A model generated the notes under the pieces. The model was not told where the DNA came from, did no database searches, and saw nothing but the letters and a program-made list of their open reading frames with translations. 64,000 nt of DNA from assembly GCA_900319925.1 (NCBI GenBank), contig ONQE01000001.1, forward strand, positions 8,452 to 72,451, in the 5' to 3' direction. This document shows, piece by piece, positions 1 through 64,000 of this stretch; the first letter of the stretch is position 1, and every line of letters begins with the position of its first letter. The translations under genes were made by a program, and so were the position numbers. This DNA comes from an uncultured Bacteroidales bacterium (GTDB lineage Bacteria > Bacteroidota > Bacteroidia > Bacteroidales > WCHB1-69).

Positions 1-605
1 AAACAGACGTACGGGCAGGGGTAGTTGAAGTTCTCCAAATAGCGGCCCGTGGCAGTGCCGTCGCTTGAGGGCGTGGAACTCCACCAGAAGGATTCTTCGC
101 CCACTTTCGTGTAGTTGCCGGGATAGCGGTAGCCACTGCGGGGCGGACGCACGAACCGTTTGATAATCCGCATATTCTTGTCTGAAAAGGGAATACGATA
201 CTGGTAGCCCTCCGCGACGCAGCCCTGTGTCATGGCCGTCCACTCCGCATCGTCCGGCAGGTGCCAACCATCGGGACAGACACCCTGCACACTCGCGGAC
301 GTTTTGCCCGTATCGCGCACCGCTGCCGTCCAGGTGTAGAGCAGCCCGTACTTCCGCACCGAATCTTGATTGTTGCTGTAGTCGAAATAGCAGGCAACGG
401 TCGTGTCCTTGTCCGTCACCTCGCCCCGCACAATCGGGCTTCCGTCGGCGTAATGGGTTGTCCGTAGGTTCTCCGCCATCCATCGCATCCCGTTGATTTT
501 CAGCGTGCGGTAGCGGTTCCCGTCGCAGTCGCGCACGGTGACGCACGCGGGGAGCAGGAGTACCAGTGCGCTGAAGAGGGCGAAAAGTTTTGCGGTGGGG
601 TTCAT
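1..605 (-). CDS. FISUMP (Fibrobacter succinogenes major paralogous, TIGR02145-like) domain lipoprotein; 3' end lies outside the window
   Basis: My own minus-strand translation from the ATG at 603-605 gives MNPTAKLFALFSALVLLLPAC (signal peptide plus Cys). It continues with NGMRWMAENL, YGLLYTW and CPDGWHLPDDAEW, which are hallmark FISUMP motifs. The frame stays open to base 1, so it is absent from the ORF track. Confidence 0.75.
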   Translation of the reverse strand, partial: MNPTAKLFALFSALVLLLPACVTVRDCDGNRYRTLKINGMRWMAENLRTTHYADGSPIVRGEVTDKDTTVACYFDYSNNQDSVRKYGLLYTWTAAVRDTGKTSASVQGVCPDGWHLPDDAEWTAMTQGCVAEGYQYRIPFSDKNMRIIKRFVRPPRSGYRYPGNYTKVGEESFWWSSTPSSDGTATGRYLENFNYPCPYVC

Positions 606-627
606 TTTGGAAGATGTTTTTCGTTGG

Positions 628-635
628 CAAAAATA
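628..635 (-). promoter_or_regulatory. Bacteroidota -7 promoter box (TAnnTTTG)
   Basis: Minus strand reads TATTTTTG, 22 nt upstream of the ATG at 605. Confidence 0.55.
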
Positions 636-675
636 CAATTATTTTGCAAAAGTGATGAAGTAATAAAAAAAATTG

Positions 676-683
676 TATCTTTG
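676..683 (+). promoter_or_regulatory. Bacteroidota -7 promoter box (TAnnTTTG)
   Basis: TATCTTTG, followed by two hairpins and a T-run (696-750) before the ATG at 759. Confidence 0.5.
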
Positions 684-720
684 CCGCCGAATCCCCCTTA
701 GGTGGAATATACTAAGGCTC

Positions 721-750
721 GCCCACTCCCAATAAGTGGGCTTATTTTTT
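721..750 (+). terminator. Intrinsic terminator-like hairpin plus T-run
   Basis: GCCCACT cccaata AGTGGGC followed by TTATTTTTT. A second hairpin precedes it (CCTTAG at 696-701 pairing with CTAAGG at 712-717). Confidence 0.5.
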
Positions 751-758
751 GAAAAACA

Positions 759-988
759 ATGAAAACAATGGATAAACAGAAAGTTATTGTCTATGTTGAT
801 GGGTTTAACAATTCCATCGTTCCAACAGCTTGAGTGGTATCAGCACATCAAGAGTGATCAACCTAGAACGTTATGAATCAAGATTCCGCCAGTGCATCTT
901 GCCAGATGTTGTGCATCTCAAGTCTGCTGATTTTGATTTGGCAATTCCTGACAAGTGGAAAGCCTACCAGAACAGGCAAAACATTTGA
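759..988 (+). pseudogene. Remnant of a NYN/LabA-like domain gene with an internal deletion
   Basis: The ATG at 759 gives MKTMDKQKVIVYVDGFN, an N-terminus typical of NYN-domain proteins, with a stop at 831-833. A second frame running to 988 encodes ...ILPDVVHLKSADFDLAIPDKW, which resembles the family C-terminus. The middle of the gene is absent. Confidence 0.35.
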
Positions 989-995
989 TTATCTT

Positions 996-1994
996 TTACC
1001 TCGCATTCTCCTCTATCCACTTCCCGATTTCCGATTCCGAAAGGCCGCCGCCCTCAAAGCGGTTGACCTCCACGTCGTCTTTCAGCAAAACGACGGTCGG
1101 CACTACTTTTACGCCAAAGCGGTTTGCGGTCACGGGGGACTCGTCAATGTCGATTTTGAAGAAGGCAACCGTCTTGCGGTGCTGGCGTGCGAGGTTCTCC
1201 AAACGCGGTTCTAAAAGTCGGCACGGACCGCACCATCTCGCCCCGAAATCCAACAGCACGTATCCCTTCTTCACCTTCTTGTCGAAAACCTCATCGGAGA
1301 TCTTTTCCACATACTTTCCCTCTTTCTGGGTGAGCATCTCGTTGATTTTCAAGCTGTCGCATTCACGATAGACAATTTTGCCCTCCTCGTCCAGAGTGAT
1401 GACAATGGCCTTCTCCTCGTCGGGAAGGGCGAACAGCGCCATATCCACATCTCCGTAGCGCAAGTCCTGTAACTCCTTGGAGGTGCGCATCCTTATCCCT
1501 TTCATCGTCAGCTCGGATTCCGATTTCACCACGAGCCCATATTGAAGGTCTGCGAAAACCCCATAATTGAAAGGTATCTTGAAAGAGGTGTCGATCCAAA
1601 CGGTGCTTTTCCCTTGCATCATTTCCGTTTCAATCTCGTATTCCACCCGGAGACAGGAGTATCCGTTGACGGGAACAAGGGTGTCAGAAAACAGCAGTGG
1701 CGTGTCGTCGGAGCTTTTTTCCATCGTCTTTCTGGTGACAATCGGAGTTCCCATCATGGATTGGATACTCACAAGCTCTTGTGAATCATCCCTATAGATG
1801 ATTTTTGATTTTATATCGGGCATGTCAGACACGACATTATCCCCTTTATAATATTCCACAAACTTCGATTCAGAGGCCATCCCTCCCGACGTTTTTTGCA
1901 CGTATGTCAGCCGGCCCTCGAACGACGGCTGAGCGAAGATGCTGCTGAAGGCGAGGGTGGTCAGCAGGAGGAAGAAAAGGGTAAAGCGTTTCAT
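996..1994 (-). CDS. Secreted protein with a C-terminal thioredoxin domain
   Basis: 332 aa. N-terminal signal MKRFTLFFLLLTTLAFSSIFAQ. The C-terminal roughly 100 aa contain the WCGPC active site. Confidence 0.8.
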   Translation of the reverse strand: MKRFTLFFLLLTTLAFSSIFAQPSFEGRLTYVQKTSGGMASESKFVEYYKGDNVVSDMPDIKSKIIYRDDSQELVSIQSMMGTPIVTRKTMEKSSDDTPLLFSDTLVPVNGYSCLRVEYEIETEMMQGKSTVWIDTSFKIPFNYGVFADLQYGLVVKSESELTMKGIRMRTSKELQDLRYGDVDMALFALPDEEKAIVITLDEEGKIVYRECDSLKINEMLTQKEGKYVEKISDEVFDKKVKKGYVLLDFGARWCGPCRLLEPRLENLARQHRKTVAFFKIDIDESPVTANRFGVKVVPTVVLLKDDVEVNRFEGGGLSESEIGKWIEENAR

Positions 1995-2020
1995 AAAATC
2001 TATTTATTGATAAGTGATTT

Positions 2021-2088
2021 TGACGCGGCAAAGATACGCATTTCCGCAACACGGGCCTCCGCCAAACTCGCGAGAGGCGAATTTTTGT
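2021..2088 (-). promoter_or_regulatory. Conserved upstream element, copy A (includes the -7 box TATCTTTG at 2029-2036)
   Basis: About 68 bp, near-identical to 8212-8278. Contains the inverted repeat GCCTC...GGAGGC and the string CCGCCAAACTCGCG. Lies 27 nt upstream of the thioredoxin-domain gene start. Confidence 0.5.
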
Positions 2089-2113
2089 GGAGGTGTGGTC
2101 TTTAATTGCGTTT

Positions 2114-2683
2114 TTATTCTTTGAGCAACTCGTCGATTTCTTCGTTGAGTTCGTCGAAGCGTTTCTTTACCCGCTTGGAGGTTTTGATTACGACAGGAAT
2201 GGACAAAAGACCGGAGACTAGTAGAGTAAAGAACATTGATCTGTCGTAGAAAAAGAGGTAAACATATATCAACAATGATATTATTATGCCAACAACCTGT
2301 ATGACAATGCGTTTACGCTTCGAATAGGTCGTGCTCTTTTGAATACTATCCCGCAACGAAAGGAGACCTTCGCGACTCTGCGCGTCGGCTTTTCGGAGAC
2401 CGTTGGTGGCGATAAGACTGTCCAACGTAATCCAGCCAAGAAAGAGGTCACTGGGGAGTAAAAGCCACCACGGCCAATATTCACAGAGGATAAAGTTACT
2501 GGCGGTTATGATGACTACCAAAAATATGACGGAAAGCAAGTTCTGCATATAGAGGTGCTTGCTGTGCCGTTTCACCGCACGCTGCCATACCTCCCTGTTG
2601 AAGCTGCTGTGCTGCTCCACATTCTGCTGCAGGTCGTGCAGTTCCTGCTGCAGTTCGCTTTTGATGTCTTCGTACTGTTCCAT
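2114..2683 (-). CDS. 4-TM membrane protein, putative partner or anti-sigma of the upstream ECF sigma (paralog 1)
   Basis: 189 aa. A cytoplasmic helix (MEQYEDIKSELQQELHDLQQNVEQHSSFN) precedes four hydrophobic segments. It starts 15 nt after the sigma gene stop. Its first 28 aa are identical to the ORF at 6079-6657. Confidence 0.6.
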   Translation of the reverse strand: MEQYEDIKSELQQELHDLQQNVEQHSSFNREVWQRAVKRHSKHLYMQNLLSVIFLVVIITASNFILCEYWPWWLLLPSDLFLGWITLDSLIATNGLRKADAQSREGLLSLRDSIQKSTTYSKRKRIVIQVVGIIISLLIYVYLFFYDRSMFFTLLVSGLLSIPVVIKTSKRVKKRFDELNEEIDELLKE

Positions 2684-3252
2684 ATCTGTTTTGAGGTTTA
2701 GTCGGTGAATGATTTGAGTTTCTCGCGTATGCGCACCAAGCGCACGCTGACGTTATCGACGGTGATGCCGAGGATGGCGGCAATCTCGTCGTAGGGCAGG
2801 TCTTCGAGCCAAAGCAGAATCAGTGCGCGGTCGAAGGGATGCAGCCGTGCGATGCGCTTGTGCAGTCGGCTTGCCGCCGGACAGGCCTCCTCGGCGGCGA
2901 AGAGGTCGATGTCCATTTCCAAAGGCATGCAGTCGGGACGGCGGCGGTTGCGCTTGTCGAAGGTCACGCAGGTGTTCAGGGCCACGCGATAGACCCACGT
3001 TTTGGCCGAGCTGCGCCCTTCGAAACTGTCGATGCCCTGCCAGAGGCGTATCAGCACCTCTTGGGCGAGGTCGTCCGCTTCCTGGCGGTCGTTGGCGAAG
3101 AGGTAGCACACAGAGTAGATGGTCTGCCGCTGCTCCTGCATTAACCGCTCGAAGTCGTGCTCTTTCTGTTCTTTGTCTTTTTTCTGCTTCATCTTTCAGA
3201 CGTTGTTTTCCTTTTGACTACGAAGGTGGCGATACACCTCAAACTCAAAAAA
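2597..3252. repeat. Direct repeat copy 1 (about 0.65 kb), paired with 6571-7232
   Basis: Hand alignment shows near-identical DNA. It covers the sigma gene, about 60 bp of its leader and the first roughly 85 nt of the downstream TM gene. Confidence 0.85.
2698..3192 (-). CDS. ECF-type RNA polymerase sigma-70 factor (paralog 1)
   Basis: 164 aa. Region 2-like DDLAQEVLIRLW and region 4 HTH DLPYDEIAAILGITVDNVSVRL. Confidence 0.85.
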   Translation of the reverse strand: MKQKKDKEQKEHDFERLMQEQRQTIYSVCYLFANDRQEADDLAQEVLIRLWQGIDSFEGRSSAKTWVYRVALNTCVTFDKRNRRRPDCMPLEMDIDLFAAEEACPAASRLHKRIARLHPFDRALILLWLEDLPYDEIAAILGITVDNVSVRLVRIREKLKSFTD

Positions 3253-3308
3253 TGGCAATACCAAACTTCTGGGATTTCTCATTCAGGCTGGATTTATAAA
3301 GCCAAAGC

Positions 3309-6025
3309 CTATTGCTGCATCGTCGTCGGCTGCATATCGACACGAGTGTAGATTTCGGGGTGGAAGTACTTTTTCATGAATTCGACCATCTCTTTCTTGG
3401 TAACCGAATTGACGATGTTGTCGTATTCGGAAGGCGCGATAATCGGCTCATCTTGGATAACCTTGCCGCTGATATAGCCTAACCAGAAGCTGTTGGATTG
3501 GATGTTCTTGGCATGGGTGCTGGTCATCTGCTTCTTGATGAGGGCCATGGTCTTATTGTCCGGACCCTTGGCCTTGAAGTCGTTCAAAATCTTGAGGCTG
3601 GCAGTAGCCAATTTGTCTGTCTTCACCGGGTCGCAACCTAAGAGAATCATCAGGGTTATTTCAGGACGAGGCAGTTTGCCGGCGCTCATACTTACCGTCG
3701 GGGAATAGACATCGCCCATCTTTTCACGCACAATCTTGACGAACAGGATGTCTAATGCCTCACCGATCATATCGGTGATGATGGCGTTGCGGTAGCTCCA
3801 GTCGATGGGGTTGGTGATGAACATGCCCATCCAGCCCTGTTCCTCGGTACCGGCATAAACGGTTTGCGTAGAGGCCTTGTCGGGACGCGGTTTCAGTACG
3901 TTGAGGTTGTAGTTCTCTTTCTTACCGGATTCGGTCTTCAGGGAACCGAGATAGAGTTCCACAAATTGTTTCATCTCCGTCTCATCGTAGTTGCCCACGA
4001 AAAAGAAGGTAAAGTCAGCGGGATTGGCGAAACGCTCCTTGTAGATCTGCACGGCGCGATCGAAGTCAGTCTGTTTCAGATATTCCTCATCGTAAGAGAA
4101 GAACTGTTTCATATAGGGGTCGTTATTGTTAGCGGCTTCAACCAACTGGCCCAAGAACTGGTACATCGGTTGTGCTTGGAGCATCTTGATGCCCTCGCGG
4201 CTCTCGTCCATCATCAATTCGAAAGCGTTGGTGTCGATGCGCGGATTGGAGAAGAAAGCGTTAAGATATTGGAAGAAGAGATCCAGGTCTTTCGGGGAAG
4301 AAGAACCGTTGAAACCTTCTGACAACAGTTTGATTTCAGGATAAAGGCTTACGTTTTTGCCCTTCATCTTCTTCGACAGGGAGTTGTAATCCAGACCGGC
4401 TATACCGCCATGGTTGATAATGTCGCAAGCGAAATCAGCGGAAGCCAGATCTTTCACGGGATAGAGCGTTTTGCCGCCCTTGCTGATGGCGGTAAACAGA
4501 ATCTCATCGTTCTTATAGTCGGTTTTCTTCAGATAGACAGTGATGCCGTTAGAGAGCGTCCATTTCTCGGCACCTACGGTCTCGATTGTCTCCACATTTG
4601 TGATTTTGCCGGGCTTCAGTGTCTCCTTTTCGAGGATTTCTTGATCCTTATAGGTATCCACATAAGGTTGTACATTAGTTAAAGACTTGTCTTTCAATAT
4701 AGAAAGGATCTCGTCCTTGCCGGGAACGGTGACGCCTTCTTTGTCTGGGGCGGTGACAACGGCCACCATATTATCTTCCGTCACCCAATTCTTGGCCAAT
4801 GCATTGATTTCCTCCAAGGTAATATCTCCCATCAGCTTTTTGGCGTAATTGTTCTCACGTTTTGCACCCGGGATGGGGTCTTGATGCAGGAAGTTGTTGA
4901 CGTATTCGGAGGCGAAACTGGCAGATTCGGTCTTGTCAGCCTCCTTGGCCGCCTTGTCGTAGAGCTCCAGGAGTTCCTCTTTGGCACGATCGAGTTCGGT
5001 CTGCAGGAAACCGTATTTCAGCACGCGGTAGTCCTCTTGCAGGAGCGCGCGCAGCGCATCGGGAATGCGGTTTTCCTTAGCTATGGCTTCCAAAGCGTAA
5101 GCATCGGTGTTACCGTAAAAGTTGCCATATCCGCCGTTGGCACCCATGAACGGGCACTTCGGGTCCTGGGTCATTTCCGTAAAGCGGGCATCCAGCATGG
5201 TGTTATAGAGGTCGATGCAGAGTTGGTCGCGGAAGTCGCCGATGGTCTTCATCGCGGTGTGTTTGTGCTTGCGGATGAGCTGCCGAACATAGCTTTGATT
5301 TTGCCTTCCACTTCCGCCACGTTGATATCACCTACCACAATCACCGCCTGTAGGTCTGGACGATACCAATCGTTGTAAAAGTCCTTGATGACTTGGTAGT
5401 CAAAGGTTTGCAGAATGTCAAGCTTACCGATGGGCATACGGTCGGCGTAGCGGGAACCTTGCATCAGGATCGGCCAATACTCCTTGCGCATACGGTCCAC
5501 GGCACCGAGACCGAGGCGGTGTTCCTCGATAATGACACCGCGCTCCTCGTCAATTTCTTTGTTGTCGAAGAGCAGACAGGCAGCCCAGCCTCTCATGATT
5601 TTGAGGCCGAGGTCAATGTTGGTAGGATCGTCCGTCGGCATGGGAATCATATAGACCGTCTCGTCGAAGTAGGTGTTGGCGTTGAGGTCGGCACCGAACA
5701 CCACGCCCTTGCTGCGCAAGTGATCCACCACGCTATTGCCAGGGAAACCCTCGATGCCGTTGAAGGCCATGTGCTCGGTGAAGTGCGCCAGACCCTGCTG
5801 GTTATCGTTCTCCTGGTTGGAGCCGACATTCACCGCGAGACGGAACTCCACACGATTCTTCGGGTAGGTGTTCTTGCGGATATAATAGGTCAGACCGTTG
5901 TCCAATTTGCCGATGACCACGTTGGGGTCGGCCTTGATGGGATCGTTCAGGTTCAGGTCACCCTTCTGCGCGAAAACGGCCAACGCACAGATCATCGCCA
6001 TCATAAACAAAAATACTTTCTTCAT
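3309..6025 (-). pseudogene. M16 family zinc peptidase (pitrilysin-like), split into two ORFs
   Basis: ORF 5249-6025 (258 aa) has a signal peptide and the HxxEH motif (HFTEH). ORF 3309-5252 (647 aa) continues the M16 fold in a different frame. The frames meet near 5250-5290. Confidence 0.7.
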
Positions 6026-6060
6026 AAACGTTTGTGTTAAAATAATTGCAACATTTCCTT

Positions 6061-6081
6061 AGACTTAAGACTTGGGACTTA
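6061..6081. repeat. Heptamer array, family F (AGACTTA AGACTTG GGACTTA)
   Basis: Three clear units plus two degenerate ones extending to 6095. Contains the stop codon and last codons of ORF 6079-6657. Lies 36 nt upstream of the M16 start. Confidence 0.5.
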
Positions 6082-6657
6082 AGAGGGTTGGGATTCGTCC
6101 AGTAGCTCGTCGATTTCCTCGCTAAGCTCGTCGTAGCGTTTCGTCACCTCCCGGGTTCTTTTGCGACCAAAGGGACCATTTAAGAATCCAATCCATATAA
6201 TCATGGAGAAGCAGGCTATGCGGTCGTAAAAAAAGAGGAAAACTTCAGACACCAGAAACAAAATGATACCGATTATTCGGATGATGGTGCGTTTGCGCTT
6301 CGAGTAGGTCTTTAAACTTTCTCGCAGCGAGAGGAGACCTTCGCGGCTCTGCACGTCGGCCTTCCGGAGACCAATTATGGCGAAAAGGCTGTCAACCGCT
6401 ATCCAAACAAAGTACAGGTCGCACAAGAGGATAAGCCACCAAGGCCACTTGATGAGAGTGAGAGCGACGGTTAAGGCAATCGTGATGACTACAGCCGCTC
6501 CTGCGAGAAAAGCGTTTAGCCAGTAGAGTTCATTGCTGGACTGTTTCACCGTCTCCCGCCATGCGTCATTGTTGAAGCTGCTGTGCTGCTCCACATTCTG
6601 CTGCAGGTCGTGCAGTTCCTGCTGCAGTTCGCTTTTGATGTCTTCGTACTGTTCCAT
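6079..6657 (-). CDS. 4-TM membrane protein, putative ECF sigma partner (paralog 2)
   Basis: 192 aa with the same architecture as 2114-2683. The N-terminal 28 aa are identical, the membrane part has diverged, and the motif LRKAD.QSREGLLSLR is shared. Confidence 0.6.
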   Translation of the reverse strand: MEQYEDIKSELQQELHDLQQNVEQHSSFNNDAWRETVKQSSNELYWLNAFLAGAAVVITIALTVALTLIKWPWWLILLCDLYFVWIAVDSLFAIIGLRKADVQSREGLLSLRESLKTYSKRKRTIIRIIGIILFLVSEVFLFFYDRIACFSMIIWIGFLNGPFGRKRTREVTKRYDELSEEIDELLDESQPS

Positions 6658-7232
6658 ATCTGTCTTGAGGTTTAATCGGTGAATGATTTGAGTTTTTCGC
6701 GTATGCGCACCAGACGTACGCTGACGTTATCGACGGTGATGCCGAGGATGGCGGCAATCTCGTCGTAGGGCAGGTCTTCGAGCCAAAGCAGGATCAGTGC
6801 CCGGTCAAAGGGATGTAATTTCGCGATGCGCTTGTGCAGGCGGCTGGCGGCAGGACAGGCTTCCTCGTCGGCGAAGAGGTCGATGTCCATTTCCAGCGGC
6901 ATGCAGTCGGGACGGCGGCGGTGGCGTTTGTCGAGGGTCACGCAGGTGTTCAGCGCCACCCGATAGACCCACGTCTTGGCCGAGCTTCGCCCCTCAAAAC
7001 TGTCGATACCCTGCCAGAGGCGTATCAGCACCTCTTGGGCGAGGTCGTCCGCTTCTTGGCGGTCGTTGGCGAAGAGGTAGCACACCGAGTAGATGGTCTG
7101 CCGCTGCTCCTGCACTAACCGTTCGAAGTCGCGCTCTTTCTGTTCTTTGTCTTTTTTCTGCTTCATCTGTCAGACATTGTTTTCCTTTTGACTACGAAGG
7201 TAGCGAAAAACTACACCCTAAACTCAAAAAAA
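6571..7232. repeat. Direct repeat copy 2, paired with 2597-3252
   Basis: See copy 1. Confidence 0.85.
6672..7166 (-). CDS. ECF-type RNA polymerase sigma-70 factor (paralog 2)
   Basis: 164 aa. Differs from paralog 1 at 6 residues by hand count. Confidence 0.85.
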   Translation of the reverse strand: MKQKKDKEQKERDFERLVQEQRQTIYSVCYLFANDRQEADDLAQEVLIRLWQGIDSFEGRSSAKTWVYRVALNTCVTLDKRHRRRPDCMPLEMDIDLFADEEACPAASRLHKRIAKLHPFDRALILLWLEDLPYDEIAAILGITVDNVSVRLVRIREKLKSFTD

Positions 7233-7243
7233 TTGAATCTCCG

Positions 7244-8200
7244 CTATTTACAGCATTCCATTTTTTTCAGCTCCGCCAAACGACGTTGGGCCGTGCGGAG
7301 GGAGAAATGCAGGTCGTCTGCCACCTGCTGCGCATTGGCACTGGGATTCTTTTCCAGATAGTCCCGTAGCCGTCTCAAATCTTCGGAAAGGCCTGCATTG
7401 TGGCTTTCCACATCCGTTTCGTTGAAATCTTCGTGAGAATAGAGTTCTGGATTCCAGGCTTTTAGATGCTTCATGACCTCTTCCGTTTTTGTGGAATAAT
7501 AGTGGATGATTTTGTCCTGCCCGTTCACGTTTATGCACAGCGCAGTGTCATTGTAGCGCACGATGCTGTCTCGCATGACAAGGGTCTGGCGGTTGACCCG
7601 GGTCCAAAGCTCAGAAGGAATCAGCTCCTCCAATTCTGAAAGGGTACCGTTTCGATGTGTTGTTTCTCCGTTTTTCAAGATGAGAACAACTCCGTCTGTA
7701 TCGCAAGTAAAACAGGCAATATCCTTAAAATCAATCAGCTGCTGCTTCCTCTCCGGCGAAATGACCACTAATTTGTCATCAGCGTAGTCAAATGCCCGCT
7801 CCACGTTGTCAATCACAAAGTAATGGTTCCGGTTGATGAGCGCAAACGCATAGATGAACGCCGGGAAGAGGAGGATGGTGGCGATGATGGCCCCAAAAGG
7901 GAGAAACAAGTTCACATGCAAGAACATTAATAGGATGAGAATGAGGTCATACAGCACGTACAGACACATCGGAAAGTTGTCGATGGTGTCGAACAGGATG
8001 GTGTCCCCATCTCTGACCGAACAATGACGGCTGCTTTTGAAAAAGTTGTCCTTGATTGTCAGATTGAACTCTTCCTTTCCCACATTGAGGGTTAGCGGGC
8101 GGAAACGGTAAACCTTTCCGACCAATTCTCCGTCGATGAACACCAGATACGGGGTGATTTTGAAATAGCCGAACGGTTTTTGCTTGATGGTGATTTGCAT
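7244..8200 (-). CDS. Membrane protein with a LytTR-like DNA-binding domain and a C-terminal HTH
   Basis: I moved the start to the ATG at 8198-8200 (MQITIKQ) because the longer ORF covers its own promoter box. Hydrophobic segments lie around residues 95-150. The LytTR-like core is IDFKDIACFTCDTDGVVLILKNGETTHRNGTLSELEELIP..WTRVNRQTLV. The C-terminus reads NAQQVADDLHFSLRTAQRRLAELKK. Confidence 0.6.
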   Translation of the reverse strand: MQITIKQKPFGYFKITPYLVFIDGELVGKVYRFRPLTLNVGKEEFNLTIKDNFFKSSRHCSVRDGDTILFDTIDNFPMCLYVLYDLILILLMFLHVNLFLPFGAIIATILLFPAFIYAFALINRNHYFVIDNVERAFDYADDKLVVISPERKQQLIDFKDIACFTCDTDGVVLILKNGETTHRNGTLSELEELIPSELWTRVNRQTLVMRDSIVRYNDTALCINVNGQDKIIHYYSTKTEEVMKHLKAWNPELYSHEDFNETDVESHNAGLSEDLRRLRDYLEKNPSANAQQVADDLHFSLRTAQRRLAELKKMECCK

Positions 8201-8211
8201 AGTGGTTGGTT

Positions 8212-8278
8212 TAACGCGGCAAAAGTACGTATTCTCGCAACACCGGCCTCCGCCAAACTCGCGGGAGGCGAATTTTGG
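8212..8278 (-). promoter_or_regulatory. Conserved upstream element, copy B (includes the -7 box TACTTTTG at 8220-8227)
   Basis: Near-identical to 2021-2088. Lies 12 nt upstream of the LytTR gene start. Confidence 0.5.
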
Positions 8279-8388
8279 CGGCATTTTCATTCCACATTTG
8301 TGGCTATATTGCCACTTTTGGGGAATGAAAACACACTAAATATTTTGAATCTTCGCCATTTGCCACGTCTCATTAGTTCTTCTAAGGA

Positions 8389-8988
8389 TTACTGTAACGT
8401 CATGTAAAACTTGTCCGTGTTAATCAGTACGATAGCCGCTTTTTTGACGGCCCCGTTTTCGCGCAAATTGGATTTGACCGTTTCAATGGCCGATTTTGAG
8501 ATTTTTGGAAGCATATTGGTCCAAAACACTACAATCAGGTACTCGGAATCGTCATGGATTCCGTAAATGTCTCTGATTTTCGATAGATTCTGCATTTGCG
8601 GAGTGATGGGGACAGCCGTCGCCGGCGGGAACGTTTCAAACCGTTGATCCGTATTCCAGTTCAGGTTGGCGAGTCCGCCCTTTGCCGTGCAATTGATGTG
8701 ATAGGAGAGAAGCGAATCCTTTTTGAGGTAGAGGATTTGAACCGGCTGGACAGCAGTCTGATGTTGCCACAAACTGTCCTGGATGCACGTCCGATAAGCG
8801 TCAAACTGCTCGTACTCACTGACTATAGGTTTGATTTTGAAATCCCGGTCCAGGACAGAAGTAATCATCTGGTCATATTCTTTCTGATCAAACTGCTTTA
8901 TGGGTTTGAAATCGTACAGCACCCTACAGCCTGCCAGCAGTATTGCGATGGCAAGAAACAAGGTGGCAAAACGACTTTCATTCTTCAT
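8389..8988 (-). CDS. Hypothetical lipoprotein
   Basis: 199 aa. Signal peptide with lipobox-like LLAGC. No family recognised. Confidence 0.55.
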   Translation of the reverse strand: MKNESRFATLFLAIAILLAGCRVLYDFKPIKQFDQKEYDQMITSVLDRDFKIKPIVSEYEQFDAYRTCIQDSLWQHQTAVQPVQILYLKKDSLLSYHINCTAKGGLANLNWNTDQRFETFPPATAVPITPQMQNLSKIRDIYGIHDDSEYLIVVFWTNMLPKISKSAIETVKSNLRENGAVKKAAIVLINTDKFYMTLQ

Positions 8989-9002
8989 GATTCTGTGATG
9001 TT

Positions 9003-10175
9003 TTATTTGATCCGTTCCACCACTTTCCAGTCGTCAATCAGCCGTTTCTCCGTATTGAAATTGATGCCGATCTTGGTAAACCCTTCCTCCACTTCGCGAT
9101 TGGGGAACCCCAAAGTGTAGGTGCCGAACTCAGGATCATAGCTCTCGATGGTGAGGTAGCCGCTTTGGAACAGCAGCGGCAGCGGGTTCTCGTCCATGAT
9201 TTCAATGCTGTTCAGTGTGTCAACAGTGAGTTCCTCGCGGGTCATGTCCTCAAGCAAGAAATTGGTCTTCAACAGCTGATGTACCAGAAACGTGGGTGTG
9301 CCCGTTTCGAACCAGTAGTCTTTGAACTGCCCGCTGGCTAATGTGCTCAATAGGCTGAACGGATTGTAAATCCCCACAGTGTCGGGCTGGAAATGGTAAC
9401 CGTCAAAATCGCGTTTCAGGCGGGCATAGCATTCGTCCTTCGTCATGTTGTTGGCGGTGGCAAGTTCGGCCACCCCTTCGTCAAAATTCGTCCGCAACTC
9501 CGCCTCGGAAATGCCGCAAATATCCACATAACGGCTATCCAACGAGATGTCAGTCAGATGGTTGAGGTCGCTAAAGACACTCACCTTGCCGAACTTGGTA
9601 ACTCCCGTGAGGAAGGCAAACTTGATATACTCATCGCAGCTCTTAAGATTACCGTAGAAGGCTTTCAGCGTGGATCGATAGTCCTCCTGCAACTCGGGAT
9701 TGCCAATGGCTTCGAGCATTGGTTTGTCGTATTCATCGACTAAAATGACCACCTTGCGACCGGTTATTTCGCAAGCCTTTTTGATGACGAAATAGAAACG
9801 CTCCTCAACGGCAAGATCGCGTTGGTCCAACCCGTATTTTTCCTCCCATTGTATCAGATATTTGTTCAGCTCTGCGTGCAAAGCGCTTACATCCGTGTAA
9901 TTCCTGGCATTCAAATCCAGATGCAGCACAGGGTATTCACCCCAATCTTTCTCCAATCCCGCGATAGCCAACCCCTCAAACAGTTCCTTTTTACCTTCGA
10001 AATAATCCTTCATGGTAGAGAGTAAGAGACTTTTACCGAATCTTCGCGGACGGCTGAGGCAGTAGTAACTTCCCGTTTCCGCCAACCAATAAATGGCGGC
10101 GGTCTTGTCCACGTATGCATATCCATTTCTTCTGATTTTCTCGAAATTTTGTATTCCTACAGGGTATTTTGTCAT
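9003..10175 (-). CDS. AAA-ATPase-like/PD-(D/E)XK (PF09820/PF08011-type) protein, probably internally deleted
   Basis: The N-terminus MTKYPVGIQNFEKIRRNGYAYVDKT...SRPRRFGKSLLLST is typical of the family. The protein is 390 aa, whereas I recall about 520 aa for this family. The sequence jumps from FPNREVEEGFTK directly to the family C-terminal IGINFNTEKRLIDDW. Confidence 0.6.
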   Translation of the reverse strand: MTKYPVGIQNFEKIRRNGYAYVDKTAAIYWLAETGSYYCLSRPRRFGKSLLLSTMKDYFEGKKELFEGLAIAGLEKDWGEYPVLHLDLNARNYTDVSALHAELNKYLIQWEEKYGLDQRDLAVEERFYFVIKKACEITGRKVVILVDEYDKPMLEAIGNPELQEDYRSTLKAFYGNLKSCDEYIKFAFLTGVTKFGKVSVFSDLNHLTDISLDSRYVDICGISEAELRTNFDEGVAELATANNMTKDECYARLKRDFDGYHFQPDTVGIYNPFSLLSTLASGQFKDYWFETGTPTFLVHQLLKTNFLLEDMTREELTVDTLNSIEIMDENPLPLLFQSGYLTIESYDPEFGTYTLGFPNREVEEGFTKIGINFNTEKRLIDDWKVVERIK

Positions 10176-10201
10176 AGCTGATAGTTCTTAGAATCGGATT
10201 G

Positions 10202-10209
10202 CAAAGATA
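10202..10209 (-). promoter_or_regulatory. -7 promoter box
   Basis: Minus strand reads TATCTTTG, 26 nt upstream of the start at 10175. Confidence 0.55.
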
Positions 10210-10285
10210 GTATTTTTCGATTATTTGCCGGTTTCCCGTTGAGAAATCGAAAGAGGAAGCTTCTCGAGCCAATCAGAAGAGCTTT

Positions 10286-11125
10286 TCAGTACACGAAACG
10301 GCCGCTCGCGACATCGAAGCGGGCAGTGTGGTCGTAGCCGCAACGTTCGAGCTCGACGAGGGCCTCCGGCACGAAGAGCACCAACTCGTCGGCCTTGTGC
10401 GCATCACTGCTGACAATCACCGGGATGTCGGCCTTCCGCGCCTTCATCAGCAGCTCGGTGGAGGGGTAGAAACTGTCACTGCGGCCCTTGTAAAGCCCGC
10501 GTGTGTTCACCTCCACGATGATGTCGTGCCGCTTGATCAGCTGTATCGCCTTGTCGGCCAGCACCTTGTACCATTGCTCGTCTTCCGTGAAGAAGCGGTT
10601 GCGGTTATGCATCTTGATCTTGTCGAAGTGAGCGATGATGTCCATCCGCTGCGTCTCGATCATCTCGAAGGTCTGCTCCCAAAACGCGGTCACGGCCATC
10701 TTGATGTTGTTGTCGAAGAGGTCGCGCAGACCGTTGTCGTAGATCTCCTGCTTGGGGCCGTCGATGAACCAAAGTCCGTCGCCGTGGGGCTGCCGCACCT
10801 GGTGTACGCCGCCGATGAGGTAGTCCAGGCCGTTCTTGTCCTGGCGCTCCGCGAAGTCCGTGGTAACCTCCGGGATGTAGTCGCATTCCAGGGATTTCAG
10901 CAGCGTGAGGTCAGTGGTGCGCTGCAATTCGTCGATTTCCCGGATATAGTCGGGAAGTTTTGCCTCTTCCATAGCGAAGGTGTTCTCGAACGGCACGGGC
11001 GCGTGCGAGGAGAATCCTAACTGGCGGAGACCGCACTTTTCGGCGGCACGCACCTGCTCTTCCAGGGTGCTTTTGCCGTCACAGTAGAGGCTGTGGGTAT
11101 GGTAATTGGCGGGGTAATAGGTCAT
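10286..11125 (-). CDS. PHP-family histidinol-phosphatase (HisJ-type)
   Basis: 279 aa. N-terminal YHTHSLYCDGK metal-binding motif and a length typical of HisJ/PHP phosphatases. Confidence 0.7.
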   Translation of the reverse strand: MTYYPANYHTHSLYCDGKSTLEEQVRAAEKCGLRQLGFSSHAPVPFENTFAMEEAKLPDYIREIDELQRTTDLTLLKSLECDYIPEVTTDFAERQDKNGLDYLIGGVHQVRQPHGDGLWFIDGPKQEIYDNGLRDLFDNNIKMAVTAFWEQTFEMIETQRMDIIAHFDKIKMHNRNRFFTEDEQWYKVLADKAIQLIKRHDIIVEVNTRGLYKGRSDSFYPSTELLMKARKADIPVIVSSDAHKADELVLFVPEALVELERCGYDHTARFDVASGRFVY

Positions 11126-11282
11126 CGTGACTTTTTTTTACTGCGACTGCTTTGCGGGGATTCCGCCCCACACTGCGGCTTACGCCTTGTGTGGGGTTAT
11201 TAGCGCTTCGCGCGTTTTGTCCCTTCGGGACTGTTTAAGGAATTATGTTTTAAGATAGACATCGGTTATCGTTATTGCTTTG

Positions 11283-12590
11283 TTATTCGGTGGCGGGTGA
11301 TTCGGGGTCGGGTGATTCGACATCGGGTGATTCGGGGTCGGGAGGCTCGGGGTTTTGGATGCCGTCGAGGATGTTGAGCATCTGGTCGCTGCGGCCGGCG
11401 TGGGCTTTGTTGTAGAGGTTGCTGAGGAAGACGATGACGACGTTGTCGGAGGGGCGGTAGAGGAACAGGTTCTGGAAGCCGTTCCAGAGGCCGCCGTGGT
11501 AGACCAGCTTGCCGTGCGTGGGACTCTCCTCGATGCGGTAGCCGTAGCCGTAGATGCTGGCCGGGAGTTTGCCGCCGTTCAGCTGGTTCTCGCGCTGCGA
11601 GGCGAGGTCCACCCACTCTTTCGGCAGGATTTTGTAGTCGATGAACATGGCGTTGGCCCAGCGGAGCATATCCTCCGCGTTAGAGTAGATGCCCTTGTCG
11701 CCGAGCACCCCGTTGAGCCGGTCGTATCTCGCGACAACGCCTCCCCTGCGGTGTCCGATGGCAATCGGTATATCCGACGGCAGTGCTTTCACACTCACAT
11801 CTTCCGCTTTCGGGTCCACATCGGCGTACTTCCTGCCGTGTTTGGCATCGATGCCCACGATTTCGGTGAAGAAGCAGGTGGCGTCCATCCCGGCAGGTTT
11901 GAAAATGTTCTCGTGCACATACTCTTCGAAGGGCATCCCGGAGACCTGCGCCACCAACGCCGCCAGAATCGCATAGTTGGTGTTCACATACTCGAACTTG
12001 GTACCCGTGGCGAAGGTCTTGGCATACTTCTGTTTCTCCAAAACCCGCAACAGATGCTCGTTATCCACGAACGCCGCCCCGCCATAGACCGTGTATTTGA
12101 ACTTGAAATATTCGGGGATGCCGGAGGTATGGGTCAGCAGATGCCGAATGGTGACACCGCGATAGGGAAGATTCGGGAAATAGTGCGTGATGGTGTCTTC
12201 CAAGTTGATTTTCCCCTGCGCGCAGAGCTGCAGCACCGCCACCGCGGTGAATTGCTTGGAGATGGAGGCCAAATCGAAGAGGGTGTTTTCCGTTATCTGG
12301 TTGTTCTCGGGAACATCGCGACGAGGCGGCTCACCGGTCAGGCGGAGTTCCCCGTAGGCATACTCGACCAGCACGGTGTCGCGCACTGCCACGAGCATCA
12401 CCCCATTGAGTTTTTCCGACATCTCGTTGGCCACAAATTCCAGCCCCTCAATGTCGTAACGGTCGCCGATGGTGTCCAACAGGTGTTGCCGGTAGCGCTC
12501 TTCCGTGAAAAAAGCCGTGTAGGTGTCCGCCTTGAGATTCACGACGAAGCACATAAACACGGCTATCGGGAACAAAAACTTCTTTAACAT
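11283..12590 (-). CDS. Serine hydrolase of the beta-lactamase (class C/PBP-like) family with a repeat-encoded acidic Pro-rich tail
   Basis: 435 aa. Signal peptide, SxxK motif (SISK) and YxN motif (YVN). The C-terminus PDPESPDVESPDPESPATE is encoded by a 15-bp tandem repeat. Confidence 0.8.
   Translation of the reverse strand: MLKKFLFPIAVFMCFVVNLKADTYTAFFTEERYRQHLLDTIGDRYDIEGLEFVANEMSEKLNGVMLVAVRDTVLVEYAYGELRLTGEPPRRDVPENNQITENTLFDLASISKQFTAVAVLQLCAQGKINLEDTITHYFPNLPYRGVTIRHLLTHTSGIPEYFKFKYTVYGGAAFVDNEHLLRVLEKQKYAKTFATGTKFEYVNTNYAILAALVAQVSGMPFEEYVHENIFKPAGMDATCFFTEIVGIDAKHGRKYADVDPKAEDVSVKALPSDIPIAIGHRRGGVVARYDRLNGVLGDKGIYSNAEDMLRWANAMFIDYKILPKEWVDLASQRENQLNGGKLPASIYGYGYRIEESPTHGKLVYHGGLWNGFQNLFLYRPSDNVVIVFLSNLYNKAHAGRSDQMLNILDGIQNPEPPDPESPDVESPDPESPATE
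11295..11354. repeat. 15-bp tandem repeat, 4 units (GGGTGATTCGGGGTC-like), inside a CDS
   Basis: Hand-parsed units at 11295, 11310, 11325 and 11340. Confidence 0.8.
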
Positions 12591-12603
12591 ATCGTAGTCA
12601 ATC

Positions 12604-12636
12604 TTCGACTTTGACGTTGACCTTTGACTTTGAACC
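12604..12636. repeat. Tandem array with 6-7 bp period (GACTTT GACGTT GACCTTT GACTTT GAACC), family F-like
   Basis: Read in the minus sense as AAGTCAA AGGTCAA CGTCAA AGTCGAA. It ends 14 nt upstream of the start at 12590. Confidence 0.6.
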
Positions 12637-12655
12637 TAATAAAGTACTACCCCAA

Positions 12656-12690
12656 TAACTGCTAACTACTAACTACTAACTGCTAACTAA
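12656..12690. repeat. Heptamer array, family A in reverse orientation (TAACTGC TAACTAC x2 TAACTGC TAACTAA)
   Basis: Five units ending 2 nt from the rho stop codon. Read in the rho sense it is AGTTAGC/AGTTAGT. Confidence 0.85.
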
Positions 12691-12692
12691 AA

Positions 12693-14606
<1,914 letters not shown>

Positions 14607-14710
14607 TTTTTGATGATAAAACTTGCATTGGATTTTTCGCCACGGCACGGAAGGCAATCGACTGCCGACCCTGTTTTGCCCGTCGCGGAGCATCTGTTTG
14701 AATTGCGCTG

Positions 14711-14718
14711 CAAAAATA
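14711..14718 (-). promoter_or_regulatory. -7 promoter box for rho
   Basis: Minus strand reads TATTTTTG, implying a leader of roughly 100 nt. Confidence 0.5.
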
Positions 14719-14806
14719 CAATATTTTTCGAAATACCAACACTTGTGGGAATTTTTTTATTTCACAACCCTATATCCCTGCCCATACATTTCAAGAAAAC
14801 AACCCC

Positions 14807-14883
14807 CTTAACTCTCAACCCTTAAACCTTAAACCTTAACCCATAACCCTTAACCCATAACCCTTAAACCTTAAACCTTAACC
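14807..14883. repeat. Heptamer array, family B (CTTAAAC/CTTAACC/CATAACC), 11 units
   Basis: Hand-parsed with perfect 7-nt phasing. Lies in the divergent rho/T9SS-gene promoter region. Confidence 0.9.
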
Positions 14884-14952
14884 CAAAATTATCAACATTT
14901 CACTATTAAGAATTTTTATGAAAAAAATTTGCCGAGGTTATGATAAAAACAG

Positions 14953-14960
14953 TATTTTTG
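14953..14960 (+). promoter_or_regulatory. -7 promoter box
   Basis: TATTTTTG, 48 nt upstream of the ATG at 15009. Confidence 0.55.
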
Positions 14961-15008
14961 CAGCCTTGTTTAGAATGAACTATAATCAATAATTAAAACA
15001 TCAAAAAA

Positions 15009-16223
15009 ATGAAAAAACTTTACATGCTCATCATGGTTGCCTTAATTGCTGCAACCGCAAACGCGCAGGTCGTCAAAATGGAGGTCGGTGCGAATCAGGA
15101 TCGTCAACTGCCCATCAAGGGCATTGTGAAAGCTGATAAGAGTGCCCCTGCAGAGGGTTGGCTTTTCTATCAGGACTATCTGGAGTCTTACTTTGGTGAG
15201 ACTTGTAACGATGGCAGCGCCTTCTATTTGAAGAGCGACTCCCTGGGTCTTTACGAGTACAGCGACGGCGATTTCGACCACGCTTTCGTCTATTCTGTCA
15301 GCCAGACTTACGATTTCGAATCCGACTTCTTCGAGTATGCATCTATGAGCGGCGATATCTCTTTCAAGTACAGCCCCTCTTTGAATGTTGACTCCGCCTG
15401 CGTTTACACGATGTATCTTCGTGACGAGCAGATGCCCGCCGATGTGATGGATACGCTCGTCATCGGTTTCGTCGCTGACGATGATGCCCCTGCTTATTAC
15501 TACACATCCTATCCGGAAAGCAGCTGCTTCATCAACTTTGACTGGGATCCCAACACCGGTGTTCAGCAGAATGCCCAGGTTGTCAAGATTCCCCTTGGCC
15601 CCAACGATGTCAGCGAGCCTGCTACTGAGCCCAATTCCTATTATCTGAAATTATTCGAGGTTCCGTTGAACATCACCAATGTGACCGACAAACGTTGGAA
15701 CATCGCCTATACCTTCATTTCCGGTGAGAATCCCGCTTTGAACGACACCCTTCATTCCTCTTTCTCCCTCTACACCTTCAACAGCAATGACAACGAAGGC
15801 TACTCTCCCGCTTCCAACAACCCGAACATTTGCAACAACAGAAGCCACGGCGGTATGGTGCGTTCTTTCAGCAACGGTGATGTTGACTACTACTATCCCA
15901 TGTTCTTCTTTGACAACTACAACTTCCCGAAGAATCTGGGTCTGAAGATTTCCTGCACCAACTGTGAAATCGTGAATGTCCCCGAGCTGGAGAAGAACAA
16001 CCCGACCGTCTATCCAAATCCTGCCACCAACAACTTCACTGTCAACCTCGGCAATGACGAGAAGGCTAACATCGAGCTCTTCAACATCGTTGGCCAAATG
16101 GTGTACAGCGAGACCATCACCGGCAGCGCCCAAGTGAACGTCGCCAACCTCCACAGCGGTGTTTATATGCTCAAGGTGAACCAAAACGGCAAGGCCTACA
16201 CCACCAAAGTGGTTGTGAAATAA
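15009..16223 (+). CDS. T9SS-sorted secreted protein of unknown function
   Basis: 404 aa. Signal peptide and a C-terminal Por secretion tail (VYPNPATNNFTV...GVYMLKVNQNGKAYTTKVVVK). Confidence 0.8.
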   Translation: MKKLYMLIMVALIAATANAQVVKMEVGANQDRQLPIKGIVKADKSAPAEGWLFYQDYLESYFGETCNDGSAFYLKSDSLGLYEYSDGDFDHAFVYSVSQTYDFESDFFEYASMSGDISFKYSPSLNVDSACVYTMYLRDEQMPADVMDTLVIGFVADDDAPAYYYTSYPESSCFINFDWDPNTGVQQNAQVVKIPLGPNDVSEPATEPNSYYLKLFEVPLNITNVTDKRWNIAYTFISGENPALNDTLHSSFSLYTFNSNDNEGYSPASNNPNICNNRSHGGMVRSFSNGDVDYYYPMFFFDNYNFPKNLGLKISCTNCEIVNVPELEKNNPTVYPNPATNNFTVNLGNDEKANIELFNIVGQMVYSETITGSAQVNVANLHSGVYMLKVNQNGKAYTTKVVVK

Positions 16224-16246
16224 TTTTGTCTGATACAATATTCTAT

Positions 16247-16280
16247 AAAAAAGGGATGGTCGAGAGACTGTCCCTTTTTT
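16247..16280 (+). terminator. Intrinsic terminator
   Basis: AAAAAAGGGA...TCCCTTTTTT stem ending in a T-run, 24 nt after the stop codon. Confidence 0.65.
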
Positions 16281-16329
16281 AGTTAGCAGTTAGTAGTTAG
16301 CAGTTAGCAGTTAGTAGTTAGTAGTTATA
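16281..16329. repeat. Heptamer array, family A (AGTTAGC/AGTTAGT), 7 units
   Basis: Hand-parsed. Starts immediately after the terminator T-run. Confidence 0.9.
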
Positions 16330-16344
16330 CACTAGCGAGAAACC

Positions 16345-16445
16345 CCATAACCCATAAGCCATAAGCCATAACCCATAACCCATAAGCCATAAACCATAAA
16401 CCTTAACCCATAAACCATAACCCTTAAACCTTAAACCTTAAACCA
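16345..16445. repeat. Heptamer array, family B (CCATAAC/CCATAAG/CCATAAA/CCTTAAC/CCTTAAA), 14 units plus a partial unit
   Basis: Hand-parsed. The last partial unit (CCA) directly abuts the folP ATG at 16446. Confidence 0.9.
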
Positions 16446-17258
16446 ATGTACAAACTATCAGCCAACGCGCCTTTAATTATGGGCATCCTGAATGTGACGG
16501 AAGACTCGTTCTATGACGGGGGCCGCTATACGTCGGAGGAGGCGGTGCGGAGGCGTGCGGCGCAGATTCTGGCGGAGGGCGGCGACATCATCGACATCGG
16601 GGCGATGTCCACACGCCCGGACGCCATGGAAATCCCCGAAGAGGAGGAGAAGACGAGGATTGTGCAGGCGGTGCGGTGCATTCGCGAAGATTTCCCCGAT
16701 GCCGTCCTTTCCGTGGACACCTACCGCGCCAACGTGGCCGAGGCGGCCGTGGAGGCAGGTGCCGACATCATCAACGACATCTCCGGCGGCACCTTCGACC
16801 CCGAGATGATTCCCACCATCGGCCGACTGCAGGTACCCTACGTGCTGATGCACACGCCCGCAAAACCGGCTGAGATGCAGCAACATACGGAATACAACGA
16901 CCTTCTCGGCGAGATGCTGCAGTTTTTCGGGAAACAGATCGCCCTTCTGCATCGGCACGCCGTCCACGACATCATCCTCGACCCCGGCTTCGGTTTCGGC
17001 AAGACCCTCGAACAGAACTACTTCCTGATGAAGAATCTGGAAGTGTTCTCGGAACTCGGATACCCGTTGCTGGTCGGTATCTCCCGCAAATCGATGATCT
17101 ACAAACTGTTGGGGACCACTCCGGAACACGCTCTCAACGGCACCACCGTCCTCAACACCGTCGCCCTGATGAAAGGGGCAAACATTCTGCGCGTCCACGA
17201 TGTGCGTGAGGCGGTCGAAGTGCGAAAAATATTATCTTTGCCGAAAAAATCAAAATGA
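16446..17258 (+). CDS. folP: Dihydropteroate synthase
   Basis: 270 aa. IMGILNVTEDSFYDGGRY plus DIGAMSTRP and GISRKS motifs. Confidence 0.9.
   Translation: MYKLSANAPLIMGILNVTEDSFYDGGRYTSEEAVRRRAAQILAEGGDIIDIGAMSTRPDAMEIPEEEEKTRIVQAVRCIREDFPDAVLSVDTYRANVAEAAVEAGADIINDISGGTFDPEMIPTIGRLQVPYVLMHTPAKPAEMQQHTEYNDLLGEMLQFFGKQIALLHRHAVHDIILDPGFGFGKTLEQNYFLMKNLEVFSELGYPLLVGISRKSMIYKLLGTTPEHALNGTTVLNTVALMKGANILRVHDVREAVEVRKILSLPKKSK
17233..17240 (+). promoter_or_regulatory. -7 promoter box inside the folP 3' end
   Basis: TATCTTTG, 14 nt upstream of the ATG at 17255. Confidence 0.35.
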
Positions 17259-18226
17259 ACCAGAAACCCTTAACCTTATACCTGTGTCTCGCCTTGGTTA
17301 TCCTTCTAACCAGTTGTTTTTCAAGAAGAAACAACCAAGAAGAGGGTGCTGGTGAAGCGGTCGTCTATCCTATGGAGGTGATCAGCGACACTTTGGTGGC
17401 GGATGTGCACAATCAAAACACCCTCTATCCATTGGAGGAGGAGGTTTTGGAATCGTTCTTAGAGAAAGCCCGCGATTTCCAGGGCAAGGGATGGACCGCG
17501 AAGGCCGAATTCCCCGAAAAGTGGGGCGTGGAGTGCGTGGAACGGTTGCCCGACGGCCGCGAGCTGTGGCTCCTGCGGTCGGAGAACCGCGAGTGGGCCT
17601 ACTTAGCCACGACCTCCGGCTTCGGCACCCAGCGCATCCTCGACGTGTTGCCTGCCGCCATCAGCGTGGCCAACCAGCGCGACGAGGAGCTCGAAACCGA
17701 GACCTGGCAGACGCTGCGCCTCCCCGACGGGCAGTTCCGCACCACCAAGGAGTACGAGTGGATCCACTCCGTGTCGAAGGCCACCAAACAACAATTCATC
17801 AGCGACCCTGAGAAATACCACCGCAAGACGCGCTTCGTGGAGCAGTTCCTCATCAACGCGCAGGGCCGCTTCGAGCAGTCGGAGATTGTCGATACCCTAC
17901 CCGACTACAATGCCGTGGTCTTCTATTTCAACCCCGCCGACAAGCCCGAAATGTGGGACGAGACCGTTATGCACCTGCAGGCTTTCTGCGAGGAGAACGG
18001 CGTGATTTACGAGGAGGTGAGCGGCAACTTCAACCGCGTGACCGTGCGCGACTACGAGCTGACCTTTGCTCTGGAGACCGACATCACGCCCTACATCGAC
18101 GCCACCGGCTCCGGCATGGTGATGATGCGCAAAGGCGAGTTACCCAAGTCGGTCAACTTCGGCTCCTACGAGTACATGCAGATGGAGCTGCGCCGCTATT
18201 TCAAAATCCGCGATTTCGAATCATAG
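17255..18226 (+). CDS. Hypothetical lipoprotein
   Basis: 323 aa. Signal peptide ending LTSC. ATGA overlap with the folP stop. No family recognised. Confidence 0.6.
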   Translation: MNQKPLTLYLCLALVILLTSCFSRRNNQEEGAGEAVVYPMEVISDTLVADVHNQNTLYPLEEEVLESFLEKARDFQGKGWTAKAEFPEKWGVECVERLPDGRELWLLRSENREWAYLATTSGFGTQRILDVLPAAISVANQRDEELETETWQTLRLPDGQFRTTKEYEWIHSVSKATKQQFISDPEKYHRKTRFVEQFLINAQGRFEQSEIVDTLPDYNAVVFYFNPADKPEMWDETVMHLQAFCEENGVIYEEVSGNFNRVTVRDYELTFALETDITPYIDATGSGMVMMRKGELPKSVNFGSYEYMQMELRRYFKIRDFES

Positions 18227-18229
18227 CCC

Positions 18230-19555
18230 ATGCTTGCGCGATTTCTCCAGGAACTTCAACGTCTGGCGGGAGCTGACGCCCTGCGGAAATGCTACCTCGT
18301 GGCGGTGAGCGGCGGTGCGGATTCGACCGTCGCGGCTACACTCTTCCATGAGGCTGGACTGCATTTCGCGATGGCGCACTGCAACTTCCACCTGCGCGGC
18401 GCCGACTCCGACCGTGACATGCGATTCGTGCAGGAGATGGCCGAACGCTGGAATGTACCGCTCCTCGTCCGCGAGTTCGACACCTTCTCCGTACAGCGGG
18501 ACTCTGGGAAATCCATCGAGATGGTGGCCCGCGAGCTGCGATACGACTGGTTCTCGGAGATCTTGTCCGGCTACGACCACCTCGTGACCGCCCACCACGC
18601 CACCGACGCCGCCGAAACCCAACTACTCAACCTCACCCGCGGCACCGGACTGAGAGGGCTTTGCGGCATCCCGTCCGTGAACGGGAAAACCATCCGCCCG
18701 ATGCTGTCCTTCACGGCACAGGAAATCCGCCAATACGCTGAGGATCATCATATTGCATACGTTGAAGATTACACCAACCGCGACGAGCATATCGCCCGCA
18801 ACCGCATTCGCCACTCCGTCATTCCGCAATTGGAGGCGATCAATCCGCAGTTCCTACAGACCAACACGCGCACACGTCAAGTTCTGCAACGGCAATACGA
18901 ATATTATCAGAAACATATAGCGGCCGAGATACGGAATATCACCAGCAAAGAGGGTCGGCAGCTTCGCATTGACCGCCAGAAGCTGGCCCACAATGAGGAT
19001 AAAACCTTGATACTCTACGAAATACTGAACGAATACGGTTTCACCGCCGATGCTGTGGAGAAAATTGCGGCCAACGACCAGATGCCCGTAGGCAGATATT
19101 TTTCTTCCGATTCTCACAGATTGCTGATTGACAGGGAATTCTTGATTCTTCAACCTCAATTGGAAGAAAAGGAGCATATCCCGATTGAAATAGGCTCATT
19201 GGAAGACCTGAAAGCTTATTTTCAAGTTGAAGAATTTGATTATCAAGAGGGTATGGTCTTCGATAAAAACCCGAAGATCCTTTATATTCCGAAAGACAAG
19301 TTGACCTTCCCGCTGGAAATCCGGTCCTGGCAGCACGGCGACTCCTTCCACCCTCTTGGCGGAAAAGGCCGCCAGAAAGTCAGCGACTTTTTCACCGACC
19401 ATAAGATAGACCGCTTCGCCAAAGAACGCATCCGTCTTCTTTGTTCAGGCGACAACATACTATGGATCATCGATTTACGTTCCGATGAACGATTCAAAGT
19501 GACACCCAAAACCGAAAGGTACTACCGGTTAAGTCCATTGGCTGTTGGCCATTAA
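18230..19555 (+). CDS. tilS: tRNA(Ile)-lysidine synthetase
   Basis: 441 aa with the PP-loop SGGADSTV. Confidence 0.85.
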   Translation: MLARFLQELQRLAGADALRKCYLVAVSGGADSTVAATLFHEAGLHFAMAHCNFHLRGADSDRDMRFVQEMAERWNVPLLVREFDTFSVQRDSGKSIEMVARELRYDWFSEILSGYDHLVTAHHATDAAETQLLNLTRGTGLRGLCGIPSVNGKTIRPMLSFTAQEIRQYAEDHHIAYVEDYTNRDEHIARNRIRHSVIPQLEAINPQFLQTNTRTRQVLQRQYEYYQKHIAAEIRNITSKEGRQLRIDRQKLAHNEDKTLILYEILNEYGFTADAVEKIAANDQMPVGRYFSSDSHRLLIDREFLILQPQLEEKEHIPIEIGSLEDLKAYFQVEEFDYQEGMVFDKNPKILYIPKDKLTFPLEIRSWQHGDSFHPLGGKGRQKVSDFFTDHKIDRFAKERIRLLCSGDNILWIIDLRSDERFKVTPKTERYYRLSPLAVGH

Positions 19556-19579
19556 ACCTTAAACCCTAAACCTTAAACT
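19552..19579. repeat. Heptamer array, family B (TTAAACC x2, CTAAACC, TTAAACT)
   Basis: Four units. The tilS stop (19553-19555) lies inside unit 1, and the array ends 2 nt before the sufS ATG. Confidence 0.85.
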
Positions 19580-19581
19580 GA

Positions 19582-20784
19582 ATGAATAGAAACGATTTTC
19601 CCATATTGAATGAAAAGGTGTACGGCAAAACCCTCGTCTATTTAGACAATGCCGCCACCACGCAGAAGCCGCAAGTGGTGATTGACGCGCTGAGCGACTA
19701 CTACCGGCGCATCAACAGCAACATCCATCGCGGCGTGCACTGTCTCAGCCAGTTGGCGACCAACGAGTTCGAGCAGGCGCGCGAGGCGGTGCGGCAGTAC
19801 ATCCACGCAGCCTCGACACAGGAGGTCATTTTCACGCGCGGCGCGACCGAGTCCATCAATTTGGTGGCAGCCTCCTTCGGGCGCACCTACCTGCACGCGG
19901 GCGACGAGGTCATCGTTTCCGAAATGGAGCACCACTCGAACATCGTGCCGTGGGAGTTGGCCTGCGAGGACCGCGGCGCGACGTTGAAAGTGCTGCCGTT
20001 CAACGATAAAGGGGAGCTGATGCTCCGGGAATTGGAGACCCTGATAACCGAGCGCACCAAGATTGTGGCCGTGGCGCACGTCTCCAACTCGTTGGGCACC
20101 GTCAACCCGATTGAGGAGGTCATCCGCATCGCGCACAGCCACAATGTACCCGTCCTTATCGACGGAGCGCAGGCCGTAGCGCACTGTCCTGTGGATGTGC
20201 AGGCCCTCGACTGCGACTTCTACTGTTTCTCCGGCCACAAGATGTACGCCCCGATGGGTATCGGCGTAATGTACGGCAAAGCGCAGTGGCTCAACGAGAT
20301 GCAACCGTATCAAGGGGGTGGTGAGATGATCAAGGACGTCACCTTCGAGAAGACGACCTACAACGAGCTGCCCTACAAATTCGAGGCGGGCACCCCGTCG
20401 GTGGGCGATGTCATCGGGCTGCGCAAGGCCATCGAATACATCGGGGGCATCGGGCTGGCAAACATTGCTGCCCACGAGCAGGAGCTGTTGGCATACACCA
20501 CGGAGAAGCTGGCGAGAATCGACGGGATGCGCTTTATCGGCGAGGCGTCGCACAAAACGGGGGTCATCTCGTTCCTCGTGGGCGACACCCATCCCTACGA
20601 TATGGGCGTACTCCTTGACCATCAAGGTATTGCAGTTCGCACGGGACATCATTGCACCCAACCGGTGATGACCCATTTCGGTATTCCCGGCACCATCCGC
20701 GCCTCCTTTGCCCTTTACAACACCTTTGAGGAGGCGGATGCGCTCGTGGATGCGGTCGTGAAAGCGAAAAATATGCTTTCTTGA
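19582..20784 (+). CDS. sufS: Cysteine desulfurase, SufS family
   Basis: 400 aa. PLP-lysine context FSGHKMYAP and active-site RTGHHCTQP. Confidence 0.85.
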   Translation: MNRNDFPILNEKVYGKTLVYLDNAATTQKPQVVIDALSDYYRRINSNIHRGVHCLSQLATNEFEQAREAVRQYIHAASTQEVIFTRGATESINLVAASFGRTYLHAGDEVIVSEMEHHSNIVPWELACEDRGATLKVLPFNDKGELMLRELETLITERTKIVAVAHVSNSLGTVNPIEEVIRIAHSHNVPVLIDGAQAVAHCPVDVQALDCDFYCFSGHKMYAPMGIGVMYGKAQWLNEMQPYQGGGEMIKDVTFEKTTYNELPYKFEAGTPSVGDVIGLRKAIEYIGGIGLANIAAHEQELLAYTTEKLARIDGMRFIGEASHKTGVISFLVGDTHPYDMGVLLDHQGIAVRTGHHCTQPVMTHFGIPGTIRASFALYNTFEEADALVDAVVKAKNMLS

Positions 20785-20837
20785 TTAGTGATTAGTGATT
20801 AGTGATTGGTGATTTGTGACTTGTGATTTGTGATGAA
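20782..20837. repeat. Heptamer array, family C (TGATTAG x3, TGATTGG, TGATTTG, TGACTTG, TGATTTG, TGATGAA)
   Basis: Eight units. The first TGA is the sufS stop codon, and the last units contain the GTG/ATG start of the next gene. Confidence 0.9.
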
Positions 20838-21621
20838 TGTTTCGATGAAAAACAGTTTTGCATTGGTTACCGGAGGGAGTTCCGGTATTGGTCTCGCGTA
20901 CGCGCAGGAGTGGGCGCGGATGGGCTATAACATCTTGATTGTCAGCAATCGTGAGGACTTGAACGCGGAGGCGCAGCGCCTTTTGCAGACGCAGTTCCCC
21001 GAGCATCAAATCCGGACACGTTATCAGGATTTGGCCTCGGACGGCGCAGCGCAGGAGCTGTTCGACTGGTGCGAAAGTGAGCACCTCATCGTGGAGGTGT
21101 TGGTCAACAATGCGGGGATGTTCTATTTCGGGGCGGCAGTGGAGAAGCCTGTTGCGCTGAGCCATACGATGACCATGCTGCACTGCACCACCCCGGTGGA
21201 TTTATGCGTGCTGTTCGGCAAAAAGATGAAAGAGCGGCGGTGCGGATACATTCTCAATGCTGCCTCCATCACGGCGTTCATGAGCTTCCCCACCATCGCC
21301 GCCTATCAGGCCACCAAATCCTACTTGCTGAAGTTTTCCAAGGGTATCCACTATGAACTAAGTCATTACGGAGTAAAGGTGTGTTGCGTGTGTCCCGGTG
21401 CGGTGGACACGGATCTCTACAATCTGCCGGTGAAGATGCGCAAGCGGCTTCGCGCCGTCGGGGTGATGATGTCGCCCGAGCAGATCGCGAAACGCGGTGT
21501 TCGCGCCACCTTGCATGGCCGGAAGGTCAAGATTCCCGGTCCTATCAACTACTTTTTCCTGCTGTTGTGTTTCCTGCTGCCCGGATTTGTCATCAATCTC
21601 GTGAAGAAGAAGTTCGTCTGA
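20833..21621 (+). CDS. Short-chain dehydrogenase/reductase (SDR)
   Basis: TGGSSGIG cofactor motif and YQATK catalytic motif. The start is either the ATG at 20833 or the GTG at 20830. Confidence 0.8.
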   Translation: MNVSMKNSFALVTGGSSGIGLAYAQEWARMGYNILIVSNREDLNAEAQRLLQTQFPEHQIRTRYQDLASDGAAQELFDWCESEHLIVEVLVNNAGMFYFGAAVEKPVALSHTMTMLHCTTPVDLCVLFGKKMKERRCGYILNAASITAFMSFPTIAAYQATKSYLLKFSKGIHYELSHYGVKVCCVCPGAVDTDLYNLPVKMRKRLRAVGVMMSPEQIAKRGVRATLHGRKVKIPGPINYFFLLLCFLLPGFVINLVKKKFV

Positions 21622-21641
21622 ACTTCACCGTATAAAACAGA

Positions 21642-21667
21642 TAGAGACGTGCCGGGGCACGTCTCTA
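21642..21667. terminator. Bidirectional hairpin terminator between convergent genes
   Basis: Perfect 11-bp stem TAGAGACGTGC cggg GCACGTCTCTA. Confidence 0.6.
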
Positions 21668-21691
21668 CGTTTGTTAATAGGGTTCAGGAGA

Positions 21692-22069
21692 TTATCCCAG
21701 CATGGCGGTGTAGGCGGCAGCGTCCATCAGTTCAGCGACTTGGGCAGCGTCCGTCATTTTGATCTTGATGATCCAGCCTTCGCCGTAGGGGTCGCTGTTC
21801 ACGAGGGCGGGCTCGCCTTCGAGGGCCTCGTTGAATTCAACGACTTCACCACCGACGGGCAGCAACAGGTCGGCGACGGTCTTGACGGCCTCGATAGAGC
21901 CGAAAACCTCATCCTTGTCCAGGGTCTCACCCACGGAGGGGATATCGAGGAAAACGATGTCGCCCAACTCGTTGGCGGCGTGAGCGGTAATGCCCACCAA
22001 TGCAAATTCACCATCCACTTTCAACCATTCGTGGTCTTGGGAATACTTCAAATTCTCAGGAATATTCAT
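21692..22069 (-). CDS. gcvH: Glycine cleavage system protein H
   Basis: 125 aa with the lipoyl-lysine context [11 protein letters not shown]. Confidence 0.9.
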
Positions 22070-22093
22070 ACTCTTAAGTTTATAAATGAAAAA

Positions 22094-22651
22094 TTAAACG
22101 GTCATAATCTCTTTTTCTTTGGCTTCCATGATCTTATCGACCTTGGAGATGGCCTCGTCGGTGGCCTTTTGGATATCGGCCTCCAGTTTCTTGACGGCAT
22201 CCTCTTCCACGCCGTCGTCTTTCAGCTTCTTGGCATCGTCATTGGCGGTGCGGCGGATGTTGCGGATGGCCACCTTGGCCTGTTCGGCATCCTGTTTGGC
22301 TTTCTTCACCAGTTCTTTACGGCGTTCCTCTGTCGGGGCGGGAATCACCAGGCGGATGAACTCGCCGTTGTTCTGCGGGGTCACGCCGATGTTAGCCGCC
22401 AGGATAGCCTTCTCGATCACGGGCAGCATATTGCGCTCCCACGGTTGAATCACGATCTGGTGTGCATCCGGGGTGTTCACGTTGGCCACTTGTTCGATAG
22501 GCGTGGGGTTGCCGTAGTAATCGACCTTGATGCCGTCCAGCATTTGCGGGGAGGCCTTGCCGGCACGGACCTTCTGCAAGTCTTTGTCAAAATGCGCCAC
22601 AGTGGCGTTCATGCTCTCTTTCGCTTGTTTCAAGCAGGTTTGTGTATCCAT
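22094..22651 (-). CDS. frr: Ribosome recycling factor
   Basis: 185 aa with the typical Frr sequence (VRAGKASPQMLDGIKVDYYG). Confidence 0.9.
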   Translation of the reverse strand: MDTQTCLKQAKESMNATVAHFDKDLQKVRAGKASPQMLDGIKVDYYGNPTPIEQVANVNTPDAHQIVIQPWERNMLPVIEKAILAANIGVTPQNNGEFIRLVIPAPTEERRKELVKKAKQDAEQAKVAIRNIRRTANDDAKKLKDDGVEEDAVKKLEADIQKATDEAISKVDKIMEAKEKEIMTV

Positions 22652-22663
22652 TCTTGTAATATT

Positions 22664-23098
22664 TTAATCGATGTAATTTGGACTTCTATGTTCGGGTTCT
22701 TCTTCAACCGTCTCTTCTTCGGAAAGATCCTCTTGAACGGCATCTGCCTTCGGGGCCATTTCCGCCTTCAGGCTCTCAATCTCCTGGAGTTGCCTTAGAC
22801 GCATTTTCTTCAGAGAAGTTAATTCTTTCTCTTTATAGGATTTCGTCCACTTATAGACAATCATATAGTGCAGGGCAATACCGAGGAACCAAACGAGGAA
22901 AACGAAGAGGATGGCCATCAGGAAAGTGCTTTCCGCACTGTCTCTGAACAGGAAATACCACACCACCCACAGGAAGGCGTTGACCAAGAAGAAAATGGCG
23001 AAGTGCTTCTTGAAGCCTGTTCTGCGGGAAGCCATTCTCTCCAGTTTGGCCTCTTCCTCGGGGGAGATTTGCGGTATATTGGGATTGCTCTCTTCCAT
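22664..23098 (-). CDS. 2TM domain membrane protein
   Basis: 144 aa. FKKHFAIFFLVNAFLWVVWY plus a second TM segment, followed by a charged tail. Confidence 0.55.
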   Translation of the reverse strand: MEESNPNIPQISPEEEAKLERMASRRTGFKKHFAIFFLVNAFLWVVWYFLFRDSAESTFLMAILFVFLVWFLGIALHYMIVYKWTKSYKEKELTSLKKMRLRQLQEIESLKAEMAPKADAVQEDLSEEETVEEEPEHRSPNYID

Positions 23099-23102
23099 AG
23101 TA

Positions 23103-23807
23103 TCAGTAAATTAGGGTTCCGATGGGTTCGCCGTTGAGAACCTTGATCAGGTTGCCTTTGGTGTTGGCGTCATAGACGTAGATGGGCATCTTGTTGTCCT
23201 GGCAGAGGGCGAAAGCGGTCATGTCCATGATGCGCAAGTTCTTTTGGTAGGCTTCGGCGAGGGTCAGTTCCGTGAATTTCACGGCGTTGGGGTCTTTTTC
23301 GGGGTCGGCGGTATAGACGCCATCGACGCGGGTACCCTTGATGAGCAGGTCGGCTTTGACTTCGAGGGCGCGGAGGGCCGCTCCGGTGTCGGTGGTGAAG
23401 AACGGGTTGCCGGTGCCGCCGGCGAGGAAGGTAACGTAGCCCTCTTCCAACGACTCGATGGCGGTGCGCCAGGAGGTTTTCGCACAGACGCCTTCGATGT
23501 TCACGGCGGAGAGCACGCGAGCTTTGACGCCCATCTCCTCGAGCACGCCCTGGACGGCGAGTGCGTTGATAACCGTGGCGAGCATTCCCATCTGGTCGCC
23601 CTGACGGCGTTCGAAACCGGCAGACGCGCCTTGCACGCCCCGGAAGATGTTGCCGCCGCCGATGACCACCGCCACCTGCACGCCGGCATCCACTGCCGAT
23701 TTGATTTCGTTGGCGTAATGCACAATATGATTGTAACTTACACCATATCCATCGTCGCCCGTCAGCGACTCACCACTCAATTTCAACAATATGCGTTTGT
23801 ACTTCAT
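23103..23807 (-). CDS. pyrH: UMP kinase
   Basis: MKYKRILLKLSGESL. I set the start at the ATG at 23805-23807 because the longer ORF covers the promoter box. Confidence 0.9.
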   Translation of the reverse strand: MKYKRILLKLSGESLTGDDGYGVSYNHIVHYANEIKSAVDAGVQVAVVIGGGNIFRGVQGASAGFERRQGDQMGMLATVINALAVQGVLEEMGVKARVLSAVNIEGVCAKTSWRTAIESLEEGYVTFLAGGTGNPFFTTDTGAALRALEVKADLLIKGTRVDGVYTADPEKDPNAVKFTELTLAEAYQKNLRIMDMTAFALCQDNKMPIYVYDANTKGNLIKVLNGEPIGTLIY

Positions 23808-23826
23808 ATTCCTAAAAATCAGGTCG

Positions 23827-23834
23827 CAAAGATA
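23827..23834 (-). promoter_or_regulatory. -7 promoter box for the pyrH operon
   Basis: Minus strand reads TATCTTTG, 19 nt upstream of the ATG. Confidence 0.6.
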
Positions 23835-23973
23835 CATTTTTTTCGGTTAGATAGTTTTAGTTTAAGTATCAGAATTCAAAAAGCTAAAAACCGAAGAAAT
23901 AATTCATTTTGGTTGCAATAATTCTGTCCCTTTTTCGTTATACTTATAACAAAACGAAATAGATATTTTAACT

Positions 23974-24663
23974 ATGAGACTTATTAACAACATCTTATCT
24001 CTGTTTTACCCGAGGCTGTGCGCGGCTTGTGGTGATGCGTTGCAGCAGAATGAATCCTGTATCTGTCTGGATTGCATGCTGCATCTTCCTGAGACGCAAT
24101 TTCACAAAGAGCACTTCAATCCATTGCGGAGCGTGTTCGACGGGCGCGTGCCCGTGGAGGAGGTCTCTGCGCTGATGAGCTACAAGAAGGCGAACCGCAC
24201 GCAGAAAATCCTCCACAACCTGAAGTACAAGGGGCAGAAGGAGATCGGGGCGGTATTGGGCGAATACTTTGGCGGTCAGCTGATTACAGAGGAGCGATGG
24301 CGTGGCGTCCAGTACATACTCCCGATTCCGTTACATCCGAAGAAGCAGCGTAAAAGGGGGTACAACCAGAGCGAGTGGATTGCGATGGGGCTCTCCAAGG
24401 GGATGGGCATCCCCTACCTCACGGATGTGCTGGTGCGCACGGAGTTCACGGAGACGCAGACCCGGAAGAACCGGTTCGCGCGGTGGCAGAATGTGAAGGA
24501 GGTTTTTGCCGTGCAACATCCTGAGAAGGTGGAACATACGCATGTGTTGGTCTGCGACGATGTGCTCACGACCGGCGCCACCACGGAGGCGGCCATCCGC
24601 AAATTGCTGGAGGTTCCGGGGGTGCGGGTCAGCGTGGCGACCTTGGCGGCCACGACGCTATAG
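23974..24663 (+). CDS. comF: ComF family phosphoribosyltransferase-like protein
   Basis: 229 aa. N-terminal Cys pairs (CAACGD, CLDC) and a PRTase motif VLVCDDVLTTGAT. Confidence 0.75.
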   Translation: MRLINNILSLFYPRLCAACGDALQQNESCICLDCMLHLPETQFHKEHFNPLRSVFDGRVPVEEVSALMSYKKANRTQKILHNLKYKGQKEIGAVLGEYFGGQLITEERWRGVQYILPIPLHPKKQRKRGYNQSEWIAMGLSKGMGIPYLTDVLVRTEFTETQTRKNRFARWQNVKEVFAVQHPEKVEHTHVLVCDDVLTTGATTEAAIRKLLEVPGVRVSVATLAATTL

Positions 24664-24700
24664 AGACATTGTGTACTGTCTGTAACGGTTCAAAAAAAAG

Positions 24701-24860
24701 CTCTAACTCTTGTTCAACTCTTGTTCAACTCTGGTCTAACTCCGATGTAACTCCGATGTAACTCCGATACAACTCCGATCAAACTCCGATATAACTCCGA
24801 TACAACTCCGATCAAACTCCGATCAACTCCGATCAAACTCCGATCAACTCCGATACAGCT
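24701..24860. repeat. 11-bp tandem array (CCGATNNAACT type), about 15 units
   Basis: Hand-parsed. Three leading CTTGTTCAACT/CTGGTCTAACT units are followed by CCGAT(GT/AC/CA/AT)AACT units. Two units are 10 bp. Confidence 0.9.
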
Positions 24861-24930
24861 TCAGACATGAATCCCCTAACGGGGATGTTCTGCTCATATT
24901 ACATTCTAACCTATTAACCCCAAAAAATTG

Positions 24931-24938
24931 TACTTTTG
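24931..24938 (+). promoter_or_regulatory. -7 promoter box
   Basis: TACTTTTG, 4 nt before the ATG at 24943 and about 200 nt before the ATG at 25146. Confidence 0.5.
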
Positions 24939-24942
24939 CCGT

Positions 24943-25146
24943 ATGAAAAAGAGACTGAAACTTGGACTTATTGTTTGCGTATTATTGTGTATATCAACAT
25001 CTTGCGCAAGAAAGATCAGCGGTGCCACCCCGCACCGTCGCGACCGCAACTGCGGCTGCGAGAACCTTTACCCAATGTACAATTTACAATGTACAATGTA
25101 CAATTTACAATGTACCAATCACTATTCACTAATCACCAATCACTAA
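24943..25146 (+). CDS. Possible small lipoprotein-like upstream ORF (67 aa)
   Basis: MKKRLKLGLIVCVLLCISTSC looks like a signal peptide with a lipobox-like end. The C-terminal third is encoded by heptamer arrays. Its stop overlaps the next ATG (TAATG). Nearly leaderless relative to the promoter box, so coding status is uncertain. Confidence 0.25.
   Translation: MKKRLKLGLIVCVLLCISTSCARKISGATPHRRDRNCGCENLYPMYNLQCTMYNLQCTNHYSLITNH
25074..25115. repeat. Heptamer array, family D (AATGTAC/AATTTAC), 6 units
   Basis: Hand-parsed. Confidence 0.9.
25117..25144. repeat. Heptamer array, family C in reverse orientation (AATCACT ATTCACT AATCACC AATCACT)
   Basis: Four units running into the ATG at 25146. 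Confidence 0.85.
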
Positions 25147-25898
25147 TGAAGAAACTACTGTTACTGATAACCGCCGCCCTCATGCTCGCGGCGTGCGGCG
25201 ACCGGAAGACCTCCGTGGTCATCTCGGGCGATATCCAAGACGGTGGCAACAGCAAGATGGTGTTGGCGCTCATCACGACCGACGGATTGAACTTTCTGGA
25301 TTCCACCAACTTGAAGAACGGGCATTTTGAGTTCAAGGTCTCCTCCGACAACGAGCTGGTCAAGGAGCGCGATAACGCCCCGATGCTGTTCCAATTGTTC
25401 CTTTCTGACGACAACTGCCTGTCCACGATGGCCAAAAAGGGCGAGCGTCTGACCATCACCGCCGACGCGAAGGACTTGACCCGCACTTACCACATCTCCG
25501 GCGGCGAGGAGGCGGTGCTGATGCAGCAGTTAGACAGCGCGCTGACCGCCTTTGTGGTTCCTGTGGAGAAACTGCTCGAACCCTACAACGAGAACATTCA
25601 GAATGACTCGGTCCGGGCGGCCATCGAAGCCCAATATGTGCCGATGGTGCAACGGCATCGGCAATATTTAGAGGATTTCATTAAAGAGCACCCGAACAAT
25701 ATGGCCAGCTATATCGCTTTCTACCAGAGCTATAACCGGCGGACTTTCTTCGATCCGCTGCAGGATTTGGAGCTGCTGAAACAGATCAACGCCAACATGT
25801 CGAAGATATACCCCGAGAGCGAATATGTGAAAACGATGATTCATGTGGCGGAGATGATGGAGTCTCGGCAACCCGCCGAACCATCCACACCAAAATAA
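25146..25898 (+). CDS. Lipoprotein, DUF4369-like N-terminal domain
   Basis: MKKLLLLITAALMLAACGD (lipobox). The ORF-track extension back to 24936 is read-through of repeat DNA. Confidence 0.6.
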   Translation: MKKLLLLITAALMLAACGDRKTSVVISGDIQDGGNSKMVLALITTDGLNFLDSTNLKNGHFEFKVSSDNELVKERDNAPMLFQLFLSDDNCLSTMAKKGERLTITADAKDLTRTYHISGGEEAVLMQQLDSALTAFVVPVEKLLEPYNENIQNDSVRAAIEAQYVPMVQRHRQYLEDFIKEHPNNMASYIAFYQSYNRRTFFDPLQDLELLKQINANMSKIYPESEYVKTMIHVAEMMESRQPAEPSTPK

Positions 25899-25901
25899 TT
25901 G

Positions 25902-25909
25902 TATCTTTG
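25902..25909 (+). promoter_or_regulatory. -7 promoter box for guaA
   Basis: TATCTTTG, 26 nt upstream of the ATG at 25936. Confidence 0.6.
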
Positions 25910-25935
25910 CACCTTAATTTTTGGAAAATATAACG

Positions 25936-27456
25936 ATGGAGAAAATCATTATTTTAGACTTCGGTTCCCAGTACACGCAGCTCATCGCGCGCCGCATCCG
26001 CGAGCTAAACACCTATTGCGAAATCCTGCCTTACAACAAGTTCCCGTTCGGAGACCCTGACATCAAGGGGGTTATCCTTTCCGGAAGCCCGTTTTCGGTG
26101 AACGATGCCAACGCCTTCAAACCCGATTTGTCGGAAATCAGAGGCCACTATCCGCTGCTCGGCATCTGCTACGGTGCCCAGTATCTGGCGCAAGTTGGTG
26201 GCGGCACGGTCGGGGCAAGCTCCACCCGCGAGTACGGCCGCGCCCACCTCGCCTTCGTGGAAGAAGACGATGTGCTGCTGAAAGGCGTTCCGCAAGAGAG
26301 CCAGGTGTGGATGTCGCATGGCGATACTATCCTGCAACTTCCTGACAACTACCATATTATCGCCAGCAGCAAAGAGGTGAAAGTGGCGGCTTACCACATT
26401 CTGGAGGAACCCACTTGGGCGGTGCAATTCCATCCTGAAGTCTATCACTCCACCGACGGCACGACCATCCTGCGCAACTTTGTGCAGACCATCTGCGGTT
26501 GCAAGCAGGACTGGACCCCCGAATCGTTCATCGAAAGCACCGTGCGCGAACTGCGCGAGGAGGTCGGCAGCGACAATGTGGTGCTCGGCCTTTCCGGCGG
26601 TGTCGATTCCACCGTGGCGGCCGTGTTGCTCAACAAAGCCATCGGCAAGCAGCTCAACTGTATCTTCGTGGATAACGGCTTGTTGCGCAAAGACGAGTTC
26701 ACCTCCGTGCTGGAACAGTACAAAACCCTGGGACTCAACATCAAAGGCGTAAACGCTTCCCAGCGTTTCTACGACGCTTTGCGCGGCGTGACCGATCCCG
26801 AGAAGAAGCGCAAGGTCATCGGGGCCGGCTTCATCGAAGTGTTCGAGGAAGAGGCTCGTAAGTTGGACAATATCAAGTGGTTGGCACAAGGAACTATCTA
26901 TCCCGACCGCATCGAATCGCTCTCCATCACCGGCATGGTCATCAAGTCGCACCACAACGTGGGCGGTCTGCCGGAGAAGATGAACATGAAGATCATCGAG
27001 CCGTTGAAGCTGCTCTTCAAGGACGAGGTTCGCCGTATTGGCACAGCCTTGGGCATTCCCGAGCGGCTCATCAAGCGCCATCCGTTCCCGGGTCCCGGTT
27101 TGGGTGTGCGCATCTTGGGCGACATCACCCCCGAGAAGGTCCGGATCCTGCAAGAGGCCGATGCCATCTTTATCAACGGATTGTGGGACAACGACTTATA
27201 CGACAAAGTGTGGCAGGCGGGCACCATCCTGCTGCCGATTCAATCGGTGGGCGTGATGGGTGACGAGCGCACCTACGAGAACGCCGTGGCCCTGCGTGCC
27301 GTGCTCTCCACCGACGGCATGACCGCCGACTGGGCGCACCTGCCCTACGAATTCCTCGCCAAGGTCTCCAACGACATCATCAACAAGGTTCGCGGCGTCA
27401 ACCGCGTGGTCTATGACATCAGCTCGAAACCGCCCGCAACGATCGAGTGGGAGTAA
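25936..27456 (+). CDS. guaA: GMP synthase (glutamine-hydrolysing)
   Basis: GATase domain (GICYGAQ), PP-loop SGGVDSTV and C-terminal PPATIEWE. Confidence 0.95.
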
Positions 27457-28060
27457 GAACGGGGAAAGTTGATACTTTGCCACAGAGACCCCTTCGGAGA
27501 AATCCGTCGGGGTCTTTTATCACCTCTGCGGGATCTTCCGGGATTCTCTGTTTGCGGGCAACAGCCAGTACACTCTCCTTATCATTGCTCATAAGCAGAC
27601 GTTCATAAAGCATGGAATTGATTTGCCGCTCCGTTTCACGTGCCGTCCATGCATTGTTGACCGATTCCAACTCATAATACTCCCGCTTGTCGGCATCCTC
27701 AATCTGAATCAGCCTACTATATTGACTCCAATTCAATTGCGAACGCACTGTGTTCGCAATTGGGTAGGTTCTGTAAAACTGACGGCTTTGTTCTAATTGG
27801 CGCACACTGAAACCACCCCCATATTCAGATGTCAAACGCTTCGAAAGGTTCTTGATGATGTACTTGCCATAGTCTGCTCGCTCTTTCCCTTGCTGCTCTT
27901 CTTCAAAGATACGCTTCCCTATGTTCCAATACATCTGCACGCGACAGAAAACAACGCTACGCACGGCATTACTGCGAGCGTTTTCGATTATCCGACAGGC
28001 ATCTTGATAAAGCGTGTCAATAGATTCAATTTTCACAAGTTCAGCCTCGTTCTTTTTCAT
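27419..28060 (-). pseudogene. YhcG/DUF1016-type PD-(D/E)XK nuclease gene, 3'-truncated
   Basis: The N-terminal roughly 185 aa match what I recall of DUF1016 (YWNIGKRIFEEEQQGKERADYG...GGFSVRQLEQSRQFY). The nuclease half is missing. The ORF tail runs through the guaA terminator and 38 nt into guaA. Confidence 0.55.
27486..27519 (+). terminator. Intrinsic terminator of guaA
   Basis: AGACCCC...GGGGTCT stem with an inner CGGA/TCCG helix, followed by TTTTAT. Confidence 0.6.
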
Positions 28061-28085
28061 CTCTAAATTTTTAAGTTGTTGCCTG

Positions 28086-28093
28086 CAAAGTTA
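28086..28093 (-). promoter_or_regulatory. -7 promoter box
   Basis: Minus strand reads TAACTTTG, 25 nt upstream of the start at 28060. Confidence 0.5.
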
Positions 28094-28372
28094 CAAAATA
28101 AAAGCAAAAAATCAAGAGCCAATTATATTTAACTCGCTAAATATCAAAATGATAAAAGTGACATTTTTCGTTTGAAAAGTTGCTGTGTCTGGAAAGAAAG
28201 TTGCAAAGTGCAAGAAATGCACAAAACAGTAATTGGCGATGCCTTGGATTGACTGCCTGGAATTTTGGAAGATTTTATTCGTTAGGGAGCAATTTTCGTT
28301 TACAACACCTCAACCTCGCCCCCGAGCAGCTCACCATCAAGAGCGAGCAGCTCCCTATAGTTGAAAAAATTG

Positions 28373-28380
28373 TATTTTTG
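28373..28380 (+). promoter_or_regulatory. -7 promoter box
   Basis: TATTTTTG, 19 nt upstream of the ATG at 28400. Confidence 0.5.
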
Positions 28381-28399
28381 CGGAACAAAAACGAAGACA

Positions 28400-28831
28400 A
28401 TGGAAAGGTTTGTCAATCTTATCAATGTGAACTGCGTTGTTTTTTGGCAAATGAGGTGGTTACCCATTAACCGCAAGTTAAAAAAGGGGGACTATCTACG
28501 ACAAGCGGAAGCCGATTTTAACGGCGCACCTCGGCACCAATGGTATCTTGTTATGGGACTTCTATGGTTCTTACCAATGGCAGCCCTTGTTGTCAAACTT
28601 ATAGGAGAAAGTTTCTGGACCATAATAACCACATTCGCCCTGTCTATGGCTTTGTCATACCTCTTCCACTGGTATTTCCTGACGTATAAGAGCAAATGGC
28701 GCAAATATTGGAATGAATATGAACATCAAACAAGACGGCAACATGTTGTATGGGCGATAATTACCATTGTGACATATATCCTTTTTTTCGGCTTCTGTAC
28801 AATTGGGGCTTTTTTGATACATAAAGCATAA
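28400..28831 (+). CDS. Hypothetical membrane protein
   Basis: 143 aa from MERFVNL with three or four hydrophobic segments. No family recognised. Confidence 0.45.
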   Translation: MERFVNLINVNCVVFWQMRWLPINRKLKKGDYLRQAEADFNGAPRHQWYLVMGLLWFLPMAALVVKLIGESFWTIITTFALSMALSYLFHWYFLTYKSKWRKYWNEYEHQTRRQHVVWAIITIVTYILFFGFCTIGAFLIHKA

Positions 28832-28897
28832 CTTGACTGGGAAAGCTCTTAATCTATTAAAAAATACATCTCAGACTTTCATAACCTTGTCATATAA

Positions 28898-29047
28898 AAG
28901 GATTTACTCAATCCACGAGAAACGAGAATCCACCACAACCCTTTCCCTGTTCTGCATCTCCAAAACTGCCTCGCCTCCGGCACATACCTCGTGAAGATCA
29001 ACTTCGAGCGAGGGGTGAGCGTGGTGAGGAAGGCGGTGCGGAGTTAG
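28898..29047 (+). pseudogene. Orphan 3' fragment of a T9SS C-terminal sorting domain
   Basis: The frame ends ...LHLQNCLASGTYLVKINFERGVSVVRKAVRS*, which is the terminal strand pattern of a Por secretion tail. There is no upstream gene body. Confidence 0.45.
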
Positions 29048-29076
29048 CAGTTAGCAGTTAGTAGTTAGCAGTTGGT
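29042..29076. repeat. Heptamer array, family A (AGTTAGC x2, AGTTAGT, AGTTAGC, AGTTGGT)
   Basis: Five units. The stop codon of the CTD fragment lies in unit 1. Confidence 0.85.
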
Positions 29077-29142
29077 TCGCAGGGCGATTATTCGCGGAGG
29101 CAAACTTGTCTCGTAATTGGAAGCTTTACTTGTTTTTGGACA

Positions 29143-30283
29143 TTAGAAAGCGAACAGGTCGTCCAATGTGATCACTTTCTGGAATCTTCCACTGTAGATA
29201 CCGTTTTTCAAACCGTAGGTGGTCACCAACGTCATCTGGGGATTTTTCCGACGTTTTGTCTGTTCTGTGATGGCGATGATTTTGTTCCGGAGTTTTTCAT
29301 CATAATCTTTGTCTATGGAAAACTCCCCTTGCACATATTTCATCTCACATACATTGACAACCCTGTCGGCTCTGTCAATGAGCATATCTATCTCTGCCCC
29401 AGGAGTGTTTTCTTCCGAAACGCATCTCCATGGATATATTTCTGTGTGAACCCCTTGGATACCCAAAGCCCGCTTGATTTGCTCCTGATGAGAGAAACAG
29501 ACATCCTCGAACGCTTGTCCGCGCCAGGAATTGAGCTTCGGCAAGTTCTGGTTGTCCTGCCAGAATGTTTTGTTATTGGTGGGGTGTTTTACGGCAAATT
29601 TCAGATAAAACAGGCAGAAAGGGTCGGTTAGTTTGTAATATTTATTCCTTTTGGACTCTCCAAAATTGAAGAACGAGGTGATGATGTCGCACTCTTCCAA
29701 AGAAAGAAGGATGTCTGAAATGTTTCCGCCGTCACTGATACTGAGCTCTTTGCAGATTTGGGGACGCAAAACACCGTAACGGTATTTGCTGATGCATTCA
29801 ACAATCCGCTTGAATTTGTCGTTATCTGCAAACATGGACTGAAACAGCCGATCATACTCTTTTTGCAACTTGTTGCCGCGCTCAAAGAAAACGGTATCCA
29901 CATTCTGAGCCAACGATTTTCCTTTTTCGAACAAAGACAGATAGTAGGGAATACCTCCAACAATCATATAGGACTGAACGATGTCATACCGGTCCATCAG
30001 AATGCCTCTTTTCTGAAAATAGGCTTCTGTCTCGGAAAGCGTAAAAGGATGAATATGAATATCACGCGATGTCCTGTCATAAAGTCCCCCGTTGTTGTTT
30101 ATCAATTTATCCAACATCCACGTAGTGGAACTGCCTGCTACGATAAACAACAGTTTGTGACGACCAGAGGCATATCGATTCCAAAAATGTTCCAAGGCAC
30201 TCATAAAACCTGCGCGGGGGGTGTCTAACCAAGGCAACTCATCAATGTATTTCCGTCTCTCTTGCAACGATGGACGTTCTCAT
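29143..30283 (-). pseudogene. AAA+ (archaeal-ATPase/DUF234-type) ATP-binding protein gene lacking its P-loop region
   Basis: The 374-aa ORF begins at the Walker B-like YIDELPWL. A 13-codon fragment (MRTSIVARETEIH*, 30242-30283) in another frame resembles the family N-terminus (F.GRE.E). About 90 codons, including Walker A, appear to be missing. Confidence 0.5.
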
Positions 30284-30303
30284 AACACGAAATTATTCGG
30301 CGG

Positions 30304-30311
30304 CAAAGATA
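30304..30311 (-). promoter_or_regulatory. -7 promoter box
   Basis: Minus strand reads TATCTTTG, 20 nt upstream of the fragment ATG at 30283. Confidence 0.5.
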
Positions 30312-30418
30312 TAAAAAATACGTTTCGTCGCCAAATAATTTTTCGTTTTCAAAGTATACGGTTTGGTGAGGAAGAGCGTTAATGGATTGAAAAAGCGTCA
30401 CTATGACGGAAAAAGTTG

Positions 30419-30426
30419 TATCTTTG
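30419..30426 (+). promoter_or_regulatory. -7 promoter box for cinA
   Basis: TATCTTTG, 29 nt upstream of the ATG at 30456. Confidence 0.6.
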
Positions 30427-30455
30427 CAGAAAATAATAATCAGAAAAAAAAACCA

Positions 30456-31709
30456 ATGATCCTCATCAACATCGGAGACGAACTCCTCTTAGGACAAGTC
30501 ATCAACACCAACGCCGCCTTCATCGGGCAACAGATGGCCCTGGCGGGCATCGAAATGACAGAATGCGTCACCATCGGCGACGACGAGAATGCTATTCACA
30601 GTGCCATCGAAAATGGATTTGCGAAAACCAACCTGATTGTGGTCACCGGCGGACTCGGACCCACCCGCGACGACATCACCAAAAAGGTCATCTGCGAGTA
30701 CTTCCACCGCGAACTGGTGGTGGACGAGCCGACCTTAGCGTGGGTGCGCGAGATTTTCGCCGCCCGTGGGATGGAACTCACGGAGACCAACAGCCACCAG
30801 GCCGACGTGCCCACAGGCTGCACCGTCCTGAAGAACACCTTGGGTACTGCCCCCGGACTCTGGATAGAGCAGGACGGCAAGATTTTGGTCGCCCTTCCCG
30901 GCGTGCCGTTCGAGATGGAAAAGCTTATCTGTGAAGAGGTTCTGCCGAGATTGCAGGAGATTTTCCACCACGAGCACGCGGTGCTCTACAAGGTACTGCA
31001 ATGTACGGGCATCAGCGAGAGCAACCTCTCTGACCAGCTCACCGACTTCGAGGCGCAGCTGCCGGAAAACATCAAGTTGGCCTACCTGCCGAAACCGGGC
31101 ATCATCCGTCTGCGGCTGACCGCTTCGGGTGCCAACAACGAAGAACTGCAAACTTCTCTGAACCAGCAGTTTGAGAAGCTCAAAGCCGAGGTGGGTTCGT
31201 TAGCCTTCGCCGACGAGGACATCCCGATGGAAGCGGTCATCGGCAAGCTACTGCGCGGGAGCGGTCGGCGTGTGGCCACCGCCGAAAGCTGCACCGGCGG
31301 CTTCATCGCGCACCTGATTACCTCAGTGCCAGGCAGTTCCGAATACTTCCAAGGGAGCGTGGTCTCCTACAGCAACCAGGTGAAGCGCGACATCCTCAAC
31401 GTGCGGGAGGACAACCTCAAGAAACGCGGCGCAGTAAGCGAGCCGGTTGTCAGCGACATGGCCCTCAACGTGATGGACCTCTTGGATGTCGATTACGCCG
31501 TGGCCACCTCCGGCATCGCGGGTCCCGACGGCGGCACGGCCGAGAAGCCCGTGGGTACCGTCTGGATGGCTGTGGCCACCCCTACCCGACTGACGACCAA
31601 AGAGTTCCATTTCGGCAAGCACACCGGTCGTAAGCAGATTATCGAGCGTGCCGCCCATGCCGCCCTCAACATGCTGCGCATTGAAATCGAAAAGGACCTC
31701 CGCCGATGA
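30456..31709 (+). CDS. cinA: Competence/damage-inducible protein CinA (MoCF-like plus nicotinamide-nucleotide amidase domains)
   Basis: MILINIGDELLLGQVINTNA and TAESCTGGFIA. Confidence 0.85.
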   Translation: MILINIGDELLLGQVINTNAAFIGQQMALAGIEMTECVTIGDDENAIHSAIENGFAKTNLIVVTGGLGPTRDDITKKVICEYFHRELVVDEPTLAWVREIFAARGMELTETNSHQADVPTGCTVLKNTLGTAPGLWIEQDGKILVALPGVPFEMEKLICEEVLPRLQEIFHHEHAVLYKVLQCTGISESNLSDQLTDFEAQLPENIKLAYLPKPGIIRLRLTASGANNEELQTSLNQQFEKLKAEVGSLAFADEDIPMEAVIGKLLRGSGRRVATAESCTGGFIAHLITSVPGSSEYFQGSVVSYSNQVKRDILNVREDNLKKRGAVSEPVVSDMALNVMDLLDVDYAVATSGIAGPDGGTAEKPVGTVWMAVATPTRLTTKEFHFGKHTGRKQIIERAAHAALNMLRIEIEKDLRR

Positions 31710-32587
31710 ACGCGCAAATCGCCCGCTTCCGGCAATATTTGGTCTATGAAAAAGGCCTCTCGCCCAAGAGCGTGGAGGCCTATTTGCACGATGTGCAACT
31801 GTTGGCGGACTTTCTGGGCGAGGACAAGATAGCTGACGCCACTTTCGAGGAGTTGCAGAAGTTTCTGAAACACCTATACGAATCGGACTTCAACGCACGG
31901 TCGCAGGCACGGATTGTCTCCGGGATGCGGGCCTTCTACCGCTACCTCATCTACGCCAGCGTGCGGGAGGATGACCCCACGGAGCTGTTGGACGCGCCCA
32001 AAATCGGGATGCATCTCCCTGATGTGCTGACTGTTGAGGAAATCAAAGACATCATAGCGGTTATTGACCTCAGCACCCCGGAAGGTCACCGCAACCGCGC
32101 TATGGTGGAGGTGATGTACGGTTGTGGGCTGCGTGTCAGCGAGTTAGTGACCTTGCGACTCTCCAACCTTTTCTTCGACGACGGCTTCATCAAGGTGGTG
32201 GGCAAGGGCAACAAAGAGCGGCTGATTCCTATCGGGACGACGGCCATGAAGATGGTTAACCTTTACGTTGACGGCAATCGTAAGCTGTTGAAAATCAAAA
32301 AAGGCGAGGAGGATTACGTCTTCTTGAACCGCAGAGGGGCGCACCTCACCCGCGAGATGGTCTTCATGCTCGTGAAGAAGTGGGTGGCAGCGGCCGGCAT
32401 CGACAAAACGGTGAGTCCGCACACGTTCCGGCACTCCTTCGCCACGCACCTCATCGAAGGCGGCGCCGACCTCCGCGCCGTGCAGCAGATGCTCGGCCAC
32501 GAAAGTATCACCACCACCGAGATTTACACGCATCTAGACCAGGACTACCTACGCACGAATATTGCGCTGTTCCATCCGAGATATTAA
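31706..32587 (+). CDS. xerD: Tyrosine site-specific recombinase XerD
   Basis: 293 aa. Catalytic-region motifs HTFRHSFATHL and LGHESITTTEIYTHL. 4-nt overlap with cinA. Confidence 0.8.
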   Translation: MNAQIARFRQYLVYEKGLSPKSVEAYLHDVQLLADFLGEDKIADATFEELQKFLKHLYESDFNARSQARIVSGMRAFYRYLIYASVREDDPTELLDAPKIGMHLPDVLTVEEIKDIIAVIDLSTPEGHRNRAMVEVMYGCGLRVSELVTLRLSNLFFDDGFIKVVGKGNKERLIPIGTTAMKMVNLYVDGNRKLLKIKKGEEDYVFLNRRGAHLTREMVFMLVKKWVAAAGIDKTVSPHTFRHSFATHLIEGGADLRAVQQMLGHESITTTEIYTHLDQDYLRTNIALFHPRY

Positions 32588-32660
32588 AGGGTTACCCGGT
32601 TATAACAGAACATAATGGAGGTGAAAGTGAAGGTAAAATTCGGTTGGTTATAAAAATGTG

Positions 32661-32668
32661 TATCTTTG
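32661..32668 (+). promoter_or_regulatory. -7 promoter box
   Basis: TATCTTTG, 19 nt upstream of the ATG at 32688. Confidence 0.55.
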
Positions 32669-32687
32669 CGGTTGAAAAACGATTGTG

Positions 32688-33368
32688 ATGGAGAACAAAG
32701 CCGAACAGTTTTTGGAAAGATACCGCGAAATTGAGGAGTGGGTGCTCAACAATCTGAACGTCATGGAGATGAAGGATTTGGAGCAGAAACCTCAGTACAA
32801 GGGCATTCGTAGCAACTTGGCGTTCTGCCGATTGCTGCGCAACCTGCTGTCCCACTACGACTGGTCCAAGGGGGGCAGCGATATGGTCATCGTCACGGAT
32901 CAGGCGGTACGGCAGGTCAACAACCTCTACTACGCCCTCAACCCAGTAACGCTCATGCGTGTGGCCATTCGCGCCGGGCAGATTTTCGCCCCTGCCCCGT
33001 CGGATTCCGTGATGGCCGCCGTAAAAGTGATGCAACGTAACGACTACTCCTACATCCCCATCGTGGATAATCATCGGATTGTCGGCGTCTTCAGCACCAA
33101 GACCCTGATGCGCATGGTGGCGGAAAACAACACTATCGCCTTCTCAGAATCATTGAAATTCAGTGAGATAACAGACTATACCCGGTTACGGGAAGATTTT
33201 AACGCCCATTACGGTTTCATCAATCCGAACACCTCTTTGGAGGATGTCAGCCTCAAATTCCAGCGGTCGAAGTCACGGAGAGTACGTTTGGATATGCTGT
33301 TCATCACGGACAACGGTCGTCCGGACGGGATTCTTCAGGGTATGGTCACCCCCGTCGATATTCTCTGA
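32688..33368 (+). CDS. CBS domain-containing protein
   Basis: CBS pair signatures (VMQRNDYSYIPIVDNHRIVGVFS and LFITDNGRPDGILQGMVT). Confidence 0.65.
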   Translation: MENKAEQFLERYREIEEWVLNNLNVMEMKDLEQKPQYKGIRSNLAFCRLLRNLLSHYDWSKGGSDMVIVTDQAVRQVNNLYYALNPVTLMRVAIRAGQIFAPAPSDSVMAAVKVMQRNDYSYIPIVDNHRIVGVFSTKTLMRMVAENNTIAFSESLKFSEITDYTRLREDFNAHYGFINPNTSLEDVSLKFQRSKSRRVRLDMLFITDNGRPDGILQGMVTPVDIL

Positions 33369-33415
33369 CGCAAAGACGTGCTGTGGCGCACGCAACATCC
33401 TTCAACATAGGAGAT

Positions 33416-33853
33416 TTACGGAATCCACTCTGCGTAGGAGGTGTCAGTTTCCCGCAAACGCACGCAGGCAAGAGCCACCGTTTCCGGCAACCGTTTCTGC
33501 AATTTGCCGGCAATATACCCTAACAAGTTCTCGGTAGTGGGTTGGAACTCCACCGTGACAATCTTCTCATAGTGCTGTTTCAGAGCATCCACAAGTTGCG
33601 GATCGGTCTTGGCATTCAACACTAAGGCATGATCCAACAGCGAGATAATCTCCTCATTGACAAGTCGTTTCAAGTCGCCGAAATCCATCACCATACCGTT
33701 CTTGGGCGAGTTTTCATCGCGCAAGGGCTGTCCGGCGAGGGTGATGTCCATTTTATAGGAATGACCGTGTATATTGCGGCACAACCCGTCGTAGTTGCGC
33801 AGCGCATGTGCCATCTCAAACGAGAATTGCTTAGTTATCTTAATGATACTCAT
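33416..33853 (-). CDS. queD: 6-carboxy-5,6,7,8-tetrahydropterin synthase
   Basis: 145 aa. FSFEMAHAL...CRNIHGHSY. Confidence 0.85.
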   Translation of the reverse strand: MSIIKITKQFSFEMAHALRNYDGLCRNIHGHSYKMDITLAGQPLRDENSPKNGMVMDFGDLKRLVNEEIISLLDHALVLNAKTDPQLVDALKQHYEKIVTVEFQPTTENLLGYIAGKLQKRLPETVALACVRLRETDTSYAEWIP

Positions 33854-34944
33854 TGCTTTACGATTTTGAATGTGTGAATGTTCTGTGCCGAAGACACCCT
33901 CATCAAATATAAGCCCGGCGACAATGCGGAAATGTTCAACTCCGCATTGTCCGAAGCGAATTGTTGGGGGGCGAGCACTGTTTTCCCCATGATGTCAACA
34001 ATGTCGATATTTAGAATATCGGATTGGAAATCAACAGCTTGTATGCTTATTGTGGAAGTGGCGGGGTTAGGGTAAACCTGCCAATAGACACGTTCGGCAA
34101 AATTGGACAGACCCGTATGGAACGGAGTTGCGTCATCACCGAAAATCTTCTCGGCCAGCTCGGGATGGTCAATGAAGGGGTTACGGTTTTGCTGGAGCTG
34201 CCAGACGGCATTGTTGCGGTCAATCTCCTTCTGGCTCACCGGATCGAGGGCAGCCCATTGCAACAACAGCTGCTGTGCCCAGGGTTTGAGGTTTCCGCCG
34301 GAGAAGTTGGACTGTGTCTCCACGCCGAGGTTCTTATCTTTGTAGCAGACGGCCATATAGAAGTAGATACGGGCAAAATCGCCCTTGAAGCTGTCGATGG
34401 GCTCGAACACCTGTCCCGCATAACCGGGAATGTTGGAGGTGCCCACTTTGGAACCGTTGCTGCTGGTCCAAGTGGCGTTTATCACCTTGCCAATGGGCAG
34501 ATTGCCACGTTTGGAATTGACAAAGCCGTCTGTAGGGATGAGATGGAAGAGGTCGGTGTACATCGGAGGGGTGCTGCCGCCGAACCAGCTTTTGGGCACG
34601 GAATGCTCGCGATTGTAACAGTCGCCCTCACCCGAATAATTCCCGCACTGGTCGCTGCCGAAAGTGAAATAGTAGGCTGGTGTACCGCCAGGTCTGTCGG
34701 AGTACATATCCCACACCTTGCCGTTGTCCGGACGCGCGTCTGTCGTGTAGAACGATTGCCACAATTGGCTGTACGACAGGGTAGTATGCGTCTTTATGAT
34801 GTTGTACAGCGCTGTTCGCAACGCCTCGCCGGACTGACCCTCTGCTGCAGTGTAGTAGCCTGCGGGCGCCTGAGCGAAGGAAATTGTCGCAACGAACAGA
34901 AAAAGAGTTACAAAAGGGAAAGATATGTTCTTCATCTTACACAT
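33850..34944 (-). CDS. Endonuclease I family extracellular nuclease with a T9SS sorting domain
   Basis: YNREHSVPKSWFGG and LFHLIPTDGFVNSKRGNLPIG motifs. CTD VYPNPATSTISIQ...GLYLMRVSS..FKIVKQ. The start is more likely MKNISF at 34935. Confidence 0.7.
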   Translation of the reverse strand: MCKMKNISFPFVTLFLFVATISFAQAPAGYYTAAEGQSGEALRTALYNIIKTHTTLSYSQLWQSFYTTDARPDNGKVWDMYSDRPGGTPAYYFTFGSDQCGNYSGEGDCYNREHSVPKSWFGGSTPPMYTDLFHLIPTDGFVNSKRGNLPIGKVINATWTSSNGSKVGTSNIPGYAGQVFEPIDSFKGDFARIYFYMAVCYKDKNLGVETQSNFSGGNLKPWAQQLLLQWAALDPVSQKEIDRNNAVWQLQQNRNPFIDHPELAEKIFGDDATPFHTGLSNFAERVYWQVYPNPATSTISIQAVDFQSDILNIDIVDIMGKTVLAPQQFASDNAELNISALSPGLYLMRVSSAQNIHTFKIVKQ

Positions 34945-35965
34945 GGGTAATCTTATAGATCATTTCCTTCAGCAGTTCGGCATCATCATTACTGGAATCC
35001 ACCCCTTTGCTTTTCAAATCGTATTCCCGCAATATGGAGATGATTTTTGTCAGCTGGGGCAGCGAATGGTTGTTTGCGTAGCCCACGTTCCGGGCCATAA
35101 TGTTCGGGGGCAGATTGCCGAATACGATTCTCAAGGAGTCGTTACTCTTGTCGGGCGAGAGGTGGTAGCGAATCATTTTATGATAGAAGGAGTAGAGCAT
35201 CGTGATGGTGCGGATATTGGGGTTCTCTTTGAGATGGAGTGTGAAGTTGAGCATGATATTGTAGGCTTTCGTCAGATTCCGGCTGCCGAGGGCCTCTTGA
35301 AGCTCGAAAATGTTGTACTCCTTGCTGATACCGATATACTTTTCGACAACGTCCGGAGTAATTTCGCTGTTCGGAGGAAGTACGACCTGCAGTTTTTGGA
35401 ATTCGGTGTAGATGCGCGACAGGTCATTGCCGATATGCTCGCCCAGCACGGCGGCGGTCTGTGGATTGAGCCTGAAGTGGAACGTCTTCTCAGCCAAGTT
35501 TTGAATCCATTCGTTAAGTTTCCAGTCCTTCACGCCTTCCGATTCAAAGACCACGCCGTGTTTGCTGTAGGGCTTGACTTGGGCGGCTTTCATCTTGCCG
35601 TATTTATAACATACGATGAAGATGGTCTGTGGACTCGGATTCTCCGCGTATGTACTCAACAACTCAATGTTTTTCAATTCCTTAGCCTCTTTAAGAATCA
35701 CCACACGGTAGGGGCTGCCGAACGGGAACTGTTTGGCGTTGGCAAGCACCATATCAGCGGTAGTGTCCTTACCGTAGAGCACCACCTGGTTGAAGTCGCG
35801 CTCCTCGGGTTCGAGAATGCCCTCCTCGAACATCTTGCAGAGTCTGTCGATGAAAAACGGCTCTTCCCCATGCAGCAGATAGACCGGCGCGAACCGTTTC
35901 TCGCGGATTTGCTGGTCTATCGCGTCAAATGTCACCGATTTGCTGGAACTTTCCTTTTTCGCCAT
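34937..35965 (-). CDS. holA: DNA polymerase III subunit delta
   Basis: 342 aa. N-terminal FAPVYLLHGEEPFFIDRL and a length typical of HolA. Confidence 0.65.
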   Translation of the reverse strand: MAKKESSSKSVTFDAIDQQIREKRFAPVYLLHGEEPFFIDRLCKMFEEGILEPEERDFNQVVLYGKDTTADMVLANAKQFPFGSPYRVVILKEAKELKNIELLSTYAENPSPQTIFIVCYKYGKMKAAQVKPYSKHGVVFESEGVKDWKLNEWIQNLAEKTFHFRLNPQTAAVLGEHIGNDLSRIYTEFQKLQVVLPPNSEITPDVVEKYIGISKEYNIFELQEALGSRNLTKAYNIMLNFTLHLKENPNIRTITMLYSFYHKMIRYHLSPDKSNDSLRIVFGNLPPNIMARNVGYANNHSLPQLTKIISILREYDLKSKGVDSSNDDAELLKEMIYKITHV

Positions 35966-36062
35966 ATTCTGATTCTAAGATTCCCAAGGCTCCGCTTCGC
36001 CCCACCCTGGGCTAACATACGTCGGGCCTACAGCCATATAAATATAGTGTAGTTAAAAGTTG

Positions 36063-36332
36063 TTAAAAATAGTGCTCCGCGACTTGGAAGATGGTTTTCT
36101 CGTCCGGTTCATACAGGTTCTTGACACCAATAGTGATGAAATCGGCGATGCGGTGCTGACGGTACCCTTCGGGAATCTTTCCGGGACTGTCAAGGATGAT
36201 GTCGAAAGTTTCAGGATGGATGCCCACCTCCACATCAGTGGGGTATTTCGTAAAATGGTGCAGGAATTCGTCAATCTTGTCAACCAAAGCGTTGCCAAGG
36301 GCGGCTGCGGTCTCTATTTTCTGTCCGTTCAT
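36063..36332 (-). CDS. Hypothetical small protein (89 aa)
   Basis: Has its own -7 box 21 nt upstream. No family recognised. Confidence 0.45.
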   Translation of the reverse strand: MNGQKIETAAALGNALVDKIDEFLHHFTKYPTDVEVGIHPETFDIILDSPGKIPEGYRQHRIADFITIGVKNLYEPDEKTIFQVAEHYF

Positions 36333-36353
36333 ACTGTCTCAGTTTTTGAGCCG

Positions 36354-36361
36354 CAAAGATA
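36354..36361 (-). promoter_or_regulatory. -7 promoter box
   Basis: Minus strand reads TATCTTTG. Confidence 0.55.
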
Positions 36362-36406
36362 CATTTTTTATGTTGACGGCTTACATGGACCGTCAAGATG
36401 AAGATT

Positions 36407-36868
36407 CTATCCCAATGCCTCTCTCACGTAGTCGATGAACTTCTTCAGATTTGTCCGTCCGTACAACCAAATAACCCGTTCTTTTTCACCCAAACCGCTG
36501 ACAACCACAAAATTGGAGCAACCTCTTTCGTCTTTTTCAGAGGCACAGATTTTCAAGAGGTAGTCTGCGTCGTTGAGTTCAAACACCACCTTGAAATTCT
36601 CCGTGGCTTTGTTTATATCTTGATTGAACTTCTTGTATTTGTGACTTTTATGCTTGGCATCGCAGGAGAGGATTTTCACGAAGGAGGCGTTGTGCGCAAT
36701 CAAATTCAGCCAGACGGGCTTCTGGTCCCCATATTCGAATTTCTCGAAATGGCGTTTGTTATCGTACTTTTTGAACAGTTTGTCCATGTCAGCCGACTGT
36801 GCGAAAGCGCCGCAGGAAAGGGTGATGCAGAGCAACATCAATCCGATTTTGTGCAATACGATTTTCAT
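36407..36868 (-). CDS. Secreted protein, possibly DUF4252
   Basis: 153 aa with a signal peptide. The family assignment is from memory only. Confidence 0.45.
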   Translation of the reverse strand: MKIVLHKIGLMLLCITLSCGAFAQSADMDKLFKKYDNKRHFEKFEYGDQKPVWLNLIAHNASFVKILSCDAKHKSHKYKKFNQDINKATENFKVVFELNDADYLLKICASEKDERGCSNFVVVSGLGEKERVIWLYGRTNLKKFIDYVREALG

Positions 36869-36925
36869 TTTTTTCGATTTATTTGATGAATCCGATTTGC
36901 ATAAACGGTGTTAACGGTCAAAAGT

Positions 36926-38947
36926 TTAATATTCCCGAATTCTGTTCTCGATGGCCACAATGGCGTCGCGGAACTGGGCGGCCTTTTCGAAGTCCAGCTC
37001 CTTCACGGCTTTTTCCATCTCCTTTCGAAGCTGTTTTTTCTTCTTCTCCAACTGTTCCACATTGTATAATGTCAAGTCTTCCGCCGCCATCGGCAGTTTT
37101 TTCTCTTTCCGCTCGTATGTCACGCCCATGCGCTGCTTGTTGCCCTCGCTGGCCATGCCCGTGAGCAGCATCTCGTCCGACTTCACCACACCTTTCGGCA
37201 CAATGTGATGTAACTCGTTGTAGGCTATCTGCTTAGAACGGCGACGGTTTGTCTCGTCAATGGTAGCCTGCATCGATTTGGTAATCTGGTTGGCGTAAAA
37301 GATGACCCTGCCGTTCACGTGGCGTGCGGCGCGGCCGGCCGTCTGTGTGAGCGACCGCACATTGCGCAGGAAACCCTCCTTGTCGGCATCCATGATGGCT
37401 ACCAAGGAGACCTCCGGCAAGTCCAGACCTTCACGCAAGAGGTTCACCCCCACGAGCACGTCGATGGCACCGGCACGCAGGTTCTGCAAAATCTCCACTC
37501 GGTCAAGCGTTTCCACGTCGGAGTGGATGTAACAGGAGCTGACCCCGATATTGATCAGATACGTGTTGAGCTCTTCGGCCATGCGCTTGGTCAAGGTCGT
37601 CACCAACACGCGTTCGCCTTTATCCACAGTGTCTTCGATTTCGTTGAGCAGGTCGTCCACTTGATTAGTGGCGGGGCGCACCTCTATCGGGGGATCCAAC
37701 AGACCGGTCGGCCGGACCACCTGTTCGACCACTACCCCACCCGACTGTTCCAGCTCGTAGTCTGCCGGCGTGGCACTCATATAGATGGTCTGCCCCACCA
37801 GCGCTTCGAACTCGTCGAACTTCAACGGACGGTTGTCCAACGCGGCGGGCAAGCGGAATCCGTACTCCACCAAGTTGATTTTACGGGAACGGTCGCCGCC
37901 GTACATGGCCCCGATCTGCGGCACGGTGACGTGGCTTTCGTCAATCACCAACACGAAATCCTCGGGGAAGAAGTCGAGGATGCAGAACGGGCGCATTCCC
38001 GGCTCGCGCTTGTCGAAGTAGCGGGAATAATTCTCAATGCCAGAACAGTAACCCAACTCCTTCATCATCTCCACATCATACGTCACGCGATCTTCCAACC
38101 GTTTGGCTTCCAAATGTTTGCCAATGGATTTGAAGTAGTCGCGCTGTTCGCCCAAATCCAATACAATCTGGTTGATAGCCTCGTTCATGGTCTGTTGTGT
38201 CGTCACGAAAAGGCTGGCCGGATAGATGACCAGCTTTTCCTCTTTAGAGATGACCCCGCCGGTTGCGGCCTCTATAATCGACAGTGACTCAATCTCATCG
38301 TCCCAGAAGATGATGCGGTAGGCTTGTTCGCTGTAGGGCGGAAAAATATCGACTGTGTCGCCTTTCACACGGAACTGTCCCGGCTGGAGATCCAGTTCCG
38401 TGCGCGAATAGAGACTGGCTACAAATTTGAGCAACAGTGAGTTGCGGTCGATAACCATCCCTGTTTTCAGGTGAATGACATTCCGGGCGAAATCGTCGGG
38501 GTTTCCAATACCGTAAATACAAGAGACTGAAGCCACTACAATCACATCCCGTCTTCCCGACATCAGCGCGGCCGTGGTGTGAAGACGCAGCTTTTCGATT
38601 TCGTCATTGATCGACAAATCCTTCTCAATATAGGTGTTTGTGGTGGGGATGTAAGCCTCCGGTTGATAGTAATCGTAGTAGGAAACGTAATATTCCACAG
38701 CGTTTTCCGGGAAAAACTGCTTGAACTCGCTATATAATTGGGCGGCGAGCGTCTTATTGTGGCTCAATACGAGGGCGGGGCGATTCACTTGACTCAACAC
38801 ATTGGCAATGGTGAATGTCTTTCCAGAGCCTGTCACGCCGAGCAGTGTCTGTGCCTTGTCGCCGCGGTTCAACCCCGCCACCAACTGTTTGATGGCCTCG
38901 GGCTGGTCTCCGGACGGTTGATATGACGATACTAATTTGAAATCCAT
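36926..38947 (-). CDS. uvrB: Excinuclease ABC subunit B
   Basis: 673 aa. Walker A GVTGSGKTFT, helicase motifs and a C-terminal UVR domain (LDFEKAAQFRDAI). Confidence 0.95.
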   Translation of the reverse strand: MDFKLVSSYQPSGDQPEAIKQLVAGLNRGDKAQTLLGVTGSGKTFTIANVLSQVNRPALVLSHNKTLAAQLYSEFKQFFPENAVEYYVSYYDYYQPEAYIPTTNTYIEKDLSINDEIEKLRLHTTAALMSGRRDVIVVASVSCIYGIGNPDDFARNVIHLKTGMVIDRNSLLLKFVASLYSRTELDLQPGQFRVKGDTVDIFPPYSEQAYRIIFWDDEIESLSIIEAATGGVISKEEKLVIYPASLFVTTQQTMNEAINQIVLDLGEQRDYFKSIGKHLEAKRLEDRVTYDVEMMKELGYCSGIENYSRYFDKREPGMRPFCILDFFPEDFVLVIDESHVTVPQIGAMYGGDRSRKINLVEYGFRLPAALDNRPLKFDEFEALVGQTIYMSATPADYELEQSGGVVVEQVVRPTGLLDPPIEVRPATNQVDDLLNEIEDTVDKGERVLVTTLTKRMAEELNTYLINIGVSSCYIHSDVETLDRVEILQNLRAGAIDVLVGVNLLREGLDLPEVSLVAIMDADKEGFLRNVRSLTQTAGRAARHVNGRVIFYANQITKSMQATIDETNRRRSKQIAYNELHHIVPKGVVKSDEMLLTGMASEGNKQRMGVTYERKEKKLPMAAEDLTLYNVEQLEKKKKQLRKEMEKAVKELDFEKAAQFRDAIVAIENRIREY

Positions 38948-38963
38948 TGTTGCGGCAAAAATA

Positions 38964-38995
38964 CAAAAAAACGCCGAGGGTTAGTCGGCGTTTTC
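38964..38995 (-). terminator. Intrinsic terminator of the OMP gene
   Basis: Minus strand reads ACGCCGA ctaaccc TCGGCGT followed by TTTTTTTG. Confidence 0.65.
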
Positions 38996-39015
38996 GTTAG
39001 GTCTATAACTATTGA

Positions 39016-39573
39016 TTAGTGGAATCTGTAACGGAGGCCGACACCGAAGTTGTAGAGACCACCGAGAACAGCGTCGCGTCTTGTGTAATAGGGATTCACC
39101 ATGCCCATTACGTTAATCATCGGGCGCCAGTCAACCGTGAGGTTCAACGGAATACTGAACTGCCATTCAAAACCAATCTGACCACCGACATTCAGGCGGA
39201 AAGGCATGTAAGGTGCATCATAGTAGTCATCGGTATAAATCAGACCATCATAAATAGAACCTTTTCTGCTGAAATGACCATATCCAGAACCATAACCAAA
39301 ACCGACACCAGCAGAGGGACCCACGAACCAGTTCCAAATTCCCTTGATGTTAAATACCCAGTCTAAAGAGACATTGGCATTTGCAGAAGCGAAAGTTGTC
39401 CAGAGATCACCAAAACCGGCAGTCAAATCCAAATACATCCCATCATTCAAAGAATGTTGGTAGGAGAATTCCTCATAATTCCAACCCAGACGACCGCCAA
39501 TGGCACGGGGTTGCGCGAAAGCGACGCTTGCAACGGCAAGCATGACAATCATTGTTGTAAAAATCTTCTTCAT
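39016..39573 (-). CDS. Small outer-membrane beta-barrel protein
   Basis: 185 aa. Signal peptide, alternating aromatic/Gly-rich strands, and a C-terminus GVGLRYRFH. Confidence 0.65.
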   Translation of the reverse strand: MKKIFTTMIVMLAVASVAFAQPRAIGGRLGWNYEEFSYQHSLNDGMYLDLTAGFGDLWTTFASANANVSLDWVFNIKGIWNWFVGPSAGVGFGYGSGYGHFSRKGSIYDGLIYTDDYYDAPYMPFRLNVGGQIGFEWQFSIPLNLTVDWRPMINVMGMVNPYYTRRDAVLGGLYNFGVGLRYRFH

Positions 39574-39725
39574 AATGTTTGAAATTTTGAATTTGAAACC
39601 GCAAAATTAGTCTTTTTTAACACTATTCTCTTTTCTAAACAAAAATAGTTATAAACAGATTCATATTCATAACCTTTTGACCATATATCCTTTTAATGAC
39701 GTGAGCGTGCAACCCAAAAATTTCC

Positions 39726-39733
39726 TATCTTTG
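39726..39733 (+). promoter_or_regulatory. -7 promoter box for metG
   Basis: TATCTTTG, 45 nt upstream of the ATG. Confidence 0.6.
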
Positions 39734-39778
39734 CGCTTTTCATCTGAAAATAGAAATACCAACTAAAATACTGATAAT

Positions 39779-41827
<2,049 letters not shown>

Positions 41828-41876
41828 TTAATAATTTGGTATTATACATTAAGAATTTATATACAATACTACTCAA

Positions 41877-41915
41877 ACGTAGGGACGCAGATTTTAGCGT
41901 CCCTACGTGTTTTCA
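41877..41915 (+). terminator. Intrinsic terminator of metG
   Basis: 12-bp perfect stem ACGTAGGGACGC agatttta GCGTCCCTACGT followed by GTTTTC. Confidence 0.7.
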
Positions 41916-42082
41916 CACAACCTTTTTATATACAGTCCGTTGCATTAAAAGTGCCCTAAAATAGGGAGTTTTCAAAGATATAAACAAAAAAATGAGTATG
42001 AGAAAATTACAGCGTTACCAACATTAAAATGTTCATAAAATGGCGAGTTTTCCAAATAACGCAAGTTACGGTTTCAAATCTT

Positions 42083-42322
42083 GGTGGATAAAAATTGGAA
42101 AAGTTTTGATTCCACAATTTCGTCCATTTTTGAACACATTTTGTCAACTTTTCAACCCGTGGAAAAAACCACTTTTTATCCACTCAAAAAAATTTGAAGA
42201 AAGTTGTCGGGGATGTTTCCCCTCTCAAAATCCGTGAGTTACTATTAACATTATCCACATTCAGCTGTTAATTAAAATTGATAACTCACTTTTCAAAATT
42301 TTCGGGCAAAATAATATCCACA
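42083..42322. other. DnaA-box cluster; candidate oriC core or DnaA-regulated region
   Basis: TTATCCACA at 42251-42259 is a perfect match. One-mismatch boxes: TTATCCACT at 42176-42184, ATATCCACA at 42314-42322, and GGTGGATAA at 42083-42091 (reverse complement TTATCCACC). Weaker boxes at 42158-42166 and 42108-42116. All lie in a 630-bp AT-rich non-coding gap. Confidence 0.4.
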
Positions 42323-42429
42323 TTTCAACAGCCATAATAATCATAGAGAATAAAATTTTATCTCTATTAAAATAACAGATTTTGCTGAATTGGTTTTTGT
42401 TTGACGGCCGCTTACATTCATCTTTTTTG

Positions 42430-42437
42430 TATTTTTG
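42430..42437 (+). promoter_or_regulatory. -7 promoter box for rpiB
   Basis: TATTTTTG, 23 nt upstream of the ATG at 42461. Confidence 0.55.
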
Positions 42438-42460
42438 CGGCCATTATAGAATTATAGGAA

Positions 42461-42886
42461 ATGAAGATTTACATTGGATCAGACCATGCTGGAGTTGACC
42501 TCAAAACGTGCGTGAAAGAACGTTTCGGAGGCCGTTTTGAGTTTAATGATTTGGGGACTTTCACGTCTGAAAGCGTGGATTATCCCGATTTCGCCCATCC
42601 GGTGGCGGAAAACGTGTTGAAGGATAACGGGTCATTCGGCATCCTGATTTGCGGCACAGGCAACGGGATGGCGATCACGGCTAACAAGCATGCCGGCATC
42701 CGTGCCGCGCTGTGCTGGTCGCCCGACATCGCCGCGCTCGCCCGTCAGCACAACAACGCCAACATCATCGTGTTGCCCGCCCGCTTCATCTCTCCTGAAA
42801 CCGCCATTGAAACGTTCGAGGCTTTCTTCAGTGCGCAGTTCGAAGGCGGAAGGCATCAAAGAAGAATAGACAAAATCAACCTCTGA
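42461..42886 (+). CDS. rpiB: Ribose-5-phosphate isomerase B
   Basis: 141 aa. MKIYIGSDHAGVDLK and ICGTGNGM. Confidence 0.9.
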   Translation: MKIYIGSDHAGVDLKTCVKERFGGRFEFNDLGTFTSESVDYPDFAHPVAENVLKDNGSFGILICGTGNGMAITANKHAGIRAALCWSPDIAALARQHNNANIIVLPARFISPETAIETFEAFFSAQFEGGRHQRRIDKINL

Positions 42887-42888
42887 TT

Positions 42889-44001
42889 ATGAAACCGCCC
42901 TTTTCAGACCAGGATTTCGAGAGCATCCGCAGGAAAGCCTACGCCCTTCGTCATAACTACTTTGACGATATGGAGAAGTATTTGCTCAACCTTGAGGCCG
43001 CCCTGCAGCGGAAAGGTCTGGATGTGTTGTGGATCAAGGACAGGGATTCCCTGACCGATTCCATCAACTCACTGGTTGGCAAACTGAATGTCAGACGGAT
43101 GTCTTTCGATACGGAGATTCCGTTCGAGCCGGTTTTCCAGAATCGTGCCGAGATTGTTCCTTTGGAGACAGAGGAAACTTCCTCGGATGATTTGGACTTG
43201 TTGGTCATCAACGCCGATTTGGCGGTTTGTGATTCCGGTTCGCTGGTTTTTTTGGACAGAAAATCGCAATGCTGTTTCAATAAAGTCAAAAATTTGGCGG
43301 TCATTGTCAATATAGACCAATGCGTCGCCTTTCAACAGGATCTCTCCTTCTTCATCGCTTTGAAGTATGCGTTCAAAGAAAACAAGATGCCGTTGGATAT
43401 CAAAGTGGTGCAGGAAAAGGCCAATTACGTGTTGCCTTCCGATTTCTCCTATCTCTCCGACCAGATGTTCACCCAAGAGGCTATGAACATCACGGTAATT
43501 CTCTATCTTAATGATATAGAGGATATTATAACGTCAGAAATCTTGAAGGAGTCATTGTATTGTGTCCAATGCGGACGTTGTCTTGAAGTTTGTCCTGTGG
43601 CCTCTTCGCATGACAATATCTCCCCGATTGATTTGATCAAGTTGAACAGTTTGGACAGGTATAACAAGTCGCAGCATCTTTTCTCCCACACGACGCTTTG
43701 CGGTGCTTGCGAGTCGGTGTGCCCGGTGAAGATTCCGTTGATTCGTTTGATGCTTTCGGAGATGCAGGTGTCGAATATGGTGGTTAAACCATCTCGCGCT
43801 AAAATGCTCTATTCGTTGTTCTCCAAACGTAGTAAACTGAACAAATTCAATAATTCGTTCTTGAAATTTTTCTTCATAAAGCGATTCTTTGGCAGAAATA
43901 AGAACTTGAACCGCTACTTTTCAGGTCAAAACAGTGATTTTTTCAATATAACCTACGAACCTCCATACGAAGACAATCCGAATGAACTCATCAAAGATTG
44001 A
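42889..44001 (+). CDS. LUD-domain/4Fe-4S dicluster protein (LutB-like)
   Basis: 370 aa. Two ferredoxin-type motifs, CVQCGRCLEVCP and CGACESVCP, follow an N-terminal LUD-like region (INADLAVCDSGSLVFLD). Confidence 0.6.
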   Translation: MKPPFSDQDFESIRRKAYALRHNYFDDMEKYLLNLEAALQRKGLDVLWIKDRDSLTDSINSLVGKLNVRRMSFDTEIPFEPVFQNRAEIVPLETEETSSDDLDLLVINADLAVCDSGSLVFLDRKSQCCFNKVKNLAVIVNIDQCVAFQQDLSFFIALKYAFKENKMPLDIKVVQEKANYVLPSDFSYLSDQMFTQEAMNITVILYLNDIEDIITSEILKESLYCVQCGRCLEVCPVASSHDNISPIDLIKLNSLDRYNKSQHLFSHTTLCGACESVCPVKIPLIRLMLSEMQVSNMVVKPSRAKMLYSLFSKRSKLNKFNNSFLKFFFIKRFFGRNKNLNRYFSGQNSDFFNITYEPPYEDNPNELIKD

Positions 44002-47000
44002 ACTCTTGAATGACAAAATCAGGCAGTTTTTGAAGAAATTCTACCTGGACAAACTGTACAAAGGGATTATTCTCTTTGTCATCATTTTATTGGCTACTTT
44101 CATAGCCTTTTCCCTGTTTGAGTACTTCTCCTACTCGAACACGGTAGTCCGTTCTATCCTTTTCTATTCGTTCATTGCCCTTGCCGCTGGGATCGGTATA
44201 GCTTACATTCTCATACCTGCGTTGAAAATCGGCGGACTTGGAAAACAGTTGACCAATGAAGAGATAGCGGATATCATTGGTAGGCATTTCGACCAAATAG
44301 ATGATAAATTACTGAATCTATTTGAGTTACAGAAACAGATGGAGCGTGGTGACTATCAAAGTTACGATTTGCTCACCGCTGCTATTGACAGTAAGATAGA
44401 TTCGTTCAAGGCTTATTCGTTTGTGCAGGCCATACCTGTGGAGAAAACCAAGCGTTTCGCCCTTTGGATGTTGCTTCCGATTGCGATTTTTCTGCTGTTG
44501 TTCTCGATAAAGAAAGAGTTGTTTACGGAACCGACCAAGCGTATCGTACATCATACGGAAGTTTACGAGAAGCCTGCCCCTTATTCGTTCATTATCACCA
44601 ATGACACCTTGAACGCTTTCCAATATGAGGATTTTACAGTCAATGTGAAAGTGGAAGGCAGCGAAGTGCCTGACGAGGTTTATATCAAGTATAAGAACCG
44701 TAACTACAAATGTCAGAAAAACGCCAATTCGGAGTTTTCGTACACGTTTACGAATTTACAGCAAAATGTAGATTTTCAGATTAATACGGATGAAGTGACG
44801 TCCACTGTTTACGAAATCAAGGTCCTGCCAAAACCGGTGATGCTCGGTTTCAATATGTCGTTGCATTATCCGTCGTATCTCAACAAACCGGATGAAGTGT
44901 TGGAGAACGTCAGTAATGTTACGGTTCCTGAAGGTACGCAGATTACTTGGAACTTCATCACCCGTAATTCAGAAAATCTTATACTCATAGTTGATGATAA
45001 TCAAAAGGTTATATCATCTGATAAAGATAATTATCTCGTAAATGTAACCGCCCGCAACTCCTTTACGTATTCTATTCTGAATAAAAATAAATTTATGACA
45101 GGTAAGGATACGCTGACAGATGAGGTGACCGTTATCAAGGACATGTACCCTGAGATTTTCGTGCAGTCCCAGCAGGATTCCGCGTACCATGACCGTGTCT
45201 ATTTCAAAGGTAACATCAAGGATGACTATGGTTTTACTAAATTAGTCTTTGTCTATAACAAACTTGACAAAGATGGTAAATTATTGTCTTCCAATACAGT
45301 AGTGCCTATTAAAATACAAAATGGCGTTACTATTCAGGACTTTTATTACTACTTTGACCAAAGTATGTTCAATCTCAATCCTGGCGAGCAGATTGAATAT
45401 TACTTCCAAGTATTTGATAATGATGGTGTTAACGGTGCAAAATCAACTAAATCATCCGTTCAAAGCTATAGAGTGCGCACGATGGATGAGATAGAGGAAG
45501 ATATGCACAACGCTGAAGAACAGACTAAGTCTGATTATGCTGATTTGTTGAAAGAATCCAAAGATTTAGCCAAGGAAATCGAAAAGATGCAGCAGAAGAT
45601 GCAGCAGGAAAAAGAACTTTCTTGGCAAGACAAGAAGAATTTGGAGAAGTTGATGAAGGATTATCAGAAGCTTCAAGATCAAATCAACGAGCTCAAGCAA
45701 AAGCAGGAAAACCATCAGCAGGTTGAAAACCAGTATAAACAGATTGATGAAGATATCTTGAGAAAGCAGCAGGAGCTTCAAAAACGGATGGATGAAATCC
45801 TTTCGGATGAGATGAAGCAGATGATGAAGGAGCTGGAGCAGATGATGCAGAATATGGATAAGGACAAAATCCAGCAGCAGATGGAGAAGATGAAGCTTTC
45901 TTCGGAAGACATCAATAAATCCTTGGATCAGCAACTTCAGTTGTATAAGCAGTTGGAAGTGGAGAAAAAACTGAATGAAACGGTTAACAAGATGCGTGAC
46001 TTGGCCGATGAACTGCGTAAAAACGCTGCCAAGACTGAAGACAAACAGAACTCCAAAGAATCGCTTCAAAAACAACAGCAGGAGCTTCAAAAGAAGTACG
46101 ATGATTTGAAGAAGGATATTCAGGATTTAAAGCAGATGAACAATGAACTTGAAGATCCGACTGATTTTAAGGATAACCAGGAGCTTCAGAAGGATGCCGA
46201 CCAAAATATGCAGCAGAGTCAGCAGAATTTGGAAAAAGGTAATCGTTCAAAGTCTGCTGACAACAAAAAGAAGGCAGCTGATGATATTGATCAGATGGCC
46301 GAGCAGATGGAACAAGACTTCAACGAAAGCCAGTTGGAAAGCATAACCGAGGATATAGCGACGATACGTCAGATATTGGACAACTTGGTCAAGATTTCCT
46401 TCGATCAGGAGGATGTAATGAAACGTGCTCAAAAGATGTCTTCCTATTCTGCTTCTGCTTCCGATGTTATGCGCAAACAATTCGAGGTGAAGCAGACTAT
46501 GAAGCACATTGAAGATTCTTTGAGTGCGTTAGCGCGTCGTCAGGCTGCTGTGAAGCCTTTCATCCAAAAAGAGGTTACCAAAATCCAGAGTAATATAGAG
46601 ACTTCACAAACGGAGTTACAGAACCGTCGTATGTCCATGGCTGCCAAAAATCAGCAATTTGCTTTGACTTCGATGAATAATCTTGCTTTGATGTTGATGG
46701 AGTCCATGAACGATATGCAGGATCAGCAGAAGCAGAGTCAGTCGAAATGCAACAAGGCAGGTAATGGATCCTGCAATAAGCCTGGTGGAAAAGGTAAGTC
46801 AAAGAAGGCTTCTGCGCGGGAATTGCAACAACAATTAAACCGTCAGATGGAAGCGATGAAGAAGTCTATGGAGCAACAGGCGAAACAGGGTCAGACCGGG
46901 CAGCCAAAGAGTATGAGTGAGCAGTTCGCCAAAATGGCGGCGCAGCAAGAGGCTATCCGGAAGATGTTACAGGACTATCAATCCGAGCAGAAACAATTGA

Positions 47001-47335
47001 ATGGGGTAGGGGATAAGGCATTGGACAAGATCATTGAGGATATGCAAAAGACAGAGAAGGATCTTGTGAATCGTCAGATTACCCAACAGACCATTAATCG
47101 TCAGAAAGACATTACCACACGTTTGTTGCAAAGCGAGCGTGCGGATATGGAACGTGAAAAAGACAATGAGCGTAAATCGAATGAGGCAAGACAGGTACCG
47201 AATATCAATCCTCCCAAGGATTGGAATTTTGACCGTCAGCAGATTCAGCAGAATGAGATGTTGCGTTCTGTGCCCGCGAACTTGAACTATTACTATAAGT
47301 CCAAGGCGAACAACTATTTTTATAACATTGATTAG
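43982..47335 (+). CDS. Large membrane-anchored coiled-coil protein (DUF4175-like)
   Basis: 1117 aa. Two N-terminal TM segments, a beta-rich middle, then roughly 550 aa extremely rich in Q/K/E/M/D. 20-nt overlap with the upstream gene. The family name is from memory only. Confidence 0.6.
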   Translation: MNSSKIELLNDKIRQFLKKFYLDKLYKGIILFVIILLATFIAFSLFEYFSYSNTVVRSILFYSFIALAAGIGIAYILIPALKIGGLGKQLTNEEIADIIGRHFDQIDDKLLNLFELQKQMERGDYQSYDLLTAAIDSKIDSFKAYSFVQAIPVEKTKRFALWMLLPIAIFLLLFSIKKELFTEPTKRIVHHTEVYEKPAPYSFIITNDTLNAFQYEDFTVNVKVEGSEVPDEVYIKYKNRNYKCQKNANSEFSYTFTNLQQNVDFQINTDEVTSTVYEIKVLPKPVMLGFNMSLHYPSYLNKPDEVLENVSNVTVPEGTQITWNFITRNSENLILIVDDNQKVISSDKDNYLVNVTARNSFTYSILNKNKFMTGKDTLTDEVTVIKDMYPEIFVQSQQDSAYHDRVYFKGNIKDDYGFTKLVFVYNKLDKDGKLLSSNTVVPIKIQNGVTIQDFYYYFDQSMFNLNPGEQIEYYFQVFDNDGVNGAKSTKSSVQSYRVRTMDEIEEDMHNAEEQTKSDYADLLKESKDLAKEIEKMQQKMQQEKELSWQDKKNLEKLMKDYQKLQDQINELKQKQENHQQVENQYKQIDEDILRKQQELQKRMDEILSDEMKQMMKELEQMMQNMDKDKIQQQMEKMKLSSEDINKSLDQQLQLYKQLEVEKKLNETVNKMRDLADELRKNAAKTEDKQNSKESLQKQQQELQKKYDDLKKDIQDLKQMNNELEDPTDFKDNQELQKDADQNMQQSQQNLEKGNRSKSADNKKKAADDIDQMAEQMEQDFNESQLESITEDIATIRQILDNLVKISFDQEDVMKRAQKMSSYSASASDVMRKQFEVKQTMKHIEDSLSALARRQAAVKPFIQKEVTKIQSNIETSQTELQNRRMSMAAKNQQFALTSMNNLALMLMESMNDMQDQQKQSQSKCNKAGNGSCNKPGGKGKSKKASARELQQQLNRQMEAMKKSMEQQAKQGQTGQPKSMSEQFAKMAAQQEAIRKMLQDYQSEQKQLNGVGDKALDKIIEDMQKTEKDLVNRQITQQTINRQKDITTRLLQSERADMEREKDNERKSNEARQVPNINPPKDWNFDRQQIQQNEMLRSVPANLNYYYKSKANNYFYNID

Positions 47336-47346
47336 TATAACTGTTT

Positions 47347-47766
47347 ATGATAGAGATTTTACTTACTGATTTGAACAATGAGAATTTTTACAGGGAGACG
47401 CTGAAAACTATCGAATCCATTTGCGATGAGTATTCGATAGGGGAGCATTTCGGTACGTTGTCCATGGCCAACCAGATGATATGTGACTATCTAGAGTCGA
47501 AGTCATCTGTTGTAGCGAATGTGGCGTTTCGTATCGACAGTGATGAAGTGTCATTTGACTATTCTTTGACGAATGGCGACTTCAGTTCCTTCTCCCAGGG
47601 TGATGAAGCGGATAACACAAGTATGTTCGTCTTGAGACGTCTGGCGGATGAGGTTTCCTTTTCAACTGATTATGATACCCTTACAACCACTTTCCACGTG
47701 AAAACAAAAATGACGGTCCATAGAAATCCGCAACGAGTGGCTGTAAAATCTAAAATCTTCAGTTGA
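47347..47766 (+). CDS. Hypothetical protein (139 aa)
   Basis: ORF in operon context. No family recognised. Confidence 0.45.
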   Translation: MIEILLTDLNNENFYRETLKTIESICDEYSIGEHFGTLSMANQMICDYLESKSSVVANVAFRIDSDEVSFDYSLTNGDFSSFSQGDEADNTSMFVLRRLADEVSFSTDYDTLTTTFHVKTKMTVHRNPQRVAVKSKIFS

Positions 47767-47769
47767 TAG

Positions 47770-48816
47770 ATGAAGAACATAGTATCGCTAATATTATGTT
47801 TGTTTTGCTCCATTTGGGTATATGCCCAATCGAGTAGGGTGTTGTTCATTGGTAACAGTTATACTTCAGTCAATAACCTTCCAGAGTTAATCTCTCAAAT
47901 TTATTCATCCACCGGAGAGAGTATGGAATATGTCATGAGTGCTCCCGGTGGCTGTACCTTTCAGCAACATTGCTCGGTATCGCTTCCCTACATTCAGCAA
48001 GGAAATTGGGATTATGTCGTTTTGCAGGAACAGAGTCAGTTGCCCTCCTTTCCAGAGAGCCAGTTTATGCAGGAGTCCTATCCATACGCACAAGAGTTGT
48101 GCTCTTTGATAAGGCAATACAATCCGGATGCAAAGATTATGTTTTATATGACGTGGGGTCGCAAGAATGGTGATCCGCAAAACGGACAGTATTATCCACC
48201 TCTGAATACATACGAAGGTATGGACAGTTTGTTGCATGCTCGCTATTTGATCATGGCAGAGGACAATGATGCTTGCGTTTCCCCTGTCGGAGCCGTATGG
48301 CATTCGATACGTGACCAATATCCTGACATGGAACTATATCAGTCAGACGGCAGTCACCCTTCCTATTTTGGATCATACGTGGCTGCTTGTTCTTTCTATA
48401 CATCCTTTACCGGCCGAAATCCGCTCGATATTCAATGGAATGGTACTCTTGATGGTCCGTCCGCTGATATCGCCAAGAATGCGGCAAAAAGGGTTGTCTA
48501 TGACTTTCTCTCGAGTTGGTGTTTTGAAACAGACACCACGCAAATTGATTCGACGCCCGTGGTTGATAAGATAGTCGATACGGTTTATGTCTATCCTAAC
48601 CCTGCCAATACCACGCTTCATATTCATATTCCTGAATCTTTTGGTTCTGGCGGTTCTCTCATGATTTTGGGTGAGAATGTCATAGCTTACCAGCAAGTGG
48701 GTTTGGATAGCGACATTATCTTGAATGTTTCTCAATTCCCAAGTGGGTTATACTTTTTGGTCGTGAACTTAGGAGGTTTCAAACGTGCGTTTAAGAAGTT
48801 CACCATTGTACATTAG
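47770..48816 (+). CDS. SGNH/GDSL-like hydrolase with a T9SS sorting domain
   Basis: Signal peptide, block I-like FIGNSYT, DGSHP near the end of the catalytic domain, and CTD VYVYPNPANTTLHIHI...GLYFLVV. Confidence 0.6.
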   Translation: MKNIVSLILCLFCSIWVYAQSSRVLFIGNSYTSVNNLPELISQIYSSTGESMEYVMSAPGGCTFQQHCSVSLPYIQQGNWDYVVLQEQSQLPSFPESQFMQESYPYAQELCSLIRQYNPDAKIMFYMTWGRKNGDPQNGQYYPPLNTYEGMDSLLHARYLIMAEDNDACVSPVGAVWHSIRDQYPDMELYQSDGSHPSYFGSYVAACSFYTSFTGRNPLDIQWNGTLDGPSADIAKNAAKRVVYDFLSSWCFETDTTQIDSTPVVDKIVDTVYVYPNPANTTLHIHIPESFGSGGSLMILGENVIAYQQVGLDSDIILNVSQFPSGLYFLVVNLGGFKRAFKKFTIVH

Positions 48817-48818
48817 TT

Positions 48819-49241
48819 ATGATAAGTTTCGATTTTGTTTGTGAAAGCAACTTCAAGCCATCGGTAAAACACAAGATATGGCTTCAGCAAGTAATCCGCA
48901 CAGAAGGGAAAACTCCTGGTGATATTTCCTATATTTTCTGTGGTGACGAATATATGCTGGAGCGAAACATCGCCTTTTTGAATCACGACACTTATACCGA
49001 TATCATCACTTTTGACGAGTGTGTTGGAGATGTTGTATCCGGTAGTATTCTGATCAGTGTTGACAGGGTGGGGGAGAATGCAGTGATGTTTAACAAGACT
49101 TACGAAAATGAGTTTTTACGAGTCCTTGTACACGGAACATTCCATCTTTGCGGTTATAAGGATAAAACGGAATCGGAAGCTAAACTCATGCGCCAAAAAG
49201 AGGATGAGGCCTTGGCATTATTAGCTGATTCAAATTTATAA
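48819..49241 (+). CDS. ybeY: rRNA maturation RNase YbeY
   Basis: 140 aa with the metal motif [11 protein letters not shown]. Confidence 0.85.
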
Positions 49242-49285
49242 CCAATTTACTATCAGAAAATTTCGAATATTTTTCACGTGAAAAG

Positions 49286-51163
49286 ATGAGGGACTGTTAC
49301 GATATCATAGTGGTGGGTGCAGGTCATGCGGGATGCGAGGCCGCCGTTGTTTCGGCCAAGCTTGGGAACAGTGTTCTTCTCATTACGATGAACCTTGCCC
49401 TCGTGGCGCAGATGTCGTGCAACCCGGCTATTGGAGGTATCGCCAAAGGACAAATTGTTCGCGAAATAGATGCGTTGGGTGGTATGACGGGTATTGTGAC
49501 CGACCATACCATGATCCAGTACCGAATGCTCAACCGTTCGAAGGGACCCGCTATGTGGAGTCCGAGGGCACAGTGCGACAAAACAGCCTTTTCCTTGTAT
49601 TGGAAACATATTCTTGAAAATACTCCTAATCTCCATCTTCGTCAAGATACCGTGACCGAATTGTTATTTGATGCGGATAGGGTCATTGGCGTCAAGACGC
49701 AATTGGGTAAGACTGTTCTCTCAAAGAAAGTCATTCTCACTAACGGTACTTTTTTGAACGGACGTATTCATGTCGGGGAGGTTAATTTTTCCGGCGGTAG
49801 GATAGGGGAGAGTGCTTCTTTCATTTTGTCCGACCAATTGAAAGAGCGTGGCATCGTTACGAAAAAACTCAAAACCGGAACCCCTGTCCGAATTGATGGA
49901 CGGACTGTCGATTTCTCCAAAATGGAAGAACAACCCGGTGAAAACCCTCCGGGACGTTTTTCGTTCACCAATACCCCTCCTCTTCACCGGCAGCTCAGTT
50001 GCTGGATTACCTATACCAACGAGCAAGTACACCAAGTACTCCAAAAGGGTTTCGAAAAGTCCCCTATGTTCCAGGGACGCATCCAAGGTGTGGGTCCCCG
50101 TTATTGTCCGTCCATAGAAGATAAAATCGTTCGTTTCGCTGACCGTACACGTCACCAACTCTTTCTTGAACCGGAGGGACGCAATACAAATGAATATTAC
50201 CTCAACGGTTTTTCCTCCTCTCTTCCTGAAGATATTCAGGTGGAGGCCCTCCATCTGATTCCTGGATTGGAACAAGCCGAGATATACCGTCCGGGTTATG
50301 CCATCGAGTATGACTATTTCGACCCGATGCAGTTGCGTTATACGCTTGAATCGAAAATTATCGGAAACCTTTATCTTGCCGGACAGGTGAACGGAACCAC
50401 CGGTTATGAGGAGGCGGCGTGTCAAGGACTCATGGCAGGCATCAACGCACATCTCTCCCTTGCCGAAAAAGATCCTTTGATTTTGACCCGTTCACAGGCT
50501 TACATCGGTGTGCTCATTGACGATCTGATTACGAAAGGTGTCCAGGATCCCTATCGCATGTTCACTTCGCGAGCTGAATACCGCATTTTGTTGCGACAGG
50601 ACAATGCCGACCAAAGGCTTACTCCGATAGGCAATCAGTTGGGTCTGATTGATGCGGAACGCTATGAGGAATTTCTCCACAAATACGATCTGCAGACGCA
50701 AATCACCGACTACCTTCGAAGCCATACTACCCACTTTCAAACGCTCAATGAGCTGCTCGTTAAACGGGAAACTTCTCCCTTGAATCAAAATGTCAAATTG
50801 GAAAATGTATTGCTCCGTCCCCAAATCTCCATTCAGGATCTGATGGATTATGATCGTGAGTTTGCCTATTTCCTGCAACAGATTGGTGCCGATTCAGAAC
50901 AGATTACCAACGCCGAAACGAGTATAAAATACAGCAGCTATATTCAGAAGGAGGAAGAAATGGTGCAACATCTCACCAATCTCGATGCTATTAAGCTGCC
51001 TCTCGATTTGGATTATCCAAACATCAATTCTTTGTCGAAAGAGGCGCGTGAAAAGCTGTCCAAACTCCAACCCGCAAATCTGGGGCAAGCCTCTCGCGTC
51101 AGTGGTGTGAGTCCAGCCGATATTACCGCACTGATGATTTATCTTAGGACTTGTGATTTGTGA
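49286..51163 (+). CDS. mnmG: tRNA uridine 5-carboxymethylaminomethyl modification enzyme MnmG (GidA)
   Basis: 625 aa. FAD motif [12 protein letters not shown]. The last codons and the stop lie inside a heptamer array. Confidence 0.95.
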
Positions 51164-51313
51164 TTTGTGATTAGTGAGGTGTGATTTGTGATTTGTGAAT
51201 TGTGATTTGTGATTTGTGAATTGTGATTTGTGATTAGTGAGGTGTGATTAGTGAGGTGTGATTAGTGAGGTGTGATTAGTGAGGTGTGATTAGTGAGGTG
51301 TGATTAGTGGTAG
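51153..51313. repeat. Heptamer array, family C (GTGATTT/GTGATTA/GTGAGGT/GTGAATT), 23 units
   Basis: Hand-parsed and contains no C at all. It ends in six copies of the 14-mer GTGATTAGTGAGGT. The mnmG stop (51161-51163) is inside unit 2. Confidence 0.9.
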
Positions 51314-51568
51314 ATTATTCTAATGAAAGAAAATCCACTCTAAGTTAGTTATAATACATTGATAATCAATAATATATTATAAAATCATCGATTTTGTTAG
51401 CGATAATCGAAAAAAGGTGTTCTGTGTTTAAGAATCATAAAAAAGCCTGAATTCAGCGATTTTCGGTAAACTATATTGATTATCAATTATTTATACTTTA
51501 CATCCTTTTGGAATGATCTCCGATAAAAAATATTTTGGGTATTTCGGTCGCGTGAATTGAAAAATGCG

Positions 51569-51576
51569 TAATTTTG
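51569..51576 (+). promoter_or_regulatory. -7 promoter box for rubrerythrin
   Basis: TAATTTTG, 54 nt upstream of the ATG at 51631. Confidence 0.5.
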
Positions 51577-51630
51577 CAATCCGTTTCTTGGATAAGATTA
51601 TTTTACCAACAACAGTCAAAAGAATACATT

Positions 51631-52170
51631 ATGGAATTAAAAGGATCCCAAACCGAAAAGAATCTGCAAGCCGCTTTCGCCGGCGAGTCACAGGCCAGAA
51701 ACAAATACTCTTATTACGCCTCCAAGGCGAAGAAGGATGGCTACAACCAAATTGCCGCCATTTTTGAGGAGACGGCAGCCAATGAGAAGGAGCACGCCAA
51801 AATCTGGTTCAAACTTTTGCACGACGGCAAAGTGCCCGACACGGTGACCAACCTGAAAGACGCTGCGGCGGGTGAAAACTACGAGTGGACCGATATGTAT
51901 GCCGGTTTCGCTAAAACTGCCAAGGAAGAAGGTTTCGACCACATTGCCGCACTGTTCAAGATGGTTGGTGAGATCGAGAGACATCACGAGGAGCGTTACA
52001 AAAAACTGCTCGCCAACATTGAGGGCGGTCTTGTCTTCTCCCGCGACAACGATATGGTTTGGCAATGCGCCAACTGTGGCCACATCGTCATCGGCAAAAA
52101 AGCCCCTGAAATCTGCCCGGTTTGCGACCATCCGCAATCCTATTTCCAAATCAAAGCCGAAAATTTCTAA
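51631..52170 (+). CDS. rbr: Rubrerythrin
   Basis: [26 protein letters not shown] diiron domain plus a C-terminal rubredoxin-like CANCG...CPVC. Confidence 0.9.
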
Positions 52171-52203
52171 CCCATTTTTTAATCAACAACAAATCAAACC
52201 ATT

Positions 52204-52755
52204 ATGAAGAAAAAATTCGTATGTACCGTGTGTGGTTATGTACACGAAGGTGATACCCCTCCGGAGAGATGTCCGCAGTGCAAGCAGCCCGCTTCCAAGT
52301 TCAAAGAGCTGGTTGAGGACGGTGCTCTGTCATTTGTCACCGAGCACGTTTTGGGCGTGGCCAAGGACAGCGACGAGGAGATGATCAAAGACCTCAACGC
52401 GCATTTCATGGGCGAAGCCACGGAAGTGGGCATGTACTTGGCCATGAGCCGTCAGGCCGACCGCGAGGGTTATCCCGAAGTGGCCGAGGCGTTCAAACGC
52501 TATGCCTTCGAGGAAGCCGAGCATTGTGCCAAATTCGCCGAGTTATTGGGCGAGGTGGTCTGGGATACCAAGACCAACCTTGAAAAGCGTATGATGGCCG
52601 AAAGCGGCGCTTGTGCGGACAAAATGCGCATCGCCAAACGTGCCAAAGAGATGAACTGGGATGCCATCCACGACACGGTTCACGAGATGGCCAAGGACGA
52701 GGCCCGTCACGGACAGGGTTTCGAGGGTCTTTTCAACCGCTATTTCAAGAAATAA
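52204..52755 (+). CDS. Reverse rubrerythrin (N-terminal rubredoxin-like domain plus ferritin-like diiron domain)
   Basis: N-terminal CTVCG...CPQC followed by ExxH-containing helices ([16 protein letters not shown]). Confidence 0.8.
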
Positions 52756-52775
52756 GCGCGTTATTTCCGAAAAAA

Positions 52776-52809
52776 GAAACGGAGTCATCGTTTGGTGACT
52801 CCGTTTTTT
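52776..52809. terminator. Hairpin terminator between convergent genes
   Basis: GAAACGGAGTCA tcgtttgg TGACTCCGTTTTTT. Confidence 0.7.
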
Positions 52810-52839
52810 GTATCCTTTGACATAACGGGAAACAGCATT

Positions 52840-53949
52840 CTACTGTCTGTCTGTACCCGTTTCTGTCTCGGTGTTCGCTGCGGATGGGGGTGTCGCTCGA
52901 TAACCGCCACTGCGCTTGTTGCCGACGTGTTGGATGAGCTGCTGTTTGCGAAGCTCGGCGATGCAGCGTTCGACAGTGCTCAATGAAAAGGCTGTTTTGG
53001 CGGTGATGTCCGTTGCGTTGCAGTCGGGATTCGCCTGGATGCAGGAAAGGACAGCGTCGATTTTCTCCTGCGGGGGGACGGCGGGTTTGCGCTTTGGTTT
53101 GGACCTTTTATGCGATTTCGGGTTGTTCTTGACCTGTTTTTCGGCTTTGCTTTCACGAAGGTATCCTATAATCCATTCTGCGACTGGTTCGTCTTTTATG
53201 GGATCCAGAATGAAAGAAATCGGTTCCTTCGTCCATGGCATCTTTTTAAGGAACACCTCGCTGCCGTTGCACGACCAGATGTACTGATACGGAATCAAAA
53301 CGCTGGGCGAAACACGGACAAAATCTTCTTCCCCAAACAGTTGCACAAGATGTTTCATGGAGCCGAGCCGGGTAAACCAACGGTCATCCACCGTATAGAT
53401 GCGGGTGAAGTTCCCCTCCTGAACACAATAGTAGATGTCGTCTTTGGGAATCATTAAGAGGTTGCTCTTTTGGTCAACGACATCCACCATCTGAGTGTCG
53501 CGATAGACCACTTGCACTTCCGCCTCCAGAGCCTTTCGCTGTTCCTGCCGCTCCCGGAACATAAACGGGAAGAAGGTGAAGGCCAAGTCACGTGCAGTAA
53601 CGATTATTAAGTGATGTAAAAACAACCTAAAAGAGCCGAATAACTCCACAGCAGCAGCATTACAACGTTTAAAAAACGGCCAGGCGATAGCCATCTCAAT
53701 CAGTCCAGCCATAAAGCAAACGAAAACCACCACCACCCAATAGACAACGGGATGCTTTTTATGAATCAGAGGGTAAAGCAGAAAATAGTTGGCATAAAGG
53801 GTAGCCAGCATCAGCAGCCCTGCGAGCACCTCTTTGACAGCACTTCCCGCGTATGGACGAAGTTGGGAGTAATTGGCAAAGAAGTAGAGCACTATGGCAC
53901 AGAACAAGACGTTCAGCAAAACGGCGAGAAAGATGTTCAGATGTTTCAT
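52840..53949 (-). CDS. Membrane protein with a LytTR-like domain and a C-terminal winged-HTH
   Basis: I set the start at the ATG at 53947-53949 (MKHLNIF). About four TM segments. LytTR-like core IPKDDIYYCVQEGNFTRIYTVDDRWFTRLGSMKHLVQLF..FVRVSPSVLI. A basic linker precedes ATDITAKTAFSLSTVERCIAELRKQQLI. Confidence 0.6.
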   Translation of the reverse strand: MKHLNIFLAVLLNVLFCAIVLYFFANYSQLRPYAGSAVKEVLAGLLMLATLYANYFLLYPLIHKKHPVVYWVVVVFVCFMAGLIEMAIAWPFFKRCNAAAVELFGSFRLFLHHLIIVTARDLAFTFFPFMFRERQEQRKALEAEVQVVYRDTQMVDVVDQKSNLLMIPKDDIYYCVQEGNFTRIYTVDDRWFTRLGSMKHLVQLFGEEDFVRVSPSVLIPYQYIWSCNGSEVFLKKMPWTKEPISFILDPIKDEPVAEWIIGYLRESKAEKQVKNNPKSHKRSKPKRKPAVPPQEKIDAVLSCIQANPDCNATDITAKTAFSLSTVERCIAELRKQQLIQHVGNKRSGGYRATPPSAANTETETGTDRQ

Positions 53950-53973
53950 ATATGTTTCGATATTTTGATTCGG

Positions 53974-53981
53974 CAAAGATA
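53974..53981 (-). promoter_or_regulatory. -7 promoter box
   Basis: Minus strand reads TATCTTTG, 24 nt upstream of the ATG at 53949. Confidence 0.55.
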
Positions 53982-54203
53982 ATGAAATAATTCACAAGGG
54001 TCTTGAAAATCGTCCAATTCCCTCACATATAATCCGTCTAATTCCCTCACAAAGGATTCAAAACAATCCATATTTTCAATATATTGATAATCAATATTTT
54101 ATTATATGATTTAAATCCTTTTGAAGTGTATGGTCTGTCATATTTCAGGCGTGAATGAAAATATTTTCGGGTGTGAGGGATATAAAAGTGTCGCAGAAGA
54201 TAG

Positions 54204-54211
54204 TATCTTTG
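54204..54211 (+). promoter_or_regulatory. -7 promoter box
   Basis: TATCTTTG, 34 nt upstream of the ATG at 54246. Confidence 0.55.
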
Positions 54212-54245
54212 CCGCCAAAAACTGATATAATTGATTGATTCCGTT

Positions 54246-56957
54246 ATGAAAAAGTTGTGTATTATCCAATGGTTGATGTTGATTTCAATTCTAACTGTTG
54301 TGGCACAGGAGCCTGCTCTTCCCTACACGGCCACTTTTTCCACGTCGGAAGGGTGGGTGCTGAACAATGGTGATGCTCAGAATTATTGGATATTAGGTAC
54401 CTCTGGCAGTAACAATGCACTCCTTGTGACCAACAACGGCGCCACCCCCACCTATTCCTACACCCGGAGTAATGTCGCTGCCGAAAAGACATTTGTGGTC
54501 GGGGATGCTGACAAGATTATTGTCTCTTTCGATCTGAAATGCGGCGGCAAGTACAACAAAGACTTTCTGAAGATGTTTTTGGCGCCTCCTTCCCAGATCT
54601 ACGAGGGTGGAATCGCCTACTCGTGGGGTGTCAGCACGGATTCCGTCTATGCGGCCAACTTCAGCGACCACTTCGATATGACCAACACGCCAAACTATCC
54701 TTATATTATCAATTTGACAGATGGCCAAACTATCCATTTGGATGTTCGGATGAACAATCCGATTGCCAATCCCGATACCAACTCAATTGCAAAACTGGTT
54801 TTTGGATGGGTTAATGACTACGGCAGCACTTACGATCACGGAATCCAGCCCGCACCTACCATCACCAATTTGCGTTTGAAAAGAGAGACCTGTACCCCTC
54901 TTACCGGATTGTCCGTCTCCAACATCCAGAGCCATTCAGTAGAGTTGTCGTGGAATATGCCTGAGGGTGGTGCCTCTGACTATATTGTCCAATATGCTAA
55001 AGATGGCCAGAATTGGAACGATGCCTATATCACCACCGTGAACGTGCAGGACACGTCTGTGACGTTGACTGGTTTGCAGTCTATAACGAAATATTGGGTA
55101 AGGGTGGCACGCAATTGCGGTAGCGATACCAGTGTCTGGATCAAACAATCGTTCACTACACTTTGTGAATATATTGACACCCTTCCGTACATCTGCGACT
55201 TATCTCATGTCTCAAGCACTATGCATCCGATTCCTGTTTGTTGGGAAAGAGGCCCAGGAAGCTGCTGCGACCCTGTTATTAGCTATGGTGCTATCAATCT
55301 TTGGATTCCCAACACCATCTCGATGCCGCATTTGAACAGACAGCTCATTGATATAAATACCGTGGAGGTTTCCTTTTCCGCCAGAAGTGAAACGAACAAT
55401 GGCACCTTGATCATTGGTGTGATGACCGATGCCAGTGCAGACTCTACGTTTGTGGCTGTTGACACGCTAAGCCTGACTACATCATACGAGTCTTATGTGG
55501 TTCCGATAAACGGCTACACCGGAGTTGGTGACAGAGTCTCTTTCAAATGTATCGACCACAGCGACATATACGTGAAAGATGTGATCCTTGACTATACGCT
55601 TTCGTGTCCAAGGCCATACGATTTGGAATCGTCCAGTCCTACGCATAACAGTATTGATTTGAGTTGGACGGGAACGAGTTCTTCCTGCAATGTTTACTAT
55701 AAAGCGGATGGTGATGCATCCTATTCGGTGGCATCCAATATTACGGCGGGTGTCGGTCAGCCGTTCACCTTGTCGGGATTGGCTTCCAGTACAATTTATC
55801 AGTGGTATGTGGCGGCTCAGTGCTATGACAGCACCGAAGCAGCAAGCCACGAGCTCAGCTTTTTCGAGACCCTTTGCGACCCCATCAACCAACTGCCTGT
55901 GACGTGGGACTTTGAATACTATAATAATGAAACAAAGATGCCTTTGTGTTGGAAAAACATAGGTGATGCAGATATTAGAGAGGGGAATGCCCATAGCGGG
56001 ACGCATTCAATGCGTTTATACAGCAATAATTCTCCGTGTTTTGTTGTGTTGCCAAAAGTGGAAAATAATCTATATCCTATTGATAATATGCAAATTAGAT
56101 TCTTTGCAATGAATACGGGTACGGTTAGCGATTTTCATGTTCGAGTCATTGGCGGGGTGATTACGAATCCGGAAAACAGTGCTACCTTTATTCCTAACGA
56201 TACAATAGATGTGATTGGTGCGGCAGGTGGAAGTTTCCAGGAATATACGTTACGATTATCTGACTATTACTATTACCCCAATGATGCCTATCCTGCGATA
56301 AAGTTTGTGGGAATTAACGGTACATGGCTTTTGATAGATGACCTTACTTTGGAAGTCGTTGATTCGACCCTTCTTCCAGACTGTCCTTCGTTGACAACTC
56401 TGGAGACAACCAATATTAGTCAGACGACTGCCACGCTGAATGCTGCCTTTGAAAATCCTGACAACATGTCTGTCTCTGCCGTGGGATTCAAATGGAAGGA
56501 TATTTCGAGCAGTGCCTATACGCAGGTTGATTGTTCCGTCTCGAATAACGTTTTTGCGACCGAACTGGACGGTTTGACTGCCAATACAACTTACGCATAC
56601 AAAGCATTTGTCACTTACTACGGAATAACAGTTCTCAGTGAGGAAACAATCTTCACCACCCTGCCCGAAAATGACACCATCGAAGACCATGTTGAAGAGT
56701 ATTTGCTAAGCAGCATCAAGCTATATCCCAATCCGGCAAATGAGTATATCGATGTACAATGTACAATGAACAATGTACAATTGGAGGGCATTGAGGTGAT
56801 AGATGTTTACGGCAAGGTAGTCCATGCCATTGTAGGGGCGAATAATCATTCGCTCCTACAGACCCGCATCAACATTTCAGGATTGGCCGGTGGCATCTAT
56901 TTTGTGCGCGTGACCACCGACAAAGGTGTGGTAATAAAGAAATTTGTGAAGAAATAA
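54246..56957 (+). CDS. Large T9SS cargo protein with alternating FN3-like and LPY..F (choice-of-anchor-J-like) modules
   Basis: 903 aa. Signal peptide, three FN3-like segments (for example LSVSNIQSHSVELSWN...YWVRVARNCG) and CTD LYPNPANEYIDV...GIYFVRVTTDKGVVIKKFVKK. Confidence 0.75.
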   Translation: MKKLCIIQWLMLISILTVVAQEPALPYTATFSTSEGWVLNNGDAQNYWILGTSGSNNALLVTNNGATPTYSYTRSNVAAEKTFVVGDADKIIVSFDLKCGGKYNKDFLKMFLAPPSQIYEGGIAYSWGVSTDSVYAANFSDHFDMTNTPNYPYIINLTDGQTIHLDVRMNNPIANPDTNSIAKLVFGWVNDYGSTYDHGIQPAPTITNLRLKRETCTPLTGLSVSNIQSHSVELSWNMPEGGASDYIVQYAKDGQNWNDAYITTVNVQDTSVTLTGLQSITKYWVRVARNCGSDTSVWIKQSFTTLCEYIDTLPYICDLSHVSSTMHPIPVCWERGPGSCCDPVISYGAINLWIPNTISMPHLNRQLIDINTVEVSFSARSETNNGTLIIGVMTDASADSTFVAVDTLSLTTSYESYVVPINGYTGVGDRVSFKCIDHSDIYVKDVILDYTLSCPRPYDLESSSPTHNSIDLSWTGTSSSCNVYYKADGDASYSVASNITAGVGQPFTLSGLASSTIYQWYVAAQCYDSTEAASHELSFFETLCDPINQLPVTWDFEYYNNETKMPLCWKNIGDADIREGNAHSGTHSMRLYSNNSPCFVVLPKVENNLYPIDNMQIRFFAMNTGTVSDFHVRVIGGVITNPENSATFIPNDTIDVIGAAGGSFQEYTLRLSDYYYYPNDAYPAIKFVGINGTWLLIDDLTLEVVDSTLLPDCPSLTTLETTNISQTTATLNAAFENPDNMSVSAVGFKWKDISSSAYTQVDCSVSNNVFATELDGLTANTTYAYKAFVTYYGITVLSEETIFTTLPENDTIEDHVEEYLLSSIKLYPNPANEYIDVQCTMNNVQLEGIEVIDVYGKVVHAIVGANNHSLLQTRINISGLAGGIYFVRVTTDKGVVIKKFVKK
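56752..56779. repeat. Heptamer array, family D (ATGTACA x2, ATGAACA, ATGTACA), inside a CDS
   Basis: Encodes VQCTMNNVQ within the T9SS sorting domain of the 54246-56957 gene. Confidence 0.8.
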
Positions 56958-56986
56958 CGCTGTTTATAAGTAAATAAAGATTCGCT

Positions 56987-59900
56987 ATGAAAAAGTCTCG
57001 TATAATATGGTGCTTGTTTTTAATGGTCTTATTGTCTATGCCGACAAAGAAGTTGGATGCGCAATCCCCTTGTCCTCCGGTAAGTGGCATCACATTGTCG
57101 TCAGTGACGGAGCACACGGCCGAAATCACGTGGACAGCCGGTGGGAGTGAAAATTACTGGTTTTATTGCTTTACCACAGATTTCACAACACCCGCCCCGG
57201 CACCAGCTAACGAGGGTTGGATGCATACGGACAATCCTCTTCTGTTGGACTCTCTTGCTGATGGTCGTTGTTACAGACTTTGGATCAGGGCCGGATGCGG
57301 TGCGGGAAATGTCAGTTCTGCCCAACCCTTTGAGTTTTGGACGGAGTGCCAAGAGATAACCTTGCCTTACACAGAGGATTTTGACCATCCAGACAGCATA
57401 TTCTACCTCGGTTTCCAAAATTCAGGGCCGCTGCCACACTGCTGGCAGAAACTGAGCCCTTACCTCAATTCGGGTCCCTATTGTACCGGCGACAGCTGTC
57501 TCACGTTTTACAGCACCAACAACGAGTACAAGGTGGCCATTCTGCCGCGCCTTTCCAACGACCTGCTGATTTCCCACCTCAAGATGAGCTTCGACTGCAA
57601 GAAACTGCAATATTACTATCCATCCTCTTTGATTGTAGGTGTTATGGACGACCCCACCGATCTTTCTTCGTTCACATCCGTGGATACCGTTTACACTGCG
57701 GATGTCAATTATTGGGATTGGCAACATCGAGAGGTTTTTTTCGAAAACTACACGGGTACGGGACATTATATCGCTTTGAAGTGTCAGTATTCTTCGCATA
57801 ATTATTTCAAGGTGGACAACTTGACGATAGATACCGCGTTCACTTGCCATACGCCTACAAATCTGATGGCTACAGGTATTTCACCCTCATCCATTTACGT
57901 GACTTGGGAGGATGAGGTCGGTGAGAATGAGTGGCAAGTAGCGTTTGTACCCAGCTATCTCACAGATCCCGACAGTAATCATATTGTTACCGTGCATGAG
58001 AAACATTATCTAGCTACAAATTTGACAGATAGCAATTATGTGTTCTTTGTCCGGACACACTGTTCCAACGGCTGGGGTTACAGCGATTGGGTCTCCATAC
58101 CCGTGACCTCTTTTGCTTATCCGCCCGCCACGGTTCCCTACTCCCATAATTTCGAAGCTGGGAGCGAGAATGCCGCGTGGCGGATAGAGACCGGAAACCC
58201 CGTGAGTCGGTGGCAAATCGGCATTCCTAACGGTTACAGCGACACATTGCTCTTTATTACCAACAACGGCGCGGATGCCACCTACGGCAGCACGATAGCC
58301 GAGACATGGGCGTACCGGGACTTCCAGCTAAGCGGAGCCACCGAGTATGAGGTCAGGTTCAAATGGCTGTGCAACGGGCATCCCTCCTACGCTTATATGC
58401 AGGCAATGGTCGGGAAGCCCGCTCCGATATTGGTTTCCACAAACTATTTCGATGAAGTTTATCCCGAGGGTTCTGTTCTGATAGGTAAATATGCACGACA
58501 GAATGATTGGAAGACAACCCGTTACGTGTTAGGAAGCGAGAATGACAATACGGTGCAACGCCTTTACTTCCGATGGCGTAACGTGTATAATTCCGTGTAT
58601 CCGCCGGGAGCGGTTATCGATAATGTTCAGATTGTCCCGTATCACTGCTCGCGCCCCGTGGATGTCACGTTTGAGGGCGCAACGGCCCATGAGGCTTTCA
58701 TATCCTTCTCTTCGGCGGGACCAGAGCAAGATTCCTGGCAGTATGTACTTTGCCTTGGCGATTATGACCCTGATACGGTTACGAATGTGGTCACGACACA
58801 AGCCACCTCTATTCAAGTTTCTGATTTGCAAGCGAATACGTTCTATACCCTGTATGTGCGGTCGATTTGTAGCAATGGTTACCACTCCGCTTGGTCGGAG
58901 GCAGTGACCTTCTGGACAATGTGTGATCCGATTACCATTCCATACTATGAGAATTTTACCCCCGGAGACAATCAGTCGGGAAATTTTCCCGACTGTTGGT
59001 CGTTCCCTGCTCCCGAGTCAGGCATACAACATCCATCCATCTATACACCAACTCAGGTTTGGGAGGCGGACACCAGTCCTGTTCTCCGTTTTGCGGGTAT
59101 CTACTCCACAGAAGCATTGGCCATACTTCCCGAAGTGCCTTCCGATTATTCGCTCAACAGCCTGCGACTATCATTTTTAATGCGCTCGAATACTGACAGC
59201 ATCCACTTGATTGTGGGAGTGATGTCTGACCCAGATGATTTCTCGACTTTTATCCCAGTGGACTCTGTTCAAATAGTCGAGCATTTTTATGTGGACCGTA
59301 AGGAGGTTTTCTTTGACCATTACCAGGGCTCGGGAACGTACATTGCCATTCTCTCCGATTATGTAGGAGACAACACTTGCCACCTCGATGTGGACGATCT
59401 GGTATTGGAAATCGCGCCCTCATGTCTTGCTCCGTCCGGATTAAAGGCAATCAATATGGGCCAAAACTCGGTAACGCTGTCGTGGACGCCTGCCAATGGC
59501 GAACAAGCTTGGGAAATCGCATACGGCACGGACGATTTCGATCCAGATTCAACGGAGAACATCTGTGTGGTCAATACGAACCCATTCACGCTGACAGGGC
59601 TTTCTGACGGGACTTTCTACGGCATCTACGTGCGTGCCGTGTGCTCGCCAGGGGAATACAGCGAATGGAGCCCGCTCGGCTACGCTTTCACTCGTTGTGC
59701 CCCGGTTTCAGTGCTTGGTCAGCCGTACCAGGAATCTTTCGACAGCTATACAACAGGGATTTCCACATCGCTTTACACGCCTATAGAATACCCCTATATC
59801 TCGTACCCGGACTGCTGGTCGTTCTTGAATCTCCATGCCCTTGTCGGATATCCTGACTGGACTCTTCCAGCTGCGTTTTTGTCCAACTGTAGCACTTTTT

Positions 59901-60802
59901 TTGTTTGGGGCAAAAGTCTGCACCTCGTAAACAGCATGGTCACACCCTTGTATGCGGTTCTTCCGGAATTTGTGGAACATATCCGCTTCCTAAAGCTGAC
60001 CTTCTCTTACAAATATGCACTCCTTCGTTCAACTCTTTCGGTGGGTTATATGACCGACCCTTCTGACGGGAACACCTATCATGAGGTGCAATTCTGTCAG
60101 AATTCGAACTCAAACAATTTTACGACCCTGACCATTGATTACAGTACGCTCAGCCTTGTTGCTGACAGCAACTACTATATTGCGTTTCGGTCGTATGAGC
60201 CCGGTTTCGGGTGGGCGAATGTTGCCCTTGAGAATGTGAAGGTAGAGCTTATCCCGAATGCTTTTCCGGCTCCTACCCAGCTGAATGTCAGCGATATCAC
60301 CACGAATTCGGCTGTGCTGGATTGGACCAACGGAAATGACGAGAACCACTGGATGGTGCAGTATGGAGTTGCCTCCAGGTTTGAATGGACCGACAGTATG
60401 GAGGTTTTCTCGCATCCCGTTTTGCTTGACAGTCTGGCAGCCAACACGGAATACAATGTCCGGGTGAAAGCCGTTTATGGGAATGACCGTACGATGTGCA
60501 GTGATTATACCGCCACGGCGTTCACCACGCTCGATGATACTTCGGTGCCCGATTACGATGGCTTCGGCCAGCGCGTCGCCATCCGGCCCAATCCTGCCAA
60601 ACAATATATTGACGTGGTTTTAGACGAGGTTACAGGGCCTTGCCAGATCGAGTTGTACGACAGCCAAAGACGGAAGGTCGGAGAGATGCCTATGGTCGGA
60701 GAGAGTGTGAGAATCCCTCTTGAGTATCTTGCCTCAGGCGTTTATTTCATCCAAATCAAGGGCGATGATCTAAAGGTCTCCAAGAAATTCATCAAAGAAT
60801 AG
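56987..60802 (+). CDS. Giant T9SS cargo protein, paralogous architecture (5 FN3-like modules)
   Basis: 1271 aa. Signal peptide, and repeated FN3-like segments each ending in a Cys-containing W/F-T-x-C junction followed by an LPY/IPY..F module. CTD IRPNPAKQYIDV...GVYFIQIKGDDLKVSKKFIKE. Confidence 0.75.
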   Translation: MKKSRIIWCLFLMVLLSMPTKKLDAQSPCPPVSGITLSSVTEHTAEITWTAGGSENYWFYCFTTDFTTPAPAPANEGWMHTDNPLLLDSLADGRCYRLWIRAGCGAGNVSSAQPFEFWTECQEITLPYTEDFDHPDSIFYLGFQNSGPLPHCWQKLSPYLNSGPYCTGDSCLTFYSTNNEYKVAILPRLSNDLLISHLKMSFDCKKLQYYYPSSLIVGVMDDPTDLSSFTSVDTVYTADVNYWDWQHREVFFENYTGTGHYIALKCQYSSHNYFKVDNLTIDTAFTCHTPTNLMATGISPSSIYVTWEDEVGENEWQVAFVPSYLTDPDSNHIVTVHEKHYLATNLTDSNYVFFVRTHCSNGWGYSDWVSIPVTSFAYPPATVPYSHNFEAGSENAAWRIETGNPVSRWQIGIPNGYSDTLLFITNNGADATYGSTIAETWAYRDFQLSGATEYEVRFKWLCNGHPSYAYMQAMVGKPAPILVSTNYFDEVYPEGSVLIGKYARQNDWKTTRYVLGSENDNTVQRLYFRWRNVYNSVYPPGAVIDNVQIVPYHCSRPVDVTFEGATAHEAFISFSSAGPEQDSWQYVLCLGDYDPDTVTNVVTTQATSIQVSDLQANTFYTLYVRSICSNGYHSAWSEAVTFWTMCDPITIPYYENFTPGDNQSGNFPDCWSFPAPESGIQHPSIYTPTQVWEADTSPVLRFAGIYSTEALAILPEVPSDYSLNSLRLSFLMRSNTDSIHLIVGVMSDPDDFSTFIPVDSVQIVEHFYVDRKEVFFDHYQGSGTYIAILSDYVGDNTCHLDVDDLVLEIAPSCLAPSGLKAINMGQNSVTLSWTPANGEQAWEIAYGTDDFDPDSTENICVVNTNPFTLTGLSDGTFYGIYVRAVCSPGEYSEWSPLGYAFTRCAPVSVLGQPYQESFDSYTTGISTSLYTPIEYPYISYPDCWSFLNLHALVGYPDWTLPAAFLSNCSTFFVWGKSLHLVNSMVTPLYAVLPEFVEHIRFLKLTFSYKYALLRSTLSVGYMTDPSDGNTYHEVQFCQNSNSNNFTTLTIDYSTLSLVADSNYYIAFRSYEPGFGWANVALENVKVELIPNAFPAPTQLNVSDITTNSAVLDWTNGNDENHWMVQYGVASRFEWTDSMEVFSHPVLLDSLAANTEYNVRVKAVYGNDRTMCSDYTATAFTTLDDTSVPDYDGFGQRVAIRPNPAKQYIDVVLDEVTGPCQIELYDSQRRKVGEMPMVGESVRIPLEYLASGVYFIQIKGDDLKVSKKFIKE

Positions 60803-60852
60803 CCCTTAGGCCGTCTTCATTTGACATTTTAATACGTCATACAACACATAAA

Positions 60853-60886
60853 AAAGGAGCCACTGCAAAGTGACTCCTTTATTTTT
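60853..60886 (+). terminator. Intrinsic terminator
   Basis: AAAGGAGcCACT gcaa AGTGaCTCCTTT followed by ATTTTT. Confidence 0.7.
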
Positions 60887-60888
60887 CG

Positions 60889-60961
60889 TGTTCCAGCTGG
60901 GGCTCGAACCCAGGACCCCATCCTTAAAAGGGATGTGCTCTACCTGCTGAGCTACTGAAAC
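60889..60961 (-). tRNA. tRNA-Lys (anticodon UUU)
   Basis: Hand-folded cloverleaf on the minus strand. Acceptor GTTTCAG/CTGGAAC, D arm GCTC-AGCAGGTA-GAGC, anticodon stem CATCC/GGATG with loop CTTTTAA, T arm CTGGG-TTCGAGC-CCCAG. CCA is not encoded. Confidence 0.85.
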
Positions 60962-61011
60962 TCCTTCAGGGCTTTCTGCGGCAAGAATACCGCGGCTCCT
61001 TTTTGAGGCTG

Positions 61012-61019
61012 CAAAAATA
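61012..61019 (-). promoter_or_regulatory. -7 promoter box upstream of tRNA-Lys
   Basis: Minus strand reads TATTTTTG, about 50 nt upstream of the tRNA 5' end. Confidence 0.4.
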
Positions 61020-61300
61020 CACTTTTTTTGATTATGTCGCCATAGTTTTCTTAATTTTTTCCTGAAACAATAAATAGCTGAAAGTCACCATATTATATAA
61101 TATTCAAAAAAAATCATATTCATTGGGTTCAGAATCATATTTTGTCTATATTTGCAATGTATCTTATTGATAATAAATATGTTAAAAATATAAAACGGCA
61201 AAAACAAAATGATTGCCCATTTTGCAGAAAAGTGGTGGAAAGCTGCCATTTTGCATTGAAATGGGTGACTGGAAACGATTATAACCCAAATGATGATAAG

Positions 61301-61555
61301 ATGAAAAAAATGTTCATTACGCCCCAAAAAGACACGGTGACCCTTTGCCTGCCGTCGGAGTGGGTGGGCAAGCCGCTGGTGTGCACACTGAGCCATCCCG
61401 ACGAGAAAAGCACCTATCCCGACGATTCGGAATTTGTAACCGAAATGCGCGAAGACAGTTTCATTTACAATGCCGAATTGTACAAGCGTAAGCACCACCG
61501 TCCGCGAAAGAAACGCTTGCGTCGCAAACGCGGGGGGAAAAACAAGTACCTATAA
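61301..61555 (+). CDS. Hypothetical small protein with a strongly basic tail
   Basis: 84 aa from MKKMFITPQKD, ending KRKHHRPRKKRLRRKRGGKNKYL. The -7 box TATATTTG at 61147-61154 argues against the longer ORF start. Confidence 0.35.
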   Translation: MKKMFITPQKDTVTLCLPSEWVGKPLVCTLSHPDEKSTYPDDSEFVTEMREDSFIYNAELYKRKHHRPRKKRLRRKRGGKNKYL

Positions 61556-61593
61556 GGCGATGCGGGTATTTTCCGTATCGCTTGCACGGAAAA

Positions 61594-62181
61594 TCAGTGC
61601 AGATCAGCTCCTATGAGGTGCATGAACTCCTGGCGCGTGTTTTCGTTCTTGAGGAATGCGCCGGTGAACTCCGATGTGGTGGTCACGGAGTTCTGCTTCT
61701 GGATGCCGCGCATCGACATGCAGAGGTGCTGGGCCTCGATGACCACGCCCACTCCGAGGGGATTCAGCACTTCTTGGAGGCAGTTCTTGATCTGGGTGGT
61801 GAGTCTCTCCTGAAGTTGCAGCCGGCGGGCGAAGCACTCCACCACACGCGGTATCTTGCTCAGTCCCACGATGGTGCCGTTCGGGATGTAGCCGATATGC
61901 GCTTTGCCGAAAAACGGCAGCAGGTGGTGCTCGCACATCGAATAGATCTCGATGTCCTTCACCACGACGATCTGTTTGTAATCTTCATGGAAAAGGGCGC
62001 TTTCGAGAATCGCTTTCGGATCTTGGCGGTAGCCGTGCGTCAGGAAATCCATCGCCTTGGCCACACGCATCGGGGTTTTCAACAGTCCCTCGCGCTCAGG
62101 ATCCTCGCCCAAATTGCCCAAGATGGCCTTGTAATGTATGGCTAATTGTTCTAAATTCTCCTCTGGAAATTTCGGAATCAT
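61594..62181 (-). CDS. folE: GTP cyclohydrolase I
   Basis: 195 aa with the active-site region [19 protein letters not shown]. Confidence 0.9.
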
Positions 62182-62293
62182 ATTTATAACGTTAAAAATT
62201 GCTAATTTTGATATGTCTTTCTACCGAGCTCTTACCCCTTTCGGGGTTGCTCAAGGAAAAAGTTATTATGAAACAAAGCTTTATGTACACATT

Positions 62294-62941
62294 TTATACC
62301 CATTGCCCATTGATAAACGGGTTGTTTCTCCGTTCGTTCCCCACGCTGGTCGGGTCGCCGTGGCCGGAAAGGATGGTTACCTCGTCGGGCAGGGTCAGGA
62401 TTTTCTCGCGGATGCTCTGCAGAAGCTTCTCGCCGTTGCCGGTGGGCAGGTCGCTGCGGCCTACACTCAACTCGAAAATCAAATCGCCGGTGAAAATCAC
62501 CTGGTTGTCGGCGCTGTACAGACAGACGCTGCCTTCGCAGTGGCCGGGCGTGTACAACACGTCCAGATGCTGGTTGCCGAATGTCAGGGTTTCGCCCTCC
62601 TGAATGTAGCGGTCCGGGGCGGGCATATCCTCCAATTCGAAACCGAAGACCGTCGCGTAGGCGTATGCGCGGTTGTATTCCTTCATTCCCGCCTCGTGCA
62701 GCAGGATGTCAACACCGTATTCTTTCTTGCACCACGGATTTCCCGCTATGTGGTCGAGATGCGGATGTGTATTGATGATGTACTTGATATCCAGATGGTT
62801 GTCGGCCACATATTCACGGATTTGTCCGTCTTCGTAAAACCGGCAGTTGCCAGGATCGACAATCACCGCCTCTCTTGTCTCGTCCGACAAGATATAAGTG
62901 TTCACCATCAACGGGTTGAAGTGAAACGTCTTGATTTCCAT
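62294..62941 (-). CDS. MBL-fold metallo-hydrolase
   Basis: Start at the ATG at 62939-62941 (MEIKTFHFNPL). HxHxDH motif (HPHLDH). Confidence 0.8.
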   Translation of the reverse strand: MEIKTFHFNPLMVNTYILSDETREAVIVDPGNCRFYEDGQIREYVADNHLDIKYIINTHPHLDHIAGNPWCKKEYGVDILLHEAGMKEYNRAYAYATVFGFELEDMPAPDRYIQEGETLTFGNQHLDVLYTPGHCEGSVCLYSADNQVIFTGDLIFELSVGRSDLPTGNGEKLLQSIREKILTLPDEVTILSGHGDPTSVGNERRNNPFINGQWV

Positions 62942-63005
62942 ATTCACAAATTTTAACTTGGAACTAGTTACTGCCTCTCGTAACGCTTTATGCTTTTTTA
63001 ACAGG

Positions 63006-64000
63006 TTAAAAGGCAGGTCTGTTCGGATCTGCGGCATATACTTCTTTCACTTTGTGGCCATTCTCGAAGATGGCGCTGTAATACAATTTTCCTTGCGGTG
63101 TCCAGCTCGACCATTTGCCGTGTTTCACACGGTTTTTGAATGCTCCCTGCGTGTGCTTCACGCCGTTGTCGTAGTATTCGGTGAAGGGGCCTTCCGGCAC
63201 GTTGTGAACGAAATTCTGTTGCCGGACCATCTTTTCATGCATGTTGAAGAACACCCATTTGCCCTCCTTCATGTCGTTGGTGTATTTGCCCTTGGACAGG
63301 ATGTGCCCGTTTTGGGCGTATTCGTTCCAGACACCGTTTTTCACGTTGTTGACATATTTCCCCTGACGGTGCATCTTGCCCGACTCTTCCCAGTAAATCG
63401 TGGAGAGCCCGTGCAATTCGCCGTCTTTGTAGTTGTTCTCGTACTTTTTGTAGCCGTTCTCGAACCAGCCTTCCCAATAGCCGTCCATCACAGCATCTTT
63501 GAACGTGCCGCGGTCTTTAACCTTGCCGTTCGGGAAGTAGGCGGTCCATAGTCCGTTTTCCTTGTCGTTCACGAACGTGCCCTCGCGTTGCAGTTTGCCG
63601 TCTTCGAACCATGCTTTCCATAGGCCTTCGCGTTTTCCGTTCACGTAATTGCCTTTGCGCCATACGCTTCCGTTTTCATAGAAGTAGGTCCACACGCCGT
63701 TCTGCAGTCCGTTGTCAAAGTTGCCTTCGCTGCCCAGGCGGCCTTCGGAATCGTAGAATTTCCATAGCCCTTGCTGGAGTCCGTGCACCAGCTTGCCTTC
63801 CATCTCCTTCTTGCCGCCGCGTTGCCACCAGCAAGCGTCGCCTTCGAGCAACCCCATATCGTAGGTGCCTTCGAAGTACTTCTCCCCGTTGTCGAAATAC
63901 TCAACGACGTGACCGTGAACGCTGTCCGCGATGTACATCACTTTCTTGTATAGCTGACCGTTAGGATGGTAGAAAGTCCATTCGCCGTCGCGCTGACCGT
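63006..64000 (-). CDS. MORN-repeat-variant (YwqK-like) protein; 5' end lies outside the window
   Basis: Repeated G.W..Y..NG motifs throughout. My own translation shows the frame stays open beyond the ORF-track start to base 64000 (..GQRDGEWTFYHPNGQLYKKVMY..). Confidence 0.7.
   Translation of the reverse strand, partial: GQRDGEWTFYHPNGQLYKKVMYIADSVHGHVVEYFDNGEKYFEGTYDMGLLEGDACWWQRGGKKEMEGKLVHGLQQGLWKFYDSEGRLGSEGNFDNGLQNGVWTYFYENGSVWRKGNYVNGKREGLWKAWFEDGKLQREGTFVNDKENGLWTAYFPNGKVKDRGTFKDAVMDGYWEGWFENGYKKYENNYKDGELHGLSTIYWEESGKMHRQGKYVNNVKNGVWNEYAQNGHILSKGKYTNDMKEGKWVFFNMHEKMVRQQNFVHNVPEGPFTEYYDNGVKHTQGAFKNRVKHGKWSSWTPQGKLYYSAIFENGHKVKEVYAADPNRPAF

Follow-up and report, generated by a model that had tools for sequence, protein, structure and literature searches.

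A probable hypervariable heptanucleotide repeat at the 3' end of mnmG in an uncultured Bacteroidales bacterium

A stretch of 64,000 nucleotides from an uncultured Bacteroidales bacterium (the window in this text) contains a gene, mnmG, that runs at its very end into a long tandem array of heptamers and takes its stop codon from it. The question raised by this locus is whether the array does something for the cell or is a product of repeat growth that the cell tolerates. We consider it probable that the tract is a hypervariable heptanucleotide simple-sequence repeat, i.e., a variable-number tandem repeat, that was grown by slippage, is most likely tolerated, and belongs to a genome-wide proliferation of heptamers. 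The features of the locus are the following.

49286-51163, plus strand: mnmG (gidA) ORF of 625 aa with the Pfam domains GIDA, GIDA_C_1st and SAM_GIDA_C; its last 11-12 nt lie in the array
51153-51313, plus strand: heptamer tandem array of 23 registers with zero C
51161-51163, plus strand: mnmG stop codon TGA, from the second heptamer unit
51153-51180, plus strand: block 1, GTGATTT GTGATTT GTGATTA GTGAGGT, the 5' end of every allele in the strain group of the window
51181-51222, plus strand: block 2, two copies of the 21-mer GTGATTT-GTGATTT-GTGAATT (a single copy in allele L003)
51223-51229, plus strand: a lone GTGATTT unit, seen in the sequence parse
51230-51299, plus strand: block 3, five exact copies of the 14-mer GTGATTA-GTGAGGT (3 to 6 copies among complete alleles)
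51300-51313, plus strand: a final GTGATTA and the degenerate GTGGTAG, the 3' boundary common to all complete alleles
51359-51369, no strand assigned: palindrome TTGATAATCAA, context outside the repeat
51568-51575, plus strand: TAATTTTG, a match to TAnnTTTG that is conserved upstream of rubrerythrin in relatives, 255 nt past the array end

A direct parse divides positions 51153-51313 into 23 registers of 7 nt, 22 of them of the form GTGAnnn and the last one the degenerate GTGGTAG. Their order is GTGATTT twice, GTGATTA, GTGAGGT; then GTGATTT-GTGATTT-GTGAATT twice; GTGATTT; GTGATTA-GTGAGGT five times; GTGATTA; and GTGGTAG. The composition of the plus strand is A32 C0 G60 T69. Parse and composition together confirm the 23-unit C-free array of the preliminary description of this DNA, and its higher-order 14-mer structure was recovered by Tandem Repeats Finder (TRF), which reports period 14 (11.2 copies, 90% matches, score 174) as well as periods 21 and 42; the higher-order structure is thus real. 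The scores of the array span 174-192. The earlier block formula has to be corrected in two places: it sums to 22 units instead of 23, as it misses the GTGATTT at 51223, and its six GTGATTA-GTGAGGT 14-mers are in fact five complete ones followed by GTGATTA-GTGGTAG.

The array has many head-to-tail 7-nt units, beyond chance, as in the long simple-sequence repeats and the STRR-like repeats: at the same score threshold, 20 mononucleotide shuffles of the window gave 0 period-7 arrays. A CRISPR array, with repeats of 24-48 nt and unique spacers, was ruled out, the units being contiguous 7-mers without spacers. The four or more tracts of at least three G with short loops that are typical of a G-quadruplex were not found in the array, where the longest G run is GG, confined to GTGAGGT units 14 nt apart.

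Copies of the mnmG locus from other metagenome assemblies show how the tract varies. The 14 copies include nine different alleles that are complete, from 91 to about 180 bp long; all alleles come from short-read metagenome assemblies, in which single copy numbers may be mis-assembled. The informative series came from look-ups with the well-conserved proteins GcvH and rubrerythrin; exact-protein look-ups with two poorly conserved proteins flanked by arrays returned only near-identical strains with identical arrays. All 14 loci of the species examined carry the array. With a for GTGATTT, b for GTGATTA, c for GTGAGGT, d for GTGAATT, e for GTGACTT and f for GTGATTC, the allele of the window reads aabcaadaadabcbcbcbcbcb. 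Allele L004 equals it minus one bc, L214 equals it plus one bc, and L003 lacks one aad. The other complete alleles include L005, afe(ae)x7 babcbcbcb; L215, eaeeacbcbcbcb (91 bp); L216 (105 bp); and L217 (147 bp). Allele L006 (179 bp) is close to L214 with a partial unit added, and this odd unit may be an assembly error.

The genomes around some of these alleles are nearly identical. L214 and the window differ over 2.9 kb by 1 SNP and a 14-nt indel, L004 and the window over 7.9 kb by 2 mismatches and one indel, and flanks are 99.3-100% identical between alleles that differ by one whole higher-order unit. Strains with about 1.5-3% flank divergence carry other 14-mer blocks, e.g., (GTGATTT-GTGACTT)x7. 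Thus both copy number and units are polymorphic among close relatives, in steps of 14 and 21 nt. The preliminary description had proposed successive and ongoing expansion. This is supported by near-identical genomes that differ by exactly one 14-mer or 21-mer, and array lengths that differ across assemblies, instead of being identical everywhere, also favour it. Its other claim, of an extreme strand asymmetry, holds for this window, where the C-free run around the array covers 169 nt (51151-51319) and the runner-up in the 64 kb only 39 nt. The asymmetry is neither conserved nor selected: C-bearing units such as GTGACTT occur in alleles L002, L005, L215, L216 and L217, so the C-free state is not a conserved property of the array.

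Might the tract be an artefact of assembly, or a chimeric collapse of repeats? Some of the material would fit. Two loci (L001 and L002) are scaffolds with N gaps within the array, whose lengths of 254 and 302 bp, the longest ones, are scaffold estimates; in two others (L007 and L008) contig ends fall inside the array; and L006 has its odd partial unit. However, more than 12 assemblies, made independently in different projects, share the boundaries and the block order, and no internal block is as long as a typical read or k-mer. An artefact is therefore scarcely conceivable.

The array overlaps the end of mnmG. The protein ends with ..IYLRTCDL*, and TGT GAT TTG TGA occupies positions 51152-51163. 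Of the residues ..TCDL and the TGA that had been described as repeat-encoded, C, D, L and the stop codon are indeed so, whereas T (ACT) belongs to the flank. TGA is present in every unit and a period of 7 visits all three frames, which gives 9-11 stops per frame; the stop overlap recurs at four other arrays of the window and at 16-17 of 129 GTGA-N3 arrays from unrelated metagenome contigs. Because TGA is in each unit and 7 is not a multiple of 3, the supply of the stop codon is incidental and is no special adaptation.

Relatives tell the same about the protein end. Their MnmG orthologs finish with ..IYL(R/K) and 0-7 variable residues, and six of the eight close relatives examined have no array after mnmG, so the array is not needed at this locus. 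In the comparison of C-termini suggested by the preliminary description, most relatives end at the same ..IYL(R/K) plus 0-7 residues without an array. A lenient TRF pass reveals heptamers right after mnmG in L009, in a tract that is decayed and poor in C, and an unrelated ACAGGTT x4.6 array at this place in L018. A look-up of C-terminal variants in the MnmG 90% cluster was uninformative, since the cluster has a single member.

We then have to consider the spacer between mnmG and rubrerythrin. In relatives, the palindrome TTGATAATCAA lies within about 10-30 nt after the mnmG stop; here it is about 200 nt downstream of the stop, displaced by the array and 45 nt of other sequence. The conserved TAATTTTG fits TAnnTTTG, the consensus of the Bacteroidetes -7 promoter element. 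From the array end to the rubrerythrin ATG there are 318 nt, with both conserved palindromes in between. Searches for other elements returned little. In 50800-51900, Rfam 15 (E <= 1) gave only ROSE_2, outside the array, with 17.8 bits against a threshold of 65 bits and E = 0.95. No intrinsic terminator (hairpin and T run) was found on the plus strand of 50900-51800, and a promoter scan of the mnmG-rubrerythrin region gave sigma-70-type matches at chance level only. The sense RNA of the array folds no better than its shuffles (z = -0.69).

The gene mnmG/gidA often neighbours oriC. A replication origin in this spacer was rejected: 51164-51630 contains 0 matches to TTATCCACA with at most one mismatch, and a DnaA-box cluster is found instead at 42083-42322, 9 kb away, where it marks a candidate oriC at about 42.2 kb.

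A highly polymorphic copy number in a spacer upstream of an oxidative-stress gene might suggest a phase-variation or contingency locus, which would grade the rubrerythrin operon or change the MnmG C-terminus. Heptamer repeats that control expression are documented in Haemophilus influenzae, where phase-variable 7-bp repeats lie upstream of hmw1A and hmw2A (PMC8262952, PMC2424069). The position of the array speaks against this: it lies at the 3' end of mnmG and not in a 5' coding region, between promoter elements or in a 5' leader, and it ends 255 nt from the TAnnTTTG box and 318 nt from the rubrerythrin ATG, beyond both conserved palindromes. All recovered alleles, among them those reached by way of the rubrerythrin look-up, have the same MnmG (625 aa, ..TCDL). 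Besides, mnmG and rubrerythrin are housekeeping and stress genes, not surface or restriction-modification genes, and tilS, folP, rho and an aminotransferase gene beside the other arrays of the window reveal no contingency-gene theme. We disfavour phase variation and regard it as very unlikely.

The explanation by a hypervariable, tolerated repeat can be put as a series of steps. The first would have been a 7-nt duplication at the very end of mnmG. The ancestral ending was plausibly ..TCD*, as deleting all but the last unit leaves ...ACT TGT GAT TAG. Slipped-strand mispairing during replication would then gain and lose whole units; the outcome is visible in the alleles, and the mechanism is the one that they suggest. 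Third, as the block structure and the alleles show, point mutations within units (T>A, TT>GG, T>C, T>A) were themselves amplified, after which slippage moves in higher-order steps of 14 and 21 nt. With a TGA per unit and 7 not divisible by 3, any entering frame stops within three units, and a change in copy number consequently alters MnmG only in a non-conserved tail of 3 residues. The regulatory region of rubrerythrin, further downstream, is left untouched. As only the tail of MnmG is touched and the rubrerythrin region is not, the array is most likely tolerated rather than used at mnmG. Our analysis of this locus and of the eight close relatives, six of them array-free, found no supporting evidence for a function here.

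The strand asymmetry suggests a different role, linked to transcription termination. Rho loading sites are C-rich, G-poor and unstructured. The array could be a directional Rho-linked element, namely a candidate Rho loading site on the antisense RNA, where antisense transcripts that come from rubrerythrin and run into mnmG would be terminated; the number of units would set its strength, not its identity. Over 169 nt, G makes up 0% and C 37% of the antisense RNA, and its predicted fold leaves every base unpaired; it thus offers the 70-80 nt or more of C-rich, G-poor, unstructured RNA of a rut site, as judged by composition. The sense RNA is free of C and rich in G and U, so that Rho would be unable to load on it after the ribosome leaves at the stop. 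The lack of an intrinsic terminator between mnmG and rubrerythrin would fit as well, as would the G-rich arrays on the coding strand just past stop codons that occur in the window, in unrelated contigs and in the genomes of Rehm et al. (2015, PMC4692102). However, C-bearing alleles occur, six of the eight close relatives do without the array, and C-rich arrays on the sense strand before start codons (16344-16445 and 19552-19578) would terminate the very genes that they precede. We hold this role to be unlikely.

The mnmG array is one of about a dozen such repeats in this stretch. A strict scan of the window yields 11 period-7 arrays, against zero for periods 2-6, 8 and 9. Unit families recur: the GTGATTA type at three loci (20782, 25117 in reverse, and 51153), AGTTAGC at three, CCTTAAA/CCCATAA at three and CAATGTA at two. 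Hence several related arrays with a dominant period of 7 are present, as seen in 64 kb of the genome. The arrays other than that at mnmG are listed below.

6061-6084, minus strand: short TAAGTCT array that includes the stop of the gene at 6079-6657
12656-12689, minus strand: AGTTAGC-family array, 4 nt past the rho stop codon
14805-14884, plus strand: CCTTAAA/CCCTTAA/CCCATAA-family array, G-free, between the divergent rho gene and the gene of a protein with a T9SS tail
16281-16327, plus strand: AGTTAGC-family array, right after a terminator-like site (hairpin and T6)
16344-16445, plus strand: CCCATAA/CCTTAAA-family array that ends at the folP start codon
19552-19578, plus strand: TTAAACC array with the tilS stop inside it and 3 nt between its end and the ATG that follows
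20782-20834, plus strand: GTGATTA/GTGATTT/GTGACTT array that supplies the TGA of an aminotransferase gene and directly adjoins the ATG of the gene that follows
25073-25115, plus strand: CAATGTA array, stop-free in all frames and translated as the end of a small lipoprotein ORF
25117-25147, plus strand: reverse-oriented array (AATCACT) of the GTGATTA family that ends at a lipoprotein gene ATG
29042-29073, plus strand: AGTTAGC-family array that supplies the TAG of an ORF fragment
56752-56781, plus strand: CAATGTA-family array, in frame within the T9SS C-terminal domain of a 903-aa protein

The ORF fragment closed by the array at 29042 ends like a T9SS C-terminal sorting domain (by eye, with no Pfam test). 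The array at 20782 is polymorphic too: its length ranges from 35 to 77 bp in strains whose flanks are 98-100% identical, the TGA and the ATG are retained in each case, and eight of eight strains examined have the array. The TTAAACC array at 19552 is invariant in the 10 locus copies compared (L089, L090 and L218-L225). Inspection by eye revealed no shared flanks around arrays of one family, which would be a sign of a mobile element, except for a common start register of the three AGTTAGC arrays. The mnmG tract would be one case of a genome-wide, lineage-enriched proliferation of heptamer arrays with few unit families and clustering at gene boundaries.

Recurrence of the same units at many loci is what binding sites for a protein would explain. 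The array might bind a DNA- or RNA-binding protein, either a nucleoid or regulatory one or an RNA binder of the S1, Csp or RRM type, such as was proposed for the TAACTGA repeats. The window uses a few unit families repeatedly, its arrays directly adjoin start and stop codons, and the array at 20782 is kept in all strains despite its turnover; a binding partner has also been hypothesised for the TAACTGA repeats (PMC4679880) and for the Nostoc heptamers (bioRxiv 10.1101/2022.06.06.494920). However, the units drift freely among strains (GTGATTT, GTGATTA, GTGAGGT, GTGACTT, GTGAATT, GTGAGTT), copy number ranges at least 3-fold, the site is array-free in most relatives, and no candidate binder was identified. 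Binding sites are thus quite unlikely in our judgement.

About 600 kb from 80 other genomes gave only 2 short strict period-7 arrays; the loci kept do not include the window's own species, and the best MnmG identity among them is 85%. The strict scan underestimates such arrays, since in some relatives a lenient TRF pass and reading by eye brought out short or decayed ones at stop codons. Of the GTGA-N3 arrays on unrelated metagenome contigs, 55-56 come after an ORF of the same orientation, and 29-30 of these overlap its stop or are at most 10 nt away from it; in the opposite orientation this is true of only 1 of 40-41. The mnmG array begins 11 nt before the end of the mnmG stop with G minus C = +60 on the coding strand, and a coding-strand G bias near stops is also seen in the 129 unrelated arrays. 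In a viral collection, the exact 28-nt higher-order unit of the mnmG array has no match; GTGATTW x4 is present in 14 viral contigs, hence the unit is not lineage-specific.

Two facts count against the tolerated, slippage-grown repeat as a complete account. Purely local slippage leaves unexplained why the same few units occupy separate loci, and it leaves the tight placement at stop and start codons unexplained. Some sequence-specific seeding, spreading or selection must exist behind the recurrent units and this placement. The presence of the 20782 array in 8/8 strains and of the mnmG array in 14/14 loci may reflect a benefit.

G/T-rich arrays on the mRNA strand sit just past stop codons and are poor in C; A/C-rich, G-free arrays sit right before start codons; and a small repertoire of units that contain TTAG or TGA is found also in unrelated bacteria and some viral contigs. 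On these observations rests a broader idea, to which we assign a small chance: a process linked to transcription, and not random slippage, would have produced the heptamer arrays or would use them as its tools, in this lineage as in the class at large. The process could be a shared sequence-specific factor, a mechanism based on uncoupling of translation and transcription, e.g., R-loop-driven expansion, or orientation-specific control of Rho loading. If this is true, the arrays would be strand-specific insulators or unstructured leaders.

Taken alone, the mnmG array is an ordinary hypervariable repeat, though a striking one. It is a ready strain marker for uncultured rumen or gut Bacteroidales, and it carries a caution, as assemblies of this organism break at heptamer arrays. 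At several loci of the species, natural allele series are available in which the origin and turnover of higher-order repeat units can be studied, and the list of heptamer-rich bacteria gains a Bacteroidales lineage of the herbivore gut.

Among known systems, the heptads of Vibrio cholerae are tandem TTTTGAT units in the ctxAB promoter that serve as protein binding sites. Like them and like the hmw1A/hmw2A repeats, the mnmG array consists of tandem heptamers with strain-variable copy number. Those heptamers, however, lie in the promoter or 5' leader of virulence genes and grade their expression, whereas the heptamers at mnmG are found where a housekeeping gene ends (3'), and over 250 nt separate them from the next promoter element.

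Heptamers were the most abundant long simple-sequence repeats in the work of Mrazek et al. (2007), as summarised in PMC4679880, with polymerase slippage proposed. The window resembles these and the cyanobacterial short tandemly repeated repetitive (STRR) heptanucleotide sequences in the favoured period of 7, the sporadic phylogeny and the replication slippage proposed for them (PMC4692102, PMC4679880); the summaries within these two papers mention no Bacteroidales example.

MacGregor (2015, PMC4679880) described direct repeats of TAACTGA, and of other heptamers that accompany it, in Beggiatoaceae, Cyanobacteria and five Bacteroidetes, with long mixed-heptamer arrays in Gramella, Aequorivita and Elizabethkingia. 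Intergenic heptamers that abut start and stop codons, 7-nt indels between strains and contig breaks in arrays are common to those repeats and ours. The AGTTAGC family read on the other strand is TAACTGC, one mismatch from TAACTGA; the unit of the mnmG array (GTGATTT/GTGATTA/GTGAGGT) is unrelated to it. The BOGUAY repeats are mostly of 2-6 copies just upstream of starts, whereas the mnmG array has 22-23 copies right after a stop.

The closest likeness is to the dispersed G-rich heptamers of Xanthomonas (GGGAATC) and Nostoc PCC 7120 (GGGGAYT), which are intergenic, lie 0-50 bp downstream of stops on the coding strand with overlaps included, and vary in length and sequence between close relatives (Rehm et al. 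2015, PMC4692102). Both they and the arrays of the window have 7-nt tandem units, one family dispersed over several places, a strong intergenic bias, neighbours of all functional classes, a G-rich strand that is the coding strand, stop-proximal positions up to overlap, and variability between relatives. With 22-23 units, and more in longer alleles, the mnmG array stands at the long end of the range of Rehm et al., whose longest perfect Nostoc example cited has 26 units (PMC4692102). The differences are an uncultured Bacteroidales host, several distinct unit families together, and units with at most GG, so that the G-quadruplex potential that defined the study of Rehm et al. is absent here. As stop-hugging placement on the coding strand recurs without this potential, the quadruplex explanation for the placement is weakened. 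By its behaviour, which equals that of the dispersed heptamers of Xanthomonas, Nostoc, Beggiatoaceae and a few Bacteroidetes, the mnmG array is a member of an already described class, the dispersed bacterial heptamer repeats.

The heptamer array lies at 51153-51313 on the plus strand, at the 3' end of mnmG, and consists of 23 back-to-back 7-nt registers: GTGATTT x2, GTGATTA, GTGAGGT; (GTGATTT x2, GTGAATT) x2; GTGATTT; (GTGATTA, GTGAGGT) x5; GTGATTA; GTGGTAG. Its base counts are A32 C0 G60 T69, and the C-free run around it covers 169 nt (51151-51319), the second longest in the window being 39 nt. Tandem Repeats Finder (TRF) detects it with scores of 174-192 at periods 14, 21 and 42; in a simple period scan, 20 shuffled versions of the window gave no period-7 array. 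The ORF 49286..51163 (625 aa) is MnmG, with precomputed Pfam hits GIDA, GIDA_C_1st and SAM_GIDA_C. Its C-terminus is ..IYLRTCDL*, and since 51152-51163 reads TGT GAT TTG TGA, the final three residues and the stop are repeat-encoded. The observation is thus real, and the preliminary description was correct on the 23 registers, their higher-order 14-mer structure, the absence of C and the stop within the array. Its block formula is slightly off: it totals 22 units, missing GTGATTT at 51223, and only five of its six 14-mers are complete.

Searching with the exact sequence of MnmG, and afterwards with that of rubrerythrin next to it, recovered the same locus from numerous independent metagenome assemblies of rumen or gut.

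Alleles of the mnmG array in the window and in copies of the locus from other assemblies (a=GTGATTT, b=GTGATTA, c=GTGAGGT, d=GTGAATT, e=GTGACTT, f=GTGATTC). All are from short-read assemblies, and single copy numbers are therefore not beyond doubt.
Window: aabcaadaadabcbcbcbcbcb, 22 GTGAnnn units
L004: window less one bc
L214: window plus one bc
L003: window less one aad
L005: afe(ae)x7 babcbcbcb
L215: eaeeacbcbcbcb, 91 bp
L216: aeaeaeacb[GTGAAGT]bcbcb, 105 bp
L217: aeaeececacacacacbcbcb, 147 bp
L001, L002: N gaps within the array, scaffold-estimated 254 and 302 bp
L007, L008: array cut by the contig end

The sequence on either side changes far less than the array does: over 2.9 kb, L214 and the window are separated by one SNP and a 14-nt indel, and over 7.9 kb, L004 and the window by two mismatches and one indel. 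Therefore the array mutates much faster than its surroundings, by whole higher-order units, which bears out the successive expansions proposed from the window alone. Several alleles carry C-bearing units. Thus the total absence of C, once regarded as significant, is a trait of the window allele and not a conserved property. MnmG is identical across all alleles; even in L215, with GTGACTT as its first unit, the reading is TGT GAC TTG TGA.

We infer replication slippage in the 7-nt repeat as the most likely generator, and mutated units would then have been amplified as 14-mer and 21-mer higher-order units. The outcome of expansion is visible in the block structure and in the allele series. The repeat-supplied mnmG stop, to which special significance had also been attached, is a by-product, because TGA is present in every unit and 7 is not divisible by 3. 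The coding strand of the array has 9-11 stops per frame, so that any frame closes within three units at any copy number. An array reduced to its last unit reads ..ACT TGT GAT TAG, so the repeat may have been seeded by the end of the gene itself.

Among species representatives, the closest are MAGs of uncultured Bacteroidales from rumen or gut, with MnmG identity of 76-85%. Their MnmG C-termini, a comparison suggested in the preliminary description, share the ending ..IYL(R/K) followed by 0-7 non-conserved residues. The array after mnmG is absent in 6 of the 8 closest relatives examined, and these six have a conserved palindrome (TTGATAATCA-like) ~10-30 nt after the mnmG stop. The other two carry a heptamer tract at exactly the position of the array, and several relatives have short arrays at the very stop of their first rubrerythrin gene.

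Heptamer tracts and short arrays in relatives.
L009 (85% identity), 4856-4937: decayed C-poor heptamer tract, ~82 bp, from the mnmG TGA; units GAGTAGG, AAGTAGG, GAATAGA, GATTAGG and so on
L018, 4859-4900: ACAGGTT x4.6, from 7 nt past the mnmG stop
L010 5655-5683, L011 5703-5724, L012 5691-5705: TTGAAMC x2-4, one nt past the rubrerythrin-1 TAG
L009 near 5760, L037 near 5705: CTATAA-type repeats overlapping the rubrerythrin-1 TAA

Decayed or short tandem arrays in relatives thus sit exactly at the stops of the same genes. The tracts at the mnmG end imply that this site has been repeatedly or anciently occupied. Judging by these genomes, mnmG and rubrerythrin do not require the array. An 11-bp palindrome, TTGATWATCAA, has 9 matches (<=1 mismatch) against 1.6 expected, among them 51359-51369, 51476-51486, 54084-54094 and 19236-19246. 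One pair flanks the region upstream of the rubrerythrin operon, is kept in relatives and is a candidate operator for a regulator.

The period scan found 11 strict period-7 arrays in the window and none at periods 2-6, 8 or 9; TRF added two further, shorter period-7 arrays. They group into a few unit families, and many touch gene boundaries.

Period-7 arrays of the window by unit family (start positions).
GTGATTA type: 20782, 25117 (reverse orientation), 51153
AGTTAGC: 12656 (reverse), 16281, 29042
CCTTAAA/CCCATAA: 14805, 16344, 19552
CAATGTA: 25073, 56752

Arrays in relation to genes.
6061-6084: holds the stop of a minus-strand gene
16344-16445: 3' end at the folP ATG
19552-19578: holds the tilS stop, ends 3 nt short of the next ATG
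20782-20834: gives an aminotransferase gene its TGA, adjoins the next gene's ATG
25073-25147: C-terminal tail of a small lipoprotein ORF (CAATGTA), then an AATCACT array ending at the next gene's ATG
29042: gives TAG to an ORF fragment with an ending like a T9SS C-terminal sorting domain, judged by eye
56752-56781: CAATGTA, in frame within the T9SS C-terminal domain of a 903-aa protein

Both CAATGTA arrays (56752-56781 and that in 25073-25147) are without stop codons and are translated. On the mRNA strand, in a small sample of 12 arrays in all, post-stop arrays are G/T-rich and C-poor (AGTTAGC, GTGATTA), and pre-start arrays are A/C-rich and G-free (CCTTAAA, CCCATAA, AATCACT). The array at 20782 is polymorphic, with 35 to 77 bp in eight strains whose flanks are 98-100% identical, and its stop and start are kept in all eight; the 27-bp array at 19552 is unchanged in 10/10 copies of its locus compared. 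Only two short strict arrays were found in ~600 kb from 80 other genomes (Bacteroidota and others). The recurrence of units at separate loci and the tight association with stops and starts are not explained by local slippage alone.

Upstream of a small lipoprotein ORF, 24702-24857 holds ~14 copies of a 10/11-mer (AACTCCGATAC and variants), in which a 21-nt indel is all that distinguishes the window from the near-identical contig L219 over 6.4 kb. Heptamer arrays lie on either side of rho (12693..14693, minus strand), a gene that contains a 92-nt A-free run (14024-14115), presumably within its low-complexity N-terminal region. Beside the rho region, in the spacer 16224-16445, a terminator-like hairpin is followed by two successive arrays of different type.

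An antisense transcript of the mnmG array would be 169 nt long, G-free, 37% C and, by prediction, unstructured. This composition fits a Rho loading site, and the sense RNA cannot bind Rho, which suggests that the array may act as a directional insulator. As a general rule, however, this is opposed by the C-bearing alleles, by the missing array in relatives and by the C-rich arrays on the sense strand before start codons. We found no Rfam family match and no intrinsic terminator on the sense strand, and shuffled sequences fold as well as the sense RNA (z = -0.69). The array also lacks G-quadruplex potential, since no G run exceeds GG and these lie 14 nt apart. A promoter-spacing switch was rejected as well: the conserved rubrerythrin TAnnTTTG box (51568-51575) lies 255 nt past the array end, beyond two conserved palindromes. 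At the 3' end of mnmG, the array does not have the placement that defines a contingency locus.

No DnaA boxes occur in the mnmG-rubrerythrin spacer. Elsewhere, the spacer 41828-42460 between metG and rpiB has four DnaA-box matches (<=1 mismatch) within 240 bp (42083-42322), including the perfect box TTATCCACA at 42251; across the window there are 24 such matches vs 13 expected. Cumulative GC skew is close to a local minimum at this cluster, a candidate chromosomal origin ~9 kb from mnmG. G+C is ~41-44% in 42000-50000 vs ~50% elsewhere in the window; this region includes a 1117-aa protein whose only Pfam match is a weak DUF4175.

Some contigs of a viral collection likewise contain GTGATTW arrays and other TTAG-type heptamers. 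Two of these contigs are extraordinarily rich in them, L229 (IMGVR_UViG_3300006321_000055) and L236/L237 (IMGVR_UViG_3300006226_000108), each with 12-15 heptamer arrays in 12-20 kb. Their units are TTAGGTG, TTAGGGG, TTAGTGG, TTAGTGA and CAACTGA, and in L236/L237 the arrays are often convergent pairs ~30-70 nt apart. Hence the GTGATTA/TTAGTGA unit is not confined to this Bacteroidales, which hints at a unit repertoire shared across lineages. In a metagenome scan for GTGA-N3 arrays, the matches listed span contigs of 29-73% GC from many habitats. Among them, 29-30 of 55-56 arrays after a co-oriented ORF overlap the stop or lie <=10 nt from it (crude ORF calls), vs only 1 of 40-41 in the opposite orientation; the stop-overlap class is partly built into the TGA-containing search pattern, the 0-10 nt class is not.

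Similar repeats have been described before. Dispersed intergenic heptamers of Xanthomonas and Nostoc lie on the coding strand 0-50 bp past stop codons, some overlapping the stop, and differ in length and sequence among close relatives; no function was identified (Rehm et al. 2015, PMC4692102). MacGregor (2015, PMC4679880) reported TAACTGA and other heptamer arrays in Beggiatoaceae, Cyanobacteria and five Bacteroidetes, with strains differing by 7-nt indels and contigs breaking off at arrays. As summarised there, Mrazek et al. (2007) regarded heptamers as the commonest long simple-sequence repeats, possibly via the polymerase footprint. The mnmG array differs from the quadruplex subclass of Rehm et al., whose defining characters it lacks. 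All four tested defining features of the dispersed heptamers are present in it, and it belongs to this already described class.
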